NCBI GenBank assembly: GCA_964415615.1
Contig: CAYQAW010000004.1
Coordinates: 21,543 to 85,542, forward strand
Length of the DNA: 64,000 nt
Origin: an uncultured Gammaproteobacteria bacterium
Lineage (GTDB): Bacteria; Patescibacteriota; Microgenomatia; Daviesbacterales; UBA10151
Direction: 5' to 3'
Numbering within the stretch: position 1 is the stretch's first letter; every line of letters starts with the position of its first letter. Of this stretch, positions 1 through 64,000 are shown one piece after another. A model generated the notes under the pieces. That model saw only the letters and a program-made list of their open reading frames with translations, did not search any database and was not told the origin of the DNA. Position numbers and translations under genes: made by a program.

Positions 1-5
1 GTAAT

Positions 6-1130
6 TCATTTAAAATTACTTAAAAGGGTATTAACTATTATCTGTGATGGAGGAGTCTTAAGAACAATTCTTTTACTTTCCTTGCTTTTATATTTTGCTA
101 GGAAGTCTTTGACGATTTTCGGATCATCCTTGGCAAGGACAGCATTAGTATATAATCCCTCAATCTGTTCAGTGTATTTTCTAAGCAGGATGCAGGGTTT
201 TCCAAGGTAATATGCTTCTTGTTGATTGCCTCCTCCGTCAGTAGCTATAAATTCGCTCTTTGATAAAATCTTCATAAACTCTGCATAAGGAATTTTAGGA
301 ATAGTTATGATATTCGGATTCTCTTTTATCTGCTTTAATAAATTTTGATTTTTTAGAAATGTTTCTGTTACTGGGTGTAAAACAAAGACACATTTGAAAT
401 CAGGGCTGCATTTAGACAGAAGTAGGTCTATATACTTTTTGGTAAGATCTTTTTTAAACAGCATATGTTCTTGTCTATGTAAAACTAATAAAAAGAATTT
501 GGATTTGCTAACTCTGTTTAAGTATTTATTATCGGATTTCATTTTTAAGGCATTCATACAGATTTCGTAAACTGTATTTTGTCCAGTGCTAACTTTAATA
601 CCCTTATTTCTCTTAATATTATTTAAGCACCAATCATTTGGACAAAAATGGATATCAGAGAGTTGAGAAACTAAATACCTGGATAATTCTTCAGGAAATG
701 GTTCAAAAAAATTAAAAGATCTATATCCAGACTCAATATGAATTAATTTAAGGCCATAAATTTTGGCACTAATTGCTCCCAAAAAAGTAGAGACAGTATC
801 ACCAAGCACGATGAATAAAGAATTCTTTTTATCTATATTCCTAAATTCGTTCTTGAAGTAAACAAAATTATTTACAAATGTTTTTGCACTCCATGTAATA
901 AATCTAAAATAAATGTTAAGCGGAAACTTTATTGTTTTTAATTTTAGAGCATTGTAAGCTTGTTGCTTTCCGATGAAGGGTTCCAACGATTTAAAGTTTA
1001 CATAATCTTGTCCAGAGGTAATTATTTTGAAACTAATTTTCCGCCTTTTTAGTTCTTTTATAACATATGCAATTTTGATTAGTTCTGCTGTAGTACCAAT
1101 GTAAAAATATATCGTTTTCGCTTTTGCCAT
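6..1130 (-). CDS. UDP-N-acetylglucosamine 2-epimerase-like (non-hydrolysing, WecB family)
   Basis: 374 aa. The N-terminus 'IYFYIGTTAELIK' resembles the GTRPE..K motif. 'HIESGYRSFN' resembles the HVEAGLRT motif. The C-terminal 'TDGGGNQQEAYYLGKPCILLRKYTE' resembles DSGG.QEEAP.LGKP..V.R..TER of the epimerase family. Recognised by motif recall, not database search. Confidence 0.6.
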   Translation of the reverse strand: MAKAKTIYFYIGTTAELIKIAYVIKELKRRKISFKIITSGQDYVNFKSLEPFIGKQQAYNALKLKTIKFPLNIYFRFITWSAKTFVNNFVYFKNEFRNIDKKNSLFIVLGDTVSTFLGAISAKIYGLKLIHIESGYRSFNFFEPFPEELSRYLVSQLSDIHFCPNDWCLNNIKRNKGIKVSTGQNTVYEICMNALKMKSDNKYLNRVSKSKFFLLVLHRQEHMLFKKDLTKKYIDLLLSKCSPDFKCVFVLHPVTETFLKNQNLLKQIKENPNIITIPKIPYAEFMKILSKSEFIATDGGGNQQEAYYLGKPCILLRKYTEQIEGLYTNAVLAKDDPKIVKDFLAKYKSKESKRIVLKTPPSQIIVNTLLSNFK

Positions 1131-1284
1131 ATATGTTAAATGATGTAATTATTTATAATTTCCGAAATGGACTTTATTGATTCTATCATTTCTGGATAAT
1201 CTAACTCAATGGTCAGTACTTGACAAGTGTTCCTTTGATTTGGGATATTAAATAAAATTATTTTCTTTTTCTAATTTATAGCTG

Positions 1285-2268
1285 ATGAAATTTTATAAAC
1301 AAAGAATCATGGTTATTGGAGGGGCTGGTTTTATCGGAAGCCATCTTGTTGATACTCTAATCGACGAAAAACCTGAGGGAATCTATGTTGTGGATAACTT
1401 ATTTCTTGGTAACAAAGAAAATCTAGCAGGGGCTTTCCGCCGTTACCCCAAACTTAAATTCCATAAACTTGATGCGACCGATGGTAAAAGTATGCGCCGT
1501 TTAATTAGGAAGGAAAAAATCGGAATTATATTTAATCTAGCAACTAAACCGATTGGCTACTCTTTTGTGGATCCCACTGATGCATGTTTAGTAAATGTCC
1601 AGATTATTAGCCATCTATTAGAATCACTTAGGTATGGCGAGATCCAGCATTTAATTCATTTCTCTACTTCTGAAGTCTATGGCAGTGCTTTACATACTCA
1701 TATGAGAGAAGATCATCCACTAAATCCTCATACTACCTATGCAGCTGGTAAGGCTGCAGCTGATCTATTAATACGTTCATACCAACAAAGCTTTGGTACG
1801 CGTGTATTAATTATTCGCCCTTTCAATAACTATGGTCCTCGCCAGAATGAGGGTCTATATGCTGCTGTGATACCAATCACTATGAAGAAGTTGCTTGCAG
1901 GAGAGCCTCCTGTAATTGCCGATAATGGGTTGCAGACTAGAGATTTTATTTTTGTTAAAGATACAGTAAGGATAACACTAGCTCTTACTAAGAGGGATGA
2001 GCTCTACGGAAAAGCAATTAATGTTGCGACAGGCAGGGAGACGTCAATCCGCAAGATTATCTATAATCTTTGCAAACTTAGTGGTTTTGATATTAATCAG
2101 ATCAAGAAAGGACCGATGCGCCCGGGTGATGTAAGTCGCCACTGTGCTGATATAAATCTTTTGCGTTCGCTTGAAGATAGGTTGGTGTTTAAGGATATTG
2201 AAGAAGGCCTGGCTGAGACTTGGCAGTGGTATATTAACTTAAGGAATCTTACTAATAGCAGATTTTAA
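1285..2268 (+). CDS. NAD-dependent epimerase/dehydratase (extended SDR; UDP-sugar 4-epimerase / dTDP-glucose 4,6-dehydratase-like)
   Basis: Rossmann motif 'VIGGAGFIGSHL'. Catalytic 'YAAGKAAAD' (YxxxK). 'RPFNNYGPRQ' is typical of the GalE/RmlB/UXS clade. Confidence 0.7.
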   Translation: MKFYKQRIMVIGGAGFIGSHLVDTLIDEKPEGIYVVDNLFLGNKENLAGAFRRYPKLKFHKLDATDGKSMRRLIRKEKIGIIFNLATKPIGYSFVDPTDACLVNVQIISHLLESLRYGEIQHLIHFSTSEVYGSALHTHMREDHPLNPHTTYAAGKAAADLLIRSYQQSFGTRVLIIRPFNNYGPRQNEGLYAAVIPITMKKLLAGEPPVIADNGLQTRDFIFVKDTVRITLALTKRDELYGKAINVATGRETSIRKIIYNLCKLSGFDINQIKKGPMRPGDVSRHCADINLLRSLEDRLVFKDIEEGLAETWQWYINLRNLTNSRF

Positions 2269-3411
2269 AATATTATTTACATCAAATTCCTGAGAAAGTT
2301 TAACGGCGGCTTTTTTATATAACGAATACCGTTTTTTATTGCTTAGTAAGTAAGTAATTGCATCTGCCAAAGCTTTTTCAGAATAATCTATTATCAGTCC
2401 GGAACCTGTTTTTGATATCAAATTGGACATAGTGGTCATATCCGTTGTGATAACAGGTAAGCCACAGCACATATAGAGTTTAATTTTACTGGGATCTGAA
2501 TAATAACTAAAGCTTTCGGGAATAGGTTTATAAGGAGCAAGTCCAATACTTTTTGTGGCAAGTATTTCTGTCAAATCATAAAAATTTGCGATATATCCTT
2601 TAAAATCTACATATTTATTTAGTTTCAGTTTCTTAATCAAATCTTGCAGCTTATCACTATCTTTTCCGGAACCTATGACGGTTAACCTTATTTTTGGGTA
2701 TTTTTTAATCAGTAACTTCATGGTTTTGATAGCTAATTCCGGTCCTGTGGATTCTCTAAGTGCACCCGCATAAATAATATTGTGAAAAGCTATCTTTGTA
2801 GCAGGATAAGTATTGATTTTTTTATTGTCATAGCCAATTGGGACTATATCAACGAGGTTGCTGTTTGCCTGAGTAATACCGAAAACATCTCTTTTCTCAA
2901 ACTGTTCTTTGGTCATGACCCAGGCAGAATCTGAATATTTAAAACCTGATTTATCCATAAAATGGTAGATTTTGTCTAAAAAGATACTAGAAAAACGCTT
3001 AGGGACAAAATCTATGGAATAATAGACCAATCTTCTGACTAATTTTAAAAATCTCAAAGGATAAGTTGAAATGAAGGATAAATTCTCCATAGCAATACAT
3101 AAGTCAAAATTAACTCCTGTTTTGAAAATGAGTAGATAATAAAGAAGGAGTATATGATAAAGAAATTGCAGCCATGCCGGTCCTTTTAGTACGTAAAATC
3201 TAGAGTTTTGAATCTTTTTTCCATTATTAAAGATAGTCATATAAGTGTACCTATGGTTATATTCAGGAAACGGTTGAGCTATAAGAACAACTTTTTTTAC
3301 CTTATCCTTAAAGTAATTTGCTAACCTGGAATCAGTGTCCTCATTTTGTTCTGTTCTGTAATTAAAATGCGCTAAAATTAATATTTTAGTTTTATTTTTG
3401 ATAAGTTCCAT
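2239..3411 (-). CDS. Glycosyltransferase family 4 (GT-B, GT1/GT4-like)
   Basis: The C-terminal half has 'IIYAGALRESTGPELAIK' and 'GLPVITTDM', the E-x7-E-like donor-binding region of GT4 enzymes. I moved the start to the ATG at 3411 (MELIKNKTKILIL...). The upstream 52 codons of the ORF overlap the divergent gene and look non-coding. Confidence 0.65.
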   Translation of the reverse strand: MELIKNKTKILILAHFNYRTEQNEDTDSRLANYFKDKVKKVVLIAQPFPEYNHRYTYMTIFNNGKKIQNSRFYVLKGPAWLQFLYHILLLYYLLIFKTGVNFDLCIAMENLSFISTYPLRFLKLVRRLVYYSIDFVPKRFSSIFLDKIYHFMDKSGFKYSDSAWVMTKEQFEKRDVFGITQANSNLVDIVPIGYDNKKINTYPATKIAFHNIIYAGALRESTGPELAIKTMKLLIKKYPKIRLTVIGSGKDSDKLQDLIKKLKLNKYVDFKGYIANFYDLTEILATKSIGLAPYKPIPESFSYYSDPSKIKLYMCCGLPVITTDMTTMSNLISKTGSGLIIDYSEKALADAITYLLSNKKRYSLYKKAAVKLSQEFDVNNILKSAISKIP

Positions 3412-3469
3412 GAAGTATTGTTTTGGTGATAGAAATATAGTGTATAATTGGTATTTATTCAAGCACTTT

Positions 3470-5131
3470 ATGTTTAAGCAAACAATTAGATTGGCGATTG
3501 CCCAGATTTCAACAGATCCAGGACAAATTCCCCAAAATACACAAAAAATTATTGAGTATATAGACAAAGCAAAAAGAGCTGGTGCAGAAATAATAGTTTT
3601 TCCAGAACTTGCAATTCCAGGATATATGTCGTTAGACCTAATATTATCTAAAGATTTTGTTCAAGATAATTTAAGAGCGTTAGATAAGATAAAACAAAAT
3701 ACAAAGGATATTTTGGTGGTTGTGGGATTTATAGATCAAGATAAGACACAAATTGGGACTGATGGAGATTTGAAAAGATACAACTCTGCAGCGATTATAT
3801 TTAATGGGGAGCTTAAGATGGCGCAAGATAAGACATTATTACCTAATTATGATGTATTCTTTGAAAACCGGTATTTTGCTCAGGGAAGAGAGAAAAAGCT
3901 CATTGATTTTAGAGGGTTAAAGCTAGGTATCCAAATTTGTGAAGACCTTTGGGATGAAAACTATCCAGTTAAGATATCAGAGGATCTTACAAAAAAGGGA
4001 GCTGATATTTTGATAAATATCTCCTGTTCGCCTTTTTATCTGGGAAAGAGGGTAGATAGAGAAAGACTCATTAAGAAGGTTAGCGTTAGCTTTAAGACAC
4101 CTTTTATCTATGTAAATTGTATTGGTGTACAGGATGGCTATGATGGAGAATTAATATTTGATGGTGAGAGTATAGTTTGCGATTATCAGGGAAAGTTAAT
4201 TAGTTTAGGTAAAAAATTTGAAGAACAGCTTTTATATATTAATTCTAATGACTTATTTAATGAGTACAATCAGGCGGAGCAAACAGATTCTCTTACTCCA
4301 AGCGAAGAATTATTTAGTGCATTAGTGTTGGGCATTAGAGATTATTTCAGAAGAACTGAATTTACAAAAGCTTTTATTGGATTATCAGGTGGGATAGATT
4401 CAGCTGTAACAGCTGTTTTAGCTGTTAACGCATTAGGGGTTAAAAACGTGGTGGGTATTTATATGCCTTCGGTTTTCTCCAGCAAGGATAGCGAAAGGGA
4501 TTGCAGGCTTCTTGCTAAAAATTTAGGAATAAAACTAGAGGAAATACCGATAAATGATATATATAATCAAACTTTGACTACGTTAAGCAAGAAGTTTGAC
4601 AAATTACCATTTGATACTACAGAAGAAAATATTCAAGCTAGGATAAGAGGGATGGTTCTGATGGCACATGCCAATAAGTTTAACGGATTGGTCATAATCA
4701 CTGCCAATAAGACTGAGACTGCTTTGGGCTATACAACTTTATATGGAGATATGTGCGGAGCAATCGCTCCTATCTCTGATGTTAGTAAGATAAAGGTTTA
4801 TGAACTGGCAAACCTTATAAATGAAACAAGTAAAAAAGAGATCATCCCCCAAACAACTATTGATAGAAATCCAACTGCTGAGCTTAGGCCTAACCAAACA
4901 GATGAGGAATCTTTAGGAGGGTCTTACAAGTTAATTTCCCCTTTAGTTGATGAAATTATTGAAGAGAGAAAAACCATATTGGAGCTTGAAAAGCGGTATC
5001 CCAGAAAACTTGTTACGAAGGTAGTTAACTTAATTAATAAAAGTGAATATAAACGTAGACAAGCTGCTCCTGGCATTAAGACTACTAAGAAATCATTTGG
5101 TATTGGTAGAAGAATCCCCATTTCCTATTAG
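3470..5131 (+). CDS. nadE: Glutamine-dependent NAD(+) synthetase (N-terminal nitrilase/CN-hydrolase domain + C-terminal NAD synthetase domain)
   Basis: N-terminus 'IRLAIAQISTDPGQI...AEIIVFPELAIPGY' has the C-N hydrolase catalytic E, plus 'IQICEDLW'. The C-terminal domain carries the PP-loop 'GLSGGIDSAVTAVLAV'. Start moved to ATG 3470 (MFKQTIRLAIAQ). Confidence 0.8.
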   Translation: MFKQTIRLAIAQISTDPGQIPQNTQKIIEYIDKAKRAGAEIIVFPELAIPGYMSLDLILSKDFVQDNLRALDKIKQNTKDILVVVGFIDQDKTQIGTDGDLKRYNSAAIIFNGELKMAQDKTLLPNYDVFFENRYFAQGREKKLIDFRGLKLGIQICEDLWDENYPVKISEDLTKKGADILINISCSPFYLGKRVDRERLIKKVSVSFKTPFIYVNCIGVQDGYDGELIFDGESIVCDYQGKLISLGKKFEEQLLYINSNDLFNEYNQAEQTDSLTPSEELFSALVLGIRDYFRRTEFTKAFIGLSGGIDSAVTAVLAVNALGVKNVVGIYMPSVFSSKDSERDCRLLAKNLGIKLEEIPINDIYNQTLTTLSKKFDKLPFDTTEENIQARIRGMVLMAHANKFNGLVIITANKTETALGYTTLYGDMCGAIAPISDVSKIKVYELANLINETSKKEIIPQTTIDRNPTAELRPNQTDEESLGGSYKLISPLVDEIIEERKTILELEKRYPRKLVTKVVNLINKSEYKRRQAAPGIKTTKKSFGIGRRIPISY

Positions 5132-5211
5132 TACAAATTGCCTCAATAGATTAACTGCTATTGAAATTAGGATCATTACCAATTAAACTTTAAAAAGTCT
5201 AAAAATAAATT

Positions 5212-6519
5212 ATGAAAATTTCGGTAATTGGATTAGGCAAGCTAGGGCTGCCTTTGGCAACAACAATTGCTTCTAAAGGATTTCAAGTTATCGGAGTTGA
5301 TATCAATAAAAAGGTTATTGAAGATGTTAATAATGGGTGTACTAGTTTACAAGAGCCGAATCTGCTAGCTCTTATTAAAAAATATAAGTATAACCTTTCC
5401 GCAACTTTTGATGTCAAAGAGGCTGTTTTAGAGACAGAAATTACTTTTATTATAACTCCCACTCCAAGCCAAAAGAATGGTTATTTCTCATTAAAATACG
5501 TAAATGATGCAGCAAGGGAAGTAGCAAGCGCCTTGAAGGTAAAGCAGGGGTATCATCTGGTGGTGGTGGTAAGTACTGTTATGCCTGAGTCCACCGAGAA
5601 AATAAAAACTATACTGGAAAAAGATTCTGGAAAGAAATGTATAGAAGACTTTGGGTTGTGCTACAACCCTGAATTTATTGCTCTTGGTTCTGTAATTTAC
5701 AACCTCTTAAACCCAGATTTTATTTTAATTGGAGAATCAGACAAAAAAGCAGGAGATATTTTGCAAAAGTTTTATGAAAAATATTGTGACAACGAACCTG
5801 CTATTGCAAGAATGAATTTTGTGAATGCTGAACTGGCAAAGATTTCTGTAAATACATATGTTACTACCAAGATTTCCTATGCTAACATGCTTTCTGGGAT
5901 TTGTGAAAAGCTACCTGGAGGAGATGTAGATGTTGTGACTCAAGCAATTGGATTGGATTCGAGGATAGGAAAAAAATACTTAAAGGGGGGCACAGCGTTT
6001 GGAGGACCTTGTTTTCCGCGTGATAATATTGCTTTTGTCAGTTTATCGAGAAACCTTAGGGTTGCATCTTATCTTGCGAAGGCAACACACAGAATGAATC
6101 TAAGACAAATAGACCGATTGACAGAGATTGTATTGCAGTATAAAGATGATAATTCAACAGTAGGCATTTTGGGTTTATCTTATAAACCTTTCACAGATGT
6201 GATAGAAGAGTCGCCTGGATTTCTATTAGCACAGCAACTAATTAAAAAAAATATAACTGTTTGCCTCTGGGATCCTTTAGCTTTGGATAATGCGGAAAGG
6301 TCTTTAGGTAAAAGTGCTCGGTATGCAGGCAGTGTTAAAGAATGTATAGAAAATTCGCAGGTATTAGTAATAACTACTGAATGGTCGGAATATAAAAATA
6401 TCAATAGCAGTTGGTTTGAAGGGAAGCCGAAGGTAATAATCGATCCTTGGAGAATACTTAGCTCAAAGCAATTAACAGAAAAAGTAAAGTATCTTCCCTT
6501 AGGAACAAATAGCGGCTAG
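5212..6519 (+). CDS. Nucleotide-sugar dehydrogenase (UDP-N-acetyl-D-mannosamine dehydrogenase WecC/Cap5O-like)
   Basis: 'MKISVIGLGKLGLPLATTIASKGFQVIGVDIN' closely matches the WecC N-terminus (ISVIGLGYIGLP...VIGVDIN). A 'GGPCFPRD' catalytic Cys region is present. With the WecB-like gene at 6..1130 this gives a UDP-ManNAcA route. Confidence 0.7.
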   Translation: MKISVIGLGKLGLPLATTIASKGFQVIGVDINKKVIEDVNNGCTSLQEPNLLALIKKYKYNLSATFDVKEAVLETEITFIITPTPSQKNGYFSLKYVNDAAREVASALKVKQGYHLVVVVSTVMPESTEKIKTILEKDSGKKCIEDFGLCYNPEFIALGSVIYNLLNPDFILIGESDKKAGDILQKFYEKYCDNEPAIARMNFVNAELAKISVNTYVTTKISYANMLSGICEKLPGGDVDVVTQAIGLDSRIGKKYLKGGTAFGGPCFPRDNIAFVSLSRNLRVASYLAKATHRMNLRQIDRLTEIVLQYKDDNSTVGILGLSYKPFTDVIEESPGFLLAQQLIKKNITVCLWDPLALDNAERSLGKSARYAGSVKECIENSQVLVITTEWSEYKNINSSWFEGKPKVIIDPWRILSSKQLTEKVKYLPLGTNSG

Positions 6520-7664
6520 CGAGCAATCATCTTTTGATATATACCCAGTCTTTCCATGATAGCAACTGTTCGAAACATTACTTGATTAACTATAGGAACT
6601 TTGTAAAATGTACGGGCTATCAGCCGCATTGTTCGTCGTACTATCATATCCGGGATGAATCCTTTAGATGGATTGTATCTTGAAGGGGTATAGCCATACC
6701 TCCAGGCTAAAGTAGTAAACGAGGAATAAGGGTTGAATCTGATTATAAATCCTGCATCTCTTGTGCGGAAGCTAAAGTCTACATCCTCCAGGTTTACCCA
6801 ATATCTAGTTTCATCTAACAACACCTTTTCAAACATACTCTTTTTAATAATGACCATCTGTCCGGACAAATACATATAATAATCCCATTCTTTATAGTCT
6901 AAGGTAGCTATTTTATAAAGTTTATGGATCGGTCCACCAAAAGTTACCCAATCACCAGCTCTTGCACCAGTTTTCTCTTCTTGAATACAGCCTAATATTT
7001 CAAAAGCATTTCCATATTTTTTCATTCCTTTATACCAGTTGGAGTTGAAAATAAGGCGGTCGTGAATTAAACATAGGTTTTCAAACTGGGCTTTCTCAGC
7101 GATCAAGTTTTTCTTTTTTGTGATCCAGCCTTGATCCGATCTTTCGTTAAAATCTATATAAACGAAATTCTTCTCGGGCCGCTTTCTATATTTACCGCAC
7201 ACTATAATTTCATATTGAGGAATTTTCTGTTTCTTTATAGAAGTAATTATTGATTCTAGCCAATCATCACGTTGTCCGTTGGTGATAATCCCAAAAGACC
7301 ATTTGTTTATACTATCGTTAGGTAAAAAGATAGCTTTCTTCTTTTGAATTATCAGCTGACTTTTTTCTGCCTGGGTATGTTTTAAAATATTGTAATTTCC
7401 CTTAAATAGCCACCAAAAAAGATTTTCCATGGACTGAAAATTAATTTCCTTAGTCGGCTTATATTCAATTATAAGATAGCCTTTGGGCTTTAAAATAAAA
7501 AAAGCTTCCTTAAGAAGGATAGGGGCATACTGACTTTTTTTAAGAAAATTTGTTAGATAAACAAAGTCTAAGATTTCTTGTTTATATTTTGGGTTTAAGC
7601 GGAAAAGATTATCTATTTTTTCGGGGTGTAGTTTTAAACCTTTACCTTTTAGAAATTTTTTCAT
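6516..7664 (-). CDS. Hypothetical protein with GT2-like (GT-A) central domain
   Basis: 'WSFGIITNGQRDDWLESIITSIKKQKIPQYEIIVCG' and 'EDVDFSFR' resemble family-2 glycosyltransferase signatures. The N-terminal ~70 aa ('FFILKPKGYLIIEY') resembles the tail of a methyltransferase fold. No firm family assignment. Confidence 0.4.
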   Translation of the reverse strand: MKKFLKGKGLKLHPEKIDNLFRLNPKYKQEILDFVYLTNFLKKSQYAPILLKEAFFILKPKGYLIIEYKPTKEINFQSMENLFWWLFKGNYNILKHTQAEKSQLIIQKKKAIFLPNDSINKWSFGIITNGQRDDWLESIITSIKKQKIPQYEIIVCGKYRKRPEKNFVYIDFNERSDQGWITKKKNLIAEKAQFENLCLIHDRLIFNSNWYKGMKKYGNAFEILGCIQEEKTGARAGDWVTFGGPIHKLYKIATLDYKEWDYYMYLSGQMVIIKKSMFEKVLLDETRYWVNLEDVDFSFRTRDAGFIIRFNPYSSFTTLAWRYGYTPSRYNPSKGFIPDMIVRRTMRLIARTFYKVPIVNQVMFRTVAIMERLGIYQKMIAR

Positions 7665-7682
7665 GGAGTTATTCTACATTAA

Positions 7683-8531
7683 TCAGATCAATATTTGAAG
7701 CTCTGTTGGATAATCTGTACAGATGCCATCAGCAGTTCCCCAGTCAATAATCATTTGCCAAAGGGATTTTAATTTTGCCAGCTCTTTGGCCATTGGGTGG
7801 TGTTCATGATAATGTAGTTCAGGCGAGATGACATCAATTCTTCCGGGATATGCTGATTTAAATTTTTTAAACGTTTCTTCATTATAAATAGAACCGGGTA
7901 TTTTCCATTCATCTGCCCAGACCGAATTATATACTGAAGTGAATTCTCGTCTGAGAGCCTGGGTAGGGGTATAAATAGTAGGAGCATAGTTTTTTTCACC
8001 TACAGAGACTGAGAGATTAAGCCAGGGAAACTCTTGATGGAGTATTTTAGCTTCTTCTAAGGTTGCATCAAAGACAATGCAATTTTGAAGACTGTTTCGT
8101 TCAATGCCTCTGGCAATGGCTTGGCCCACTTTGACACCGCTTGCAGAATTACTTCCTCGCTTGACTTGGAAGGCAATAAAGGGAGGTTGTGCGGTATGGG
8201 AGTTAATTTTGGCAAGTTGGAAAAGTTCGTCAAGCGTGGGAATACTAAATTTGGGATTAGATATATATCTTATTACTTTAATCTGAGAAATTCCCGTTTG
8301 ATCTATGACTGTTGAGATATTTGAAAAGCGAACTACATCACTGTCATGTATGACTACAAAGTTGTTATCGCCAGTAAGCCTAACGTCAGTCTCGATCCCC
8401 CAGTCCTTTTTAAAGGCTCGTTCAAAGGCTTCTAAAGTATTTTCAGGAATTTGGTATTGTGGTATGGTGGGAATGGGACCTTCTGGCAAAAACCCTCCTC
8501 GGTGAGAAATAACTTTAGTTTTCTTCATCAA
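7683..8531 (-). CDS. Glycerophosphodiester phosphodiesterase (GDPD) family protein
   Basis: 'VISHRGG', 'ENTLEAFERA' and 'GIETDVRLTGDNNFVVIHD' are the canonical GDPD HR(G) / E.T.EAF / E.DV..T.D...V..HD motifs. Confidence 0.7.
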   Translation of the reverse strand: MMKKTKVISHRGGFLPEGPIPTIPQYQIPENTLEAFERAFKKDWGIETDVRLTGDNNFVVIHDSDVVRFSNISTVIDQTGISQIKVIRYISNPKFSIPTLDELFQLAKINSHTAQPPFIAFQVKRGSNSASGVKVGQAIARGIERNSLQNCIVFDATLEEAKILHQEFPWLNLSVSVGEKNYAPTIYTPTQALRREFTSVYNSVWADEWKIPGSIYNEETFKKFKSAYPGRIDVISPELHYHEHHPMAKELAKLKSLWQMIIDWGTADGICTDYPTELQILI

Positions 8532-8618
8532 CTGGATAATAGCATCCGGATTAATCTAAGACAATATATAGTTGATAATTAAGGATTTCTAATCTAAACT
8601 TAACAACTGAGATCAGTT

Positions 8619-9125
8619 ATGCAAAAAGTTGAACATCTAATATTTAATAATGGTACCCCAAGGAAAAATAAAATTATTCTTGGCTTGTTACTTTTGCGTT
8701 TTCCGCTATTTATTCCGTTAGTTAAATTTCTAATTAAGAGGAGTTTAAGGCATTGCAAAGATATAGATTTCTTACCGAGATTTGTTTATTACTTAGGAAA
8801 TATATATGCTGAAAAAGTACATTTTGGAGATGGCCTTTTTATGGATTATGCACCTATCTATATTGGAAAAGGATCTAGTTTTGGTTGGCAGTGCATGGTA
8901 GCCACTGGCTACCATGACCCAAAAGACTATAAAGTAGTTCATGCGAAATCCGTAATAATAGGAGAGAATGTGCAAATAAATTCCAGAACTATTATTTTAG
9001 GTGGAGTGAGAATTGGAAATAGGGCAGTTATAGGAGCAGGCAGCGTGGTAACAAAAGATGTCCCAGCAAACTGTTTTGCAGCCGGAAATCCAGCCAAAGT
9101 GATTAAACATCTTGCGAAAAGTTGA
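8619..9125 (+). CDS. Hexapeptide-repeat (LbH) sugar O-acetyltransferase
   Basis: The C-terminus has 'IIGENVQINSRTIILGGVRIGNRAVIGAGSVVTKDVPANCFAAGNPAKVIK', the left-handed beta-helix acetyltransferase signature (maltose/galactoside/WcaF-like). Confidence 0.65.
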   Translation: MQKVEHLIFNNGTPRKNKIILGLLLLRFPLFIPLVKFLIKRSLRHCKDIDFLPRFVYYLGNIYAEKVHFGDGLFMDYAPIYIGKGSSFGWQCMVATGYHDPKDYKVVHAKSVIIGENVQINSRTIILGGVRIGNRAVIGAGSVVTKDVPANCFAAGNPAKVIKHLAKS

Positions 9126-9157
9126 ACCACTACTATGTTTGTGTTAAGATCCAGCGC

Positions 9158-10204
9158 ATGGTAATAGATCGAGAACAAAGAATTCTAGCAGTTAGAGAAG
9201 TTATAGCCAACTATCCAACTGAACAACTGCCTCATCCGCAGATAGCTTTACTTGCCGAAGTAGGGATTAGGGCTGCCTTAGCTTCTGCAAAGATAGCGAG
9301 AGCTGTTTTTGAAGGAACCAACCCAACTAATCTGCAGATTGAATGGAAGCAAGATGCAACCGCACGTACAGTTGCAGACGTAGAAGGTGATATTGCTATA
9401 GTGAAAGTAATTCAGTCATTGAGGCCTCAGGATAACATTTATATTGAAGAATCAGGTTTCCATAAAGGGGTGGTAAGCCCTCAGCGGAATGGAGAAAGTG
9501 GGATCACCTGGGATGCAGATTCTTTAGACGGGACTCGTGCTTTTACCGAATTTAAACCTTGGTCTGTTTGTGCAGTCGGAGCACGTGATGATAAAGACTA
9601 TCTTCTGGGAGTGGTTGCTCATCCTTTTCGACAAAATTTAGCCTTTGCTATAAGAGGTATGGGAGCATATTCGGCTTCATATAAGGACAACTTAGGGTTA
9701 AAAGTACAACAAATGAGATTAAGGGATAAAGCTACTTTTGCTGGAGCAACTGTAGCAGTAGATTCTTATTGGGGGCCAGCAAACTATGATAGAAAAGCCC
9801 AAGTTCTTAGAGCAATAAACATGAATGCATTTATGAATGGTGGGTTTGTTTCACAAGACGCCGTTGCCAGCAACATTGCTTATCAACTTGATGTAGCTCA
9901 AGGCCTGACTGATTTTGGGATAACTGACTTTATACCAGCAGCTCAAGGTTCTTGGGATTGGAGAGTGGGAGAAGCTTTAATTATAGAAGCAGGAGGAGTA
10001 ATGGTTGATCCTATTACAGGCAATAGGCCTACCAATGTTTCACAAGTAGTGATATATGGTAATAAAAAGCTTGTGGACTTAATATTACCCACAGCGCAAG
10101 CAGCTTATGAAAATTATAAAGGGTTTATAGATTATGATTTTAATCAATGGAGGCAGACTCAAAGTATTCTACATCCTGAGGGGTACCAAGGCCCCAAACA
10201 GTAG
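9158..10204 (+). CDS. Inositol monophosphatase / FBPase / CysQ-family phosphatase
   Basis: 'WDADSLDGTRAF' resembles W.IDP(L)DGT. The C-terminal 'WDWRVGEALIIEAGGVMVD' resembles WD.AAG..I..EAGG. GC content is visibly higher than in neighbouring genes. Start placed at ATG 9158 because the ORF-track start at 9122 is a TTG. Confidence 0.55.
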   Translation: MVIDREQRILAVREVIANYPTEQLPHPQIALLAEVGIRAALASAKIARAVFEGTNPTNLQIEWKQDATARTVADVEGDIAIVKVIQSLRPQDNIYIEESGFHKGVVSPQRNGESGITWDADSLDGTRAFTEFKPWSVCAVGARDDKDYLLGVVAHPFRQNLAFAIRGMGAYSASYKDNLGLKVQQMRLRDKATFAGATVAVDSYWGPANYDRKAQVLRAINMNAFMNGGFVSQDAVASNIAYQLDVAQGLTDFGITDFIPAAQGSWDWRVGEALIIEAGGVMVDPITGNRPTNVSQVVIYGNKKLVDLILPTAQAAYENYKGFIDYDFNQWRQTQSILHPEGYQGPKQ

Positions 10205-10913
10205 GAGTAATAGCTGCTACTATCTTCATCCCCTTCTTAATGAGTCTTTGGTAAATAGGAGCAACATAAAATTCTTTCTTACCCTCATTCCCTGTTAAAT
10301 CATTTTCTGCGATTGCTTCTTCTACTTCCTTAACAAAGATATTTCCATGGCTAAAATAATACCCGCCGATATTTGCGAGAGCTCCTTGATCTGCCAAGGT
10401 TTTATCCTTTTCTCCAACAGCTATAATGACATCTCCTTTTTCAACTAAGGAAAAACTCCATTTAGGATCTTTATCTGGGGGAACAAATACCGGAATTATC
10501 CCTTGTGTTTGAGTATCATTATTAATGATCTTTTGATGTAGAAAGCTTCCGTCGAAGTAATGGTCTGAATCAGAGATGAGGATATCTTCATCTGAGTTGA
10601 TATACTCTTTTGCCTTCAAAACCGTCTCTGATGCGCCTCTTGTGATCTGGTCAATTAATATGATTTTAATATTATTACCGAAAAGGTCTTTTAAAGATTG
10701 GCAGATCCGAAAGTTGTTTTCATGCTCTTGTAGACAAATAAAAAGTAGATTACTGGGATCAATCTTGAATCCTTTTAAGGATTCAATTGCCCAGACAATC
10801 ATTGGTTTTCCTGAAACGTTTATCAAAGGTTTAGGCTTTTTATATTCAGGATTAGAATCAGCAGCAGCTAAAAATCTTGATCCTTTACCAGCCATCGGTA
10901 TGATAATTTTCAT
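10140..10913 (-). CDS. Sugar-phosphate/alcohol-phosphate nucleotidyltransferase (NTP_transferase, MobA-like fold)
   Basis: N-terminus 'MKIIIPMAGKGSRF...KPLINVSGKPMIVWAIE' is the G-x-G-x-R nucleotide-binding loop plus the K/PL substrate loop. Substrate unknown. The 3' end overlaps the convergent IMPase-like gene by 65 bp. Confidence 0.6.
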   Translation of the reverse strand: MKIIIPMAGKGSRFLAAADSNPEYKKPKPLINVSGKPMIVWAIESLKGFKIDPSNLLFICLQEHENNFRICQSLKDLFGNNIKIILIDQITRGASETVLKAKEYINSDEDILISDSDHYFDGSFLHQKIINNDTQTQGIIPVFVPPDKDPKWSFSLVEKGDVIIAVGEKDKTLADQGALANIGGYYFSHGNIFVKEVEEAIAENDLTGNEGKKEFYVAPIYQRLIKKGMKIVAAITPTVWGLGTPQDVEYFESASID

Positions 10914-10921
10914 CTGTTTTT

Positions 10922-11650
10922 TTACGAAGATAGATATTTACTCAGATCTTCAGGAGTTCCCAATCCATGCATTTGTGATTGTTTTATTTCCCAAATTACG
11001 ATTTTCTTTCCTGACAAAATCATCTCGTTAAAAATAGGACAGACATAAAAATCGTTGTTGAACCTAATGTCTTTAATAATCATAGAGAAAGCTGCTTCTA
11101 CAAAAAGAGTACCTTTTTTAAAATAGTAGATTCCTGCTGTGGCGTGATTGGAGATAACCTTTTTTTCGGCTGTTTCCAAGACCTGCCCCTTCTTATTCAC
11201 TCGGGCATAACTCCATTTTGGGTGCTGAGAGTTAAAGGTTAAAATTGCACCATCAGACTTAGATTTTCTAGCAAAGCTTATAAACTGATTGATGTCAGTA
11301 TCGAGTATTTGATCAGCATTGGCTACTATTAATTCATCATCGTTATCTATCAAATCAACTGCAGTAAGCACTGTACAGGCAGCTCCTTGAGTAGAAGCTG
11401 TTAACTGGACTGTTTGAAAATTGATTCCAGCAGCATTACGAAAAATTTGGTTCATCGAATAATTATCATAGTGATCTTTTTTGCATACTAAAATAAATTG
11501 ATGAGGAATCTTTGGTCTTAAGTTTTCAATCACTAATTGAATCATTGGTTTACCATTAATGTCAATTAAAGGTTTGGGGAAAGTATATCCTGCATTTTGA
11601 AAGCTATTTCCTGATCCAGATAATGGTATAACGATATTTAACTTCTTCAT
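10922..11650 (-). CDS. Nucleotidyltransferase, paralogue of 10140..10913
   Basis: 'NIVIPLSGSGNSF...KPLIDINGKPMIQLVIE' has the same architecture as the adjacent gene. A tandem pair suggests a hetero-oligomer or two activation steps. Confidence 0.6.
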   Translation of the reverse strand: MKKLNIVIPLSGSGNSFQNAGYTFPKPLIDINGKPMIQLVIENLRPKIPHQFILVCKKDHYDNYSMNQIFRNAAGINFQTVQLTASTQGAACTVLTAVDLIDNDDELIVANADQILDTDINQFISFARKSKSDGAILTFNSQHPKWSYARVNKKGQVLETAEKKVISNHATAGIYYFKKGTLFVEAAFSMIIKDIRFNNDFYVCPIFNEMILSGKKIVIWEIKQSQMHGLGTPEDLSKYLSS

Positions 11651-11655
11651 AAGCT

Positions 11656-12291
11656 TTAGACTAAATTTAGATCTGTAAACATTGACAAATTTACATCCTC
11701 TTGGCCTTTTACAGCAATGACTTTTGCTCCAGCTGTTTTTGCAGCTTGTATACCATGTAGAGCATCTTCAACAATGATAGTCTCGTTTGGTTTAACTTTA
11801 AGTAGTTTAAAGGTTGCCAAATAGATATCTGGTGAAGGCTTTGGTTTAAACCCTTCGTCGTTACCAATAATAAACTCAAAAAAATTGTCTAAATAGGCCC
11901 CTTTTAACATATTTAATACTGAATATTTTTGAGCATTACTACAACAGGCCAATTTATAGCCTGCCCTTTTAAGATTTGTCAGCAAAATTTGTTTTTCATG
12001 AGTCGGTTTGCAAAGTTGAATAACCTTTTCATCGGTATACTTTCTTTTTAAAGCTTTTATAACTTTATGCAACCCTTGCGGCAAGCCTTCTCTTTGGGTT
12101 AGCAGTTTTAATTTTTCCGCTGTAGGTAAACCATTATAAAGACTATCATGTTCCTCTCTGCTGATTTCATAACTAAATAACTTTAGGGCTTGGTTTAAGG
12201 CTTCGTAATGCCATTCAACAGCGTCGACTAGAACTCCATCTAGATCAAAAATGATTGCTTTAATCATAAGGCTTGTAATATTATATACCAT
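11656..12291 (-). CDS. HAD-superfamily hydrolase (beta-phosphoglucomutase / phosphatase subfamily IA)
   Basis: Motif I 'IIFDLDGVLVD'. Motif IV 'VEDALHGIQAAKTAGAKVIAV'. Confidence 0.7.
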   Translation of the reverse strand: MVYNITSLMIKAIIFDLDGVLVDAVEWHYEALNQALKLFSYEISREEHDSLYNGLPTAEKLKLLTQREGLPQGLHKVIKALKRKYTDEKVIQLCKPTHEKQILLTNLKRAGYKLACCSNAQKYSVLNMLKGAYLDNFFEFIIGNDEGFKPKPSPDIYLATFKLLKVKPNETIIVEDALHGIQAAKTAGAKVIAVKGQEDVNLSMFTDLNLV

Positions 12292-12294
12292 AAT

Positions 12295-15030
12295 ATGCTT
12301 CGGATTTCTTCTGTTAAACTTATTATAGTATTTTTATTAATACCCTTAATTTTAAATAGTATTTGGTTTAGTAATGGTTTATTGCACGGAGGAGGCGAAG
12401 AGGGAATTTTGTACTATAACCCTGAAAAAATCTTGCGTCTCTCAACTTCTGTTTGGGTTGATTTTACAGCTGGCGCTTCTGTGATGTTGTGGTTGCAACA
12501 AATGCCTGTGGCTTATCTTTCCATGGTATTTGAAAAATTTGGTTTACCGCATTTCCTTTTCCAAGCAATAATTTTTTATACCCTTATGACTATTGGGGTA
12601 TTTTCGACCTATTATTTAACGCTTACTGTACTGAAAAAAGACGAAGAGGATGATGCTGCAAGCAATAAAAATTCAAAGATTATTGCTTTTATTTCAGCCG
12701 TTTTCTATCTATTTAACCCTTTTACGATCAGTCAGATTTGGGGAAGAAGTCTATCTACGCAATACTTTGCATTTGCTCTTTTTCCATTGACTCTTTTGCT
12801 GTTTTACCTAGGCTTTAATAGAAAGAAATATATTTTTGGGCTTTTTGCTGTGTTAGCATCCTCTGCATTGGCTCTGGCGTATCAATTTTTGACTTTTATA
12901 ATTGTTTATTGGCTAGTAATATTAATTTTTTTCATCCATAGGTTAGTTATATCTAATAATAGAACTAAAGAAGCACTTTTTGGTATTAAGTTTTTTTTCT
13001 TAACCTCTATTTTCTGGTTTTTTCTAAATGCCTGGTGGTTTGTGCCGTTATTCTTATCTTTTGGGAATATTAACTCGGTTGGTACGCCTCACGCAGAAGA
13101 TAATTTAGGATCACTTTTAGGCGTAAGCAGGAATTATCCCTTAGAGGTAATTGTTAGGTTATTACATAAGGGGTATTTTTTTGATTTTACAGCATATAGC
13201 CAGATTTATTCTACAATCCCTTTCCAGCTTATAAGCCTTGTTCCATTTCTTCTGGTAATTTTGGGGCTTATTAAGATATTAAAAAACAAAGAACAGGTAA
13301 AGCTAAGGTTTTTTGTTATATTGCTTGTATTGGGTTGTATTATTTCAGCAGGAGCTAACCCGCCTTTTGGATGGTTGTTTGTATGGCTTTTCAAATCAGT
13401 ATTTGTACTACAAGCTTTTAGGAACCCTTTTGAGAAATTTGGCCTTGTTTACGCTTTAGGTTACAGTGTTATATTTGCCTATGGATTGGTTTATTTCTTA
13501 AATAACAAGAAATCTAAAAAATTCTTGCTTTTCTTAGTGCTTTTCTTAACCTGTATTGTTTATGCTTGGCCGATGTGGACTGGAAGGGTAATTGCCGGAT
13601 ATGACAAAAAGATCGGTCTGGATATACCTACATATTATAGCGATTTACGGAAGTGGTTGAGCGAGCGAGGAGAAGATTATAGAGTACTGATGACACCGAT
13701 ATGGGTAGGAGATTCAGCTTTCTACCAATGGAATGATGCAGCTAGATATCAGGGTAGCGATCCAATGATTTATATGTTAGACCAGGGGGTAATTTCAAAT
13801 AGCGCCCGTGGAGCTTATTATTCGGAGTTTATTACTTATGTAAGAAATCATATGCAAAGGGAGGATGTTGTTCCAGCGCTTTTCCTTCTTAGGACAAAAT
13901 TTCTAGTAGACAGAAAAGATGCAATTTTAGTTACTGATACAGAGAAAGAGCATTATAAGTTTTTGGCATCAAATATATATCCTCCTTTAGGGAAAGACAG
14001 TAATCTTAAAAGCATCTGCCAAAATAAAATCGCAGACGCTAAGCCTACTGGTGTGGCTTGGGTTACTTGTACTCTCAATAAGGAAAATACCGACTTAAGT
14101 AATATAAAGTATTTGCATATTAAAATAAAAACTGATGTTCCTGCTAGTGTGGAAGTATCATTGCGGGATACAAAAGATGCAGGGATTGTATGGCATGGAA
14201 GAGTGGACCCGGAATATAGTACAGATACTAATGACTGGCAGTATATAACTATTCCTTTAAGGAGTCCGGCTGACAACAATAGTAATATAGATTTATCTAA
14301 AAGTAACCTAATTGAGATATGGGCATATCTTAAGGATCATCCAGAAGTATCGGTTAATAAGATTGAAATTGCAGAGATTAAGCTTGATCCAGGGACAGAA
14401 AAACGGATAAATGAATTTAGACAAGTAGCGGAGCTTGGTAAGTTAACAGTTTTTGAACCAACTAATTTTAACTCTCCGCCTGAGTTTGGGAGTTTATCGT
14501 CAATTGCGAAAGTTCAAGGATTTAGTCAATTATTTGAGAAAGCAAATGAGGACAGAAGCCAAATTGACAAGAAGGGGTTTGTCTTAACTTCGCAGAATCT
14601 CCAGAAGGATCTGCAGAGTTTACCGGATGAAGTCCCTTTGAGAATTATTGATAAAAATAAGCTTTCTGAAACCAGGTATTGGTTGCAAGCTGCTAAGGAC
14701 CAAGGCGCAGGTTTATTACTGCTTAGTAAGACTTTTGATCCTAATTGGAAAGTTATTGCAGGAGTGAGTAAAGATAGACTTTCGGGTAATATCTTTGACG
14801 ATTTAAAGTTACTTAAACTAGCTACTTTACCAGAGGACAATCATTTCGTGGTTAATGGCTATGCTAATTTATGGAAGATTGATGGCAAGGATAATCAGTA
14901 TGCGATTGTATTTATCCCACAGATAATTGCAGAAATAAGCTTAAAGGTTTCGATATTCAGCTTGCTAATTATTTCTGGGCTTATTTTATTATGGGGAATC
15001 AAAAAACGTATAATTTCAAAATTCTATTAA
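12295..15030 (+). CDS. Giant polytopic membrane protein, putative GT-C glycosyltransferase (YfhO/AftD-like), paralogue family member 1
   Basis: 911 aa. About 14 predicted TM helices at the N-terminus ('GGGEEGILYYNPEK', 'FRNPFEKFGLVYALGYSVIFAYGL'). A large hydrophilic C-terminal domain ends 'FDPNWKV...VNGYANLWKIDG' and a final TM. It shares these motifs with 36357, 40289 and 43487. Confidence 0.6.
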   Translation: MLRISSVKLIIVFLLIPLILNSIWFSNGLLHGGGEEGILYYNPEKILRLSTSVWVDFTAGASVMLWLQQMPVAYLSMVFEKFGLPHFLFQAIIFYTLMTIGVFSTYYLTLTVLKKDEEDDAASNKNSKIIAFISAVFYLFNPFTISQIWGRSLSTQYFAFALFPLTLLLFYLGFNRKKYIFGLFAVLASSALALAYQFLTFIIVYWLVILIFFIHRLVISNNRTKEALFGIKFFFLTSIFWFFLNAWWFVPLFLSFGNINSVGTPHAEDNLGSLLGVSRNYPLEVIVRLLHKGYFFDFTAYSQIYSTIPFQLISLVPFLLVILGLIKILKNKEQVKLRFFVILLVLGCIISAGANPPFGWLFVWLFKSVFVLQAFRNPFEKFGLVYALGYSVIFAYGLVYFLNNKKSKKFLLFLVLFLTCIVYAWPMWTGRVIAGYDKKIGLDIPTYYSDLRKWLSERGEDYRVLMTPIWVGDSAFYQWNDAARYQGSDPMIYMLDQGVISNSARGAYYSEFITYVRNHMQREDVVPALFLLRTKFLVDRKDAILVTDTEKEHYKFLASNIYPPLGKDSNLKSICQNKIADAKPTGVAWVTCTLNKENTDLSNIKYLHIKIKTDVPASVEVSLRDTKDAGIVWHGRVDPEYSTDTNDWQYITIPLRSPADNNSNIDLSKSNLIEIWAYLKDHPEVSVNKIEIAEIKLDPGTEKRINEFRQVAELGKLTVFEPTNFNSPPEFGSLSSIAKVQGFSQLFEKANEDRSQIDKKGFVLTSQNLQKDLQSLPDEVPLRIIDKNKLSETRYWLQAAKDQGAGLLLLSKTFDPNWKVIAGVSKDRLSGNIFDDLKLLKLATLPEDNHFVVNGYANLWKIDGKDNQYAIVFIPQIIAEISLKVSIFSLLIISGLILLWGIKKRIISKFY

Positions 15031-16037
15031 GATAATAATTCTTCTTTACCCGAAGAAGCAGCTTTACTAATAGCATCAAGCACCTTAATAATGTTTACAG
15101 CCTCATCTATTCCTGGTAGTGGTTTAAAGGAAAGGTTTTTTCCAGATAAGTAATCATCAACAACCTTGACTTCTATTGCAGTTGTTAAAGTTTGATTATT
15201 TGCTAAATCTATCACTTGAGGAGTTTTGTTACTTTGTTGATGAAAAAGGAGAAGGTTAGATTTATTATGACTTCTCAGTTCTCCGCGTTCACACTCAACA
15301 ATTAGGTCTGTGCCGCTTTTGTTTCGGGAAGTAGTAGCATCTAATTCAACTTGGGCAAATAAGCCGGAAACGAAAGCTAGCTCTATATGATAACTAGCAG
15401 GATAGTTTTTGGTTTCTTGTTTTATGATTTGAGCTTTTAATTTTACAACTGGCTCGTTTGCAATCCAGCAAGCCAGATCAATAGCATGTGATCCAGCAAT
15501 ATAAAGGAAGTCTTCATTTTTTCTTAAAGGTTTTCTTTGTTGGTATTCATTTACATCATGGAAATAAGTTGTTTTAATGGTTTTTAGAGCTCCCAAGCCG
15601 CTTGAGGTAAGGAGTTTCTTAGTCTCTGTAAAGGTAGGAGTTAAGCGATAATTTTGTCCTACTATTATAGTAGCATTGTTTTGATGAGCAAGCTTTTGCA
15701 GGTACAAAGCATCTTTGAGACTTGTGGTAAAAGATTTTTCACACAAAACTGCTTTGTTATTTTTTATTGCCAAAGCAACATATTCTGTATGTTGGTCATC
15801 AGGGGTACAAACATGGACAAGGTTAGACCAATTAATTGCCTCTTCTAAATTATCAAAAATAATTACCTTAGCCTGGTTTTTTAATGTTTGTGCAGTCTCA
15901 GAGTTTTGAGTATATACACCAGCTTGAAATCCTAAATTTAGTTGTGCATCCAAATGCCTTTTTCCAGCAACACCTAAACCAATAATCAGTGGTTTAATAA
16001 TTTTGAATTCATCTGGCATTAATGTATTATACTGCAT
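15027..16037 (-). CDS. Gfo/Idh/MocA-family NAD(P)-dependent oxidoreductase (sugar dehydrogenase-like)
   Basis: 'IIGLGVAGKRHLD' Rossmann motif. 'VHVCTPDDQHTEYVALAIKNNKAVLCEKSF' contains the family EKP motif. Confidence 0.7.
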   Translation of the reverse strand: MQYNTLMPDEFKIIKPLIIGLGVAGKRHLDAQLNLGFQAGVYTQNSETAQTLKNQAKVIIFDNLEEAINWSNLVHVCTPDDQHTEYVALAIKNNKAVLCEKSFTTSLKDALYLQKLAHQNNATIIVGQNYRLTPTFTETKKLLTSSGLGALKTIKTTYFHDVNEYQQRKPLRKNEDFLYIAGSHAIDLACWIANEPVVKLKAQIIKQETKNYPASYHIELAFVSGLFAQVELDATTSRNKSGTDLIVECERGELRSHNKSNLLLFHQQSNKTPQVIDLANNQTLTTAIEVKVVDDYLSGKNLSFKPLPGIDEAVNIIKVLDAISKAASSGKEELLS

Positions 16038-16043
16038 AGATAT

Positions 16044-16904
16044 ATGACTGAAATAAGTGGTTTAAGAGATGTATTAATAGGTCAACAATTTGTTGATAGG
16101 GCAGTCACATATGCTGTTGCTCGCAATCCAGCTCTTTTAAAAATTGATCAGGAGAAGGTGTTTGGTTTAGCACGAAGAGCTGCTTCTGAGATGGTAACTT
16201 TTGAAGATTTAGCAAGGAATGAACCTTTGCGTATTCCAAACACTCCAGAGGAGTGCAAAAGAATAAAAGCAATTTACGATTTATCTTATGTGGGAACTTA
16301 CTTAAAAGGATATCGGGATGATCGATATCAAGGTACGCCTGGGACAGAATGGACAGATAGAAGAAGACTAAACTATACAGCCACTCTGATCAGGCGATTA
16401 ACTGAAACCATAACAGGTAACCGCTCCACAACTCCTTTAGGTATGAAGCTGAGTTCTCAGCAAATAGAACAATTAAGGTCAAATATTGAACAGTTTGGGC
16501 CTTATCTTATTTATGGTTCTACGTCAGAACAGAATGAAGATTTAGAGATAGCGCTTGAAGGACAAAATGTTATAATCCCCAAAAGTAAGGTCCATATTAT
16601 TGCTGATAGGCCTGTAAACACTAACACCTTAGATCAGGTACAGACTATTAGTTTGCCACCCCAGCTACGGGTGCAAAATGGTGATATTTTAGCAGTGGTC
16701 GCTCATGCTCCCCATTTGGTAAGATCCCTGCATATGTTAAATAGATACAAAACCTTGCCGAAAGGAATGATTGTTAAACCATACCCAATGCCAGCACCTT
16801 CTGTAGGCGGAGTAGATTTTGCTATTCGGGAAGTAAGTGGTTTATTGTACTATACATTTATCACTGAAGACGCTTCAGAAGAGATTTATCCTTATCAAAT
16901 TTAA
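16044..16904 (+). CDS. Hypothetical cytoplasmic protein (no recognisable family)
   Basis: 286-aa ORF with good coding potential and no TM segments. It lies 5 bp upstream of a histidine-phosphatase gene. GC is slightly above the window average. Confidence 0.5.
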   Translation: MTEISGLRDVLIGQQFVDRAVTYAVARNPALLKIDQEKVFGLARRAASEMVTFEDLARNEPLRIPNTPEECKRIKAIYDLSYVGTYLKGYRDDRYQGTPGTEWTDRRRLNYTATLIRRLTETITGNRSTTPLGMKLSSQQIEQLRSNIEQFGPYLIYGSTSEQNEDLEIALEGQNVIIPKSKVHIIADRPVNTNTLDQVQTISLPPQLRVQNGDILAVVAHAPHLVRSLHMLNRYKTLPKGMIVKPYPMPAPSVGGVDFAIREVSGLLYYTFITEDASEEIYPYQI

Positions 16905-16909
16905 CTGGA

Positions 16910-17581
16910 ATGGAAATATTACTTATACGACACGCGGAACAATTGTATCCATATAATGAGCAGGGCAAGAAAATGGTGAGTGGTGTTGATGCTCCGCTTG
17001 TTGAATTGGGCAGGCAACAAATGAGGGAATTAAGGGAAGAATTAAAAAGGCAAGGAAGAATTTTAAATGCAGTCTATAGGAGTCCGCTTTTAAGGGCTAG
17101 ACAATCAGCTGATGAATTAGTAGGTAACTCTGATGTACCTATCTATGAAGTTGATAATTTAAAAGAAGGCTATCCTAATAGCGCTGAGGGTCATGCCTAT
17201 GATGAGTTAGAAGAAAGAGGAGGGGATATATATGCCCATTCTTTTGGGGAGCAAGAAAGCTTAGACCATCTTGTTGAGAGATCCAGGCAAGCTGTAAAAG
17301 AAATTTTGGAAAATGCTAATAACCATGGCTTTGAATCAATAGCAATTGTTGGCCACGGAGATCCGCTTTGTGCTTTACAGTGGGGTTTACATAATGAGGG
17401 TTTGCCTACAAGCTATGCAGAGATGAAAAAAGACTTTTATCCGCAAAAGGGTAAAGCTTATTTGTATCCAGTTTCTCAGCAAGAGCCTTTTAGGGTAACA
17501 GGCGAAGGGAGAATTTTTACAACAAAGGCTGCAAATGAAACCATTGAAGGTTTGCGGTCTGCCAATAAGGAAGGGGTCTAA
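16910..17581 (+). CDS. Histidine phosphatase superfamily (phosphoglycerate-mutase-like) protein
   Basis: 'ILLIRHAEQ' is the RHG/RHA catalytic motif. A second 'VGHGDPL' histidine motif is present. Confidence 0.65.
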   Translation: MEILLIRHAEQLYPYNEQGKKMVSGVDAPLVELGRQQMRELREELKRQGRILNAVYRSPLLRARQSADELVGNSDVPIYEVDNLKEGYPNSAEGHAYDELEERGGDIYAHSFGEQESLDHLVERSRQAVKEILENANNHGFESIAIVGHGDPLCALQWGLHNEGLPTSYAEMKKDFYPQKGKAYLYPVSQQEPFRVTGEGRIFTTKAANETIEGLRSANKEGV

Positions 17582-17622
17582 AGACCTTATTTGTTTGCTT
17601 ACTGCTATAATCATAAGAAGAG

Positions 17623-19149
17623 ATGTCTAAGTCTAAAATTGGCTATTTTCTATTAATTATTTTATTGTCTTTTATCAGCTTTTATCCTGCTTTTAATTTT
17701 TCTTTTATTGTTGATGATTGGTACTTACTTTGGGGAGTATTTTTTGACAAGACCATTATTGCAGAATACCTTCGGACTCAACACCCAAACGTTGTTTATG
17801 AATTTTTACTACTAGCTCCAATTTTTAAATTTAATCCATTTTATTATCAAGTGGTGGGATATATTCTTAAGGTGGTAGATTCTTTTACTGTTGGCCTTTT
17901 AATATTGAGCGTTACAAAATCTCGCACTGCTGCTTTGTTTTCCAGTATCACTTTTGCTGCCTCAGAAATTGGAATAGAAGCGTTTACCCGCATAGGTGCG
18001 CAAAATTCTGCCCTGCTTATCCCGACTTTATCTTTAGGATTTTATTTTTGGTTTAAAGCCAAGGAAGGAAACTCAATTACCAAGTATTTGGTTTCTTTAA
18101 TGTTTATAGTCCTGGGTCTTTTAGGTGATCCAGGGACCGGGATAGTGATTGTACCGGTAATTGTTTTATGGGAAGTATTAAACCTTATCCAGAAGTACTC
18201 AAGACAAAACTTAAAACGGGTCCTTATTCATACAGGTTTACTATTTTTAACTATAATCTTTATTACGAGGATCTTCTTAGATTCTAAGATTTCTGATAGA
18301 CAAGATTATATCTCTAAACATTTAATATTTATTGCGAATAATCTATTCTTTACAACAGCTAATTTCCTGACGTCTATTGGAAACTTTTTAATGGGATGGG
18401 TTATCTCTTTTCCAGAGTACACTCATCTGGGAAGTCCAAGCATAGTGACAATGATTTTTGGAGGAGCTTTTGTTATCAGTATTGCAATTTTGGGGATGAT
18501 TTTTATTTTAAAGAAAAAGGAAAGCTCCAAAGTAGTATTATTTTTATCCATCTTTTCTCTATTATTTTATCTGCCAAGTTGGCTTACTCAAACCCACTAT
18601 GTGGAAGGGGGAGCTATTTCCGCAGCTTCAAACCGCTATTTTGCCATTTCTAGTATAGGTCTATTAGGACTAATTTCATATCTAATTACTATAATAAAGA
18701 GTACTAATTTCAGATTCATTGTGATTGCCTTGGTGGTTTTATTACAACTATGGAGTGCAAACAGGGTTTTGATACAAGAAGCCAAATATAGAACTACTAA
18801 AGTTCAAAATATACTCTATAGCCAAATTAATAAAGATGCTCCTAAAGGAAGCGAACAGAGAAGTCTTTATGTATTTTTAGGTAATAGTTGGCTGAGGATC
18901 GTGGGACTTGGGTGGAATGGTTTTTTCCCACTTGCTCTACAAAGAGGAATTATTAATATAAAGGAGTTTCCTGCAATTGTTAATAATTTGCAGCTTGCTA
19001 AAGAGGATATTTGCCCTTTAGATAAGTCTACGCCCAAATATAGCCTTGCTGATATGTATGCTTGGGAAGTTGACGAGCAGTCTATTTATAATGTCACAGA
19101 GCAAGCAAGAAAATTGGTTAATGACAGCTGTGCTGGTTTATCTAGGTAA
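17623..19149 (+). CDS. Polytopic membrane protein, possible GT-C-type glycosyltransferase
   Basis: 508 aa and highly hydrophobic with many predicted TM helices. An early acidic loop 'IVDDWYLLW' resembles the DE/DD motif of GT-C enzymes. No firm assignment. Confidence 0.5.
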   Translation: MSKSKIGYFLLIILLSFISFYPAFNFSFIVDDWYLLWGVFFDKTIIAEYLRTQHPNVVYEFLLLAPIFKFNPFYYQVVGYILKVVDSFTVGLLILSVTKSRTAALFSSITFAASEIGIEAFTRIGAQNSALLIPTLSLGFYFWFKAKEGNSITKYLVSLMFIVLGLLGDPGTGIVIVPVIVLWEVLNLIQKYSRQNLKRVLIHTGLLFLTIIFITRIFLDSKISDRQDYISKHLIFIANNLFFTTANFLTSIGNFLMGWVISFPEYTHLGSPSIVTMIFGGAFVISIAILGMIFILKKKESSKVVLFLSIFSLLFYLPSWLTQTHYVEGGAISAASNRYFAISSIGLLGLISYLITIIKSTNFRFIVIALVVLLQLWSANRVLIQEAKYRTTKVQNILYSQINKDAPKGSEQRSLYVFLGNSWLRIVGLGWNGFFPLALQRGIINIKEFPAIVNNLQLAKEDICPLDKSTPKYSLADMYAWEVDEQSIYNVTEQARKLVNDSCAGLSR

Positions 19150-19840
19150 AGTTATTTTTGGGTGAAAGTTCATTTAGTAAAACTTTAATATTCTCCCAGC
19201 CAGTTTTAAGGGACCGCATAGAAGTTTCATTGAATACTCGTTTGCCTTCTTTGGTAGGAAATTCGGTGATTTTGATCTTAAGCTTAAGAGCTCTTATTAC
19301 TTGCTCGTAATCGGGTGCAATTGCATTTGGAATCTTAATTCCCAATTTATTATATACAGATCTTGAAAATGCCCGATAACCTTGAGTTATATCAGTACAA
19401 AAGAATTCTTTATTCCCCCAAAAAGTGTTCGCCGCTTTGCCAAGGCCTTGGCAGAACCATTTTCTACTTTTTATTAATTGATCATCTTCTTCATTAATTG
19501 CTTTCTTGATCATTCTGCTGGCAATAATAAACCCAACTCCTTTTCTAAGCAGGGAAACAAACTTTAGAATAGCTTCTGGATCCATATTGCCATCCGGGTG
19601 GAAAAATATCAGACAATCTTCTTTGGTATTTCCGAAAGCAGACTCGTAAGCTCCTCCAACTCCCGGATATCTTTGCGAGAATACCTTAATTTTTTTACTT
19701 TGCCAAAATTTTCTGGTGCCATCGATCGAGTTTCCATCTATAATGTAGGTTTTATTAACTGCATGAAAGGGAATCTTATTGAAAATATATTCACAATTTT
19801 TCTTCTCGTTTTTGGTAAATATTACTAAGGCAATTTTCAT
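19142..19840 (-). CDS. Glycosyltransferase family 2
   Basis: 'MKIALVIFTKNEKKNCEYIFNKI...YIIDGNSIDGT' is a GT-A fold N-terminus (DPM1/GtrB-like). Start set at ATG 19840. Confidence 0.65.
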   Translation of the reverse strand: MKIALVIFTKNEKKNCEYIFNKIPFHAVNKTYIIDGNSIDGTRKFWQSKKIKVFSQRYPGVGGAYESAFGNTKEDCLIFFHPDGNMDPEAILKFVSLLRKGVGFIIASRMIKKAINEEDDQLIKSRKWFCQGLGKAANTFWGNKEFFCTDITQGYRAFSRSVYNKLGIKIPNAIAPDYEQVIRALKLKIKITEFPTKEGKRVFNETSMRSLKTGWENIKVLLNELSPKNNFT

Positions 19841-20558
19841 AGGAAAAAGTATATTAGAATCTAAGGTAATAAACAATTATCTGAGCATGGGTCATAATTA
19901 ATTTACCCATACTCTCCTTGTTGTTTGTAAACAACGTACAAAGATTGTATCATATGTGTTACTTAAGAATTGGTTCTTTAGTCAACACATTCAAAATTAC
20001 TGCTACCTGGTACAAAAAGATCACTGTTAGTAAATATCCTGCTACCTTTAACTCACCTCTAACAGATAAATGGTACTGAAAAGATTTTCATGAACTTTCA
20101 AAGAACTTACTGAGGCTAGAATTGGCAAGACCAATTTATCAATTGAAACAATCACATCCAATCCATAGCCAAAAACCCAGCCTCTGTGATGTGATTTACT
20201 CCTGAAGCATCTTTGTTAACCTACCTTAAGCCTTTTGGGATAATCCCCAGTTTTTGATCTTTTGAATGCCATAGTCTTCCTAAAGCAGCAAACGTCCTAC
20301 TTTCCACATCTAGTCTTCCCAGGTCAAAAAGGTGTTCCTAATAAACCACATTATTGCAGTTAGGATGTAAATTAAAACTGGCTTTCTCCACCCTGACAAT
20401 CTCCTATCAAAAGTCCTTCCGTTGGAAATATTACTATCAGGAAATTCAATAGTTTCTCTCAAACCATCTCCCCTTCTATCTTTTTTAGACAAGAAGATTT
20501 TAGAGGGTGATTTTTAATTTTGCAAATTCTTATTAAAGTGCTACAATATTAAAAGTAA

Positions 20559-20586
20559 GAATTATATCCCAACTTCAATTATATAA
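20559..20586 (+). promoter_or_regulatory. 28-bp conserved upstream element, copy 1 (gaattatatcccaacttcaattatataa)
   Basis: Exact repeat of the element at 22624..22650. Internal direct repeat AATTATAT-N9-AATTATATA. Lies 20 nt upstream of ATG 20607. Confidence 0.4.
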
Positions 20587-20606
20587 CTTGACAATCTATT
20601 AATTTA

Positions 20607-22484
20607 ATGAAAATAAAACGTTCTACATTTTTGATTTTTGTAGTGGCTATTGTAATTGTTATATTGACCCAATTTTTCTTGCTCAAACCTATCATTAATT
20701 ATCAATTATTTAGTTCTGATGATTGGATGTGGTTAACTATTTATCATTCGATACAATTACCGCTACCTTTGAAATTAGTCCGTATATGGACATCGCTGGG
20801 TATGTATGAAGGAAGTTATCTTTCTTATATAGGGATACTAAGTGACTTACTCGGTAAAAACTATCAAGCTTATCAATATTTAAATATTTTTTTGAAGATA
20901 CTTGCAACAATAACTTTATTTCCCATGTTAATAATTCTCTTTAGGAATCGGCTTTTAGCATTTTTAACAACGATCCTTTATGGGATTAATGCAGCATCTA
21001 TAGGATCCTTTCCATGGTTTTTTAAGGGAGGAGTGTTTGCATCGATTACTTTCATGAATTTATTCTTTATCTCCTATTACTATACAATTATTAAAAAATC
21101 AAAATCTCTACTAACTTTATCTTCAATTCTGGTCTTTCTGTCTTTCTTATCGTCACCTACAAGGATATACCCTTTATTTTTTTTAATAATATTATTTGAA
21201 GCATTCTGGTTTTATATGAACCGATCGTTAAACAATATAAAGTTTTCCCTTATTAGAGTTTTGTGTTTTTTTCTGCCTACTATCTTTGTTATTACCCATG
21301 CTGGAGTTACCCCAGATCATACTGTAGCTCGAGAACCTTTAATTCTTCTCAACGATATTTTAAAAAGTGGTTGGTATAACTTGCTTTCACCTCTAAATGG
21401 AATTGGTTTTTCTTTAGTTAATAATGAAGTTTTCAGATATTTTGGTTCAATAAGCATTAATAGTTTGAGCTCCTTGAGTAACTACTTACTTTTTCTCTTG
21501 CAAGGTTGTTTATGGATTTTATTAATCTGTACAATGATTTTATCAGCAATTCTTTCAAGAAGGTATTTCCGATTTTTCCTATCGGTATTTGTGTTCAATT
21601 TTATCTTTGAAATTCTCATGTTTTTTGTAGCCACTAAACATCTTAATATATTTCCCCCTTATAATGTATCTTATGATCCCAATTTATTTTTTATAACTAT
21701 ATATGCTTCCCTCATTGGTATTTATGTTCTTACGACCTCATTAGAATCCTTCTTAGAATGGAAGAGAGAAACAACTAATAGCCTACTTGCTGCAGTTTGG
21801 TTAGGACCTTTATTTTCATTAGTATTTACATTCTTAATGTGGTTTCCTCTGGGTTATGCATTAAATGGTTATAATAGCACACATTATTATTTCCAAATTC
21901 CAGCTATTGGTATGGCGTTATTTTTATCCGCAGTTTTGGCGATGATGTATGAAAAATGTAAGAACACAAAAATAACAAGATTTTTTGCTATCTTTCTTAT
22001 ATGCATGTTTGTTTTAACTTTTTATCAGTCTAGCAAGAGAGTAATTTATCATGACTTTATACGCTCCAACCAAATGAGAGTCAAAATTAATGATCAACAG
22101 ATTCTCCATGATAAGTTATGGGATAAATTGGGCGATAGAGGTAAAAGTGGAGATATTTTAATTTATATAGAACTTCCACAAGACAAAGAATTGGCTAATT
22201 ACTATAAAGAAGCTTTACTTTTTAATGGCCAATCTCTAGCAGCGATTATTAATTGGAGAAGAGATCCTAAAAACAGTAATGGTTGTGTAGAGATTGTTAA
22301 TGATAAAAATATTCTTAAATCAACTTTTTCCAAGATAGATAACCATATCATCTTCAACATTACTAAGGCTTACTGTGTCAGCAAAGCTCTATCTCCCTAT
22401 GAAATAAAAAGTCTTTATGCCTTTAAAATTGAAAATGGAGACTTTGTGGATATTAAAGATGATCTCTTGAAGGAATTCAGATGA
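20607..22484 (+). CDS. Polytopic membrane protein (unknown function; possible glycan-processing GT-C)
   Basis: 625 aa. More than 12 hydrophobic segments in the first ~450 aa, followed by a hydrophilic C-terminal ~170 aa. Confidence 0.5.
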   Translation: MKIKRSTFLIFVVAIVIVILTQFFLLKPIINYQLFSSDDWMWLTIYHSIQLPLPLKLVRIWTSLGMYEGSYLSYIGILSDLLGKNYQAYQYLNIFLKILATITLFPMLIILFRNRLLAFLTTILYGINAASIGSFPWFFKGGVFASITFMNLFFISYYYTIIKKSKSLLTLSSILVFLSFLSSPTRIYPLFFLIILFEAFWFYMNRSLNNIKFSLIRVLCFFLPTIFVITHAGVTPDHTVAREPLILLNDILKSGWYNLLSPLNGIGFSLVNNEVFRYFGSISINSLSSLSNYLLFLLQGCLWILLICTMILSAILSRRYFRFFLSVFVFNFIFEILMFFVATKHLNIFPPYNVSYDPNLFFITIYASLIGIYVLTTSLESFLEWKRETTNSLLAAVWLGPLFSLVFTFLMWFPLGYALNGYNSTHYYFQIPAIGMALFLSAVLAMMYEKCKNTKITRFFAIFLICMFVLTFYQSSKRVIYHDFIRSNQMRVKINDQQILHDKLWDKLGDRGKSGDILIYIELPQDKELANYYKEALLFNGQSLAAIINWRRDPKNSNGCVEIVNDKNILKSTFSKIDNHIIFNITKAYCVSKALSPYEIKSLYAFKIENGDFVDIKDDLLKEFR

Positions 22485-22623
22485 AACAAAGAATTGGCTC
22501 ATTGATCTGGATAATACACCCAATTTCGAACCAAACTTCACTCAGTTAGCAACAATGAGGGCAATATTTCTTAAAAAGTTGACTGGAAATGAATTGAAGA
22601 TTGGTATACTATATTAATAGTGG

Positions 22624-22650
22624 GAATTATATCCCAACTTCAATTATATA
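22624..22650 (+). promoter_or_regulatory. Conserved upstream element, copy 2, abutting ATG of 22651..23637
   Basis: Identical 27-28 nt to 20559..20586. A TTGACT (22578) ... TATACT (22604) promoter-like pair lies just upstream. Confidence 0.4.
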
Positions 22651-23637
22651 ATGGATAAGGCTATCGTAATTACCACTATAAACTCTCCCAGAGAAGAAAT
22701 AAAAAAATTTTCAAGAATAAAGGATTGGCAACTTGTTTGTATAGGCGATACAAAAACACCTGAAAATTGGTTCCAAAAAGGTGTTTGTTATCTATCTCCA
22801 AAAGACCAAGATAAACTTTTTAGCCAGTTTTCCCAGGTTTTACCTTGGAGAAAATATGCAAGGAAAAATATTGGCTTTTTATACGCAATTAAACAAGGAG
22901 CCAGTATTATCGGCGAAACAGACGATGATGTATTTCCTTACGATAACTTCCCTCCAGACTTGAGTAAGAAAAGGAGAATAAAGATTTTGAAAGGAGAGCA
23001 GTTTATCAACATATATAAGATATTTAATAAGAATATTAATAGCTGGCCGAGAGGGTTTCCGTTAAACTACATTAAGAAACAAGATAAAGTTAAAGTTCAT
23101 GAGGGACAAGTTAAAACTTTAATGATTAACTCACTTATTGATAAGGATGGAGACTTTGATGCGATATACCGGTTTTTGTTTAACGATTGGGTAAGCTTTG
23201 ACAAGAAAGGACAATTTGCTCTTGAAAGGGGTTGTTATTGTCCTGTTAACACCCAGAATACCTTCACACATAAAGAAGCGTTTGTACTTTTATATATTCC
23301 TTCTTTTGTTAATCCTCATGTAGAGGATATTTGGCGGGGTTATATTGCACAAAGAGTTTTATGGGAAATGGGAAGCAAAATAGTATTTACCTATCCGACC
23401 GCATATACTAGTAATAGGAATAGCCATGATTATTTGAGGGATTTTGAGCATGAGCTGCCTTTGTATTTGCAGACTAATAAGTTAATCCAGTTGCTGGATA
23501 ATATTAAACTTTCAAAAGATCCCTCAAGGTCACTTATTAAAGTATATAAACAGTTAATCAAAGAAGGATTAGTTCAAAAAGAAGAGCTTGAGATATTGCA
23601 AGCTTGGGTTAAACTAGTTGAGAAGCTATCTTCCTAA
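22651..23637 (+). CDS. Hypothetical soluble protein (unknown family)
   Basis: 328 aa with no TM. N-terminus 'AIVITTINSPREEIKKFSRIKDWQLVCIGDTKTP' is Rossmann-like (putative nucleotide-binding). No confident family assignment. Confidence 0.5.
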   Translation: MDKAIVITTINSPREEIKKFSRIKDWQLVCIGDTKTPENWFQKGVCYLSPKDQDKLFSQFSQVLPWRKYARKNIGFLYAIKQGASIIGETDDDVFPYDNFPPDLSKKRRIKILKGEQFINIYKIFNKNINSWPRGFPLNYIKKQDKVKVHEGQVKTLMINSLIDKDGDFDAIYRFLFNDWVSFDKKGQFALERGCYCPVNTQNTFTHKEAFVLLYIPSFVNPHVEDIWRGYIAQRVLWEMGSKIVFTYPTAYTSNRNSHDYLRDFEHELPLYLQTNKLIQLLDNIKLSKDPSRSLIKVYKQLIKEGLVQKEELEILQAWVKLVEKLSS

Positions 23638-23649
23638 ATAAATCTTAAA

Positions 23650-24930
23650 TTAAAGACTCGAGTTTTTTACTATTTTGAAGTCAGGAAGGGGGATAATGAA
23701 ATCTGACTTTAATCCTCTGGCTTTTAGTTGTTCCATAATAGGCTTTGCATAGTGCCAGGCGAGGATTACTACATAATTTGGTTGTTCGTCAATTAGCCTT
23801 TGATTGTTAACAATAGGGATATGTTTGCCGGGTAAATACTTATTTAATTTTAAGGAAGTTGGCTGTTCGGCTAAGTACGGTAATAATTCTTGATCAACTC
23901 CATAATAATTTAATAAAGTTGAACTACGGGCTGGGCAAGAGTTTCCCACAATTGATTTGCCTTTCTTTTTAGTTTGGAATAAAAAGTCCATAAATTCAAA
24001 TCTAGCTTTTTTAACCCTGTTGGCAAAATTTATAAATGTTTCTAATTTATTAAGGCCAAATTCTTTTTCAAGTTGTAATAAATCCTTGACTGCTGGGCTG
24101 ATTTTTTTACCTTTGCCTTTGGTGGCATAAACGCGGATATTTCCTCCATATCTGTCCCCTCTTTCGGCATCAGTGATGGTAAAGTCGTATTGATTAAATA
24201 ACCTTATATAAGCTTGCAGGGAGTATGTTCTTAGATGCTCATGGTAGATAGTATCAAATTGTCCGCCTTTTATGACATCTAATAAATAATGGGTTTCATT
24301 GATAAAGACACCATCTTTTTTCAGTAAATTATGTGCCCCAACTATAAATTCTCCTAAAGTCTGCATATGGGCAAAAGTGTTGGTAGTGATAACTGCTGAG
24401 GCCTCACCGTATTTATCTTTTATTTTTTGGGAAGTCTTAATATCAAAAAATGCTTGAACAGTATCAATTCCATTTGACTTAGCAATTTTTGCAATATTAG
24501 TTGGTTCTACCCCCAAAACCCTAATGCCTTGAGCTTTAAAACCACTAAGCAGGGTTCCGTCATTAGAGCCAATATCAATGACTAAATCCTTGGAAGTTAG
24601 GTTAAACTTCTTAATCAAAGAATCACTGATCTTTTTTTGGTATTCAGCCAGTTCTTTGGTAATACCGCTTCTATAAGGATAATCTGGGTGATAAACTTCT
24701 TCACCGGAAACTGCATAGTCAAGCTGAACGCAGGTGCAGTTTTTGCACCAGATCATTCTTAAGGGATAGGTTTTTTCTGGTAATTTGAGGGTTTCTTCTG
24801 TTAGCAGAGTATCACAAAGGGGTTGGTGACCTAAGTCCAAAATAGTGTAAAGATTGTTGCTATTGCATATTTGGCAGGCAGAAATAGGTCCGGTTTTGAT
24901 TAGATGATATTTTGGATAAGTTAATTTCAT
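23650..24930 (-). CDS. NDP-hexose C-methyltransferase-like SAM-dependent methyltransferase (TylCIII family architecture)
   Basis: The N-terminal Cys cluster 'CQICNSNN...LGHQPLCD' is the putative Zn-ribbon found in sugar C-methyltransferases. The central class-I MTase region is 'VIDIGSNDGTLL'. 'DTIYHEHLRTYSL' matches the conserved HEH motif of the C-methyltransferase C-terminal domain. Confidence 0.6.
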   Translation of the reverse strand: MKLTYPKYHLIKTGPISACQICNSNNLYTILDLGHQPLCDTLLTEETLKLPEKTYPLRMIWCKNCTCVQLDYAVSGEEVYHPDYPYRSGITKELAEYQKKISDSLIKKFNLTSKDLVIDIGSNDGTLLSGFKAQGIRVLGVEPTNIAKIAKSNGIDTVQAFFDIKTSQKIKDKYGEASAVITTNTFAHMQTLGEFIVGAHNLLKKDGVFINETHYLLDVIKGGQFDTIYHEHLRTYSLQAYIRLFNQYDFTITDAERGDRYGGNIRVYATKGKGKKISPAVKDLLQLEKEFGLNKLETFINFANRVKKARFEFMDFLFQTKKKGKSIVGNSCPARSSTLLNYYGVDQELLPYLAEQPTSLKLNKYLPGKHIPIVNNQRLIDEQPNYVVILAWHYAKPIMEQLKARGLKSDFIIPLPDFKIVKNSSL

Positions 24931-26283
24931 TTAGAGTCCAATTCCTTTATAAACTATACCAGCTTTGGTAAACGATGTTTTATCATATATTCTTCTGGCA
25001 TCAATAACAATAGACTTATGCATATTTTTTAAGAAAAACTGAGTGGGTAATTTTTTATAATCCTGCCAGGCTGTTACAACTATTACTGCATCAGCATTTT
25101 TAATCGCTTCTTCTGCAGTGTTTGTTAAACCGATCCGTAGATCTGCTAATTGTTTTGGTATGCCGTTTTGATAGGCCATTGGATCATGGGCTGTAACATC
25201 TGCTTTTTCTAAAAGCAGGTTTTCAATAATGGGAAAAGCTGGTGATTCTCTCAAGTCATCAGTATCTGGTTTAAACGAAAGCCCTAATATTGCAATCTTT
25301 TTATTTTGTAGGTTATCCCCCAACGCTTGTTTTAGTAATAGAATTGTTCTTAAAGGTTGGGTATTGTTGATGGTAATAACGCTTTTTAGAAGCTCCGGGT
25401 TTACCCCTTGTTCGGTTGCAAAGCTTAATAAGGCTTTAACATCTTTTGGGAAACAACTTCCTCCAAAACCACAGCCTGAAAAAATGTAACTTAATATACC
25501 AGGAGATATTCTTTTATTACCAATAATAGGACTTAATCTTTTGTCCAGATGGACACCGTTCCAGACATCTAAGACATCTACTTTACCAGTACTTTCAGAA
25601 ATTTTTGAAATTTCATTAGAGAAGCTGATTAAGGTAGCAAATAGAGAATTGGCAGTATATTTAATCATTTCAGCTGTCCAAAGGTTTGTGATAATAATTG
25701 GAGCTGATACTTTGGCATAGATCTTTGCAAATGCTTTTCCGCTTTTTTCATCTATTTTGCCAATAACAATTCGGTCAGGATTCAAAGCATCTTCTAAAGC
25801 ACAGCCCTCCCTTAGGAATTCTGGATTCATACATAAACCAAATTGTCCAACTTTTAAACCAGAGAACCTTTCTATAGTTGGTTTTACAACTTGTTCCGTA
25901 GTGCCTGGTAAAACCGTAGATTTAACAGCGATAACATGGTATTTATTGGTGCCTTTTAAAGCTTTGCCAATTTGTCCAGCAGCATTTTTTATATACGAAA
26001 GGTCGATTTTGTTATTTACAGTTGGAGTGCCAACAGCGATTATGGTTATTTCGGAGTCTTTAACAGCTTTTGCCAGGTCTTCGGTAGAATAAAACTTCTT
26101 TTCTTTTAAATTTTTTTTAAGCAGCTTATCAACATCAGGTTCATAAAATGGGGATTGTCCCTGATTAATTTTTAAAACTTTATTTTTATCATTATCAATA
26201 CAAACAACTGTATGCCCAAGACTAGCAAGGTAAGTCCCGGTGATTAGCCCCACATAACCCGTGCCGACAATTGAAATTTTCAT
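24931..26283 (-). CDS. ugd: UDP-glucose 6-dehydrogenase
   Basis: 'MKISIVGTGYVGLITGTYLA' Rossmann motif. 'GFGGSCFPKD' is the catalytic Cys motif. 450 aa, typical length. Confidence 0.75.
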   Translation of the reverse strand: MKISIVGTGYVGLITGTYLASLGHTVVCIDNDKNKVLKINQGQSPFYEPDVDKLLKKNLKEKKFYSTEDLAKAVKDSEITIIAVGTPTVNNKIDLSYIKNAAGQIGKALKGTNKYHVIAVKSTVLPGTTEQVVKPTIERFSGLKVGQFGLCMNPEFLREGCALEDALNPDRIVIGKIDEKSGKAFAKIYAKVSAPIIITNLWTAEMIKYTANSLFATLISFSNEISKISESTGKVDVLDVWNGVHLDKRLSPIIGNKRISPGILSYIFSGCGFGGSCFPKDVKALLSFATEQGVNPELLKSVITINNTQPLRTILLLKQALGDNLQNKKIAILGLSFKPDTDDLRESPAFPIIENLLLEKADVTAHDPMAYQNGIPKQLADLRIGLTNTAEEAIKNADAVIVVTAWQDYKKLPTQFFLKNMHKSIVIDARRIYDKTSFTKAGIVYKGIGL

Positions 26284-26285
26284 CT

Positions 26286-27413
26286 TTATTTGGCCTTAGT
26301 TTTTGGTGGCAGATTGGTTTCATACCAGATTAGCGTATTTAACAAGCCTCGATCTAAGCTAATTTCAGGGTTATAGCCTAAGTTTTTTTTGGCTTTAGCA
26401 ATTTGCGGACAGCGGCGGTTCGGGTTATCTGTTAAATAATCGGAGTCTTTGCTTTTTTCCTTAATTATTTTTCCAGAATAACCAAATTCTTTGGCAGCAA
26501 GCTTCTTCATTTTTTCTGCCAAATCAATCATAGATATCTCTGGATTTTCAACGCCGATGTTATAGCTTTCTGCGGGAAGCCCTTTAATTAAAATCTTAAT
26601 ATATCCAGCAAGGGCATCAGTTATATAACAAAAGGTACGGGTTGGTGAACCTTGAGACAAAAGTACAATGTTGTTGTTTGCCAAAATATTTTTTGCAAAA
26701 TCTGGGATAACCCTTTTATCATCAATTTTCAAACCAGGTCCATAATTATTAAAGGGCCGGGCTATCTTAATAGGAAGGCCGTAGACTCTTGAATAATTGA
26801 CACAGAGAGTTTCGCCAAACCGTTTGGATTCATCGTAGCAAGCCCTGGGGCCAGTGCAAGAAACATTACCTCGGTAAGTTTCTGGAGTAGGTATATTATC
26901 AGGGGTAGGATCGCCGTAGATTTCGCTTGAGGAAAAGAATAATAATCCCCTGACAGGCCTCTTTGTTTTTTTTCTGGCCACAGTATAATTTAAAACATGA
27001 TAAAGCCCTTGTATATTGGCATTAATTGTCTCAATAGGGAATTGGCGATAAAAAGTTGGCGAGGCAATAGAGGCAGCATGAATGATGTAATCAAATGTTT
27101 GATTGGGAGAAAGCTTGAATTTTGTGACATCTGCTTTGAGTATTTCAATTTTTTTTTCGCTTAATAACCATTCTGGTATGCCTTTGGGGAAGTTATCTAA
27201 AGCATACAATTTTATTTTCTTTTCTGGATATTTTCTATTCCAAGCGAAAATCGACTTAATAAAGTAATATCCTAAAAAGCCGTTGGCTCCTGTAAACAAA
27301 ATAGTGTTTCCAGCCAGAGTTTCAAATTCCTCTTTAGCTTTAGCTATAATATAATTTAGATCCTTCTCTTCGATAGAGTTCTTACCTAATTCCATTACTT
27401 CCAGACTTTCCAC
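26286..27413 (-). CDS. UDP-glucuronate decarboxylase (UDP-xylose synthase)-like extended SDR
   Basis: 'GPRACYDESKRFGETLCVNY...KIARPFNNYGPG' is near-identical in pattern to the UXS 'GPRACYDEGKRVAETMCYAY...RVARIFNTFGPR'. 'SPTRTFCYITD' resembles 'SQTRAFQYVSD'. It sits directly next to ugd. Confidence 0.65.
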   Translation of the reverse strand: MESLEVMELGKNSIEEKDLNYIIAKAKEEFETLAGNTILFTGANGFLGYYFIKSIFAWNRKYPEKKIKLYALDNFPKGIPEWLLSEKKIEILKADVTKFKLSPNQTFDYIIHAASIASPTFYRQFPIETINANIQGLYHVLNYTVARKKTKRPVRGLLFFSSSEIYGDPTPDNIPTPETYRGNVSCTGPRACYDESKRFGETLCVNYSRVYGLPIKIARPFNNYGPGLKIDDKRVIPDFAKNILANNNIVLLSQGSPTRTFCYITDALAGYIKILIKGLPAESYNIGVENPEISMIDLAEKMKKLAAKEFGYSGKIIKEKSKDSDYLTDNPNRRCPQIAKAKKNLGYNPEISLDRGLLNTLIWYETNLPPKTKAK

Positions 27414-28171
27414 TTAGGATCTTCACTCCAAAGCTTATTAAGGTTATCAACATCTGGGTATGTATCCATAGAGTGCCAAAAATCATCATGGACATAAACA
27501 GATAACTGTCTTTCGTTGATTAATTTCTTTATGGCGTTATGTTCAAATTCACCTTTATTGAGATATGAGAAGAATTGCTTTTTGAAAACCATAAAACCGC
27601 CATTTACCCATTCTGTGAGAACTGGTTTTTCAACAAATCTTTGGACAGTATAATTGCCATCAATTGTCAAAAGGCCATATTTGCTTCTAGGGTGAACGCC
27701 CGTAACCGTGCCAATTAGTCCATGAGATTTATGGAACTTAACTAATTTTCCGATATCTACGTTGGCTACTCCATCACCGTATGTAACCATAAAGTCTTCA
27801 TCGCCTTCTGGTATATAATCCTTAACTCGTAAAATACGTTCACCTGGCAATGTATCTTGGCCAGTGTCAACTAATGTAATTTTGAAATCATCTTTGGTAT
27901 CTTCAGAGTTTCTTAATAGTTTAACTGCCCCGCTTTTAGTATTAAGGGTAAAATTATCTTCGAGGTATTTTTGATTGAGGAAATAATTTTTAATATAGTC
28001 ACCTTTATAGCCCAAGGCAATTATAAAATCATTGAAACCGTAGTAGGCATAAATCTTCATAATATGCCACAGTATTGGTTTGTTGCCGACGAAAACCATT
28101 GGTTTTGGTTTAAATTCAGTTTCTTCTTTAAGCCTGTATCCTATGCCACCACAAAGTATAATGACTTTCAT
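27395..28171 (-). CDS. rfbF: Glucose-1-phosphate cytidylyltransferase
   Basis: 'MKVIILCGGIGYRLKEETEFKPKPMVFVGNKPILWHIMKIYAYYGFNDFIIALGYKG' is collinear with RfbF/DdhA (MKAVILAGGLGTRLSEET..KPKPMV.IGGKPILWHIMK.Y...G..DFII..GYKG). Confidence 0.75.
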   Translation of the reverse strand: MKVIILCGGIGYRLKEETEFKPKPMVFVGNKPILWHIMKIYAYYGFNDFIIALGYKGDYIKNYFLNQKYLEDNFTLNTKSGAVKLLRNSEDTKDDFKITLVDTGQDTLPGERILRVKDYIPEGDEDFMVTYGDGVANVDIGKLVKFHKSHGLIGTVTGVHPRSKYGLLTIDGNYTVQRFVEKPVLTEWVNGGFMVFKKQFFSYLNKGEFEHNAIKKLINERQLSVYVHDDFWHSMDTYPDVDNLNKLWSEDPKWKVWK

Positions 28172-28249
28172 ATTTAATTCCTAAATATTAGACTAACTTT
28201 TACTGGTAGTCAACATGACTAAAATTCCTTGGTGTGATTTTACTTAAGT

Positions 28250-29254
28250 TTAATTATTCCAACCTTGAGGATGTTCCTTGTACCAGCTAACTGAGGACTT
28301 GATTGAGTCGTCGAGACTATGTTGTGGTTTCCAAGCCAATATTTTGTTAGCCTTGTTGATTGAAGCAATTATTTTGCTATATTCTCCAGCCCGGGTATTG
28401 CCTACGTTAATATCGAATTTGACTCCTGTAGCTTTTTGTACAGATTTGATAATTTCTAAGACAGAGTTTCCTTTACCTGTTCCTAGGTTGATAATTTCAC
28501 TTTGGCCTTTATTGATTAAATATTCAACTGCTTTCAGATGAGCTTTTGCCAGATCAACTACATTAACATAATCACGGATAGGAGTTTTATCGGGTGTAAT
28601 TACTTTTGGGCAAGTCAATAAAAAGTTCTCAATTCCTAAAGCTGCTCTAACTGCATTTTGGACAAGATGTGGTGAAGGGTTCTTTGAATCACCTATCAGT
28701 CCATCAGTACTTGCCCCGCAAACATTAAAGTAACGCAAGATTACATAATTTAATCCAAGTAATTTACCATACCATTTAATGATTTCTTCGATCATTTTTT
28801 TGGACTCACCGTATGGGTTAGTAGGGTTGGTAGGGTAATTTTCATCTACTGGGGTATGATCAATCTCGCCATATACCGCGCAGGTGGAAGAGAAAACTAT
28901 ATTCTTTAGGTTATTTTTTAACATCGAGGTTAATAGGTTTTGCGAGCAGCAGACATTATTTTGAAAATACTTTTGGGGATTTTTCATAGAATCATCGACT
29001 AAACAAAATGCTGCAAAATGAACGACTGCTGCAATATTGTTCTCCTTTTCAAGAATTTGATTTAGTTCTTCAGCTAAGCCTATTTCGTAGAATCGGAATT
29101 TATCCTTGCTGAATTTTTCCTGCAAAATCTGAAGCGGTTTTCTGAAACCAGTGGTAAAATTATCGATAGCTATTACTTCGAAACCTCTTTGTAAGAATAA
29201 GTACGTAGTAACCGAACCAATGTATCCGCCTGCTCCTGTTATGAGTACTTTCAT
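28250..29254 (-). CDS. galE: UDP-glucose 4-epimerase
   Basis: 'MKVLITGAGGYIGSVTTYLFLQRGFEVIAIDNFTTG'. Catalytic 'YGESKKMIE'. 'NLGTGKGNSVLE'. 334 aa. Confidence 0.75.
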   Translation of the reverse strand: MKVLITGAGGYIGSVTTYLFLQRGFEVIAIDNFTTGFRKPLQILQEKFSKDKFRFYEIGLAEELNQILEKENNIAAVVHFAAFCLVDDSMKNPQKYFQNNVCCSQNLLTSMLKNNLKNIVFSSTCAVYGEIDHTPVDENYPTNPTNPYGESKKMIEEIIKWYGKLLGLNYVILRYFNVCGASTDGLIGDSKNPSPHLVQNAVRAALGIENFLLTCPKVITPDKTPIRDYVNVVDLAKAHLKAVEYLINKGQSEIINLGTGKGNSVLEIIKSVQKATGVKFDINVGNTRAGEYSKIIASINKANKILAWKPQHSLDDSIKSSVSWYKEHPQGWNN

Positions 29255-29270
29255 ATTTTGAAATTATCTT

Positions 29271-29921
29271 TTATTTCTTCTCAACAAAAAAGAAAACTTC
29301 CATCCCCAGGTGGGAAAATTTTTTACTGATAATATTAAAGCCGCATTCCTTAATTAATTGTTCTAAATTATTCGGATCATAAGGGTGAAGATGGGAATCT
29401 TGCCAAACTTTCCCCCGAGTCTTAGTCCAAACCATCCAGATTATTTTAAAAAGTAAATTATCTGTATCTTGGCCAATTAAGGCGTTGCCTTTACTTTTTA
29501 AGCAACGGTGTATTTCACAAATTGCTGTTTTTGGGTTTTCAAGATGCTCTATAGTTTCTATGCAGGTGATCAGGTCAAAACTGCCACTGTCAAAAGGAAG
29601 TTTATGAGCATCAGCAAATTTAAACTTAATATTTGGATAAGCTCTTTGTCCAAACTTAAGAGCCTTTTCGTAAGAATCAACAGCGAAAACTACTGAGGGG
29701 AGAAAGAAGGTGGCAATCTGAGATGTAAGCGAGCCAGAGGCGCATCCAATATCAAGCAGTTTCGATGGTTTCTTATCTGATTGCTTAAGGATTTCCTTCA
29801 TGGAATGCCATTTCCAAGTATGCCAAATTTTTTGGAACAAGTTATTCTTAATACCTATTTGATAGTAGTCAGGTGGTACTTGTGCCCAAATATCTTTTAG
29901 AGCTTTAGAACTTTTTTTCAT
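29271..29921 (-). CDS. Class I SAM-dependent methyltransferase
   Basis: Motif I 'LLDIGCASGSLT'. Motif post-II 'FDLITCIETIEHL'. Confidence 0.65.
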   Translation of the reverse strand: MKKSSKALKDIWAQVPPDYYQIGIKNNLFQKIWHTWKWHSMKEILKQSDKKPSKLLDIGCASGSLTSQIATFFLPSVVFAVDSYEKALKFGQRAYPNIKFKFADAHKLPFDSGSFDLITCIETIEHLENPKTAICEIHRCLKSKGNALIGQDTDNLLFKIIWMVWTKTRGKVWQDSHLHPYDPNNLEQLIKECGFNIISKKFSHLGMEVFFFVEKK

Positions 29922-29989
29922 TGTTGAAACTTTATTAACATATCACAATTTGAATTACATTAGTTTATCACACACCCGTAATTAGGGGA

Positions 29990-32407
29990 TTAGATCTTCT
30001 TTAGGACTTTCCAAACAACGATAAAGTCATCAAATCCTTTCCATATTATTTGTGCGTTGCAACTGCAAACGTCTTCTGGTTTATTAATGTAGGATAAAGC
30101 TAGATAATCGTAGTCGATGGATTTTGATGGTTCGCTACCAGAAACTTTTGTTTCTTGGTGAGTATAGAATTGATTATTATATCCTGGAAGGGCGTTGTCA
30201 AAATACAAGCTTCTATCTTTTAGGGTAGTTACCAAAGCCCTTTTTAAAGCTTCCCATTTAGACCAGTTCTCAATACCTTTGGAGGAGATATTTACGTAAA
30301 CTTTAGCTTCTCTTGGTATTACAGATTGGCTAAGTTCTGCAAAAGTTCCCGGCAGGTCTGAAGCCTCGTCAATATATGCATCATTTATTTTATATATTCT
30401 TTCCTCGCTTTGATTAGATAAATCATTTGTTGTTGAGAAAATAGGAGAAAAATATTTGTTAGATTTTAGTTGTTCTTTCCTAATTTCTGGCAGCTTTTGG
30501 AAGTCTTGATAATCTATCAGTAGATAAGTAATCTTAAATTTGTTAAACATTGTTGGATTAAGAGTATAAATAAGATCAAAATATTGAGGTGATTTATCTA
30601 TTGAGTAATCTTTATAATCTCCCAACCAAATAGGAGTAAAAACTCCGACATGAATTAAAGGAGAGGTAATGCTAGAACTTAACTGAAGTAATCTAGCGTT
30701 GAAGGGTAAATTATTATATAGCCAGTTTTCTGTAGAATTAAGAAGGTAAGTATCTGGAGAAATTAGTTTATTGTTTTTCTCACCTATTGAAAGAAGCCAG
30801 GCCATATTTGGAAAGAGGGATGGAATAGCTAAACAGATTATTAGGGTGAGTATTATGAATTTATATACTCTGCTTTTCTTTAGATCTTCTAACGTCCATA
30901 TAAGGAAAAGAGCAAGATTGATTCCCAAGAAAGTGTAGGTAAGAGCCAGTAACCTACTGGAGTAATTACTAAGAGAGAATGTTAAATTATACAGCAAGCT
31001 TGTAGTAATCGCAGGCGTAAGTAAGCTTATGAAGATTAACAACCTAAGCCTTTGTCTAGAGAGTAATAAGAATAGGAAGATAAAAAAGTTGGCTAAATAA
31101 AAATAAATGACTCCTGGATGAAACCAGATAAAAGGCAGCCATTTTTCCCTTGTGGGAAGAAATAACCTGGAAGATTGTTGTTGGAGTTGATAAGTTTGTA
31201 GATCAGTATTTTCCAGACGGACAAGTTCGTTGTAATTATCATAAATTGCATTATGGACAAAGGTCTTCTTTTTATCTGGAAAAAATTGTAGAGTAGGGTA
31301 TTCTGATTTCTTTCCTGTTAATAAGCCAGTAGGAACTCCACCTTGGAAGATAATTATAATAGGAAGCAGTAGAGAGAGGATTATTAAGGATAGTACATTT
31401 TTTTTGGTAACAAGAGATCTAAAAGGAAATTCTTTGCAAAGTATTATAAGGCACATTGATGGAAAAGCTAAAAGCACAAACGCCTCGTTTATTATTGATA
31501 GTGCAGCTACGCTAAATGTTAAAATTGTCCAACTTAAGATTCTGCGATTCTTATCGTAAGTAAAACTTAGCCAAAGGATCCAAACAAATGATGCTACCGC
31601 AACTAGCTCGTGATAGAAAAAAATTAAGCCTTGTAAAGAAATAATTGCCCCTCCATATGTCGAGAAGGCTTTTTCTACAGAGGGCATCTTGGAGAGCCAA
31701 TCAAGTATTCCTGTGAAATTTGGTGGGAGCTCAAAAGGAAACTTTGGGACGGCAATCATCCAGTTACCCAAACTAATCAGGATAATAAGAGGTATTAGTT
31801 GATAGGCAATTAAAGACTTGATGGTTAAATGTCTTTTAAACACCCATGATAGAAAAGTTGAGAGCATGAGGAGTATTACAAAAGCAGTAGATCTTTGGAT
31901 TAGATCGAAAGAGCTACCAGAAAATAGGTGAAATACCCCCATAAATATTGAGGGTCCGTAGTGATATGCAAGTTGAATATCTGGTTGCCAAGGTGAGTAA
32001 ATCGGGAAATTTCCTCTAGTAAATGATTTAGCGATCAAGGTATAAAGAGTTGGGTCGCCTGAAAGGCTGACGTGTCCTACAACCCGAAAAAGAAGGATGG
32101 CCCAAATAAGGATTGATAAAAGAAGTAATTTTTTTGAAATGCTATTTGGCAGATTGATTCCAGTAATAGGTTTTTTGAGACGCAAAAGAATTAGGCCAGT
32201 TAAGAAGAAAATGATATAAGCAATATAAATACCCAATGTAGGATGAAATATATATGATGTCAAGTTTAAAAAAAGAATAAATAAAGCAGTACTGCCAAAT
32301 AGTGAGACAGGGACAATTACTTCTAGTCTGTTTTCGGAAGATATTAATCTAGTTAATTTAAAACCCACGAACCAAATAGGTAGTATAAGAAGGAGTATAA
32401 GTAGCAT
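29990..32407 (-). CDS. Large polytopic membrane protein (unknown; possible GT-C glycosyltransferase)
   Basis: 805 aa. The N-terminal ~560 aa are highly hydrophobic with many TM helices. The C-terminal ~250 aa are hydrophilic. Confidence 0.5.
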   Translation of the reverse strand: MLLILLLILPIWFVGFKLTRLISSENRLEVIVPVSLFGSTALFILFLNLTSYIFHPTLGIYIAYIIFFLTGLILLRLKKPITGINLPNSISKKLLLLSILIWAILLFRVVGHVSLSGDPTLYTLIAKSFTRGNFPIYSPWQPDIQLAYHYGPSIFMGVFHLFSGSSFDLIQRSTAFVILLMLSTFLSWVFKRHLTIKSLIAYQLIPLIILISLGNWMIAVPKFPFELPPNFTGILDWLSKMPSVEKAFSTYGGAIISLQGLIFFYHELVAVASFVWILWLSFTYDKNRRILSWTILTFSVAALSIINEAFVLLAFPSMCLIILCKEFPFRSLVTKKNVLSLIILSLLLPIIIIFQGGVPTGLLTGKKSEYPTLQFFPDKKKTFVHNAIYDNYNELVRLENTDLQTYQLQQQSSRLFLPTREKWLPFIWFHPGVIYFYLANFFIFLFLLLSRQRLRLLIFISLLTPAITTSLLYNLTFSLSNYSSRLLALTYTFLGINLALFLIWTLEDLKKSRVYKFIILTLIICLAIPSLFPNMAWLLSIGEKNNKLISPDTYLLNSTENWLYNNLPFNARLLQLSSSITSPLIHVGVFTPIWLGDYKDYSIDKSPQYFDLIYTLNPTMFNKFKITYLLIDYQDFQKLPEIRKEQLKSNKYFSPIFSTTNDLSNQSEERIYKINDAYIDEASDLPGTFAELSQSVIPREAKVYVNISSKGIENWSKWEALKRALVTTLKDRSLYFDNALPGYNNQFYTHQETKVSGSEPSKSIDYDYLALSYINKPEDVCSCNAQIIWKGFDDFIVVWKVLKKI

Positions 32408-32546
32408 ATTGATTTATATCTTTATTAAGGCAGTAGATATGTTCAAACTATAACACAGGTTAAGTTGAGGGGACAAGGTTGATTGAGCAATATCCATACA
32501 AGTTTAAAGATAAGCTTTTTTATTGTATGATTGACTGAATCTAAGT

Positions 32547-33737
32547 ATGGAAAAGAAAAACATTTATATATTTGCTTTAGCTGCTTCTGGTTTAGGAATT
32601 TCTGGAGGAGATAGAATCTTTATTGAAACCTCAAGAGTTTTATCTGAAAACAATAAAATTAAAATATTTGTTTGGAGTGAGGGGTTTGCAATGTGCAAAA
32701 GGCATGATCTTAAAAAGCCTAATATAGAATATCATGTTTCAGAAATGTGGCCTTTTAAAAACTTTGGTTTTGCAATAAATTACTTTGCTAGAATTATTGA
32801 GGGGATAAGATTAGGATTAACAACAGAAGTGGAAAACAATAAAGATACTGTTGTTTATTCTGCCTCAGAATTTTGGATGGATTGCTTGCCAGGATTTATC
32901 TTAAAGATGCGTTTTAAAGACATCAAATGGGTAACAGCTTGGTTTCAGACTGCTCCAAACCCTCTTAAGGGATTTACTGAGGGAGGAAGAAGAGATAGAT
33001 ATCGTTTAAGCGCTCTGCCATATTGGTTAGCGCAGCTTTTTATGAAACCTCTGATTAAGAAGGCTGCTGGTTTAATATTAGTTAATAACCAGACGGAAAT
33101 AAATCAGTTTAATAACCTAAAGAACAATCAGAAAGTGATGGTTTTTTTTGGTGCTTTAGACCTTGATAAAATTGAGTACTTCAAAAATGAATACAGAGAT
33201 ATCAAAAAGAAATATGATGCTGTTTTTCAGGGTAGATTTCATCCACAAAAAGGCGTTTTGGAACTTGTGGATATTTGGAAAAATATAGTTAATGTTAAGT
33301 CTAATGCTTGTTTGGTAATGATTGGAGACGGACCGTTAAAGAGGGATGTAGAGTTAAAAATTAAGAGTTTAGACTTACAGAAGAATATCATTTTGACAGG
33401 ATATTTGTTTGATGGAGAAGATAAATATAAGATCTTTGCCCAAAGCCGGGTAGTAGTCCATCCAGCATTTTACGATTCAGGCGGAATGGCGTCGGCTGAG
33501 GCGATGGCATTCGGTCTTCCTTGTGTTGGCTTTAATCTAGAAGCTTATAAATCTTATTACCCTAAAGGGATGGTTAAGGTGGAAGTTGGTAATTTGGAGG
33601 AATTTTCAAACCAGATTTTAAATCTGCTTAGTGATAAGAAGTATTACGGAGATATTGCTGTACAGGCGACAAATATGATACAAAATAACTGGTCTTTTAA
33701 GACTAGGACAAAACAGTTATTAAAGGAGATAAATTAA
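32547..33737 (+). CDS. Glycosyltransferase family 4
   Basis: 'GRFHPQKGVLELVDIW' and 'GMASAEAMAFGLPCVGFN' form the GT4 E-x7-E region. It is the first gene of a roughly 31-kb co-directional block. Confidence 0.7.
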   Translation: MEKKNIYIFALAASGLGISGGDRIFIETSRVLSENNKIKIFVWSEGFAMCKRHDLKKPNIEYHVSEMWPFKNFGFAINYFARIIEGIRLGLTTEVENNKDTVVYSASEFWMDCLPGFILKMRFKDIKWVTAWFQTAPNPLKGFTEGGRRDRYRLSALPYWLAQLFMKPLIKKAAGLILVNNQTEINQFNNLKNNQKVMVFFGALDLDKIEYFKNEYRDIKKKYDAVFQGRFHPQKGVLELVDIWKNIVNVKSNACLVMIGDGPLKRDVELKIKSLDLQKNIILTGYLFDGEDKYKIFAQSRVVVHPAFYDSGGMASAEAMAFGLPCVGFNLEAYKSYYPKGMVKVEVGNLEEFSNQILNLLSDKKYYGDIAVQATNMIQNNWSFKTRTKQLLKEIN

Positions 33738-34651
33738 TGAATAAAAATAATGTAGGCGTTAGTGTGGTAATACCAAGTTATAATTGCAAGAAAATATTAT
33801 TTAGGTTGCTGGATTCATATAAGAAGTCTTCATATAAAAACTTAGAGATTATAGTAGTTGATAACGGATCTAAAGATGCTAGTTTAGAAGAGGGGAAAAG
33901 AAAATATCCCCATATTAGATGGATAGATGCAGGGGAACACAATATCGGCCAGACTGGTTGTTACAACTTAGGGTTTGCCAGCGCGAAAAAGGGAAACCAT
34001 ATCTTATTTAATGATTCTGACGTTGTGGTTGAAAAAGATATGGTGAAGAGCCTGGTAAAAAGCCTTGATCAAAATAAGAAGATCGGTATTGTTACGCCGA
34101 TGATACTCTATTTATCAGATATAAATTGGGTTAACCAGGCAGGGTCATATGTTGATTTAACAACAGGTAAAGTTAATATAGGCTGGGGTCCGAAGAAAGA
34201 TTTTCTGGTTGGGAAAGAGGTGCAAAACTCCGGAACTTTGATGTTGTTTAGGAATAAAGTTTTGGAAAAGATTGGCGGTTTTGATAATTGGTTTATGTGC
34301 TATTTTGACCCAGATTATTGCCTGAGGGCTAAAAAAGCTGGTTTTATTACCTGGTATAATCCTGAAGCGGTTGCTTATCACGATCAGTCAAAAGACGAGC
34401 GAGTGTGGAGGCCAAGGGTTTTATCTAGAGCTTATTTACTTGGAAGGAATAGAGTGCTTTTTATGAGAAAACATGGCAATATAATCAGTTTTAGTTTATT
34501 CTTGCCCTTACTCTTAGGGTATTATCTGATTGAGGCTTTGCGTTTTAATAAAATGAAGAAATTCTTAGAATTAGTGTGGGGTACAATAGTGGGATATTTT
34601 TATCCAGTAAATAGAAATCTGTATATTCCCCTGCCGAGGTTAAGCAAATGA
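33737..34651 (+). CDS. Glycosyltransferase family 2
   Basis: 'VSVVIPSYNCKKILFRLLDS...EIIVVDNGSKD' and a DxD-type 'NDSDVVV'. Its ATG overlaps the upstream stop (ATGA). Confidence 0.7.
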   Translation: MNKNNVGVSVVIPSYNCKKILFRLLDSYKKSSYKNLEIIVVDNGSKDASLEEGKRKYPHIRWIDAGEHNIGQTGCYNLGFASAKKGNHILFNDSDVVVEKDMVKSLVKSLDQNKKIGIVTPMILYLSDINWVNQAGSYVDLTTGKVNIGWGPKKDFLVGKEVQNSGTLMLFRNKVLEKIGGFDNWFMCYFDPDYCLRAKKAGFITWYNPEAVAYHDQSKDERVWRPRVLSRAYLLGRNRVLFMRKHGNIISFSLFLPLLLGYYLIEALRFNKMKKFLELVWGTIVGYFYPVNRNLYIPLPRLSK

Positions 34652-35304
34652 AAATACTCGATCGCCTGAAGCTAACTTTACCGTTTTCTTATATGTGGTT
34701 ATTAAGAATTTCTATTGGAGATTGTAAAACAGTTTTAGACTTAGGTTGTGGTGATGGGTCGTTAATGGGCCTTCTTTCGCAAAACAATAAGTGGCAGATC
34801 ACGGGAGTTGATATTTATAAGCAATCAATTGAAAGAGCTAAGAGAAGTAATATTTATCATGAATTGTTCCAAGGTGATTTGCTCAAGACTATTAAAAACA
34901 ATAAATTAAAGCCTAGATATGATGTAGTATTCTTTTCCCAGGTAATAGAGCATATAACAAGAAGCCAGGGTGAACAGATCCTTGATGAAATTGAAACACT
35001 AGCAAGAAAAAGGATTGTCGTGGGAACTCCTCGTGGATTCATGGAGCAGCCACATGAGTTTTTGGATGGAAATCCTTATCAGGTCCACAAATCAGGATGG
35101 AGTATTGAGGACTTTAGTTCAAGAGGATATAAAGTTTATGGAGTGGGGTTTTGGCCGATTTGGTCTTATCATGGATTGGGGCGGAATGCTGGCATTTTTG
35201 GCAAGATTGTCTCTAACCTGATTTCCTATATGATGTCACCTGTTGTCTATTATTTTCCTCAACTGGCTGCAGGTGTTATTGCCATAAAAGAAAAGAGCAG
35301 GTAA
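34648..35304 (+). CDS. Class I SAM-dependent methyltransferase
   Basis: 'VLDLGCGDGSLM' and 'YDVVFFSQVIEHI'. Confidence 0.65.
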   Translation: MKILDRLKLTLPFSYMWLLRISIGDCKTVLDLGCGDGSLMGLLSQNNKWQITGVDIYKQSIERAKRSNIYHELFQGDLLKTIKNNKLKPRYDVVFFSQVIEHITRSQGEQILDEIETLARKRIVVGTPRGFMEQPHEFLDGNPYQVHKSGWSIEDFSSRGYKVYGVGFWPIWSYHGLGRNAGIFGKIVSNLISYMMSPVVYYFPQLAAGVIAIKEKSR

Positions 35305-35310
35305 AAATAA

Positions 35311-36363
35311 ATGCTTACAGGAAAGCTTCCTTTTATATCCATAGTTATTGCTAACTATAATGGTAGAGCGTATCTCCGTACGTGCCTAACTGCGCTTCTT
35401 AGATCTTCTATAACAAAATACGAGATTATAGTTATTGACAATAATTCCACTGATGAGAGTGCTGAGATTGTAAAGGAATTTATAGTTCGTGACCCAAGAA
35501 TTTCATTATTAAGAAATAAGGTTAATATAGGAGTGCCTGCCAGCAGAAACAGGGCTATTAAGAGTTGCAAGGGTGATATTGTTATCTTGTTAGATAATGA
35601 TACTCAAGTAAAGCCTGATTCCTTAAAACAGCTGATAGAGCCTTTATTAGAGGATAAAGAAGTGGGTGCAGCTCAAGCATTGTTAATCGATTTCGAGAAT
35701 AGAGATTTAATACAAATGGCCGGGGGCCATTTAATCCCTCAAGCTATTTGGTTGATGGGCTTTTACGAAAGAAGCAAGTTTAAAGAGGTAAGATCTGAGC
35801 TTGGACTCTCGAATATAATAGCAATATCAGCAGCGCTAGCTGTTAAAAAAGAGGTGTTGGATAAGATTGGCGGATATGATGCTTTGCTTTATAATTACAC
35901 TGACGACCTGGACCTTTCCTGGCGAATTTGGATTGCAGGTTATAGAGTAGTTCTTGCCAATAAAGCAATTGTATTTCATTACACAAAGTCAGTGGCAAGG
36001 CGTGCCAATATTGGTGCTAATAATTTTGATATTTACTTTCAACTTGCTAAAAACTCTTTTCGTTCAATGCTAAAAAACTATGAGATGACAAACGTGATCA
36101 GGTATTTGCCAATTAGTCTTTTTGTGAACTTATCCCGAGCGACTCTAGTGCTTGTGAAAAGAGGCGATTTTTCTGCTTTTTTGGCAACTCTTTATAGTAT
36201 ATGGTGGAGTTTTAAGAATTTACAGAATAGCTTACAAAGCCGTGCATTAACTCAAAAAACAAGGAAATTGAGTGATAAGCAAATAATGGAGGAAGTCTTT
36301 GTTAAGGGTGGATTAATAGATATTTATAATAGGAATTACAGAAGTTCTAAGCTTTTATGGTAA
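35311..36363 (+). CDS. Glycosyltransferase family 2
   Basis: 'ISIVIANYNGRAYLRTCLTALLRS...EIIVIDNNSTDES' and 'LLDNDTQV'. Confidence 0.7.
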   Translation: MLTGKLPFISIVIANYNGRAYLRTCLTALLRSSITKYEIIVIDNNSTDESAEIVKEFIVRDPRISLLRNKVNIGVPASRNRAIKSCKGDIVILLDNDTQVKPDSLKQLIEPLLEDKEVGAAQALLIDFENRDLIQMAGGHLIPQAIWLMGFYERSKFKEVRSELGLSNIIAISAALAVKKEVLDKIGGYDALLYNYTDDLDLSWRIWIAGYRVVLANKAIVFHYTKSVARRANIGANNFDIYFQLAKNSFRSMLKNYEMTNVIRYLPISLFVNLSRATLVLVKRGDFSAFLATLYSIWWSFKNLQNSLQSRALTQKTRKLSDKQIMEEVFVKGGLIDIYNRNYRSSKLLW

Positions 36364-39300
36364 AAAAAGCATACTCAATTACACTCCTTTTTCTGGTACT
36401 CTCGGCAATATTAATAATTTGCTGGTTTAGGTTTGGACTGATGTATGGTGGTGGTGATACTGGCCTACCGACATACAATCCGAAGGTCATGGCTGGTATT
36501 GCCAGTAATATTTGGTGGGATTCATTGGCACCTGGTATACCTGTAGCCCAGGGTTTAACTTCAGTCCCCATGCTTTTTCTTTTATCTATACCGCAAATTT
36601 TAGGGGCAGGTCCAGTTTTAATACAGGAATTGTTGTTTTTTAGCCTGCTTTTTTTAATGGGTTATGGCATGTATCTTTTGGCCTTAAGTATTTTTGGCAA
36701 ATCAAATTATTTGATGGCAATTGCTTCAGGAGTGTTTTATATGTTCAACCCTTATATGATGGTTCAAATTTGGCACCGGTTTATCCACAACTCAATGTTT
36801 TTTGTTTCATTTGTACCTTTTTTGGTCATGAGTTGGCTAAGGTGGATTAGAGAGCGTAAGCCTATATCATTGTTGGTTTTCCTGCTACTGAACTTTTTGG
36901 CTGTCTATATCTTTGGCACTATTGCTTTTATAGTTGGTTTTTGGCTATTCCTTTTTCTGCTGACTGTACTTGAGGGAGTAATACCATGGAAAGGGAAAAA
37001 GGCAATGATAGAGTTATCTTTGGCTTTTGTGATCGGACTAGTTTTTTGGCTTTTAACCAACAGCTGGTGGATTATTCCTACTTTCAATATCAGTCCAACT
37101 CTATTTGCTGAGCAGCATACAACCAATGATAGTTTGGCCACACTAATGGATCTTTCTGCACAAACAATCTTGCCATATACACTTCGTCTTATTAACCCTT
37201 TTTATTTATATTGGCATGCTGATTGGGGAGACATTTATCAAAATATCATTTTCTTATCAATTTCCTGGCTGTTTGTACTGGTAGTATTTATTGGTTTTTT
37301 AAAAGGTTTAAAACAGAGGCAATATGTCAAATGGAGTTTACTTTTTTTAATATTCATTATCTTAGGAAAAGGAGCAGCACCACCATTTGGTTTCCCCTAT
37401 ATTTGGGGTTTTTCCAACTTCTTTCCACTGGGGGTGATTAGGAATCCTTTTGAAAAACTGGGGATTTTACTGCCTTTAATTTATGCCATTCTTTTTGCTT
37501 ATGGCTTGAAGATCTTAATGTCTTATTTAAACAACCGTATTGGTAAAGGCAAGGCAAGCTTTATTTTGGTAGTTTTTATTATCTCAAATTTAGCTTTCTT
37601 GTGGCCTATGTTTGCTGGTAAGCTATTTGGTACTTTAGATAAACAAAACTTTGTGCAAGTACCACCAGATTATGGTTTGGCAGATAATTGGATTCGAAAA
37701 GATCTCGCTGGTACAAAAGAAGGTAGAATCTTGCACCTGCCACTCTCAAGGTCTGAAAGCATTACATATAATTGGCAGAATGGTTACAATGGAGTTGAGC
37801 CATCTGCTGCTTTATTTACCTCTCTTCCTTCTATAGCTAGGAATCTAGATATCCCCAAGGTTAGTGGTGCTATTTCTGCCCTATCTTTAATATTCCATAA
37901 ACCATATGCCAAAGACCCTGCAGTAATACTAAAGCTGTTACAGGATTTTAGTATCAAATATATTATCATACATAATGATGTAGATTGGTTAAAAAACGAA
38001 CTATCTAATCCTCGAGAGGTTGAAGAAGTTTTGGCAAAATTAGATTTCCTGGAAAAAGAAATTAGTTTTGGAAGCTTATCAATCTATAAAATAAAAGATC
38101 AATTTTTTCAGAGAGAAATAACTATTTCAGATAACTTGCAATTACTTTATAACACAGATGACAAAGTGTTTTGGCCTTGGATGGTAAGTACTCCATCAGC
38201 AGAGATGGTGAGTATATATAACGGCCAAGAGGGCAACATTTTAAATCAAGCCAATAAAATTATAGTTTTCCCAGATCGGCAAATATCAGTTAAGGATATA
38301 CAGGTGCCAAAGTTCAGGGGCAATTTAGATGACTTTGTTGCTGTTAGAGCTCTGCCAAATAACCCCTTATATTTTCTATTCCAAGCAAAAGAGTGGCTAA
38401 GCCTTATAGGTAAAAAACTTGATGAAGAGCAAAAAGATATTTTCGTTCTTGCTGAGAAAAGGTTGATTGAGATGTATAAGATTAAAAGAATGAGGGAAAT
38501 GGGAGCGATAAACCAAAAAGAAGGAAATGAAATTATTCTATCATTGATTAACAGATATCAAGACGTGTTAAACAAAATTTTCCAGTCTGAGGCTGGTTTT
38601 AATAACTTTTTGGTTGCAACTCCAAGATTTAGTACGACAGATACTTTCCTCAAGCACATTAGCCTGCTAAAGGAGCTGAGCGAGAGCACCACTGAACCAA
38701 GCGAAAAGAATATTGCTGAAGAAGCGATAGAGCTGATTAACAGAAACTTAATAAGGGCAAACTTCTTCCCTAAATACCCTCAGATATCTCAGCTAAGTGA
38801 AAATAAGTTAGATAAGAATTATGGCAGCGAGCTATATAGGTTCAACGTTCCTATAAAATCAAACTACGAAATCTTTATGACTAATCCCCAAGTTAGGAGC
38901 ATATATCCGAATGGTTTATCTCAAATTAATTTCCAAATAAACGACCATTACAAGAGTGTGCCGTTAAACGAGAAAAATGGAATGATTTATTTAGGGGAAG
39001 AGAAAATGAATGTAGATGAATATCAGACAGTGATGCCAAGATTGTCCTCTGTTAATTTGGCGCCCAGCATAAATGATTGGCAGACGTCAGGTGATGTGGT
39101 TGTTTCCGAGCAGGCAGGTACTATAGAGTTGTCGTCTGATAAGAAAAATTCTGCCTATATTGAAAGCGATATTAAACCTTTGTTTGGGCAGGATTTGTTT
39201 CTAGTTGCCTTTGATACAAAACTAGTATTAGGAAAAAGGATTAGGGTGCAGTTAACTCAGGATATAGATCCATTTGATAAACTCTTAAATAAAACAATAT

Positions 39301-39941
39301 ATCGTTATGATAATTATTTCACACCGGTCGATAAAGATGGATGGAATCAGTTTAGTGTAATGTTGGATTTACATTTTATCGCTCAAAAAGCCAAGCTAAA
39401 GATTCAGGTGGAACCTTGGGATGATTGTTTAGTGGTTTTAGCTGATAAGAAAAGTTGCGAAGATACGAAAAAAAGACAACAATATAATCGGCCTTCTAAA
39501 TTCTTGATCAAGAATATAAGTGTGGATAGAGTATTAAACAACGTCATCCTCCTTAGCAGTAATTTACCAGCAACTCCTTCTGCTGCTACTGCTGGCGATG
39601 TAGTACAGCGAAATAAACAAAATTCAAGTCTATATACGGGTAAAATAAGTATGAAACATCCAGGATTACTACTTTTTAAGCAATCGTTTAGCCCTGATTG
39701 GCAACTAAACCTTACCAAGGATAATAACATTTATCAGCCTACAGAGCATTTAATTGGGAACTTGTTCGCCAATGCTTGGTGGATAGATGAGGCAGGTGAC
39801 TATGATTTTACCTTAAGCTATCTTCCGCAAAAAAATATTCAGGCTGGTCTATTGTCTGCTGGACTGGGATGGGTTATATTAATCTTAATGTTAATGGTTA
39901 ATGAAAGGCATAAGTTGCGGAGGCTTGTAAAAATTAAGTGA
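36357..39941 (+). CDS. Giant polytopic membrane protein, putative GT-C glycosyltransferase (YfhO/AftD-like), paralogue 2
   Basis: 1194 aa. N-terminal membrane module with 'GGGDTGLPTYNPKV' and 'IRNPFEKLGILLPLIYAILFAYGL'. Residues ~10-566 are identical to 40289..43339. It has a unique ~630-aa C-terminal hydrophilic domain ending 'FSPDWQLNL...ANAWWIDEAGDYDFTLSYLPQ' plus a terminal TM. Confidence 0.6.
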   Translation: MVKKAYSITLLFLVLSAILIICWFRFGLMYGGGDTGLPTYNPKVMAGIASNIWWDSLAPGIPVAQGLTSVPMLFLLSIPQILGAGPVLIQELLFFSLLFLMGYGMYLLALSIFGKSNYLMAIASGVFYMFNPYMMVQIWHRFIHNSMFFVSFVPFLVMSWLRWIRERKPISLLVFLLLNFLAVYIFGTIAFIVGFWLFLFLLTVLEGVIPWKGKKAMIELSLAFVIGLVFWLLTNSWWIIPTFNISPTLFAEQHTTNDSLATLMDLSAQTILPYTLRLINPFYLYWHADWGDIYQNIIFLSISWLFVLVVFIGFLKGLKQRQYVKWSLLFLIFIILGKGAAPPFGFPYIWGFSNFFPLGVIRNPFEKLGILLPLIYAILFAYGLKILMSYLNNRIGKGKASFILVVFIISNLAFLWPMFAGKLFGTLDKQNFVQVPPDYGLADNWIRKDLAGTKEGRILHLPLSRSESITYNWQNGYNGVEPSAALFTSLPSIARNLDIPKVSGAISALSLIFHKPYAKDPAVILKLLQDFSIKYIIIHNDVDWLKNELSNPREVEEVLAKLDFLEKEISFGSLSIYKIKDQFFQREITISDNLQLLYNTDDKVFWPWMVSTPSAEMVSIYNGQEGNILNQANKIIVFPDRQISVKDIQVPKFRGNLDDFVAVRALPNNPLYFLFQAKEWLSLIGKKLDEEQKDIFVLAEKRLIEMYKIKRMREMGAINQKEGNEIILSLINRYQDVLNKIFQSEAGFNNFLVATPRFSTTDTFLKHISLLKELSESTTEPSEKNIAEEAIELINRNLIRANFFPKYPQISQLSENKLDKNYGSELYRFNVPIKSNYEIFMTNPQVRSIYPNGLSQINFQINDHYKSVPLNEKNGMIYLGEEKMNVDEYQTVMPRLSSVNLAPSINDWQTSGDVVVSEQAGTIELSSDKKNSAYIESDIKPLFGQDLFLVAFDTKLVLGKRIRVQLTQDIDPFDKLLNKTIYRYDNYFTPVDKDGWNQFSVMLDLHFIAQKAKLKIQVEPWDDCLVVLADKKSCEDTKKRQQYNRPSKFLIKNISVDRVLNNVILLSSNLPATPSAATAGDVVQRNKQNSSLYTGKISMKHPGLLLFKQSFSPDWQLNLTKDNNIYQPTEHLIGNLFANAWWIDEAGDYDFTLSYLPQKNIQAGLLSAGLGWVILILMLMVNERHKLRRLVKIK
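36384..38057 (+). repeat. 1674-bp direct repeat, copy A (identical to 40322..41995)
   Basis: Translations in three different frames and on both strands are identical between the copies, at a constant offset of 3938 bp (e.g. ORFs 36905..37141 and 40843..41079). Identity stops abruptly at 38058/41996. Confidence 0.8.
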
Positions 39942-40282
39942 AAAATAATATCTACTTATTATCCAGAATTACAATATTTTTTATTGTTTTACTGGGAGTA
40001 CTTTATATTTTGGAATATGGCTTTGTTTTTGATTCACCACATAAATTATTGAATGTCTTTCTGCTGGCTGGGCTTACTACAATAATATTTTTTAATTTAC
40101 GCCTCAGACGCTATGCTTTGATTCTTGCGATTGTTTGTTTGGCGATAATGGTTTTAACCTATATTCTATATATGCCCTACATGTTTTTACCGACTGGAGA
40201 TTTTGGTTTTAGTTTACTTATTATTACAATTGTTTCATATCTCCCTAAAATTATCAAAAAAGGTTATATCGAAAGATTTTAA
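39938..40282 (+). CDS. Small membrane protein (3 predicted TM), unknown
   Basis: 114-aa hydrophobic ORF between the two duplicated giant genes. Its start overlaps the upstream stop (ATGA-type). Confidence 0.4.
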   Translation: MKNNIYLLSRITIFFIVLLGVLYILEYGFVFDSPHKLLNVFLLAGLTTIIFFNLRLRRYALILAIVCLAIMVLTYILYMPYMFLPTGDFGFSLLIITIVSYLPKIIKKGYIERF

Positions 40283-40288
40283 TTTATA

Positions 40289-43200
40289 TTGATAATGAAA
40301 AAAACTACTATTGCCCCTTTGCTCCTTTTTCTGGTACTCTCGGCAATATTAATAATTTGCTGGTTTAGGTTTGGACTGATGTATGGTGGTGGTGATACTG
40401 GCCTACCGACATACAATCCGAAGGTCATGGCTGGTATTGCCAGTAATATTTGGTGGGATTCATTGGCACCTGGTATACCTGTAGCCCAGGGTTTAACTTC
40501 AGTCCCCATGCTTTTTCTTTTATCTATACCGCAAATTTTAGGGGCAGGTCCAGTTTTAATACAGGAATTGTTGTTTTTTAGCCTGCTTTTTTTAATGGGT
40601 TATGGCATGTATCTTTTGGCCTTAAGTATTTTTGGCAAATCAAATTATTTGATGGCAATTGCTTCAGGAGTGTTTTATATGTTCAACCCTTATATGATGG
40701 TTCAAATTTGGCACCGGTTTATCCACAACTCAATGTTTTTTGTTTCATTTGTACCTTTTTTGGTCATGAGTTGGCTAAGGTGGATTAGAGAGCGTAAGCC
40801 TATATCATTGTTGGTTTTCCTGCTACTGAACTTTTTGGCTGTCTATATCTTTGGCACTATTGCTTTTATAGTTGGTTTTTGGCTATTCCTTTTTCTGCTG
40901 ACTGTACTTGAGGGAGTAATACCATGGAAAGGGAAAAAGGCAATGATAGAGTTATCTTTGGCTTTTGTGATCGGACTAGTTTTTTGGCTTTTAACCAACA
41001 GCTGGTGGATTATTCCTACTTTCAATATCAGTCCAACTCTATTTGCTGAGCAGCATACAACCAATGATAGTTTGGCCACACTAATGGATCTTTCTGCACA
41101 AACAATCTTGCCATATACACTTCGTCTTATTAACCCTTTTTATTTATATTGGCATGCTGATTGGGGAGACATTTATCAAAATATCATTTTCTTATCAATT
41201 TCCTGGCTGTTTGTACTGGTAGTATTTATTGGTTTTTTAAAAGGTTTAAAACAGAGGCAATATGTCAAATGGAGTTTACTTTTTTTAATATTCATTATCT
41301 TAGGAAAAGGAGCAGCACCACCATTTGGTTTCCCCTATATTTGGGGTTTTTCCAACTTCTTTCCACTGGGGGTGATTAGGAATCCTTTTGAAAAACTGGG
41401 GATTTTACTGCCTTTAATTTATGCCATTCTTTTTGCTTATGGCTTGAAGATCTTAATGTCTTATTTAAACAACCGTATTGGTAAAGGCAAGGCAAGCTTT
41501 ATTTTGGTAGTTTTTATTATCTCAAATTTAGCTTTCTTGTGGCCTATGTTTGCTGGTAAGCTATTTGGTACTTTAGATAAACAAAACTTTGTGCAAGTAC
41601 CACCAGATTATGGTTTGGCAGATAATTGGATTCGAAAAGATCTCGCTGGTACAAAAGAAGGTAGAATCTTGCACCTGCCACTCTCAAGGTCTGAAAGCAT
41701 TACATATAATTGGCAGAATGGTTACAATGGAGTTGAGCCATCTGCTGCTTTATTTACCTCTCTTCCTTCTATAGCTAGGAATCTAGATATCCCCAAGGTT
41801 AGTGGTGCTATTTCTGCCCTATCTTTAATATTCCATAAACCATATGCCAAAGACCCTGCAGTAATACTAAAGCTGTTACAGGATTTTAGTATCAAATATA
41901 TTATCATACATAATGATGTAGATTGGTTAAAAAACGAACTATCTAATCCTCGAGAGGTTGAAGAAGTTTTGGCAAAATTAGATTTCCTGGAAAAAAAAGC
42001 CATCTTTGGTGATTTATCCCTATACAAGATAAAAGACAATTATTTTAAGCCTAAAATTACTATATCAGATAATATGGCATTATTGTCATTTCCTAAGTCT
42101 TCTCCAGAGGTGACATCATTTTGGCCTTGGGTTATTGTTGGGCCATCAGACTTAATTTCAATTGTTAGCTCAGAGGATAAGCAGTTTAGTATTAAAAGCC
42201 AAGAAAACTTACTTGTCCCTAGAGTAACCTTCAATAGCAGTGAAGCTTCTCCAAGTGGATTTAAGACTATTTTTGAAGTACAAAAAAAAGCTAAATATGA
42301 ACTACTAATGTCTGACGCCCAGACGAGTGACTTTTACTTAAACAACCTTTCTTCTTTAAAAGTCTCAGTAAATGGTCAAACAAATGTTTTTAATAGTAAT
42401 AAAACAGGAAGTATATTATCTTTCGGTCCAGTTGAGCTTAATCCAGGATTAAATGAGATTAATTATGGCCCGATATTATCAAAAGATTTGTTACCTGATT
42501 TTGATATATGGAATAAGATAGGAGATGTCAAAAGAATAGACCAATCTGTTTTCCAGATGAATTCTGGAGACAAAGGTTACGCTTATGTTGAAGGTAATTT
42601 AAAAGAGGGTGTGTATAGTGGAGGAGTATTAAGAGTATCTCTTGATATTTTAAATAGCTCTGAAGTATTGATGTTTATACAAATACTGCAAGATTCTGAT
42701 TTGGATGAGAAGAGTGACCATAACGGATTAAAAGGTGCTGGAGTCAGAGATATCCCAGCCATTCAATATTTCAAAGTAAATACAATGAATAATTGGCGGA
42801 GTATTAGCTTTGCTTTGCCAACTCTTCGGCAAACTACTCAAAAAGCAAGATTTCGGTTGATTATAATATCTCCTTACCAAGCTACTTTATTTCAAAGCTC
42901 AGGAGATGTATCTATTAAGAATTTTAAGGTCCAACGGCTGCTTAGTAACGCTTTGTTTCTACACAGCATAAACACTGATAATACGCCTCTTACTTCTGCT
43001 GGTGAGATGTTATTAGAGCATGAAAACAGTAGCTCTCAGTACACAGGAAAAATAAAATTAAGTAGGCCAGCCTGGTTGATATTTAAAGAGACATTTCATC
43101 CTGACTGGGAACTGAAGATTTCAGATAGCCAAGGTGAAGATATTCCAGAAAGTCATTATTTGGCTGGTTCGTTTGCGAACGCTTGGTATGTAGATAAAGC

Positions 43201-43339
43201 AGGTGAGTATAATTTTAAAATCAGCTTTAAACCACAAGACAATCTTAATATTGGATTATTTACATTAGGTTTTTCTATAATTGTGTTGCTGGGTTATATG
43301 TTTTGGACTGGAGTATATAATCTTAACAAAAAGAGATGA
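40289..43339 (+). CDS. Giant polytopic membrane protein, putative GT-C glycosyltransferase (YfhO/AftD-like), paralogue 3
   Basis: 1016 aa. The N-terminal ~557 aa are identical to 36357. It has a distinct C-terminal domain ending 'FHPDWELKI...ANAWYVDKAGEYNFKISFKPQ' plus a terminal TM. Confidence 0.6.
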   Translation: MIMKKTTIAPLLLFLVLSAILIICWFRFGLMYGGGDTGLPTYNPKVMAGIASNIWWDSLAPGIPVAQGLTSVPMLFLLSIPQILGAGPVLIQELLFFSLLFLMGYGMYLLALSIFGKSNYLMAIASGVFYMFNPYMMVQIWHRFIHNSMFFVSFVPFLVMSWLRWIRERKPISLLVFLLLNFLAVYIFGTIAFIVGFWLFLFLLTVLEGVIPWKGKKAMIELSLAFVIGLVFWLLTNSWWIIPTFNISPTLFAEQHTTNDSLATLMDLSAQTILPYTLRLINPFYLYWHADWGDIYQNIIFLSISWLFVLVVFIGFLKGLKQRQYVKWSLLFLIFIILGKGAAPPFGFPYIWGFSNFFPLGVIRNPFEKLGILLPLIYAILFAYGLKILMSYLNNRIGKGKASFILVVFIISNLAFLWPMFAGKLFGTLDKQNFVQVPPDYGLADNWIRKDLAGTKEGRILHLPLSRSESITYNWQNGYNGVEPSAALFTSLPSIARNLDIPKVSGAISALSLIFHKPYAKDPAVILKLLQDFSIKYIIIHNDVDWLKNELSNPREVEEVLAKLDFLEKKAIFGDLSLYKIKDNYFKPKITISDNMALLSFPKSSPEVTSFWPWVIVGPSDLISIVSSEDKQFSIKSQENLLVPRVTFNSSEASPSGFKTIFEVQKKAKYELLMSDAQTSDFYLNNLSSLKVSVNGQTNVFNSNKTGSILSFGPVELNPGLNEINYGPILSKDLLPDFDIWNKIGDVKRIDQSVFQMNSGDKGYAYVEGNLKEGVYSGGVLRVSLDILNSSEVLMFIQILQDSDLDEKSDHNGLKGAGVRDIPAIQYFKVNTMNNWRSISFALPTLRQTTQKARFRLIIISPYQATLFQSSGDVSIKNFKVQRLLSNALFLHSINTDNTPLTSAGEMLLEHENSSSQYTGKIKLSRPAWLIFKETFHPDWELKISDSQGEDIPESHYLAGSFANAWYVDKAGEYNFKISFKPQDNLNIGLFTLGFSIIVLLGYMFWTGVYNLNKKR
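40322..41995 (+). repeat. 1674-bp direct repeat, copy B
   Basis: See copy A. Confidence 0.8.
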
Positions 43340-43503
43340 TTATTCTTTTAGCGAGTGAAATTGGATTTATAATAAGCGGTTTAATGATTCTACTGGGTCA
43401 TACTGGTTTAGCAGATAAGAGTTTAATAGGAGTATTCTTTATTACTTTATTTGGTGTGATGGTTTATAGTTTTAAACTTTTTAAAAATGATCAAAAACAG
43501 TAA
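43336..43503 (+). CDS. Possible small membrane protein (55 aa), translationally coupled
   Basis: The ATG overlaps the TGA of 40289..43339 (ATGA). The hydrophobic sequence is 'MIILLASEIGFIISGLMILLGHTGLADKSLIGVFFITLFGVMVYSF...'. It is below the ORF-track length cutoff and weakly supported. Confidence 0.25.
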   Translation: MIILLASEIGFIISGLMILLGHTGLADKSLIGVFFITLFGVMVYSFKLFKNDQKQ

Positions 43504-46192
43504 AACAGTGTATTATAAGCATCCCCTATTAGCAACTTGTATCATTATACTAAGCTGTTTCTGGATTTTTTGGTCTCCTGGAATCAGAGTAGCAACTGAT
43601 TACCATCTGTCTTCCAAAGTAGGTTTGCTAAGTATTTTTCCTTGGAGCTGGAGAGAATTTGAGGTGGGGGATGGATTAGGAGAGTATACCGCTGTGACTT
43701 TATGGAGCCAGCCGCTTTTGTCATTATCTTCCTTATTAAATTTTACTTTTGTTGGTGACGAGGTTCCAACAAAAATAATAGGAGCGATTATACTAATAGG
43801 TGGCATACTGGGTATCTGGAAATTGTTAGATTATTTTAAGCTTGGAAATTGGGGAAAATGCTTAGCTTCGGTATTCTTTATTTTGAACAGCTTTTTTTTA
43901 TTAATGTTTGATGGAGGGCAATTTTCACTTAATTTAGCCTATGTTAGTATTCCTTATGCCTTGTTAGCCTTTATAAAACTGGTAGAGTCTGGTCTCTGGC
44001 AGGATAGAGTTAAGTTTACTATTACTATCTTACTAATATCCTCTCTTGATATAAGAATATTATTTTTGTCGGTAATTATTTTAGGATTATACCTTTTGGG
44101 TAAGATTCTAGTTAAGTTTAAAGCGAGAGAAACGGTCAAACTATTTAAAAATTTGTATTTATCCGTTTTGTTTACTGGCGTTATTTTAGTTGGATTCCAT
44201 GCTTATTGGTTATTACCTTCTTTCATTGCTAAGTCTCCTAGTTTACCCTTAACTTATGATCGCTTAGATCAAGTAAGATTTTTAAGCTTTTCTTCTATAG
44301 CCCATTCTTTATTCTTACAGCAACCTCACTGGTATAAAAATATTTTTGGTCACATTAGCCAGCCTCAATTTGAGTTTATATTGATACCAATACTAGTATT
44401 TCTATCTCCGATATTAATTAAAAGGAATCGTTGGATAACCTTTTGGTTAGGTGTGGCTTTGCTAGGAGTGTTTTTGAGCAAGGGTTCACAAGATCCTTTG
44501 TCTGGTATATATTTGTGGTTATTTAGTTATTTTCCTTTCTTCTCTGTTTTTAGAGATCCAGTTAAGTTCTATTTTTTAACAGCTTTAGCCTACAGTGTGT
44601 TAATAGGTTTTACTACTGATGCTATTACCAAACTTCAAAGGATCAATCGGATTACTAGTCTGAGTATTAAATTAGCGCCTAAATTAATTTTACTTTACCT
44701 GATTATATTGATCAATCCAATGTATTTAGGCCAAATGCTGGGTATGATCTCACAACCAGTAAATTTAGAAAAATATAGAGGTATGGCAAATATCTTAAGG
44801 GCTGACTCATCGTTTTCCCGAGTTTTATGGTTACCATTTAGCCAACCACTTAGCTATTCTAGTCTTGCGCACCCTTTACTTGAGGCCTCCAGACTATCTA
44901 CTAAAAGACCCTTTGCAATAGGAACAGTTGGGACATATGAGACAAATAACTTCCTGAGAGAAGCTCCATATATGGGTGAAATCTTTGATGTGGCAGGGAT
45001 TGGTTATATTGTAAATCCTTATCTTGATCCAAGAAGGGATGATATGCATCCTGATAATATTAAGTATTACTATACTTTTTTGGATCAGCTTTCAAGAAGG
45101 CCCTGGCTTACAAGATTAGAGAACCCTTACATACCTGTTTTAAAGACGAAGCAACATCAAGATAAATTTTTTGTTTCCTCTAATACTTGGTGGGTTATTG
45201 GATCAGACAATATCTATAATCAGGCAACGACAAGCGCGAATTTAAGACTTGCCAACAATGCCATGATATTTGTTGAAGAATCACCAGGTTTGGGTAATAG
45301 AATTGATGAGTTATCAGATGTTAAGGTGATACTAAACAATAAGACTAATACAGACTTTGCAGCAAGCTTTATCGATCCTTTAAAACTAATTTTTCCAGCG
45401 AAGAGTTTAAACTTTAGTCCTGATAAATCTGGCTGGTGGAAGAGGGAAGCAGCAGATTTAGTTTCTTGGAGAGCTTTTTTACGCAGTAAATACAATATTG
45501 ATAACCTGGATTTTGATTTAGGCGGCGGATGGGCAATAGGAGAAGGAAAATTAGAATTAAGAATTATGAATTATGAATTAAGGCAAGACAAGATATTACT
45601 AGCAAGGGTGATGGAGAGTTCAAGAAGTGGAGAATTAAAATATTATCAGGATGGGAAATTACTTGGTCAGATAAATACTAAGAATCAAGAGAACAATGTG
45701 AGATGGTTTGAGGTAGGTAGATTAAATTCTGATAGGGCATTAACAATTGTTTCAGAGGGAGATATTAATGTGGTGAATGCTTTAGCGGTTTTAGATAAAA
45801 ACGAATGGTTAGGTTATCAAGATAAAGCTAAGGAGCTGCAGGAAAGGGTTGTAACTTTTGATGAGAAGAATGCTCAAAATATCTCACAACCTGCAGTTAG
45901 ATATGAACAGATAAATCCTACTAAATATAAAGTAATTATAAGTAATTTGACTCAATCTGCATTTTTGGTATTTTCTCAGAATTATGATGGTTTATGGAAA
46001 ATAGATAATCAACCTTCTCTGCCAGTATATAGTCTGCTAAATGGGTTTAGAGTAGATAAAAATGGGGAATATACAGTTGAATTTGAGCCTCAAAAATATA
46101 TAATTCCAGGGTTAATAGTAACAGCTATTACTTGTTTCTCTTTAATTTTTATCTTAGTTTTCACCACAAAAAAATTCAAATCTAGGCTATAA
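43487..46192 (+). CDS. Giant polytopic membrane protein, paralogue 4 of the YfhO/AftD-like family
   Basis: 901 aa. 'FRDPVKFYFLTALAYSVLIGF' corresponds to the 'RNPFEKLGILLPLIYAILFAYGL' motif. It has a hydrophilic C-terminal domain ending 'NGFRVDKNGEYTVEFEPQ' plus a terminal TM. Confidence 0.6.
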   Translation: MIKNSKTVYYKHPLLATCIIILSCFWIFWSPGIRVATDYHLSSKVGLLSIFPWSWREFEVGDGLGEYTAVTLWSQPLLSLSSLLNFTFVGDEVPTKIIGAIILIGGILGIWKLLDYFKLGNWGKCLASVFFILNSFFLLMFDGGQFSLNLAYVSIPYALLAFIKLVESGLWQDRVKFTITILLISSLDIRILFLSVIILGLYLLGKILVKFKARETVKLFKNLYLSVLFTGVILVGFHAYWLLPSFIAKSPSLPLTYDRLDQVRFLSFSSIAHSLFLQQPHWYKNIFGHISQPQFEFILIPILVFLSPILIKRNRWITFWLGVALLGVFLSKGSQDPLSGIYLWLFSYFPFFSVFRDPVKFYFLTALAYSVLIGFTTDAITKLQRINRITSLSIKLAPKLILLYLIILINPMYLGQMLGMISQPVNLEKYRGMANILRADSSFSRVLWLPFSQPLSYSSLAHPLLEASRLSTKRPFAIGTVGTYETNNFLREAPYMGEIFDVAGIGYIVNPYLDPRRDDMHPDNIKYYYTFLDQLSRRPWLTRLENPYIPVLKTKQHQDKFFVSSNTWWVIGSDNIYNQATTSANLRLANNAMIFVEESPGLGNRIDELSDVKVILNNKTNTDFAASFIDPLKLIFPAKSLNFSPDKSGWWKREAADLVSWRAFLRSKYNIDNLDFDLGGGWAIGEGKLELRIMNYELRQDKILLARVMESSRSGELKYYQDGKLLGQINTKNQENNVRWFEVGRLNSDRALTIVSEGDINVVNALAVLDKNEWLGYQDKAKELQERVVTFDEKNAQNISQPAVRYEQINPTKYKVIISNLTQSAFLVFSQNYDGLWKIDNQPSLPVYSLLNGFRVDKNGEYTVEFEPQKYIIPGLIVTAITCFSLIFILVFTTKKFKSRL

Positions 46193-46200
46193 TAATTAAT

Positions 46201-47475
46201 ATGCTTAGATCTATTTTTAAAACCGCAACATTTAAGCAATCGCAAATCACAACGGTAGGGACTGTTCTAAATGGAGGACTGGGGGCTCTTTTTTATGTTT
46301 TGCTAGCCAGATTTATGGGGCCTGCTGAGTTTGGGTTGCTGACCATCTCCATAACTACATTAGTGCTTATAGCAGATATTGCGGATATAGGTACAAATAC
46401 AGGTTTGATTCGCTTTGTTTCCTTAAATATGGCGCAAAATAGAGAAAAGGGCTTAAAGTTTTTAAAATTAAGTTTAGAAATAAAGCTAGTAGCATGGCTT
46501 TTAGCGTTTATAACCATCTTTCTATTGTCTCCATTTTTGGCAAATCAAATTTTCCATAAGCCTGAGCTAATTTGGCCACTTAGGCTTGTGGGGTTTGGTG
46601 TGGGAGGAGCATTGCTTTTTAGTTTTGTTACCTCTAGCTTGCAGGCGTTCCAGAGGTATTTTATGTGGAGTATGGTAAATATTGTCACTAACGCTTTACG
46701 TCTGGTTTTGGTTTTTGTTTTGGGCTATTACCTGCTGATCAATGTTGAAAGTGTTTTATTTGTGTATGTTCTCTTACCTTTTTTTGGGTTTTTTTTGACA
46801 CTTTTTATTCTGCCAAGCAGGGATGTATTTAGAGCAAAAGATGAATTCAATTTACTTCAGGAACTTCTAAAGTATAATATGTCGGTAGCTCTTTTTTCGA
46901 TTTTTGCCGCATTTTCCGCTAGATTAGATACTTTTCTAAATGCAGCTTTGCTTTCCAGCAGAGAAGTGGGTATTTATGGAGCGGCGAATCAGTTGGTTCA
47001 AATTATGCCTCAACTAGTGTCAGCCTTGGGATTAGTTTCAGCTCCCAAATTTGCCTCCTTTCAAAAAAATAATCAAATGCTGGTTTACTTTAAAAAGTTT
47101 CAGCTTTTTGTCTTAGGGCTGTGTTTGGTTGGGCTTTTAACCATTCCTATTTCAGCTTATCTGATTCCAATGCTTTTTGGTTCATCTTACCGTGAGGCGG
47201 TAACACCCTTTGTATATTTATTTTTAGGGCAGCTAATTTTTCTTTTCTCAATACCAGTGCATCATAGTATCATCTTTTATTTCGGTAGGCCAGATATTTT
47301 TATCTGGGTGGCTTTAGGGAATCTTGCGATAATTGGTGGTTTAGGATATTGGATGATTTCAAATTTTGGGATTATAGGTGCTGCTGTTACCGTACTTGTG
47401 GGCATGCTTTTTAATTTTGTATGTCCTTTAATTTGGTTATTTATTAAATTACGGAAATCAGGAGATAAAACATGA
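46201..47475 (+). CDS. Polysaccharide/O-unit flippase, MOP superfamily (Wzx-like)
   Basis: 424 aa with about 12 TM. The N-terminus 'VLNGGLGALFYVLLARFMGPAEFGLLTISITTLVLIADIADIGTNTGLIRF' is typical of the Polysacc_synt/Wzx family. Confidence 0.7.
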   Translation: MLRSIFKTATFKQSQITTVGTVLNGGLGALFYVLLARFMGPAEFGLLTISITTLVLIADIADIGTNTGLIRFVSLNMAQNREKGLKFLKLSLEIKLVAWLLAFITIFLLSPFLANQIFHKPELIWPLRLVGFGVGGALLFSFVTSSLQAFQRYFMWSMVNIVTNALRLVLVFVLGYYLLINVESVLFVYVLLPFFGFFLTLFILPSRDVFRAKDEFNLLQELLKYNMSVALFSIFAAFSARLDTFLNAALLSSREVGIYGAANQLVQIMPQLVSALGLVSAPKFASFQKNNQMLVYFKKFQLFVLGLCLVGLLTIPISAYLIPMLFGSSYREAVTPFVYLFLGQLIFLFSIPVHHSIIFYFGRPDIFIWVALGNLAIIGGLGYWMISNFGIIGAAVTVLVGMLFNFVCPLIWLFIKLRKSGDKT

Positions 47476-48269
47476 AAATCTGGGCTAATACAATTGTGCA
47501 TAATGAGGAAAATTTTATTTGGTTTGCTATCATGAGTGTTATAGATTATGTAGATAAAATTTTAGTTTGGGATACAGGCTCGACTGATCAAACAGTCGAA
47601 ATTATTAAAGAGATAATTAAGAAAAAGGGTGATAAGATTGAGTTTAAGGAGGTTGGTCTTACTGATAAATACGAATTTACTAAAATGCGCCAGGCTATGC
47701 TTGAGCAATCAAAGTGTGATTGGATCTTAGTTTTAGATGGAGATGAGATTTGGTGGGAAGATTCAATTAAACAACTAGCTAAAGAAATCAATAGCAAGGG
47801 AAAGAGTATTGAGGGGATAGTAGTGCCAATGGTTGTGCCGGTTGGAGATATTTATCATTTCCAAGAAGAGTTAGCTGGTAGGTATAAGTTATTAGGGAAA
47901 ATGGGTCATTATAACCTGAGGGTCATCAACAGGAATATTCCTGGTTTACATGTAGCTTTTCCATATGGGAGAGAAGGTTATTTTGATATTGATGGAAATG
48001 AGGTTCAAAAAAGAAAGAAGATAATTTTTTCTGATACGCCTTATCTTCATCTTACTCACTTGGTGAGATCAAAAAAGAAAAGAATAAACAATAAGCATAA
48101 ATTAGAGTTAGGGAAAAGCTGTTCTAATGATTTTAAATATCCAGGTGTTTTGTTAGCCTCTTGCCCTGCAATTGTTCCTAATCCTTGGAGAAAAATATCT
48201 AGAGCGGATTTGATAATTGCTAAAATGATGACTCCGTTTAGAATAGTTAAAAGAAAGATTTTATTTTAA
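47472..48269 (+). CDS. Glycosyltransferase family 2-like
   Basis: 'IVHNEENFIWFAIMSVIDYVDKILVWDTGSTDQT' and 'DWILVLDGDEIWWE' (DxD). Confidence 0.6.
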   Translation: MKIWANTIVHNEENFIWFAIMSVIDYVDKILVWDTGSTDQTVEIIKEIIKKKGDKIEFKEVGLTDKYEFTKMRQAMLEQSKCDWILVLDGDEIWWEDSIKQLAKEINSKGKSIEGIVVPMVVPVGDIYHFQEELAGRYKLLGKMGHYNLRVINRNIPGLHVAFPYGREGYFDIDGNEVQKRKKIIFSDTPYLHLTHLVRSKKKRINNKHKLELGKSCSNDFKYPGVLLASCPAIVPNPWRKISRADLIIAKMMTPFRIVKRKILF

Positions 48270-48413
48270 TAGTTCCCCTTAAGAGGCGATACAGCTATAA
48301 AAGTACTATAATGGATTGTGGGGTAGTTTATTTGACCGAGGTGATCGGTTAAGAAAATATTTTTAGTTTTCATTACTTAATCATACCATCATGTCTTATG
48401 ATAATATTAATTA

Positions 48414-49952
48414 GTGAAAACAAGTTTTTTATACACTAAAGCTGAGTTTTTTTTGCTGTTTATCTTTGTTTCCCTTTCCGTTATAAAAATTGACAAGCCA
48501 GGTGTGAATACTGATCAATTACTTTTTGTAAATGCTGCTATTGGGCCGCTGGATTCCAGTTATATATATAAAGCAATACATGGAATTCCCGTGTTAATAA
48601 TGATTTATATAGGAGCACTGAAGGCCTATCTTTTCAAGCCAATCTTTTACTTATTCGGTGTTTCTATTTACTCAATTAGATTACCGATAATTGTAATTAT
48701 GACTTTTTCTTTATACCTATTGCATAAATGTATTTCCTTAGTAGACAAAAAAATAGCAATATTTACATTGATAATTCTAGCAACAGATCCAAGTTTTATT
48801 GCTTTTTCCAGAATAGATTACGGGCCGGTTGTTTTAGAATTCTTTTTTAAGGTAATCTCTTTACTTTTTTTTTATTACCTCGTTAATACAAAAAAACAAA
48901 AATATCTACTTCTTTTGTTAGCTTCGTTAGCATTGGGGCTATTTAACAAAACCAATTTTATTTGGTTTATTAATAGTTTATTATTTGCTACAGTTTTTAT
49001 CTTTAGACATGAAATTTTAGAAAAGAAGAGATTTATCTCTAGTAAACAAATATTAATAATATTTGTTTCGTATATATCATTTTTGTTTTATGGATTTTGG
49101 ATTTATAGAAAAGCTACAGTAGAGTATTCTGCAGAAGCTATCTCACTGTCTTTTTCTAAAATCTTAAACAATACTTCTATAGTCACTACTAATTTTATTA
49201 ATCTTATAAATGGTGAATCTCTTTTTAGACTAATTTACAATAAACCGCTACATGAATTTGCTACGTATTATTCGTACGTACTTATCTTGATTGTTATTCT
49301 TGGGGTTTTCTATATTATCAAAAATAGAAAACAGATTAATAATAAATTTACAAGATTTAATCTCTTTATTCTGATGCTTACTATATGTGTGTTTGTTCAG
49401 CTGTCTTTAACCTCAATTGCATTTTCGGCTTGGCATACATATTCTATTTATCCTTTTTTCGCAATACTTATTGCAATATCTTTAACTAGGATAAGGTTTT
49501 CCTATTTATTAGTAAGTGCCATAGTGCTATATAATTTGTTTTCATATTATAAATATATAAGTTATTACGATAAGCCGGTAAGCGACCTTAAATGGAGTAG
49601 TCAATTTTATGAACTTGTTAAGTTCACAGATTCTTTTTCTGGATTAGTATTGTCTACGGATGTTGGCATTCAAGCTAACTTTCTGGCTTTTTCAAATAAT
49701 TACAGTAAGTATACGCCTATAGAATGGATGGTTGATATACAATCCTATGAATCATATAAAAGTGTTCTGCAGGGATATTTTAAAAAGGATAGTAATATCT
49801 TAGTGGTTGTTCCCAATAACGAAAGCGTTATTTTTAAAGGAATACAACCTTATTTTGTCAGATTTATTAAGGACTACAGAATAAATTTAATAAAAATTAG
49901 AGAATTTAAGGATGGAGATAAAATTGCCTATACTGTTTATAAAGTAAAATAA
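48414..49952 (+). CDS. Polytopic membrane protein, possible GT-C (GT39/ArnT-like) glycosyltransferase
   Basis: 512 aa with a GTG start. Many TM helices. Related in architecture to 53814 and 57622. Assignment weak. Confidence 0.5.
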   Translation: MKTSFLYTKAEFFLLFIFVSLSVIKIDKPGVNTDQLLFVNAAIGPLDSSYIYKAIHGIPVLIMIYIGALKAYLFKPIFYLFGVSIYSIRLPIIVIMTFSLYLLHKCISLVDKKIAIFTLIILATDPSFIAFSRIDYGPVVLEFFFKVISLLFFYYLVNTKKQKYLLLLLASLALGLFNKTNFIWFINSLLFATVFIFRHEILEKKRFISSKQILIIFVSYISFLFYGFWIYRKATVEYSAEAISLSFSKILNNTSIVTTNFINLINGESLFRLIYNKPLHEFATYYSYVLILIVILGVFYIIKNRKQINNKFTRFNLFILMLTICVFVQLSLTSIAFSAWHTYSIYPFFAILIAISLTRIRFSYLLVSAIVLYNLFSYYKYISYYDKPVSDLKWSSQFYELVKFTDSFSGLVLSTDVGIQANFLAFSNNYSKYTPIEWMVDIQSYESYKSVLQGYFKKDSNILVVVPNNESVIFKGIQPYFVRFIKDYRINLIKIREFKDGDKIAYTVYKVK

Positions 49953-49959
49953 ACGTAAA

Positions 49960-50661
49960 ATGAAAAATTCTAATTTTTATACTGGTACAAAGACTTTAGA
50001 AAGTATGAATGGAGCAAAATTTTATAATAGGTGGATCTTAAATAAATTTAAACATTTTTTAAAAGGAGATATTCTTGAAGTTGGTTGTGGGATAGGGAAT
50101 TTTTCTTCTGAATTATCCAAACACGGAAAAGTAACTGCTATTGATATAGATGTAGTTTTGATAAAAGAAATTAAAAATGAAAAAGAGTTTCAAATAGATG
50201 CTGGGTGGGGAGACATAGAAAAGGGTAAATATTTTTTTCAAGGAAAAACTTTTGATACAATTGTATGTTTAAATGTTTTGGAGCATATTAATCAAGATGT
50301 GCAAGCTTTAGAAAATATATTGAAGCTTATTAAAAAAGGAGGTAACTTGATTATCATAGTTCCGATTTATCAATTCTTATATGGAGAAATAGACAAAAAT
50401 ATTGGTCATTATCGGCGATATAACCCGCAGAGTATTATAAATCAGATTAAGAGTTTAGGATTGGAAATCATTTTATATAGAAAATTAAATTTCCTAGGTG
50501 CTATTGGATGGTTTTGTGCAGGCAGAGTTCTTAAAGATAAACATGTTGAGGCAGATAGGTTGTACTTATTTAATATTTTAGCACCGTTTTTTCTGGCCAT
50601 GGAAGATTTGATAGAACCACCAGTAGGTACTTCTATTATGATTATTGCGGAGAAGAAATAG
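49960..50661 (+). CDS. Class I SAM-dependent methyltransferase
   Basis: 'ILEVGCGIGNFSSEL' and 'DTIVCLNVLEHI'. Confidence 0.65.
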   Translation: MKNSNFYTGTKTLESMNGAKFYNRWILNKFKHFLKGDILEVGCGIGNFSSELSKHGKVTAIDIDVVLIKEIKNEKEFQIDAGWGDIEKGKYFFQGKTFDTIVCLNVLEHINQDVQALENILKLIKKGGNLIIIVPIYQFLYGEIDKNIGHYRRYNPQSIINQIKSLGLEIILYRKLNFLGAIGWFCAGRVLKDKHVEADRLYLFNILAPFFLAMEDLIEPPVGTSIMIIAEKK

Positions 50662-51381
50662 ATGAAACTTTCAATAATAATTCCTGTTTATGATGAAGAA
50701 AAAACAATAATGCAAATGATAAATAAAGTGAGCAAGATTAAACTGCAAGGCGCTATAAAAAAAGAGATTATAGTAGTGGATGATGGGTCGACCGATAACA
50801 CCGCAAAGGCATTATCAAAATTTAAAATTAAAAATAGCGGACAATTTAAATCTCTAAGACATGAAAAAAATAAAGGTAAAGGTGCAGCAATTAGAACGGG
50901 CATAAAAAATTCATCGGGTGATTTCATAATAATTCAGGATGCGGATTTAGAATATGATCCAGATGATTATTCAAAGCTTTTAGAGAAGATTATTAAAAGA
51001 GACGCTTTAGTGGTATATGGTTCGAGGTTGATGAATTATCCATTAAACTTATGGGGAAAAGATAAAACGGTTTTACCAACCCATTTAATAGCTAATAAGT
51101 TTTTGACATTCCTAACAAATCTTTTATTTCAAAGTCATTTAACAGACATGGAGACAGGGTATAAACTTTTTAATAGAAAGATTTTAGAAGATTTAAATTT
51201 AAAATCCAATAATTTTGATTTTGAAGCTGAAATAACTGCTAAAATATTAAAGCATAAAATTTCTATTTATGAAGTCCCTATTGTAACTTGCCCTAGAACA
51301 TATCAAGAAGGTAAGAAGATTGGATGGAAAGATGGACTTACGGCAATTTGGACATTACTTAAGTTTCGCTTTGTTGAATGA
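50662..51381 (+). CDS. Polyprenyl-phosphate glycosyltransferase (GT2; DPM1/CsbB/GtrB/ArnC-like)
   Basis: '[14 protein letters not shown]', '[13 protein letters not shown]', '[11 protein letters not shown]' and '[12 protein letters not shown]' are collinear with dolichyl/undecaprenyl-phosphate sugar synthases. Confidence 0.8.
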
Positions 51382-51385
51382 TTTT

Positions 51386-52330
51386 ATGAAAGTATTATTT
51401 TTAAGCAGATACCAGAATAGTGTGGAAAGAGGCGCAGAGGTTTTTGTCAGTGAGCTTACTCAAAGATTAGCAGTAAATCATACTGTAGAGATTTTTTCCG
51501 ATAAAAAAGCAGATTCCTTAAAAGATGTATTAACAGCGAAGGCTGATGTAGTTATCCCTATAAATGGAAGGATACAAAGTTTAAAAGTTTCTTTAGGTAG
51601 ATTTATTGGAAGATATAAAATATTAATTTCAGGTCATAGCGGTAAAGGTTGGGATGATATTTGGAATATAGCAATTGTCAAACCAGATGTATTTGTGGCA
51701 TTAACAGATGAGATGAGCAATTGGGTAAAGAGATGGGCTTGGGGAAATAAGGTAGTTAAGATCCCAAACGGCGTGGATTTAAATAAATTTTCACCCAAAG
51801 GAGAAAAGATTGAACTTAACTTGAAAAAACCGATTATTTTATCGGTTGGAGCCTTGGCTTGGTATAAGCATCATGAATTGGAAATAAAGGCGGTAAGTAA
51901 ATTGAATGTAGGTTCACTACTGATAGTTGGAAAGGGGGAAGGGAAACCTGTCTTGGAAAGTTTGGGGAGACAGTTATTGGGTGATAGATTTAAAATAATG
52001 GATTTCTCCTATCAGGATATGCCTAAAGTCTACAGGTCTTGTGAAATTTTCACGCTGCCTTCCTGGAATAGGGAAGCTTTTGGAATTGCATATATTGAGG
52101 CGCTTGCTTCTGGTCTCGGAGTGATCGCTCCAGACGACCTACAGAGAAAAGAGATAATCGGTGGAGGGGGATTGTTTACTGATGTTAACGACTCGGTTCG
52201 ATATGCAGAAACAATAAAAAGAGCTTTAGAAATTGATTGGTCACAAAAAGCCAGGACGCAATCTGAAAAGTTTTCTTGGGAAAAGATCGCTTTGGAATAT
52301 GAAAAATTGATTTTGGATATGGTAGGATAA
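51386..52330 (+). CDS. Glycosyltransferase family 4
   Basis: 'EAFGIAYIEALASGLGVIAPD'. Start set at ATG 51386 (MKVLFLSRYQN). Confidence 0.65.
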   Translation: MKVLFLSRYQNSVERGAEVFVSELTQRLAVNHTVEIFSDKKADSLKDVLTAKADVVIPINGRIQSLKVSLGRFIGRYKILISGHSGKGWDDIWNIAIVKPDVFVALTDEMSNWVKRWAWGNKVVKIPNGVDLNKFSPKGEKIELNLKKPIILSVGALAWYKHHELEIKAVSKLNVGSLLIVGKGEGKPVLESLGRQLLGDRFKIMDFSYQDMPKVYRSCEIFTLPSWNREAFGIAYIEALASGLGVIAPDDLQRKEIIGGGGLFTDVNDSVRYAETIKRALEIDWSQKARTQSEKFSWEKIALEYEKLILDMVG

Positions 52331-52331
52331 A

Positions 52332-53105
52332 TTGATTATGAAATTGGATCTAACTTCCTTTTATGAAAGCTCGGAAAGGCTGGAGTATCATCCCAGCTCT
52401 TTGATGATGAAAAAGAGGACTGGAATTAAAAGATTGATTGCTTTTGATGATAGGTTTGAAAGAGTAAAAAAAGAATTAGAAAAACTGATTACACAAAATG
52501 CAAACCTGCCTGTAAAAATATTAGATATTGGGATAGGGGACGGAGTATATGAGTTTAGTTTGAATGAAGAGATTAAGGCAAAATGTGAGTTTTTCGGAGT
52601 TGATATAAGCGAAAAACAGATGGCAAGAGTACGTAAGTTATTAAAAGAATCAAAAGTAGTAGATCTAAACTTGCAGAAATTACCATATCAGGCTAATAGT
52701 TTTGATATTGTTATTGTATCTGAGATTTTAGAACATGTTTTCTATCCAGAAAAAATACTTCAGGAAGCGCAAAGAGTCTTAAAGATAAATGGATTTATCA
52801 TTTTAACCTTTCCTAACTCTTCCTGTTTGCAGCTCAGACTGGGATTGCTATTTAAGGGTAGCTCACCGCTCTTAAATTACCCGGAAAATAAGGAACATAT
52901 CAGGTTTTTCTCAAGCTCTAATATTCAAAGCTTGCTAGATAATAGTGTCAAGCTTGTAAATAAAATAGGGGTAGGATCTTTTCTTTTTGACAAATGGAAT
53001 TTTATTTCCAAAATTCCTATGCCAAGACTAATACAGGTTGTGGGGAATAAATTTTTTCCTTCTTTGGCTTTAGGAAACATACTTATTTTACAGAAAAATG
53101 ATTAG
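52332..53105 (+). CDS. Class I SAM-dependent methyltransferase
   Basis: 'ILDIGIGDGVYE' and 'FDIVIVSEILEHV'. Confidence 0.6.
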   Translation: MIMKLDLTSFYESSERLEYHPSSLMMKKRTGIKRLIAFDDRFERVKKELEKLITQNANLPVKILDIGIGDGVYEFSLNEEIKAKCEFFGVDISEKQMARVRKLLKESKVVDLNLQKLPYQANSFDIVIVSEILEHVFYPEKILQEAQRVLKINGFIILTFPNSSCLQLRLGLLFKGSSPLLNYPENKEHIRFFSSSNIQSLLDNSVKLVNKIGVGSFLFDKWNFISKIPMPRLIQVVGNKFFPSLALGNILILQKND

Positions 53106-53838
53106 CGCAACAATTATCACATTAAATGAACAGGAAAAAATTGGCAAAGCTCTTGGAAGTCTAAAGGGTCTTGCTCAGGAAGTGATAGTGGTAGATTCGG
53201 GTAGCGATGACAGCACCTTAAGTATTTGTAAAGATTTTAAGGTGCAGATCTTTATACGCAAATTCGACAATTTCGCAAATCAAAAAAATTATGCGTTATC
53301 AAAAACAAAAGGGGATTGGATTATCTCTTTGGATGCTGATGAGGAAATATCACCTGCTTTAGCAAATGAGATTCGAGAGGCGATTAAAAGCAGTGAATAT
53401 GCAGCGTATTTAATCCCAAGGAGAAATTTTATTCTAGGCGCGGAAATAAAATATTCGAGGTGGAGTCCAGACAGGCATATCTGGTTATGGAAGAAGAATA
53501 GCGGTAAATGGGTAGGAGGCGTTCATGAGGAGGTGGTTGTCAGTGGTAAAATAGGTAAGCTTGTACATAGCAAGATACATAATTCGCATAAAACATTAAA
53601 TGAATTTATCGAGACGAATAATCTATACTCTTCTTTAGAAGCAGAAAATTGGATAAAAAATAACAAAAAATTTTCTGCCTGGAATATGTTTTCAGATGCG
53701 CTACTTGAGTTTTTCTTAAGATTTTTATATAAAAAGGGATTTTTGGATGGAAGCAAGGGGTTTGCGCTTGCATATATGATGGGAATTTATAAATTAACAG
53801 TCTGGATTAAACTTTGGGAGCTGGAGAGAAGAAAATGA
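53098..53838 (+). CDS. Glycosyltransferase family 2
   Basis: 'ISATIITLNEQEKIGKALGSL...EVIVVDSGSDDST' and 'ISLDADEEI' (DxD). Confidence 0.7.
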   Translation: MISATIITLNEQEKIGKALGSLKGLAQEVIVVDSGSDDSTLSICKDFKVQIFIRKFDNFANQKNYALSKTKGDWIISLDADEEISPALANEIREAIKSSEYAAYLIPRRNFILGAEIKYSRWSPDRHIWLWKKNSGKWVGGVHEEVVVSGKIGKLVHSKIHNSHKTLNEFIETNNLYSSLEAENWIKNNKKFSAWNMFSDALLEFFLRFLYKKGFLDGSKGFALAYMMGIYKLTVWIKLWELERRK

Positions 53839-55253
53839 TATGGTTTATTTTGGGAATTGGTTTAATCCTCCGCCTTATTAGTTTAAATCAGAGCTTATGG
53901 CTGGATGAGGCCATTAATATTGTTGCTTCACAGAAATTTTCCTTTTTGGGGATAATAACTCAATATGCTGTTGCTGATTTTCATCCACCCGGATGGTTTG
54001 CTATTCTATGGATTTGGGGGAGAACTTTTGGTTATTCAGAGATTGCAATGAGATTGCCTTCTGTCATTTTTGGCGTAGTAACAATATATGTAACTTATCT
54101 TCTTGGTAAAAAGTTAATCTCTAAAAATCTAGGACTTTTGGCAGCATTACTTATTGCTATTAACCCTTTGCATATTTATTACAGCCAAGAGGCAAGAATG
54201 TATGCATTGGCAACGCTTGCTGTTGCTATAAATATTTTCCTGTGGGTTAAAATATTGAAGGATGAAAAAGTTAGTATATGGTTACTGGTATCAAGCAACT
54301 TGTTAGTTTTGTCTTCAGACTATGTGTCATATTTAATTTTTCCCGCCCAATTTATATTGCTTATTTCTTCTAAGAGAAAGTTCATTAAGATATGGGTTAT
54401 AGGGTTGCTTGGCGCTGTATTGCTGATGATTTGGTGGTTACCTATATTTTTGAAACAATTATCAGTAGGGTCTGTGGCATCTGCTAATTTACCAACTTGG
54501 AAGTTTGTAGTGGGAGGATTTGATCTAAAGGCTATTCCTCTAACTTTTGTAAAATTCATTATAGGTAGAATTAGCCTGGCTGATAAATTTCTATACTTAC
54601 TGTTTTTAGCGCCGGTCTGTTCGTTATTTTTGTTTCTTTTATTTAGAGGAATTAAATTAATAAAAGGTATTAACCGCTTTCTTTTAATATTATGGATTAG
54701 CATCCCTGTTCTCTTGGCTAGCCTGAGTTCACTGATAATACCTATCTACAGCTATTTTAGGTTGATGTTTACTCTGCCGATATTCTTACTTTTGACTGCT
54801 TTAGGCGTTATCTCTTTTAAATCTAAATTAAGATATTTATTTTTGGGAACAGTAGTATTTATTCAATTACTATCTGTTTTATTGTATCTTTTCAATGGTG
54901 CATACCAAAGAGAAGATTGGCGGGGATTAGTGAGTTATCTCAAATCAGTTAATCAGGAGCCAATAGTATTGTTCGAGAGTTCGGGAACTTTACCTCCGTT
55001 TGATTATTATGCTAAAAATGAGATAAATGCGATAGGAGCTCTTAAAGACTTTCCTGCTAAAAATATAGGGGATGTAATTGATTTAAAAACAGCATTAAAA
55101 GGATCAACTGATATTTTTCTGGTTAATTACTTAATTGATATTAGTGATCCTAATAGATTGGTTGCTCAAATGCTAGATGAGTCAGGATATAGTTTGTTTG
55201 ACACAAAAGACTTTAACGGAGTAGGCTTTGTGTACCATTATGTTAGGAAATAA
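53814..55253 (+). CDS. GT-C membrane glycosyltransferase, family 39/83 (ArnT/PMT-like)
   Basis: 'LWLDEAINIVASQ' (DE motif), 'DFHPPGWF', 'RLPSVIFG', 'NPLHIYYSQEARMYAL' and about 11 TM helices. Confidence 0.7.
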   Translation: MGAGEKKMIWFILGIGLILRLISLNQSLWLDEAINIVASQKFSFLGIITQYAVADFHPPGWFAILWIWGRTFGYSEIAMRLPSVIFGVVTIYVTYLLGKKLISKNLGLLAALLIAINPLHIYYSQEARMYALATLAVAINIFLWVKILKDEKVSIWLLVSSNLLVLSSDYVSYLIFPAQFILLISSKRKFIKIWVIGLLGAVLLMIWWLPIFLKQLSVGSVASANLPTWKFVVGGFDLKAIPLTFVKFIIGRISLADKFLYLLFLAPVCSLFLFLLFRGIKLIKGINRFLLILWISIPVLLASLSSLIIPIYSYFRLMFTLPIFLLLTALGVISFKSKLRYLFLGTVVFIQLLSVLLYLFNGAYQREDWRGLVSYLKSVNQEPIVLFESSGTLPPFDYYAKNEINAIGALKDFPAKNIGDVIDLKTALKGSTDIFLVNYLIDISDPNRLVAQMLDESGYSLFDTKDFNGVGFVYHYVRK

Positions 55254-56586
55254 AATAGCAGTAATTTTTTTGACATTGATAATAATATCTCATGCTTTTA
55301 TCTTAACAAAGATAATTTTCTTTCCGTATCCAGAACTTTTTATATATCCATATTTGACTAATCATGGACTTAAGCCCTATGCACAAATTTTAGATCAACA
55401 TTTTCCAGGACTAATGTTTTTACCTCTCAACTTTGATAATTTGGGAATGAATAATGAGGTAGCAGCACGGGTATGGTTGATAGGTATAGTAATTATAACC
55501 CAAGTCCTATTATTTTTTATTGCGAGGCATTTTATAAAGAGTAACTATAAAGCCCTGCTGGTAAATGTACTGTATCTGGCTTGGCAGCCGTTTTTTGAAG
55601 GATGGAACTTATGGATAGACAATTTTTTACCTATTGTTTTATTGCCAGCTTTTTACTCTGTATATAAAAAGAAATTCATTTTTACAGGAGTACTTATAGG
55701 GATGGGAGTAATATTTAAGCAGACTCTTATTCCTTTATCTATTTTAGTTTTATTCTATATATTTTGGTCAGAAAGAAATCTAAAAATGGGATTAAAGTAT
55801 CTTTTGGGAGTAATTCCACCGGTAGCTTTAATGGTCTTATATTTTGTTGATATTGGTGTATTTCCGGATTTCTGGTATTGGACTGTTGTTTTTAATCTGA
55901 CTATTTATGCTGCAGCTGGTACACAAATACCTACCAGTATCGGTTTCATTTCCCGAGTTTTGTTTGTTTACGCAGCTTCTTTATTTTCTATTTTTTTCAA
56001 ACATAAACGACTTGTAATTATTTTCTTAATGTTTTTAACAGGTTCTTTAGTTGGAGCATTTGATCGGGCAAATTTTGTACATTTTCAGCCATCTTTGCCT
56101 CTTGCTATTTTGGGAACAGTTCTGGGTTTTTTCTCACTTCCCAAAAAGAAAATGATCTTATCGTTTGGCTTGTATTTAGTAGTGTTAATATGGTGGCAGA
56201 ACATTTTCTATAAAGGGCATATTTCTAATAAAGTGTTATTCTTTGATCAACAAACTTATGCCTTGGCAAATAAGATCAAAAAATACACTAAGCCTGGTGA
56301 GAAGATCTTTGTGTTTGGAGCTGCTCCTCATTTGTATCAAATGTCGCAAACTTTACCTGCTGGTAATGTTTTTGTTTTTCAGTTTCCCTGGTTTTTGAAA
56401 GTAGCGCAGGAGAGGATACTTGAGGGAATTAAACTAGATCAACCGGAAATTATAGTAGCAGATAGAACAGCGGAAACTGAGAACATTAAGATTACTGATT
56501 TTGCTAAGGATCTTGATCAATATATTCAAAAAAATTATCAAGTAATTGATAGTGTTGGAACTGCAGAGATTTTGCATAGGAGGTAA
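55240..56586 (+). CDS. Polytopic membrane protein (unknown; possible GT-C)
   Basis: About 450 aa, hydrophobic. Start set at ATG 55240 (MLGNKIAV), which overlaps the upstream gene by 14 bp. Confidence 0.5.
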   Translation: MLGNKIAVIFLTLIIISHAFILTKIIFFPYPELFIYPYLTNHGLKPYAQILDQHFPGLMFLPLNFDNLGMNNEVAARVWLIGIVIITQVLLFFIARHFIKSNYKALLVNVLYLAWQPFFEGWNLWIDNFLPIVLLPAFYSVYKKKFIFTGVLIGMGVIFKQTLIPLSILVLFYIFWSERNLKMGLKYLLGVIPPVALMVLYFVDIGVFPDFWYWTVVFNLTIYAAAGTQIPTSIGFISRVLFVYAASLFSIFFKHKRLVIIFLMFLTGSLVGAFDRANFVHFQPSLPLAILGTVLGFFSLPKKKMILSFGLYLVVLIWWQNIFYKGHISNKVLFFDQQTYALANKIKKYTKPGEKIFVFGAAPHLYQMSQTLPAGNVFVFQFPWFLKVAQERILEGIKLDQPEIIVADRTAETENIKITDFAKDLDQYIQKNYQVIDSVGTAEILHRR

Positions 56587-56595
56587 AATAATTAC

Positions 56596-57621
56596 GTGGA
56601 TAAAAAAATACGAGTTGGAATGGATATATCACAACTAGCTCATCAGGGAGGGGTTATTAGTTATACTAAGCAAATTGCTGAAGGACTAGGCCATATTAGC
56701 AATTTAGATATGGTCTATTTTTATTCTTCCTTAAGACAGATCTATAAAGGCAATCTAAAAAATGTGAAATCTTTTAGATTGCCTCCGACTTTTTTTGAAA
56801 TGCTTTTTAATAGCTGGAGGAATGTTAATATTGAAAGATTTATTGGCCCGATTGATATTTTCCATAGTTCTGATTGGGTCCAGCCTCCAAGTAAAGCAAA
56901 AAAGGTTACTACTTATCATGATGTGGTACCTTTAAAATACCCTCAATGGTCACACCCTAAAATAGTGGCCGTACATAAAGAAAGATTGAAAATAGTTGAA
57001 GAAGAAATTGATATGGTGATAGCTGTTTCAGAATCTACAAAGAGAGATTTGTTGGAAATTTCTACAATACCTGAAGAAAAAATAATAGTAATTTATGAAG
57101 GAGTAGGAGAACAATTTAAACCACAATCCGAAGATGATATAAAACTATTTAGACAAAAGTACAATTTGCCAGAAAAATTTATTTTAGCTATAGGTGGAGT
57201 TGGCGAAAGGAAAAACTTAACGAGAGTCAAGAAAGCAGCTGGGAAATATAATTTAGTTATTGCTGGAGTAACTATTCCTTGGGTATCATCTGATGAGTTA
57301 CCACTTCTTTACAGCTCAGCTGAGATGTTATTGTATCCATCATTATATGAAGGTTTTGGTTTGCCAGTTTTGGAGGCAATGGCTTGTGGTATACCGGTTA
57401 TTACATCAAATGTATCAAGTATGCCAGAAGTTGGTGGAGATGCAGTGATTTATGTTGATCCATTAAATACTGATGATATATCGGAGAAATTAAAAGAACT
57501 CTTAATAAGAAGAGACTTAACGAAGGACGTGATAATAAAGGGATTCGAACAAGTCAAAAAATTCTCCTGGGAGAAAGCTACTGAAGAAATGTACTCAGTT
57601 TATAGGAAACTTATCAGTTAA
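56596..57621 (+). CDS. Glycosyltransferase family 4
   Basis: 'EGFGLPVLEAMACGIPVITSNVSSMPEVGGDA'. GTG start in the ORF track; ATG at 56620 is an alternative. Confidence 0.7.
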   Translation: MDKKIRVGMDISQLAHQGGVISYTKQIAEGLGHISNLDMVYFYSSLRQIYKGNLKNVKSFRLPPTFFEMLFNSWRNVNIERFIGPIDIFHSSDWVQPPSKAKKVTTYHDVVPLKYPQWSHPKIVAVHKERLKIVEEEIDMVIAVSESTKRDLLEISTIPEEKIIVIYEGVGEQFKPQSEDDIKLFRQKYNLPEKFILAIGGVGERKNLTRVKKAAGKYNLVIAGVTIPWVSSDELPLLYSSAEMLLYPSLYEGFGLPVLEAMACGIPVITSNVSSMPEVGGDAVIYVDPLNTDDISEKLKELLIRRDLTKDVIIKGFEQVKKFSWEKATEEMYSVYRKLIS

Positions 57622-59148
57622 ATGATTAAATTACTTTGGAAAAGGAAAATATTGTTTTTTATTATTGTTTTAATTTGCTTTGCAGCTTTTCTCAGATTTT
57701 ATAATCTTTCAAATATTTATATATTTAACTTTGATGAAGAATATCAAGCTACGTATGCAATGACATTGGTAAAACATTTGCATCCGATTTGGATAGGTGT
57801 AAGCGCAGGGTTTGTGGATTTTTACATGGGTCCTTATTTTACTTACTTTACCGCTTTTTTTCTTTGGCTTTCTAAAGGAGATCCTTTAATTACAGCATAT
57901 GTTGCAGGTCTAACCGGAGTAGTAACATCGGTAGTTGTATTTTTAGTGGGAAGGAAGTTTTTTAATTTGACTACTGGAGTTATTGGTTCGCTGCTTTATG
58001 CAGGATCACCACTGATAGTTTTTTATGATCAAAAATATTGGAATCCAATGTTTGTTCAGCTAATAGTACTTTTGATGTTTGTATCAATTATGCTTATAAG
58101 GAAATCTGCCTGGTGGTGGGTTTTGTATGCAGCTTTGGTTGGTGTTATTTTTGAGACTGATTTGTTGCCGATACCGCTAGTATTAATCGGTATCTGGCTT
58201 TTCATAAAAGGAAAATATTTTTTGAACAAAAAGTTAGTTTTGGCTTGTGTAATGATTTTTATATTACTCTATTGGCCTCTTCTAGTATTTGACTATGTTC
58301 ATAACTTTAGCAATTTAACTATTTTGGGCCGTTATAGCGAGCAAGCAAAAAAAGTTGGGGCAAAAATTGAACCCCAGAAAAAAATACTTTCAATTGTAGA
58401 TACTATGGGGAGGTTATGGTATTTAAAACCAGGAAGTTCAAATGCTGATGAAATAAGTACAGCTTGTTATGCATTATCAGCAAAGCCAGAGGCTAGTTTT
58501 ATAACAAAATATACCCAAAGGACAGTTCCCAATTTGGGATTAATAATATTATCTATTGGTTTGCTTTTATCCTTTTTATTCATTAGTTTTAAGGTTAAGA
58601 ATAAAGCTTATCATCTTTTGGCGTGTTTTATATTACTCTCGCTTGGATTTTACATATTTTATTCCGGAGGTTCATTTGAGTATTATCTTCATGGTTTTGT
58701 GACATTATTCATCTTTACTCCGGGGATTGTTATTAGTCAGGTATATAAAAAATACAGGCCATTATTTTACCCTTTAGTAGGAATTGTATTAATATTGGGA
58801 ATCTATACAGTATTAAATACTTCAGATAGTTTTAGTTTAGGCGCTAAAAAGAAATTAATTACGAAAGTTATGAATGTGGTATCAGATCAAAAGTTTTCAA
58901 TTGATGGACGAGGTGCTTGTCATAATTGGGAAGGGTGGAGATATCTATTTAAGGTTTACGGAAAGACACCTGCCAGCAGCTATACTGATCAAAATTTTGA
59001 ATGGTTGTATCCTCAAGAAGTTTATAAAGGTAAAGTTTCTTATGAGGTGATTCTTGCGGAATCAAGAATACCTTTTGATAAAGATATGAGTGGATACGAT
59101 AGAATAGACGAAGGAGGCTATTCGGCTTATATCAGAAAAACTCAATGA
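57622..59148 (+). CDS. GT-C membrane glycosyltransferase, GT39-like
   Basis: 'NFDEEYQATYAMTL' (DE motif in first loop). Multiple TM helices. Hydrophilic C-terminal ~150 aa. Confidence 0.55.
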   Translation: MIKLLWKRKILFFIIVLICFAAFLRFYNLSNIYIFNFDEEYQATYAMTLVKHLHPIWIGVSAGFVDFYMGPYFTYFTAFFLWLSKGDPLITAYVAGLTGVVTSVVVFLVGRKFFNLTTGVIGSLLYAGSPLIVFYDQKYWNPMFVQLIVLLMFVSIMLIRKSAWWWVLYAALVGVIFETDLLPIPLVLIGIWLFIKGKYFLNKKLVLACVMIFILLYWPLLVFDYVHNFSNLTILGRYSEQAKKVGAKIEPQKKILSIVDTMGRLWYLKPGSSNADEISTACYALSAKPEASFITKYTQRTVPNLGLIILSIGLLLSFLFISFKVKNKAYHLLACFILLSLGFYIFYSGGSFEYYLHGFVTLFIFTPGIVISQVYKKYRPLFYPLVGIVLILGIYTVLNTSDSFSLGAKKKLITKVMNVVSDQKFSIDGRGACHNWEGWRYLFKVYGKTPASSYTDQNFEWLYPQEVYKGKVSYEVILAESRIPFDKDMSGYDRIDEGGYSAYIRKTQ

Positions 59149-60233
59149 AAATAGCGCTAGATGGATATGAGGCAAATGTTTCTCAAAGACTGGGGTCATC
59201 TCGGGTGGCTTTTGAGTTGCTAAAAAGTCTGGAAAAAATTGACAGTAAAAATGACTATACATTTTTGTTACCTACTCCCCCGCTTGCAGATTTACCAAAG
59301 GATAGAGAAGGTTGGAAGTACAAAATTTTAAAGCCCAAAAAGCTTTGGACAAGGATTGCGCTGCCTATATTTTTATATACAGCAAAACAAAAACCAGATA
59401 TATTTTTTTCTCCGACACACTATATTCCAAGATTTGTGCCAGCATCAATTAAAAAGGTTGTCACAATATTTGATTTGTCTTTTTTGCACTTTCCGGAGAT
59501 GTTTACAAGCCGCGATTTATGGCAGCTTACAAACTGGACTAAATTTTCTGCAAGTCAAGCTGATCATATAATTACAATTTCTGAGTTTTCTAAACAGGAT
59601 ATTATTTCCCAATACAAAATAGATAAAAATAAAATTACAGTTGCTTATCCTGGTTTTGATAAAGAAAATTACAAGCCTAAAGGTAAAAAACCAGGTAATT
59701 ACATAATATATATAGGGACTATTCAGCCAAGAAAAAATTTAATCAGACTGATGGAGGCTGTTTCCAGGATAGAAAATCTCAATTTAATTATTGTTGGTAA
59801 GACTGAAGGTGAAGGTAGGCAGGGGTGGATGTATGAGGATATTTTACAGACTCCTAAAAAATTAGGCATAGAGGATAGGGTAAAATTTTTAGGGTTCATA
59901 CCAACTGCAGAATTAAAAATACTTTTGTCAGGAGCAGCAGCTTATATACAGCCTTCTTTATGGGAAGGATTTGGTATTCCAGTGGTGGAAGCGATGGCTA
60001 CAGGTGTACCAGTTCTTGTTTCTAATGATTCATCTTTGCCTGAGGTGGTAGGGAAGGCGGGATTACTCTTTGATCCATATTCTGTTGATCAAATAGAGCA
60101 GGCAATCAGAACTATTGTGGCTGATAATAAATTAAGAGAGAAATATTCAAAAGCAGGAATCATTCAGGCCCAAAAATTTTCCTGGGATAAAATGGCAGAG
60201 ATAGTTTTAAAAGTGTTTGGAGATACGGTATAA
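59145..60233 (+). CDS. Glycosyltransferase family 4
   Basis: '[33 protein letters not shown]'. Confidence 0.7.
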
Positions 60234-60240
60234 TCAATCC

Positions 60241-60843
60241 ATGGCTTTATTTGAAGATAGAATGGGTAAATCTTTGAGTGTCAGCGAAGCTTTGAGAAAA
60301 ATTGCTAACAGATTATTTAATTGGGTTTTAGATTTGGAGTTGTTAATTGTTGCTTTATCAGGATGCGTGCCTTCTCATTTATTCCGTCTACTTATATACA
60401 GGTTGGCTGGAATAAAAATAGGGAAAGATTCCAGGATTCATATGGGAGCCAGATTCTTTTATCTTGCAAATATACAAATAGGGACTGGAACAATTATTGG
60501 CGATCATGTTTTTTTGGATGGCAGGGATAAATTAACAATTGGTGATCATGTGGATATTGCATCTGCTGTGATGATTTACAGCAGTGAGCATAATGTAAAT
60601 TCAGAAGATTTTCATGCAATCTCCGCGCCTGTTGAAATAGAGGACTATGTTTTTATTGGCCCCAGAGCAATAATTCTGCCTGGAGTCAGGATTGGTAAAG
60701 GAGCTGTGGTTGGAGCAGGCGCGGTCGTGACTAAAAATGTTGATGAATACCAGATCGTTGGAGGTGTACCAGCTCAAGTTATAGGTGAAAGGAAATTGAA
60801 AAATCCGCATTATAAATTAGGACGGGCAAGACTTTTTCAATGA
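60241..60843 (+). CDS. Hexapeptide-repeat sugar O-acetyltransferase
   Basis: 'IGTGTIIGDHVFLDG...IGDHVDIASAVMIYSSEH...FIGPRAIILPGVRIGKGAVVGAGAVVTKNV' is the LbH acetyltransferase signature. Start set at ATG 60241. Confidence 0.7.
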   Translation: MALFEDRMGKSLSVSEALRKIANRLFNWVLDLELLIVALSGCVPSHLFRLLIYRLAGIKIGKDSRIHMGARFFYLANIQIGTGTIIGDHVFLDGRDKLTIGDHVDIASAVMIYSSEHNVNSEDFHAISAPVEIEDYVFIGPRAIILPGVRIGKGAVVGAGAVVTKNVDEYQIVGGVPAQVIGERKLKNPHYKLGRARLFQ

Positions 60844-61388
60844 TTAAAAAAAAATTATTCGTAGCTTTTTCGGTACTGCTTTTTGTTTATATGCTTTGGC
60901 CGGGGCCAAGCAAGATTTCCGATTTTAAATCACTTCCTTCCTCATATAAGTCAACACTGGAAGGAGATACGGTACAGATACCTAATGTGGCAGGGTATTT
61001 TTCAAATAATTTTAGAGGGTTTGTAGTTCCTTTCTATTTAAAGGATTATCAAAGTGTAAGCCATTTTCCATTTCCTCCACTAAGATTAAACCGCCCTCCA
61101 GAATACTCATGGATAGCTATAAAAAAACATACAGACAGCACTTATATAGAAGAATTAGTTTATCCCTTGAGAGATTCATTATATGTTAATGGTTTTGAAC
61201 CATTTTACTCAGACGGAAAACCAAAATTTTGGGGTTCAACTATGTTTCCAATTTCAGGTCAGAATTGGTTTACTAAAACTACAATCCGATTTTATCCATC
61301 TGGGCTGATTGTAAGACTTGTAGTGTGGTTTGGAATTACAGCTTCAATTTATTTGTTATTTAAAATGGGAAGGAAAATTTTAAACTAA
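60840..61388 (+). CDS. Hypothetical protein with N- and C-terminal TM anchors
   Basis: 182-aa ORF in the operon with overlapping start/stop. No recognisable family. Confidence 0.45.
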   Translation: MIKKKLFVAFSVLLFVYMLWPGPSKISDFKSLPSSYKSTLEGDTVQIPNVAGYFSNNFRGFVVPFYLKDYQSVSHFPFPPLRLNRPPEYSWIAIKKHTDSTYIEELVYPLRDSLYVNGFEPFYSDGKPKFWGSTMFPISGQNWFTKTTIRFYPSGLIVRLVVWFGITASIYLLFKMGRKILN

Positions 61389-61389
61389 A

Positions 61390-62808
61390 ATGTTCAAATT
61401 TTTAACCCTGTCTAATATATTGCTAATTTTGATAATTTTCCTTTTTATCTTTATCCCACTGTACCCAAAATTTCCATTGCTTAATATTGCAGGAACTTTT
61501 GTGGCGATTAGGATTGAGGACTTACTAATTGGTCTAACAGTCTTTCTCTGGGGGGTTTATATGGTGTTATCAAATCAGTTAAGAGATCTTTTGCGAGATA
61601 AATTGACTAAGGCTATATTATTATTTTTCTTTATTGGCGCTGTTTCTACTTTCTCAGCTATTTTTTTGACTCATACGGTAATTTCTCACATCAGCTTTCT
61701 ACATTTTTTCAGGAGAATTGAATTTATGATGTTGTTGCCTATTGTGGCCAGTGTGATCAAAACTAAAAAACAACTGATTGGAATTTTAGTTATCTTATTC
61801 TTGACAGTTTTATTGGTTAATTTATATGCTTTAGGCCAGCAGTATTTGGACTGGCCGGTTATTTCTACAACTAATTCTGAATTTTCAAAAGGATTAATTT
61901 TAAGTTTAACCCCTGGCGCCAGGGTCAATTCAACTTTTGCCGGACATTATGATTTGGCAGTATTTTTGGCGATGACTATTTCAATACTGACAGCTCTATT
62001 TTTTGCAGTTAAAAAGAGGATAAAAATATTGATTGTTATGTTGGGACTGTTAACTCTTCTTATTTTGATAATGACAGCAGCCAGACTTTCTTTTGTGGCT
62101 GCTTTTATCGGGATTATTTTTGCGCTTATTTTTACAAAGAAAACAAAGTATATTCTATTTATTCTTGTCGGAGTAGCAGTTATTTTAATATATCCTTCCC
62201 AGCTTAGAGACCGTTTTATTTCAACTATTACTGTTAATCTTTTTTCTCAGGGACAAAGATATGTAGGACAAACACAGGATCAGCAAGTTAGGAGTCAGCT
62301 TAATATTCCAACACTTGCAGTGAAAACTTCAAGTACATCTGCGTCTACTTCTGCTTTTGCCAGTCCTTCCGGTAAGACAGCAACAGATATTACGCCTGGT
62401 GAACCAATTGATACTACAGAGCTGGGAGTTTACCGGTCTTTTCAAATTAGATTAAATATTGAATGGCCAAGAGCTGTAACTGCTTTTATGAAAAATCCAT
62501 TCCTGGGAACAGGCTATTCTTCTTTGGATATAGCAACGGATAATGATTTTTTAAGATCTTTGGGAGAAGTTGGATTTTTAGGAACTGCGGGATTTGTTTT
62601 AGTTCTTATAGAAATTGCAAAAAGAATATTCTCCTGCCTAAAAAATGAAGATAAACTGATTAGATTTTTTTCCGCGGGAGTATTATCTATGTTTGTCGCG
62701 TTTATTGTTAATGGATTATTTATAGATGTATTTGAGGCATCAAAAGTGGCCTCACTTTTTTGGATGATGTTAGGATTAAATCTTGCGGTATTTAAAATAA
62801 AATCATGA
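61390..62808 (+). CDS. O-antigen ligase/polymerase-like (Wzy_C-type) polytopic membrane protein
   Basis: 472 aa with about 10 TM. An interior Ser/Thr-rich hydrophilic loop is followed by further TM helices, the Wzy/WaaL-like architecture. Assignment tentative. Confidence 0.45.
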   Translation: MFKFLTLSNILLILIIFLFIFIPLYPKFPLLNIAGTFVAIRIEDLLIGLTVFLWGVYMVLSNQLRDLLRDKLTKAILLFFFIGAVSTFSAIFLTHTVISHISFLHFFRRIEFMMLLPIVASVIKTKKQLIGILVILFLTVLLVNLYALGQQYLDWPVISTTNSEFSKGLILSLTPGARVNSTFAGHYDLAVFLAMTISILTALFFAVKKRIKILIVMLGLLTLLILIMTAARLSFVAAFIGIIFALIFTKKTKYILFILVGVAVILIYPSQLRDRFISTITVNLFSQGQRYVGQTQDQQVRSQLNIPTLAVKTSSTSASTSAFASPSGKTATDITPGEPIDTTELGVYRSFQIRLNIEWPRAVTAFMKNPFLGTGYSSLDIATDNDFLRSLGEVGFLGTAGFVLVLIEIAKRIFSCLKNEDKLIRFFSAGVLSMFVAFIVNGLFIDVFEASKVASLFWMMLGLNLAVFKIKS

Positions 62809-64000
62809 AAATATTCAAAATCTTTACAAATCAATATTTCTGGGTTTTACTGATAATTATAGGAGGCCTGCTGGTCAGGCTTTATAAAATTGACTCGCCA
62901 ATTGCAGATTGGCATTCCTGGAGACAGGCAGATACGGCAGCTGTAACCAGAAATTTTATAAAAGAGGGTTTTAATCCCTTTTTCCCGAAATATGATGATA
63001 TGACAGGAGTATCTGAACATCCAGTTGTAAATCCTGCGAGATTCCGTTTTGTGGAGTTTCCCTTATATAATATTTTTGTTTATCCGTTTTATTTAGTGTT
63101 TGGCATAAATGATCAATTTCACCGGTTAGTATCTGTTCTATTCTCTCTGGGCAGCACAGCTATTTTATTTTTTATTGTAAGAAAATATACAAGTGTTTTT
63201 GTAGGTTTAGCTTCTGCTTTTGTGTTTGCCTTTTTACCCTTTAATGTTTTTTTTAGCAGAACAACTTTGCCTGAGCCAACTTTTATCTTTTTTGCATTAG
63301 GGATGATTTATTTTGTAGGGAATTGGATTGAGAAGGGTCGGGGAATTTTGGGAATTCAGGGAATTTGGGGATTTATCTTTACAGCAATTGCATTTTTGAT
63401 AAAACCGTGGGCGATATTTTTCTTTTTACCTTTAATATATTCAGTTTTTGTTACAAAGAATACTGGAAGATTTTGGATTAAATTTATTCTATTTACAACT
63501 CTTGCTTTGCTACCCTTTATTTTATGGAGGCTTTGGATATTGCAGCAACCTCAAGGGATTCCGGCCTCAAGTTGGTTAGTAAATAGTGATGGAATACGTT
63601 TTAGACCCGCATTTTGGTGGTGGATAGTTTCCGAACGGATGGGGCGGGAAATACTTGGAGCAACAGGGCTAGTATTATTTTTTATTGGATTTCTCAGCAG
63701 ACCAAAGAACGGAAAATACTTTTTGCATATTTGGGCTTTATCTTCTTTTCTATTTATAGTAATTTTTGCAACAGGCAATGTTAGACACAATTATTACCAA
63801 TCACAATTTATCCCTATTGGTAGTATTTTTTTCTCTTTAGGTTTTGTGCAGCTTTTAAAAGGAAGCAATCAATTTATTGCAAGAATATGGACAATACTTA
63901 TTGCATTAATTTTGTTCCCGCTGTCTTTTTACTTTGGATTTAAAATTGTTAAAGAATTTTATAATATAAACAATCCTGTGATTGTTGAGGCAGGTAAGAA
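62805..64000 (+). CDS. GT-C membrane glycosyltransferase, GT39/ArnT-like (partial, continues beyond window)
   Basis: I translated it by hand from ATG 62805 and found no stop through 64000. 'DSPIADWHSWRQADTAAVTRNF' is the characteristic first periplasmic loop of bacterial GT39/GT83 enzymes. Multiple TM helices. Confidence 0.65.
   Translation, partial: MKIFKIFTNQYFWVLLIIIGGLLVRLYKIDSPIADWHSWRQADTAAVTRNFIKEGFNPFFPKYDDMTGVSEHPVVNPARFRFVEFPLYNIFVYPFYLVFGINDQFHRLVSVLFSLGSTAILFFIVRKYTSVFVGLASAFVFAFLPFNVFFSRTTLPEPTFIFFALGMIYFVGNWIEKGRGILGIQGIWGFIFTAIAFLIKPWAIFFFLPLIYSVFVTKNTGRFWIKFILFTTLALLPFILWRLWILQQPQGIPASSWLVNSDGIRFRPAFWWWIVSERMGREILGATGLVLFFIGFLSRPKNGKYFLHIWALSSFLFIVIFATGNVRHNYYQSQFIPIGSIFFSLGFVQLLKGSNQFIARIWTILIALILFPLSFYFGFKIVKEFYNINNPVIVEAGK

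Follow-up and report, generated by a model that had tools for sequence, protein, structure and literature searches.

How did two adjacent genes come to be identical, letter for letter, over about half of their length, when their C-terminal modules share only 28% amino acid identity? The question is raised by genes A and B of an uncultured Candidatus Daviesbacteria bacterium (Microgenomates, CPR), which lie inside a large surface-glycan gene island in the 64-kb stretch of DNA analysed here (the window). Both genes are intact, full-length ORFs in an operon-like array, and the features of the locus are as follows:

35311..36363, + strand: GT2 glycosyltransferase gene upstream of A, its stop overlapping the A start; a non-homologous 5' flank that would limit the tract
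36357..39941, + strand: gene A, 1,194 aa, predicted AftD-like GT-C glycosyltransferase (ORF translation, AlphaFold2 model)
36384..38057, + strand: repeat copy 1, a 1,674-bp perfect block and candidate conversion tract, gene A codons 10-567
38058..38134, + strand: decayed edge, ~71% nt identity to 41996-42072, probably from an older, longer conversion tract
38370..38756, + strand: helical-bundle insertion, in A and absent from B (AlphaFold2 model, comparison with homologues)
39938..40282, + strand: small conserved membrane ORF between A and B, 114 aa, ~4 hydrophobic helices
40295..43339, + strand: gene B, 1,014 aa counted from the ATG, with the architecture of A without the helical bundle
40322..41995, + strand: repeat copy 2, identical to 36384-38057 (base-by-base comparison, blastn)
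41996..43339, + strand: B-type C-terminal module, a CBM-like beta-sandwich ectodomain plus TM anchor
43487..46192, + strand: gene C, encoding a third giant polytopic membrane protein in tandem with A and B, not converted

The ORF list puts the start of B at a TTG (40289), two codons upstream of the ATG at 40295. The small ORF sits between A and B in every locus of the window clade that covers the interval; Pfam and profile searches with it returned no match to GtrA or any other family. Gene C is a distant paralogue, with 23% aa identity to the N-terminal module (N-module) of A and B, and is kept downstream of B in most related loci. A Pfam scan of the locus revealed nucleotide-sugar enzymes, GT1 and GT2 genes and a Wzx-like flippase, none of which pins down the sugar. 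All Pfam-assigned ORFs within ~20 kb on either side are glycan-synthesis genes; the ORFs scanned there included no recombinase, reverse transcriptase or transposase, and no silent cassettes were found within ~20 kb of A and B. Three-component extracytoplasmic glycosylation systems consist of a polyprenyl-P-sugar synthase, a flippase and a GT-C enzyme (PMC11127046). The GT2 gene abutting A has no predicted TM segment, and its NCBIfam matches were sub-threshold only.

The two copies of the block were compared base by base. Positions 36384-38057 equal 40322-41995 at an offset of 3938 over 1,674 bp with 0 mismatches, where bubble popping by De Bruijn assemblers may have collapsed a few true differences, so that 100% may stand for ~99% or more. 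The next longest identical run at this offset was 8 bases. A repeat search and a whole-window blastn recovered the same block, which is the sole large repeat in the window. It begins 27 nt past the two start codons (ATG at 36357 and 40295), and codon 567 (...DFLEK) is its last. On the 5' side of 36384, identity is at background (16-38% per 50-nt window). On the 3' side, ~77 nt (38058-38134) remain ~71% identical, with 22 mismatches by blastn, compared with ~45% further on, the values beyond being 16-36% at the fixed offset of 3938. In this decayed stretch, B of the window is closer to A than to B of a related genome, L001. The first-pass annotation had claimed about 1674 bp of nucleotide identity with a knife-edge boundary, as opposed to evenly spread mismatches, and both claims are borne out, since the block is a single run and identity collapses at both of its edges. 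Synonymous sites within the block are identical too, whereas orthologues differ at ~28% of nucleotides. With the ~72% nucleotide identity between orthologues of the nearest relatives taken as the divergence baseline, the probability of 1,674 straight matches is ~0.72^1674, effectively zero.

To which parts of the proteins does the block correspond? AlphaFold2 models of A (pLDDT 82.3) and B (pLDDT 83.6) both predict a TM core at residues 1-423 and an alpha/beta domain, assigned to GT-C, at 437-598. In A these are followed by a helical bundle (~672-800), a beta-sandwich ectodomain (824-1155) and a TM helix (1158-1193), and in B by a beta-sandwich ectodomain (619-978) and a TM helix (980-1013). 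The equivalent of the bundle in A2-type homologues scores as DUF5667 (PF18915). It had been suggested earlier that the C-terminal 450-630 residues were different domains; this did not hold, as the models show the same ectodomain fold and TM helix in both proteins, A having the extra bundle, and a BLASTP alignment of A 829-1176 and B 660-999 has 28% identity (E 1.5e-36). The AftD-like GT-C assignment made at the same time is supported by a Pfam match and by fold. B matches PF11847 (GT-C_AftD) over residues 73-578 (E 9.3e-8; 30.9 bits against a cutoff of 26). Neither A nor the isolated N-module matched PF11847, though the stretch matched in B is almost wholly shared with A (558 of the first 567 residues of A are identical to those of B), and many homologues carry precomputed PF11847 matches. 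In Foldseek searches with the B model the best match was AftD (6w98_A; E 4.4e-18, TM-score 0.51 normalised to the query); the top AftD entries (6w98, 6wby and 6wbx, E 4e-18 to 4e-16) were followed by STT3/PglB and AftA, and the C-terminal part matched CBM4 and CBM61 structures. A HMMER search against PDB sequences gave no match to any solved structure, identity to AftD being only 12%.

As in mycobacterial AftD (PDB 6W98), the models combine an N-terminal polytopic GT-C core, a soluble alpha/beta domain and extramembrane beta-sandwich CBM-like modules; A and B differ from it in having one C-terminal TM helix where AftD has a C-terminal helix bundle. D41, in the first extracytoplasmic loop of AftD, is essential. 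A near-invariant Asp of the first loop of A and B, D34 in GGGDTG, would be its counterpart; among the 57 and 46 homologues aligned, at least 90% keep D34 in the GGGD(T/V)G motif. Repeat copy 1 encodes the TM core and the greater part of the soluble GT-C domain. The converted block corresponds to the predicted AftD-like GT-C catalytic super-domain, and the unconverted part the CBM-like ectodomain and membrane anchor. We infer the enzymatic function, donor and acceptor of A and B only from their fold and Pfam similarity to AftD.

The history of each module was then read from seven genomes, namely the window and six relatives (L001, L035, L032, L033, L034 and L010). Among informative sites over the 21 genome pairs, those of the N-module group the genes by genome (1608 sites, against 21 for orthology and 23 for the third topology), and those of the C-module by orthology (569, against 116 by genome and 95 for the third topology). 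The six quartets that include the window gave 689/0/0 for the N-module in the same order (by genome/orthology/third). In NJ trees, N-modules pair by genome in the window clade only, whereas the C-modules of all lineages form two clean clades, A and B, the A module of the window falling in the A-type clade and its B module being orthologous to the B modules of other genomes. N-modules of the clade are 78-100% identical in amino acids within a genome and ~65-73% between genomes. Six same-contig pairs inside the clade have N-modules 78-99% and C-modules 25-32% identical, and the L001 pair is in line with them (N 96%, C 26%). In ten same-contig pairs outside the clade the values are 43-52% and 25-31%; these outgroup lineages hold both A and B, with diverged N-modules. 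Since C-modules group A with A and B with B, and the N-modules of distant lineages are only 43-52% identical, the duplication is ancient. N-modules differ at ~27% of residues between genomes, yet those of the window pair are identical down to synonymous sites.

The relatives carry A/B blocks of their own. L001 and L035, species-level relatives with ~70-73% aa identity to the window, have the same order (A, small ORF, B) and perfect blocks of 1,581 and 1,744 bp, respectively. The L035 block lies in a 260-kb scaffold without Ns. The perfect blocks of L032 and L033 are shorter, at 680 and 628 bp, respectively, and L034 and L010 show mosaic identity of 77-84%, with a range of 60-100%; in these four relatives A/B identity drops to ~45% beyond codon ~600. 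The tracts occupy gene A nt 28-1701 in the window, 54-1634 in L001, 22-1765 in L035, 52-731 in L032 and 155-782 in L033, so each lineage has sharp edges of its own. L010 contains an array of three genes, with a unit of C-end, small ORF and N-module repeated over 2,580 nt at 77.9% identity; the C-ends match at 90.6%, and the middle gene has a B-type start codon context. Ectodomain types vary as well. L010 and L034 are ~83% identical in nucleotides over the C-end of A, the small ORF and B, and 78% over the N-module of A, but show no nucleotide similarity across a ~1.5-kb segment of the A ectodomain (types A1 and A2, ~30% aa identity). This segment runs from codon ~590, where the N-module ends, to ~87 codons short of the stop. 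The A2-type modules of L001 and L004 share 50% identity, the N-modules of the two being only 48% identical, and B occurs in short and long forms among homologues.

Judged from the sequences, the N-module of this clade is evolving in concert through recurrent gene conversion: the copies are more similar within than between genomes, the duplication is older than the speciation, and the tracts are sharp and lineage-specific. The earlier proposal for this pair, that recent conversion or recombination had homogenised the GT-C module and left the C-terminal modules distinct, can be extended to at least seven genomes. In the literature we found no description of such concerted evolution in these proteins or in CPR bacteria.

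Could the identity have another origin? The contig is metagenome-assembled and a 1.7-kb exact repeat is longer than short reads, so a single gene or strain variants misassembled as a tandem, or diverged copies given one consensus, have to be considered. Bubble popping could mask a few SNPs, and three other assemblies of the L035 strain do break 62-121 nt into the repeat, as is expected of an exact repeat. However, both copies have unique, differing flanks (the first 9 codons, the A tail, the small ORF and the B tail), the only graph path that uses all edges is U-R-X-R-D, and six other genomes from independent projects and assemblers share the architecture, each with a perfect or partial block of its own. 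The partial tracts of 628-680 bp, with their diverged remainders, are not collapse artefacts, and we consider an assembly error very improbable. That purifying selection or codon constraint keeps the N-modules identical without recombination is hardly credible. The N-module is indeed the more conserved between species (73% aa identity, against 28-47% for C-modules), but the A and B N-modules of ten other lineages share only 43-52% identity, and complete identity at synonymous sites together with lineage-specific tract ends refutes selection acting alone.

Two other explanations invoke recombination itself. Cycles of unequal crossing-over might duplicate and delete a unit of C-module, small ORF and N-module, the block being a recent duplication followed by loss. 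The L010 array, with its repeated unit, is the expected product of such an exchange, and a similar unit of evolution is described in the S. aureus lpl cluster (PMC2568036). Nevertheless, exactly two genes with orthologous C-modules and one small ORF are found in the window, L001, L035, L032, L033 and L034, and the L033 tract (nt 155-782) is flanked on both sides by diverged N-module sequence; a single unequal exchange would not produce internal tracts of this kind, which call for conversion or a double crossover, and we regard unequal crossing-over as a quite unlikely origin of the block. It is also unlikely, if not to be dismissed lightly, that the locus is an adaptive cassette system, in which N-module identity is kept as a recombination handle for swap, loss or gain of ectodomains, varying the surface glycan. 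The A1/A2 replacement bounded at the module junction, the likeness of the A2-type modules of L001 and L004, the short and long B forms and the varying copy number in L010 would fit such a system. These differences, however, separate species-level lineages and not members of one population, and they fit fast divergence, or differential loss from an older array of several copies, equally well. Trees of flanking genes are poorly resolved, leaving incongruence unproven; neither silent cassettes nor a dedicated recombinase were found within ~20 kb; and conversion affects the conserved part, contrary to what antigenic-variation systems do. Nothing favours selection over recombination mechanics as the keeper of identity. 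A programmed cassette or antigenic-variation system of the pilE/pilS, vlsE, DGR or shufflon kind was also considered and rejected: both genes are full-length, the Pfam-scanned ORFs within ~20 kb on either side include no recombinase, reverse transcriptase or transposase, and the module exchanged here is the conserved one.

We therefore favour recurrent gene conversion. It is highly probable that A and B are ancient tandem paralogues and that the block stems from very recent interlocus gene conversion, the latest in a long series. In the latest event, non-reciprocal intragenomic homologous recombination would have overwritten the 5' 1.7 kb of one gene with that of the other. Within the sub-clade, the N-terminal GT-C super-domain (TM core plus alpha/beta domain) would evolve in concert with lineage-specific endpoints, and the CBM-like ectodomain, the C-terminal anchor and the first ~9 codons would stay outside the tracts. 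A first conversion may have made the N-modules similar enough for efficient RecA-type recombination between copies 3.9 kb apart, so that the process became self-sustaining. At the 5' end tracts would be halted by the loss of homology, as the upstream genes differ, and at the 3' end by ectodomains too diverged (~28% aa identity) for heteroduplex extension; the 3' end is probably also where selection keeps two distinct acceptor-recognition modules. The outcome would be a pair of enzymes that share an identical catalytic and donor-binding core and differ in their ectodomains; presumably, A and B both take sugar from the same lipid-linked donor and act on different acceptors or in different steps.

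Related situations are known. The embC-embA-embB genes are tandem GT-C arabinosyltransferase paralogues with C-terminal CBM domains, and we are aware of no report that aftD or emb genes evolve in concert. In tufA/tufB of Salmonella and in rRNA operons, RecA-dependent gene conversion keeps near-identity within a genome while orthologues diverge; there a whole redundant gene is homogenised, whereas here it is one module, with the rest distinct. Closer in kind are babA/babB and homA/homB of Helicobacter pylori, where RecA-dependent intragenomic gene conversion keeps one segment alike within a strain, other segments keep between-strain orthology and chimeric genes arise (PMC3960876). The likeness to bab lies in the segment-restricted concerted evolution of paralogues. 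Bab loci are, however, dispersed and A/B tandem; in bab the 3' segment of an adhesin is homogenised, here the catalytic 5' 1.7 kb of GT-C enzymes; and bab conversion demonstrably switches a binding phenotype. In the S. aureus lpl cluster (Tsuru & Kobayashi 2008, PMC2568036) and the esaG/tipC immunity genes (Garrett et al. 2022, PMC9484751), homologous recombination takes place at a highly conserved block common to the tandem paralogues and accounts for copy gain and loss; the unit of evolution can be '3' part + intergenic region + 5' part of next gene'. L010 shows exactly such a 3'-intergenic-5' unit. Those systems are arrays of many short genes within one species, whereas A and B form a stable pair of 3-3.6-kb genes in which the letter-perfect block makes up half of each, and the evidence comes from comparing species.

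Concerted evolution confined to a segment of bacterial paralogues is already well known, and the A/B pair is a clear new example of this process, not a new mechanism. A further reading, which we consider unlikely, is that the letter-perfect GT-C modules serve as recombination handles, making the ectodomain a swappable cassette and the copy number of the array unstable, so that populations of these CPR bacteria diversify acceptor recognition. Such cassette use is hinted at only in relatives, where the A1/A2 replacement, the long and short forms of B and the three-gene array of L010 would be its footprints. If true, it would represent modular diversification of a membrane glycosyltransferase, analogous to that of polymorphic toxins or phage receptor-binding proteins.

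Gene A (36357-39941, 1,194 aa) and gene B (to 43339) encode the two tandem AftD-like GT-C paralogues of the window. Gene B is listed from a TTG at 40289, and an ATG at 40295 lies exactly in register with the ATG of gene A. When the copies were compared base by base at an offset of 3938, positions 36384-38057 and 40322-41995 formed a single unbroken run of 1,674 identical bases; the second-longest identical run at this offset was 8 bases. A repeat search seeded the same pair, and blastn of the whole window revealed no other large repeat within the 64 kb. The block is thus as the first-pass annotation had described it, coordinates included. Because the ATG at 40295 is in register with that of A, each gene consists of 9 non-identical codons, 558 identical codons and then diverged sequence. 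By eye, the first codons read MVKK/MVKR in A and MKK(S/T) in B; the informative sites in these 9 codons (5/7/3) are too few to demonstrate that A/B orthology is kept there. Beyond the sharp edge the blastn alignment continued for ∼77 nt at ∼71% identity (22 mismatches) and was then lost. Over ∼30 codons past this edge A and B are still 64% identical at the nucleotide level, and in this stretch the window B is closer to gene A than to gene B of locus L001, from a related genome. This stretch is a remnant of an earlier tract that reached further. GC content does not change across the tract (0.35-0.37 inside vs 0.33-0.36 outside), so that nothing points to foreign origin or to biased conversion. 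A promoter and terminator scan of 32000-48500 gave nothing that exceeded the shuffled expectation.

Related loci were collected from GTDB representatives (L001-L009), from JGI and ENA metagenomes (L010-L031) and from contigs with close homologues (L032-L036). The closest genomes were MAGs of Candidatus Daviesbacteria/Microgenomates (CPR). It is very unlikely that the identical block is an assembly artefact, although in the window itself bubble popping could have masked a few real differences between the copies. In L001, which belongs to a different species (73% aa identity) and was assembled independently, A and B share a perfect block of their own, 1,581 bp long. Another perfect block, of 1,744 bp, occurs in a third lineage (about 70% aa identity), where a 260-kb scaffold free of Ns (L035) contains all of it. 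Three further, independent short-read assemblies of the L035 strain (L024 at its end, L011 at its start and L036 at its end; 99.985-100% identical) break 77, 121 and 62 nt inside the repeat, respectively, a pattern characteristic of exact repeats in short-read graphs. L032 and L033 carry perfect tracts of only 680 and 628 bp within N-modules (TM core plus soluble GT-C domain) that are otherwise 52-90% identical, and in L034 and L010 the N-modules are mosaic, with identity of 60-100%. Such partial tracts cannot be produced by repeat collapse.

In ten same-contig pairs from outside the sub-clade of close relatives of the window genome, the N-modules were 43-52% identical at the amino acid level and the C-modules (ectodomain plus anchor) 25-31%. 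Inside the sub-clade (six same-contig pairs) the corresponding values were 78-99% and 25-32%, with 96% and 26% in L001. Neighbor-joining trees of the C-module separated a clean A clade from a B clade across all lineages. In trees of the N-module, whole or by segment, A paired with the B of its own genome, and did so only in this sub-clade. Quartet-informative amino acid sites were then counted for 7 genomes (21 pairs). In the N-module (residues 20-560), 1608 sites grouped the sequences by genome, 21 by orthology (A with A, B with B) and 23 by the third topology; beyond residue 620 the counts were 116, 569 and 95. The six quartets that include the window gave 689/0/0 in the N-module. Tract ends vary by lineage (28-1701, 54-1634, 22-1765, 52-731 and 155-782 in gene-A nucleotides). 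Taken together, the module identities, trees, quartet counts and tract ends show that the duplication is ancient and that the N-module has since been homogenised repeatedly, probably by non-reciprocal transfer. These comparisons bear out the earlier proposal that gene conversion or recombination has homogenised the GT-C module while the C-modules stayed distinct. Selection alone cannot explain the pattern, since ∼28% of N-module nucleotides differ between genomes, whereas within the window every synonymous site is identical. Of the cases compared, that of the window is the most extreme and the most recent.

The homogenisation is probably brought about by general homologous recombination between direct repeats 3.9 kb apart, a process that would reinforce itself once the copies are similar. 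The 5′ limit of the tracts would be set by the non-homologous upstream genes, and the 3′ limit by the ∼28%-identical ectodomain sequence, probably together with selection for two distinct ectodomains. Unequal crossing-over, instead of gene conversion proper, is a partial alternative. In L010 (1-7978) a three-gene array, X, A and B, repeats the unit "C-end + small ORF + N-module" with 77.9% identity over 2,580 nt (90.6% in the C-ends), and the start of the middle gene is of the B type, which suggests that unequal crossing-over does occur. However, the L033 tract is internal, with diverged N-module sequence on both sides, so that conversion-type events are also needed. Of the ORFs scanned with Pfam in about 20 kb on either side of A/B, none was a recombinase, a reverse transcriptase or a transposase.

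The window itself shows no sign of programmed variation. Comparison of relatives nevertheless suggests turnover of the ectodomain as a single unit. Loci L010 and L034 (9001-16274) share ∼83% nucleotide identity over the C-end of A, the small ORF and B, and 78% over the A N-module. Between them the A ectodomain is replaced: over ∼1.5 kb there is no nucleotide similarity (types A1 and A2, ∼30% aa identity), whereas the flanking sequence is 78-85% identical. One break point, at codon ∼590, coincides with the end of the converted module; the other falls ∼87 codons short of the stop. The A2-type ectodomains of L001 and L004 are 50% identical, and the N-modules of these loci only 48%. The trees of the flanking GT1 and GT2 genes are mutually discordant and poorly resolved, and incongruence of ectodomain type with the species tree is thus unproven; for this reason the loss of different copies from an older multi-copy array explains the pattern equally well.

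The structures of A (pLDDT 82.3, pTM 0.78) and B (pLDDT 83.6, pTM 0.81) were modeled with AlphaFold2. The predicted parts, in A and B unless stated, are:

to about residue 420, helical TM core
437-598, mixed alpha/beta soluble domain
after the soluble domain, beta-sandwich-rich ectodomain
about residues 672-800, inserted helical bundle, in A and not in B
C-terminal, single TM helix

The order of parts is the same in both proteins, and BLASTP aligned A 829-1176 with B 660-999 (28% identity, E 1.5e-36), so that the C-terminal parts are homologous and not the "different C-terminal domains" of the first-pass annotation. The region equivalent to the helical bundle of A scores as DUF5667 in A2-type homologues. 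B matched Pfam GT-C_AftD (PF11847) barely above threshold (E 9.3e-8; 30.9 bits, cutoff 26). Neither A nor the isolated N-module matched PF11847 at E ≤ 0.01, even though A shares residues 10-567 exactly with B. Since the matching stretch of B is almost wholly present in the unmatched A as well, the sequence-level AftD assignment is fragile, and threshold-based annotation of this GT-C family is unreliable. HMMER searches of PDB sequences retrieved no meaningful match, whether the query was B alone or a profile of 57 sequences. With Foldseek the top match was mycobacterial AftD (6w98_A, E 4.4e-18, whole-query TM 0.51); STT3/PglB oligosaccharyltransferases and AftA came next, and the matches of the C-terminal part were CBM4/CBM61-type modules. 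The relation of A/B to AftD rests on Pfam and fold, and in the predicted models the fold-level assignment is clear. According to the AftD paper, the TM part and a soluble alpha/beta domain together form a GT-C "super-domain", after which come carbohydrate-binding modules. In A and B this super-domain has its counterpart in the identical block (residues 10-567), and the CBM-like ectodomain and anchor make up the divergent part. An Asp of the first loop, D34 (GGGDTG), is conserved in 90% or more of the homologues.

All loci keep the two large genes in the same tandem order, with gene C and the flippase usually downstream. The small ORF (39938-40282; 114 aa, about four hydrophobic helices, 44-56% aa identity among close relatives) sits between A and B in every locus of the sub-clade that covers the interval, and in some loci follows B too. 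Neither Pfam nor NCBIfam assigns it to a family; a role as partner or flippase for the GT-C enzymes is possible. A GtrB/GtrA-like three-component system formed from the GT2 gene and the small ORF was considered, and the assignment was not supported. A and B are surrounded by nucleotide-sugar enzymes, GT1 and GT2 transferases, methyltransferases, a Wzx/MOP flippase and a PMT_2 protein, and 12295-54000 is essentially one giant surface-glycan island. Besides A and B, its investment in giant polytopic GT-C-like proteins is striking for a CPR genome:

12295-15030, gene E, distant GT-C-like paralogue, 29% identity to A/B
29990-32407, minus strand, 805-aa ORF, polytopic GT-C-like, weak TMEM260-like match
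43487-46192, gene C, distant GT-C-like paralogue, 23% identity to A/B
48414-49952, PMT_2 protein, polytopic GT-C-like

Residues 296-466 of gene C gave a sub-threshold NCBIfam match to the MmpA trehalose lipid delivery family (E 3.6e-8; 32 bits vs cutoff 210). The only other self-match in the window is a 45-bp direct repeat (20542-20586 and 22607-22651, 91% identity), which flanks a 625-aa ORF (20607-22484) with no Pfam family.

Among bacterial paralogues, babA/babB and homA/homB of H. pylori are an established case of concerted evolution restricted to one segment (PMC3960876), and recombination through conserved blocks of tandem paralogue arrays has been described for S. aureus lpl (PMC2568036) and for esaG/tipC (PMC9484751). 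We found no report of gene conversion in AftD-like or other GT-C enzymes, or in CPR bacteria. The A/B pair is a real and unusually clean case of a known evolutionary process, for which the protein family and the phylum are new. The exact repeats break short-read assemblies of Daviesbacteria MAGs at a predictable place, and the N-terminal half, if used, misleads orthology and phylogeny inference.

CPR bacteria have genomes of about 1 Mb and cannot be cultured on their own, and to our knowledge they have no recombination genetics. At the level of sequence, the locus gives evidence of active and recurrent homologous recombination between paralogues in the Candidate Phyla Radiation. It is also a natural domain-swap experiment for the poorly understood family of giant AftD-like GT-C proteins: in at least three species two enzymes have an identical predicted catalytic core and the ectodomain is the only difference, which argues that the ectodomain, and not the core, would carry the functional difference, presumably acceptor recognition.

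Follow-up and report, generated by a model that had tools for sequence, protein, structure and literature searches.

Does a locus crowded with GT-C membrane transferases around one candidate polyprenyl-phosphate sugar synthase encode a purely outer-face glycosylation system, or something broader? The original prediction, made for the 64-kb stretch of DNA analyzed here (the window), described an outer-face system fed by lipid-phosphate sugars. Our data indicate that the whole window is concerned with glycan and that the locus forms the 3' half of a conserved operon for a cell-envelope glycan (surface sugar polymer) in an ultra-small CPR bacterium resembling Daviesbacteria (Patescibacteria, Microgenomates). 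The best explanation, which we hold to be reasonably probable, is an envelope-glycan operon that encodes two coupled routes, one of the inner-face Wzx/Wzy type and the other an outer-face lipid-phosphate-sugar/GT-C route. The kinds of components found in the locus are all already known.

Organization of the locus

Genes are named here by their start positions (Table 1). An ORF check of the window found all the ORFs of the original prediction present on the plus strand where it had placed them. Gene-caller starts were taken from Logan contig L001, which is identical in sequence, and they differ from the longest ORFs at three genes, namely 51332 (longest ORF, 51320), 53835 (53814, the start originally given), and 55240 (55228); for the last of these, the original prediction agrees with the gene callers. 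Between 48414 and the end of the window, consecutive genes overlap by at most 50 bp or lie at most 33 bp apart, which indicates a single tightly packed, co-directional, translationally coupled operon. The predicted operon block spans from ~32.5 kb to roughly 7 kb past the window end, with the off-window part taken from synteny. Within 32547–64000, it holds a Wzx-like flippase, a Wzy_C protein, four GT4 enzymes, GT2 50662 and four further GT2 enzymes, three SAM methyltransferases, and an acetyltransferase.

Table 1. Predicted features of the window and the evidence for each (Pfam PMT_2 gathering score, 26.1 bits)
Position	Strand	Predicted product	Evidence
12295..15030	+	Third close AftD-like GT-C paralog, 911 aa	phmmer vs 40289, E 3e-60
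17623..19149	+	PMT_2-like polytopic protein, DD motif after TM1	PMT_2 23.4 bits, below gathering score; EL1 sequence
32547..36363	+	GT4, GT2, methyltransferase, GT2 genes	Pfam; junctions; head of the same co-directional block
36357..39941	+	AftD-like large GT-C, 1194 aa, tandem paralog of 40289	phmmer vs 40289, 1410 bits; 69% identity
39938..40282	+	Small 4-TM protein, 114 aa, between AftD-like genes	Hydropathy; kept in synteny
40289..43339	+	AftD-like large GT-C, 1016 aa	GT-C_AftD 30.9 bits, above gathering score 26
43487..46192	+	Remote AftD-like GT-C paralog, 901 aa	hhalign A4 vs A5, probability 99.5%, E 2.5e-22
46201..47475	+	Wzx-like MOP flippase	Polysacc_synt 78 bits, Polysacc_synt_3 71 bits; NCBIfam MOP flippase; 9 hydropathy peaks
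47472..48269	+	Cytoplasmic GT2	Pfam 57 bits; best PDB sequence matches GmaR, SunS
48414..49952	+	PMT_2-type GT-C, 512 aa	PMT_2 42.3 bits; 10 hydropathy peaks
49960..50661	+	SAM-dependent methyltransferase	Methyltransf_23/11/12/25
50662..51381	+	Candidate polyprenyl-phosphate sugar synthase, GT2, 239 aa, no TM helix	Glycos_transf_2 125 bits; PDB sequence and Foldseek matches
51332..52330	+	GT4 (GT-B) cytoplasmic glycosyltransferase	Glycos_transf_1 78 bits; start per L001
52332..53105	+	SAM-dependent methyltransferase	Methyltransf_11 71 bits
53098..53838	+	Cytoplasmic GT2	Pfam 66 bits; best PDB sequence match GmaR, 7.5e-16
53835..55253	+	PMT_2-type GT-C, DE motif after TM1	PMT_2 53.3 bits; NCBIfam Agl23-like 47.8 bits, below cutoff; EL1 sequence
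55240..56586	+	Divergent GT-C, 448 aa, D52 in first outer loop	PMT_2 24.2 bits, under gathering score; AF2/Foldseek
56620..57621	+	GT4 glycosyltransferase	Glycos_transf_1 85.5 bits
57622..59148	+	PMT_2-type GT-C, DEE motif after TM1	PMT_2 28.4 bits; EL1 sequence
59145..60233	+	GT4 glycosyltransferase	Glycos_transf_1 128 bits
60217..60843	+	Hexapeptide-repeat acyl/acetyltransferase	Hexapep 64 bits
60840..61388	+	Conserved bitopic protein, 182 aa, no assigned family	Syntenic ORFs in relatives
61390..62808	+	Wzy_C protein (polymerase, ligase or O-oligosaccharyltransferase family)	Wzy_C 35.6 bits, gathering score 31.7
62805..64000	+	PMT_2-type GT-C, cut by window end	PMT_2 42.9 bits

The candidate lipid-phosphate sugar synthase

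A PDB sequence search with GT2 50662 retrieved PfDPMS first (6.7e-17, residues 1–218 aligned), followed by ArnC (~5e-14) and GtrB (5e-11); other GT2s aligned to the N-terminal half of the protein only. When its AF2 model (pLDDT 85.2, pTM 0.85) was compared with the PDB using Foldseek, the top 22 matches were without exception ArnC, GtrB, or DPMS (TM-scores 0.62–0.77). These matches bear out the proposed kinship with polyprenyl-/dolichyl-phosphate sugar synthases, and as judged from sequence and predicted fold, the closest proteins are the polyprenyl-phosphate glycosyltransferases DPMS, ArnC, and GtrB. The best NCBIfam matches were AglJ (106.8 bits, near full length), PgfS, and PpgS, with scores far under all equivalog cutoffs.

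The motif set, originally called full, proved to be partial. The protein carries D93-A-D95-L-E97, R122, K135, F185, and A-loop R212/K218, so that the DxD is in place, whereas DADLE stands where DPMS, GtrB, and WpsA have DADLQ, and there is no hydropathy peak and hence no TM anchor. In polyprenyl-phosphate glycosyltransferases, the Gln of DxDxQ binds metal (PMC10821137, PMC5526996), and 50662 has E97 there. With functional residues defined as for PfDPMS (PMC5526996), the PDB search alignment pairs E12, D89, D91, R117, F177, R202, and K208 of that enzyme with E12, D93, D95, R122, F185, R212, and K218 of 50662, all seven of which are invariant across 32 homologs (alignment A1). Both comparisons show conservation of the phosphate-binding Arg and of the A-loop residues, whereas the PfDPMS acceptor-phosphate residue S135 and K178 correspond to P139 and D186. 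Two hydrophobic helices (139–156 and 222–237) are placed in the AF2 model where DPMS has interface helices. Since WpsA also has no TM segment and synthesizes GlcNAc-P-C55 (PMC10821137), the TM-less 50662 is compatible with a Pren-P glycosyltransferase role. The protein probably charges a carrier lipid with a sugar, the acceptor presumably being polyprenyl phosphate.

Relatives of 50662 at 44–52% identity occur in many phyla. At 20 of 63 loci of this family, a directly adjacent gene encodes a 380–1100-aa protein with seven or more TM helices (expected 9.3%, p = 6e-7), and half of the sampled neighbors (5 of 10) passed PMT_2. One locus (L076) has the GT2 inside an array that comprises a YfhO gene plus an unbroken run of six PMT_2-type genes (5 of 6 above the gathering score); in another (L014), PMT_2-type genes lie downstream of the GT2 and a YfhO gene lies two genes before it. 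Collectively, GT2s of the 50662 family are widespread and enriched beside PMT_2/YfhO genes across phyla.

Could 50662 simply be an ordinary cytoplasmic GT2 that extends a lipid-linked repeat unit, with the GT-C enzymes relying on donors whose synthesis is encoded at other sites of the genome or on polyprenyl-PP-linked glycans? Its position under every equivalog cutoff, the DxDxE in place of DxDxQ, the missing TM helix, and strong Foldseek matches to general GT2s (WrtF and GpgS, with E-values weaker by just ~3 orders of magnitude) would agree with such a role. We consider it very unlikely, given that full-length sequence matches are restricted to Pren-P/Dol-P hexose transferases, that the phosphate-binding Arg, the A-loop residues, and the position of the two helices correspond to DPMS, and that the cross-phylum adjacency to GT-C genes is significant.

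GT-C proteins in the window

The GT-C candidates are all polytopic, with 7–10 hydropathy peaks each. GT2 50662 does lie among at least five of them, as proposed: four pass PMT_2, and 55240, just below the gathering score, is a GT-C by Foldseek. The AF2 model of 55240 (pLDDT 86.6) matched GT-C enzymes only (STT3/PglB, DPY19, ArnT, ALG12, and AftA), its D52 is invariant, and PF13231 is found on about a third of the 120 listed homologs. None of the GT-C proteins classifies as a transporter, 55240 being the weakest case. An Asp or Asp-Glu follows soon after TM1 in the PMT_2-like proteins (DE in 53835, DEE in 57622, D35/D43 in 62805, and D52 in 55240).

The density of GT-C genes had been noted correctly and understated. 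Upstream of the others, 17623 is a sixth PMT_2-like gene, and four AftD-like paralogs bring the count to at least 10 predicted GT-C-type proteins in 64 kb. The product of 39938 had no match in the family scan.

The "GT39" label, on the other hand, is not supported, since no window protein matched PF02366 (PMT) in Pfam at E ≤ 0.01. NCBI gives the orthologs of 62805 (full length, ~489 aa; 63–93% identity) the name "glycosyltransferase family 39 protein," and PF02366 occurs on about a quarter of the 120 listed. These annotations would suit a scheme, likened to actinobacterial Ppm1–Pmt, in which at least one PMT_2 protein, most plausibly of the 62805 family, is a protein O-glycosyltransferase using the 50662 lipid-P-sugar, or alternatively the Wzy_C protein is a PglL-type O-oligosaccharyltransferase; the targets would be proteins that are secreted or exposed on the cell surface, for example, pilins or S-layer-like proteins. 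PglL/PilO enzymes also contain a Wzy_C domain, and GT2s 53098 and 47472 are nearest to the protein/peptide glycosyltransferases GmaR and SunS, mainly over the generic N-terminal half. Nevertheless, protein O-glycosylation seems quite unlikely here: besides the unmatched PF02366, a sequence search with the 62805-family profile retrieved none of the solved PMT or ArnT structures, the operon encodes no candidate acceptor protein, and the surroundings are mostly of polysaccharide type (Wzx, GT4, methyltransferases, and acetyltransferase).

Wzx/Wzy-type genes and the initiating transferase

The Wzx-like 46201 is the sole recognizable flippase in the window, where Pfam/family scans found neither a GtrA-type flippase nor a GacJ/WpsB-like partner of 50662. 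The product of 61390 is polytopic, as described originally, but belongs to Wzy_C rather than to GT39. The product of 60840 had no Pfam or NCBIfam match, and its counterparts in relatives are syntenic ORFs of 181–213 aa.

No Glycos_transf_4 (WecA/MraY) or Bac_transf (WbaP) match was obtained among the scanned window ORFs of at least 100 aa. The reported lack of an initiating phosphoglycosyltransferase thus holds inside the window. All four syntenic Daviesbacteria relatives have Wzy_C, PMT_2, three GT4 (the third shortened to 184 aa in relative L091), Bac_transf, DUF4012, and RecO in order, with the small PglC/WbaP-type Bac_transf gene ~3.4 kb past the last-gene ortholog. The gap is therefore most probably a window-edge effect, and in the source organism, the gene would lie ~3.5 kb beyond the window end.

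We regard as unlikely a pathway in which 50662, instead of or in addition to making a monosaccharide donor, initiates a polyprenyl-monophosphate-linked oligosaccharide that GT4/GT2 enzymes extend, Wzx 46201 flips, Wzy_C 61390 polymerizes, and one GT-C transfers en bloc. Its models are Lactococcus WpsA/WpsB → WpsC.. → WpsG → WpsH/I → WpsJ and archaeal AglJ-primed N-glycans. AglJ is the best NCBIfam match of 50662; WpsA, which is likewise TM-less, primes PSP on C55-P in a pathway that also has a Wzx-type flippase, polymerization proteins, and a GT-C (PMC10821137); a GT4 directly flanks 50662, the Wzx gene is three genes away, and the window is without a phosphoglycosyltransferase. However, Bac_transf closes the orthologous operon in all four relatives and would provide a primer of the conventional diphosphate kind, the window scans turned up no WpsB/GacJ-like activator, and en-bloc transfer requires only one GT-C, which would not account for the association of this GT2 family with arrays of GT-Cs.

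Proposed two-route model

We favor a hybrid locus, because the Wzx-like 46201, Wzy_C, GT4/GT2 enzymes, methyltransferases, and acetyltransferase occur together in 32547–64000 and Bac_transf occurs in the syntenic relatives. It is not purely GtrABC-like, having a Wzx-like flippase and Wzy_C and, in the window, no GtrA. The outer-face frame of the original prediction is retained for 50662 and the PMT_2 GT-Cs but not as a pure system.

On the inner face (route A), the small Bac_transf phosphoglycosyltransferase, placed off-window by synteny, would prime a polyprenyl-diphosphate sugar. GT4 and GT2 enzymes would extend it, SAM methyltransferases and the hexapeptide acetyltransferase would modify the extended glycan, Wzx-like 46201 would flip it, and Wzy_C protein 61390 would then polymerize or ligate it.

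In route B, TM-less GT2 50662, working at the cytoplasmic surface of the membrane, would charge polyprenyl monophosphate with a sugar taken from a nucleotide sugar, and the lipid-P-sugar might be flipped by a Wzx-type protein (as with GacK) or by a protein encoded elsewhere. Documented variants of multi-component systems include some whose GT-A has no TM segment, some that rely on a Wzx-type flippase, and some whose GT-Cs belong to PMT_2, to YfhO, or to no recognized family (PMC8035078). The GT-Cs, i.e., the PMT_2-type 48414, 53835, 55240, 57622, and 62805 and the AftD-like 12295, 36357, 40289, and 43487, would each take the flipped donor and add single residues, in differing linkages, to glycan and possibly to proteins. 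Some may use other donors instead, including polyprenyl-PP-oligosaccharides. In mycobacterial arabinan and mannan assembly, a single donor supplies many GT-Cs; by the same logic, we infer a shared donor and a division of labor in which one synthase would serve at least nine GT-Cs in this Daviesbacteria-like bacterium.

Organization of the glycan biosynthesis operon

The window has a GC content of ~34%, and Pfam searches showed that it consists almost wholly of glycan biosynthesis genes (see table). All ORFs named in the original prediction exist, and their caller-defined starts in a Logan contig identical to the window DNA (L001) include 51332, 53835, and 55240. The + strand carries 25 ORFs between 32547 and the window end, with just two gaps of ~145 bp among them. 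From 48414 onward, neighboring genes overlap by up to 50 bp or are separated by no more than 33 bp, a spacing that indicates translational coupling within one operon. A scan for promoters and terminators across 43200–51000 gave counts no higher than those of shuffled controls. In addition, cumulative GC skew climbs almost monotonically over 1..64000 and the + strand carries most of the genes, consistent with a window situated on the leading strand of one replichore.

Genes of the glycan region, with positions in the window
Position	Strand	Feature	Basis
12295..15030		AftD-like protein	phmmer paralog of 40289
20607..22484	+	625 aa, ~10 TM helices	
22651..23637	+	STELLO glycosyltransferase family, 328 aa	PF03385, 48 bits
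29990..32407	-	805 aa, ~13 TM helices	
36357..39941		AftD-like protein	phmmer paralog of 40289
39938..40282	+	114 aa, 4 TM helices	
40289..43339		AftD-like protein	Pfam GT-C_AftD, 30.9 bits
43487..46192		AftD-like protein	hhalign
46201	+	Wzx-like MOP flippase	Pfam Polysacc_synt
47472..48269	+	GT2	Pfam
48414	+	PMT_2	Pfam, 42.3 bits
49960	+	methyltransferase	Pfam
50662	+	GT2	Pfam Glycos_transf_2, 125 bits
51332	+	GT4	Pfam
52332	+	methyltransferase	Pfam
53098..53838	+	GT2	Pfam
53835	+	PMT_2	Pfam, 53.3 bits
55240	+	PMT_2, sub-threshold	Pfam, 24.2 bits (cutoff 26.1)
56620	+	GT4	Pfam
57622	+	PMT_2	Pfam, 28.4 bits
59145	+	GT4	Pfam
60217	+	hexapeptide acyltransferase	Pfam
60840	+	bitopic 182-aa protein without a Pfam family	
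61390	+	Wzy_C	Pfam, 35.6 bits
62805	+	PMT_2, cut by the window end	Pfam, 42.9 bits

Several gene groups lie outside this core. A nucleotide-sugar block on the - strand (23650..29921) holds a sugar C-methyltransferase (Methyltransf_13/14), a UDP-glucose dehydrogenase-like gene, two epimerase/dehydratases, a nucleotidyltransferase, and a methyltransferase, and its content suggests that the glycan contains uronic as well as deoxy or branched sugars. A further group (7683..12291), with genes for a GDPD-like phosphodiesterase, a hexapeptide transferase, an inositol-monophosphatase-like protein, two nucleotidyltransferases, and a HAD phosphatase, could supply an activated polyol or phospho-substituent (a teichoic-like decoration). 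The 328-aa protein 22651 matches the STELLO family, known chiefly from proteins of the plant Golgi.

PMT_2-type and AftD-like membrane proteins

Three of the polytopic proteins downstream of the candidate donor synthase 50662 had been predicted to be GT39/ArnT-like GT-C enzymes. Of the five PMT_2-type genes that start at or after 48414, four (48414, 53835, 57622, and 62805) passed the gathering score of Pfam PMT_2 (PF13231, ArnT/GT83-like clan; 26.1 bits), and a further protein, 17623, fell below it (23.4 bits). The PMT_2-like proteins display 7–10 hydropathy peaks each, and each has an acidic motif (D, DE, DEE, or DD) in the first loop after TM1, read from sequence in all but 55240. The family of the sub-threshold member, 55240, comprises 553 detected homologs, and about one-third of the 120 that were listed have a precomputed PF13231 match; residue D52 of 55240 is invariant in this family. 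Its AlphaFold model (pLDDT 86.6, pTM 0.87) matched GT-C enzymes only, namely yeast and mammalian STT3, PglB, DPY19, ArnT, ALG12, AftA, ALG3, AftB, PimE, ALG6, and Pmt1/2, with the highest TM-score for ArnT (0.61). The fold comparison succeeded where PDB searches with GT-C sequences (53814, the longest-ORF form of 53835; 62805; 40289) or with family profiles built for 55240 and 62805 returned nothing useful. As regards transporters, the 55240 model retrieved RND pumps only at E > 1, with TM-scores of ~0.1; we therefore reject a transporter identity, which would have contradicted the original prediction.

Assignment to GT39 was not supported: no window protein matches PF02366 (PMT) at E <= 0.01, and the 62805-family profile found no solved PMT in the PDB. 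Precomputed PF02366 matches occur only on some 62805 orthologs, and the label "glycosyltransferase family 39 protein" is just the NCBI name of the 62805 orthologs. 61390 is polytopic as predicted, but its family is Wzy_C and not GT39. Protein O-glycosylation by some of the PMT_2 proteins or by the Wzy_C protein is in our estimation quite unlikely.

No pairwise similarity among the window PMT_2 paralogs was detected by phmmer. By hhalign, the 55240 and 62805 families matched with 0.9% probability, and 53835 matched the 62805 family with just 81% probability over 60 columns. Judging from these comparisons, the PMT_2 proteins are very strongly diverged; they are old, specialized paralogs and not recent duplicates.

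A second group consists of four AftD-like giants (901–1194 aa), all built alike from a TM bundle at the N terminus, a large domain outside the membrane, and a TM anchor at the C terminus. Of these, 40289 exceeds the gathering score of Pfam GT-C_AftD (PF11847; 26 bits), a similarity that is marginal. Two others, 36357 and 12295, are its paralogs, with 36357 and 40289 being tandem duplicates (69% identical), and 43487 was joined to the set by profile comparison only (hhalign 99.5%, E 2.5e-22). Collectively, the window encodes at least 10 GT-C-type proteins and one Wzy_C protein.

The small ORF 39938 lies between the tandem AftD-like paralogs and is syntenic in Daviesbacteria relatives (L003, 3441–3749; L005, 1670–1957). 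It may act as a partner subunit or as a flippase, but identity as GtrA, SMR, or DUF2304 (GacJ/WpsB) was rejected, since the ORF had no Pfam match even at E <= 10. Two more polytopic proteins, 29990 and 20607, have no significant family by Pfam (E <= 10) or by hhalign against the 62805-family profile. The one trace for this pair is a weak TMEM260-like match (E = 0.025), and they may be additional divergent GT-Cs.

The GT2 protein 50662 resembles polyprenyl-phosphate sugar synthases

A phmmer search of the PDB revealed that the closest solved structure to 50662 is the dolichyl-phosphate mannose synthase (DPMS) of P. furiosus (6.7e-17, residues 1–218 aligned), followed by ArnC (~5e-14) and GtrB (5e-11). 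The top seven rows were, without exception, DPMS, ArnC, or GtrB, whereas ordinary GT2s align with 50662 in the nucleotide-binding half only. An AlphaFold (AF2) model built with 32 homologs (pLDDT 85.2, pTM 0.85) gave the same picture: its 22 best Foldseek matches in the PDB were ArnC, GtrB, or DPMS (TM-scores 0.62–0.77), with WrtF and GpgS ranking directly after them. Since the DPMS-type similarity extends over the full length of the protein, it disfavors the reading of 50662 as an ordinary elongating GT2. At the level of individual enzymes, no equivalog-level match was found among NCBIfam models; the best score, against AglJ (106.8 bits, equivalog cutoff 325), and those against PgfS (73.3, cutoff 500), PpgS (72.5, cutoff 370), and ArnC (64.7, cutoff 529) were all far under the cutoffs.

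We then compared residues in the PDB-search alignment of 50662 with PfDPMS, taking residue roles from PMC5526996 and invariance from the 32 homologs. The catalytic Asp residues expected of this GT-A fold are in place, with the DxD residues D93 and D95 invariant and aligned with PfDPMS D89 and D91. Also invariant are E12 (PfDPMS E12), F185 (the gate residue F177), R122 (R117, which contacts the Dol-P phosphate), K135 (R131), and the A-loop residues R212 and K218 (R202 and K208). Mismatches occur at the acceptor-phosphate residue S135, which is P139 in 50662, and at K178, which is D186. The motif DxDxQ is not matched either: 50662 reads D93-A-D95-L-E97, and E97 is invariant in the 32 homologs. 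The Gln of DxDxQ coordinates the metal in Pren-P glycosyltransferases (PMC5526996, PMC10821137), and a Glu in its place could still bind the metal, although the canonical Gln is absent. The base-binding D39 of DPMS aligns with D41, from which the sugar is not inferable because this residue is common to UDP- and GDP-using enzymes.

Hydropathy analysis found no TM helix in 50662. Two hydrophobic helices (139–156 and 222–237) sit where DPMS has interface helices, as seen in the model and the sequence, and could be interfacial. Biochemical precedent for such a TM-less enzyme comes from lactococcal WpsA, which also has no TM segment and makes GlcNAc-P-C55 together with the small membrane protein WpsB (PMC10821137); no GacJ/WpsB-like small membrane partner was found by Pfam among the window ORFs.

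With regard to the other GT2s of the core, the best PDB match of 53098 is GmaR (7.5e-16), 47472 matches GmaR at 2.9e-7, and SunS is also among the best matches, with the similarity mostly confined to the generic N-terminal half. GmaR and SunS are protein/peptide glycosyltransferases, the former being a flagellin O-GlcNAc transferase. Since 47472 and 53098 resemble these enzymes and not Pren-P synthases, 50662 is the sole candidate donor synthase in the core.

The GT2 family is widespread and recurs beside GT-C genes

More than 8000 homologs of 50662 were scored. The best 120 are all 61–72% identical, and the source names present on a few of them are mostly Candidatus Daviesbacteria or Patescibacteria. 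More distant relatives (44–52% identity) are present in Chloroflexota, Actinomycetota, Bacteroidota, Acidobacteriota, Elusimicrobia, Planctomycetota, Saccharibacteria, and archaeal MAGs. Among 63 loci of these more distant relatives in which ORF calling recovered the GT2, its immediate neighbor is a polytopic protein (380–1100 aa, seven or more TM helices) in 20, against an expected adjacency of 9.3% estimated from genes at least three positions away (binomial p = 6e-7). Of 10 such polytopic neighbors sampled, five reached the PMT_2 threshold.

Two loci illustrate this arrangement. In a Patescibacteria MAG (DASYZL010000001.1; L076), the GT2 gene lies within an array of YfhO and six consecutive PMT_2-type genes, five of them above the gathering score. 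The same array holds a fusion (1741..3813, 690 aa) in which a PMT-like GT-C region, scoring just under the Pfam threshold, is followed by a PBP_dimer domain at the C terminus; joining a GT-C to a penicillin-binding-protein dimerization domain hints at coupling to peptidoglycan. In locus L014, the GT2 gene is preceded, two genes upstream, by one for YfhO and is followed downstream by PMT_2-type genes.

The repeated pairing of the family with GT-C arrays fits a donor-synthase role. It also speaks against the elongating-GT2 reading, which, taken with the full-length similarity, we regard as very unlikely. We tentatively advance a broader possibility, namely that this ~235-aa TM-less "DADLEYDP" GT2 family comprises widespread polyprenyl-P sugar synthases that feed GT-C arrays across many phyla, and that in Daviesbacteria one product may serve at least nine GT-Cs building most of a major envelope glycopolymer outside the membrane. 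If so, a genome of ~1 Mb would host an extracytoplasmic assembly line in the style of mycobacterial arabinogalactan, with a glycan region of more than 64 kb taking up ~6% of that genome.

The operon end in related genomes

The original prediction had noted that no initiating phosphoglycosyltransferase is present anywhere in the 64 kb. This stands insofar as none of the ORFs scanned (100 aa or longer) matches Glycos_transf_4 or Bac_transf, but the cluster runs off the window. Operon synteny extends to Daviesbacteria relatives (L003–L005), and we compared the operon end in four relatives (two NCBI MAGs and two JGI contigs, 1.0–1.1 Mb) whose orthologs of the last gene are 68–77% identical. In all four, the gene order is Wzy_C, PMT_2, GT4, GT4, GT4, Bac_transf (193–211 aa), DUF4012 (~627 aa), RecO, and a class-II tRNA-synthetase-like gene, with the third GT4 shortened to 184 aa in L091. 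Since Bac_transf ends the orthologous operon in each relative, the initiating enzyme of this organism is most probably encoded ~3.5 kb past 64000, and its apparent absence is, going by this synteny, most probably a window-edge artifact.

The DUF4012 protein directly after Bac_transf (L088, 15483..17366; L089, 15406..17289; L090, 13430..15313; L091, 13493..15373) is a possible export, chain-length, or attachment factor.

The conserved Bac_transf gene also bears on whether 50662 could itself prime the glycan on polyprenyl monophosphate, as WpsA and AglJ do. Such priming agrees with the gene content; it is made unnecessary by Bac_transf and leaves the GT-C arrays unexplained, and we consider it unlikely.

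A proposed two-route model

We propose that the locus would combine two routes. In the first, at the inner face, the Bac_transf enzyme would prime a polyprenyl-PP-sugar, the GT4 and GT2 enzymes would lengthen the primer, and the methyltransferases and acetyltransferase would modify the glycan; Wzx (46201) and Wzy_C (61390), both encoded in the window, would then flip it and polymerize or ligate it, respectively. In the second, as homology and gene linkage suggest, 50662 would make a polyprenyl-P-sugar on which, once it is flipped, the PMT_2- and AftD-like GT-Cs would draw to add residues at the outer face. The putative second route matches the multi-component transmembrane glycosylation systems reviewed in PMC8035078. 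No scanned window ORF of at least 100 aa matches GtrA (PF04138).

Comparison with characterized systems

Gram-positive multi-component systems (CsbB/GtcA/YfhO, GtlA/GtlB, CsdAB/CD/EF, and GacI/J/K/L; PMC8035078) are alike in that a predicted polyprenyl-P-sugar GT-A lies beside PMT_2-type GT-Cs, a Wzx-type protein is nearby (as GacK), and the GT-A may be TM-less (as in the GacI/WpsA variant). They have one GT-A/GT-C pair, whereas here 5–6 PMT_2-type and 4 AftD-like GT-Cs occur per locus, with no GtrA-type flippase or GacJ/WpsB-like activator, with DxDxE in place of DxDxQ, and in a CPR bacterium.

The Lactococcus PSP locus (WpsA/WpsB, WpsC–F, the Wzx WpsG, WpsH/I, and the GT-C WpsJ; PMC10821137) likewise brings together a TM-less DPMS-like GT2, elongating cytoplasmic glycosyltransferases, a Wzx-type flippase, a polymerase-type protein, and a GT-C. 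It has one GT-C where the present locus has many, and no WpsB homolog was detected here. In addition, Bac_transf closes the orthologous operons, and therefore monophosphate priming is not required.

In mycobacterial PPM- and DPA-dependent assembly, one donor serves many GT-Cs. Mycobacterial and corynebacterial arabinogalactan and lipomannan synthesis (AftA–D, Emb, Mpt; PpgS–Rv3779) resembles the present locus in that one lipid-P-sugar donor appears to serve many GT-Cs, some of them very large AftD-like proteins with C-terminal extracytoplasmic domains, and the short Pren-P-GalNAc synthase PpgS (226-position model) matches 50662 over its full length. In contrast, AftD similarity is marginal here, no DPA-pathway genes are present, the locus sits inside a Wzx/Wzy-type operon, and the phylum and envelope differ.

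As for the Gram-negative ArnC–ArnT and GtrA/B/C systems, ArnC and GtrB are, by fold, the closest solved structures to 50662, but both carry DxDxQ and a pair of TM helices at the C terminus. The present locus has neither ArnE/F nor GtrA, and a monoderm-like CPR cell is not expected to contain the acceptors of these systems, lipid A and O-antigen. Wzx/Wzy loci for O-antigen, capsule, or EPS share the Wzx-like MOP flippase, Wzy_C, several GT4s and GT2s, methyl- and acetyltransferases, nucleotide-sugar genes, and, in the relatives, a small Bac_transf; the present locus differs in its unusually many GT-Cs and in the DUF4012 gene at the operon end, and no recognizable chain-length regulator was found in it.

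Implications for Patescibacteria

Every component belongs to a known family, and the orthologs carry generic names in public records ("glycosyltransferase family 2 protein", "glycosyltransferase family 39 protein", or "hypothetical protein"). The locus is unusual in scale, with at least 10 GT-Cs at one site in an organism whose relatives' contigs measure 0.77–1.15 Mb, and in variant, its candidate donor synthase being TM-less with DxDxE. Patescibacteria/CPR cells are thought to be host-attached. Our literature search found no paper tying CPR bacteria to GT-C, GT39, or GT83 enzymes, and a recent perspective on Patescibacteria/CPR (PMC11665869) does not mention glycans, polysaccharides, or S-layers.

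Since members of the TM-less DxDxE GT2 family are found in other phyla (44–52% identity) beside PMT_2 and YfhO genes, the family could be characterized in a cultivable organism. A large share of a ~1 Mb genome goes to a single conserved operon that encodes at least 10 outer-face glycosyltransferases, which points to a dominant surface glycopolymer. Such a glycopolymer could serve attachment, phage recognition, or envelope integrity, and the operon provides a defined gene set for it.
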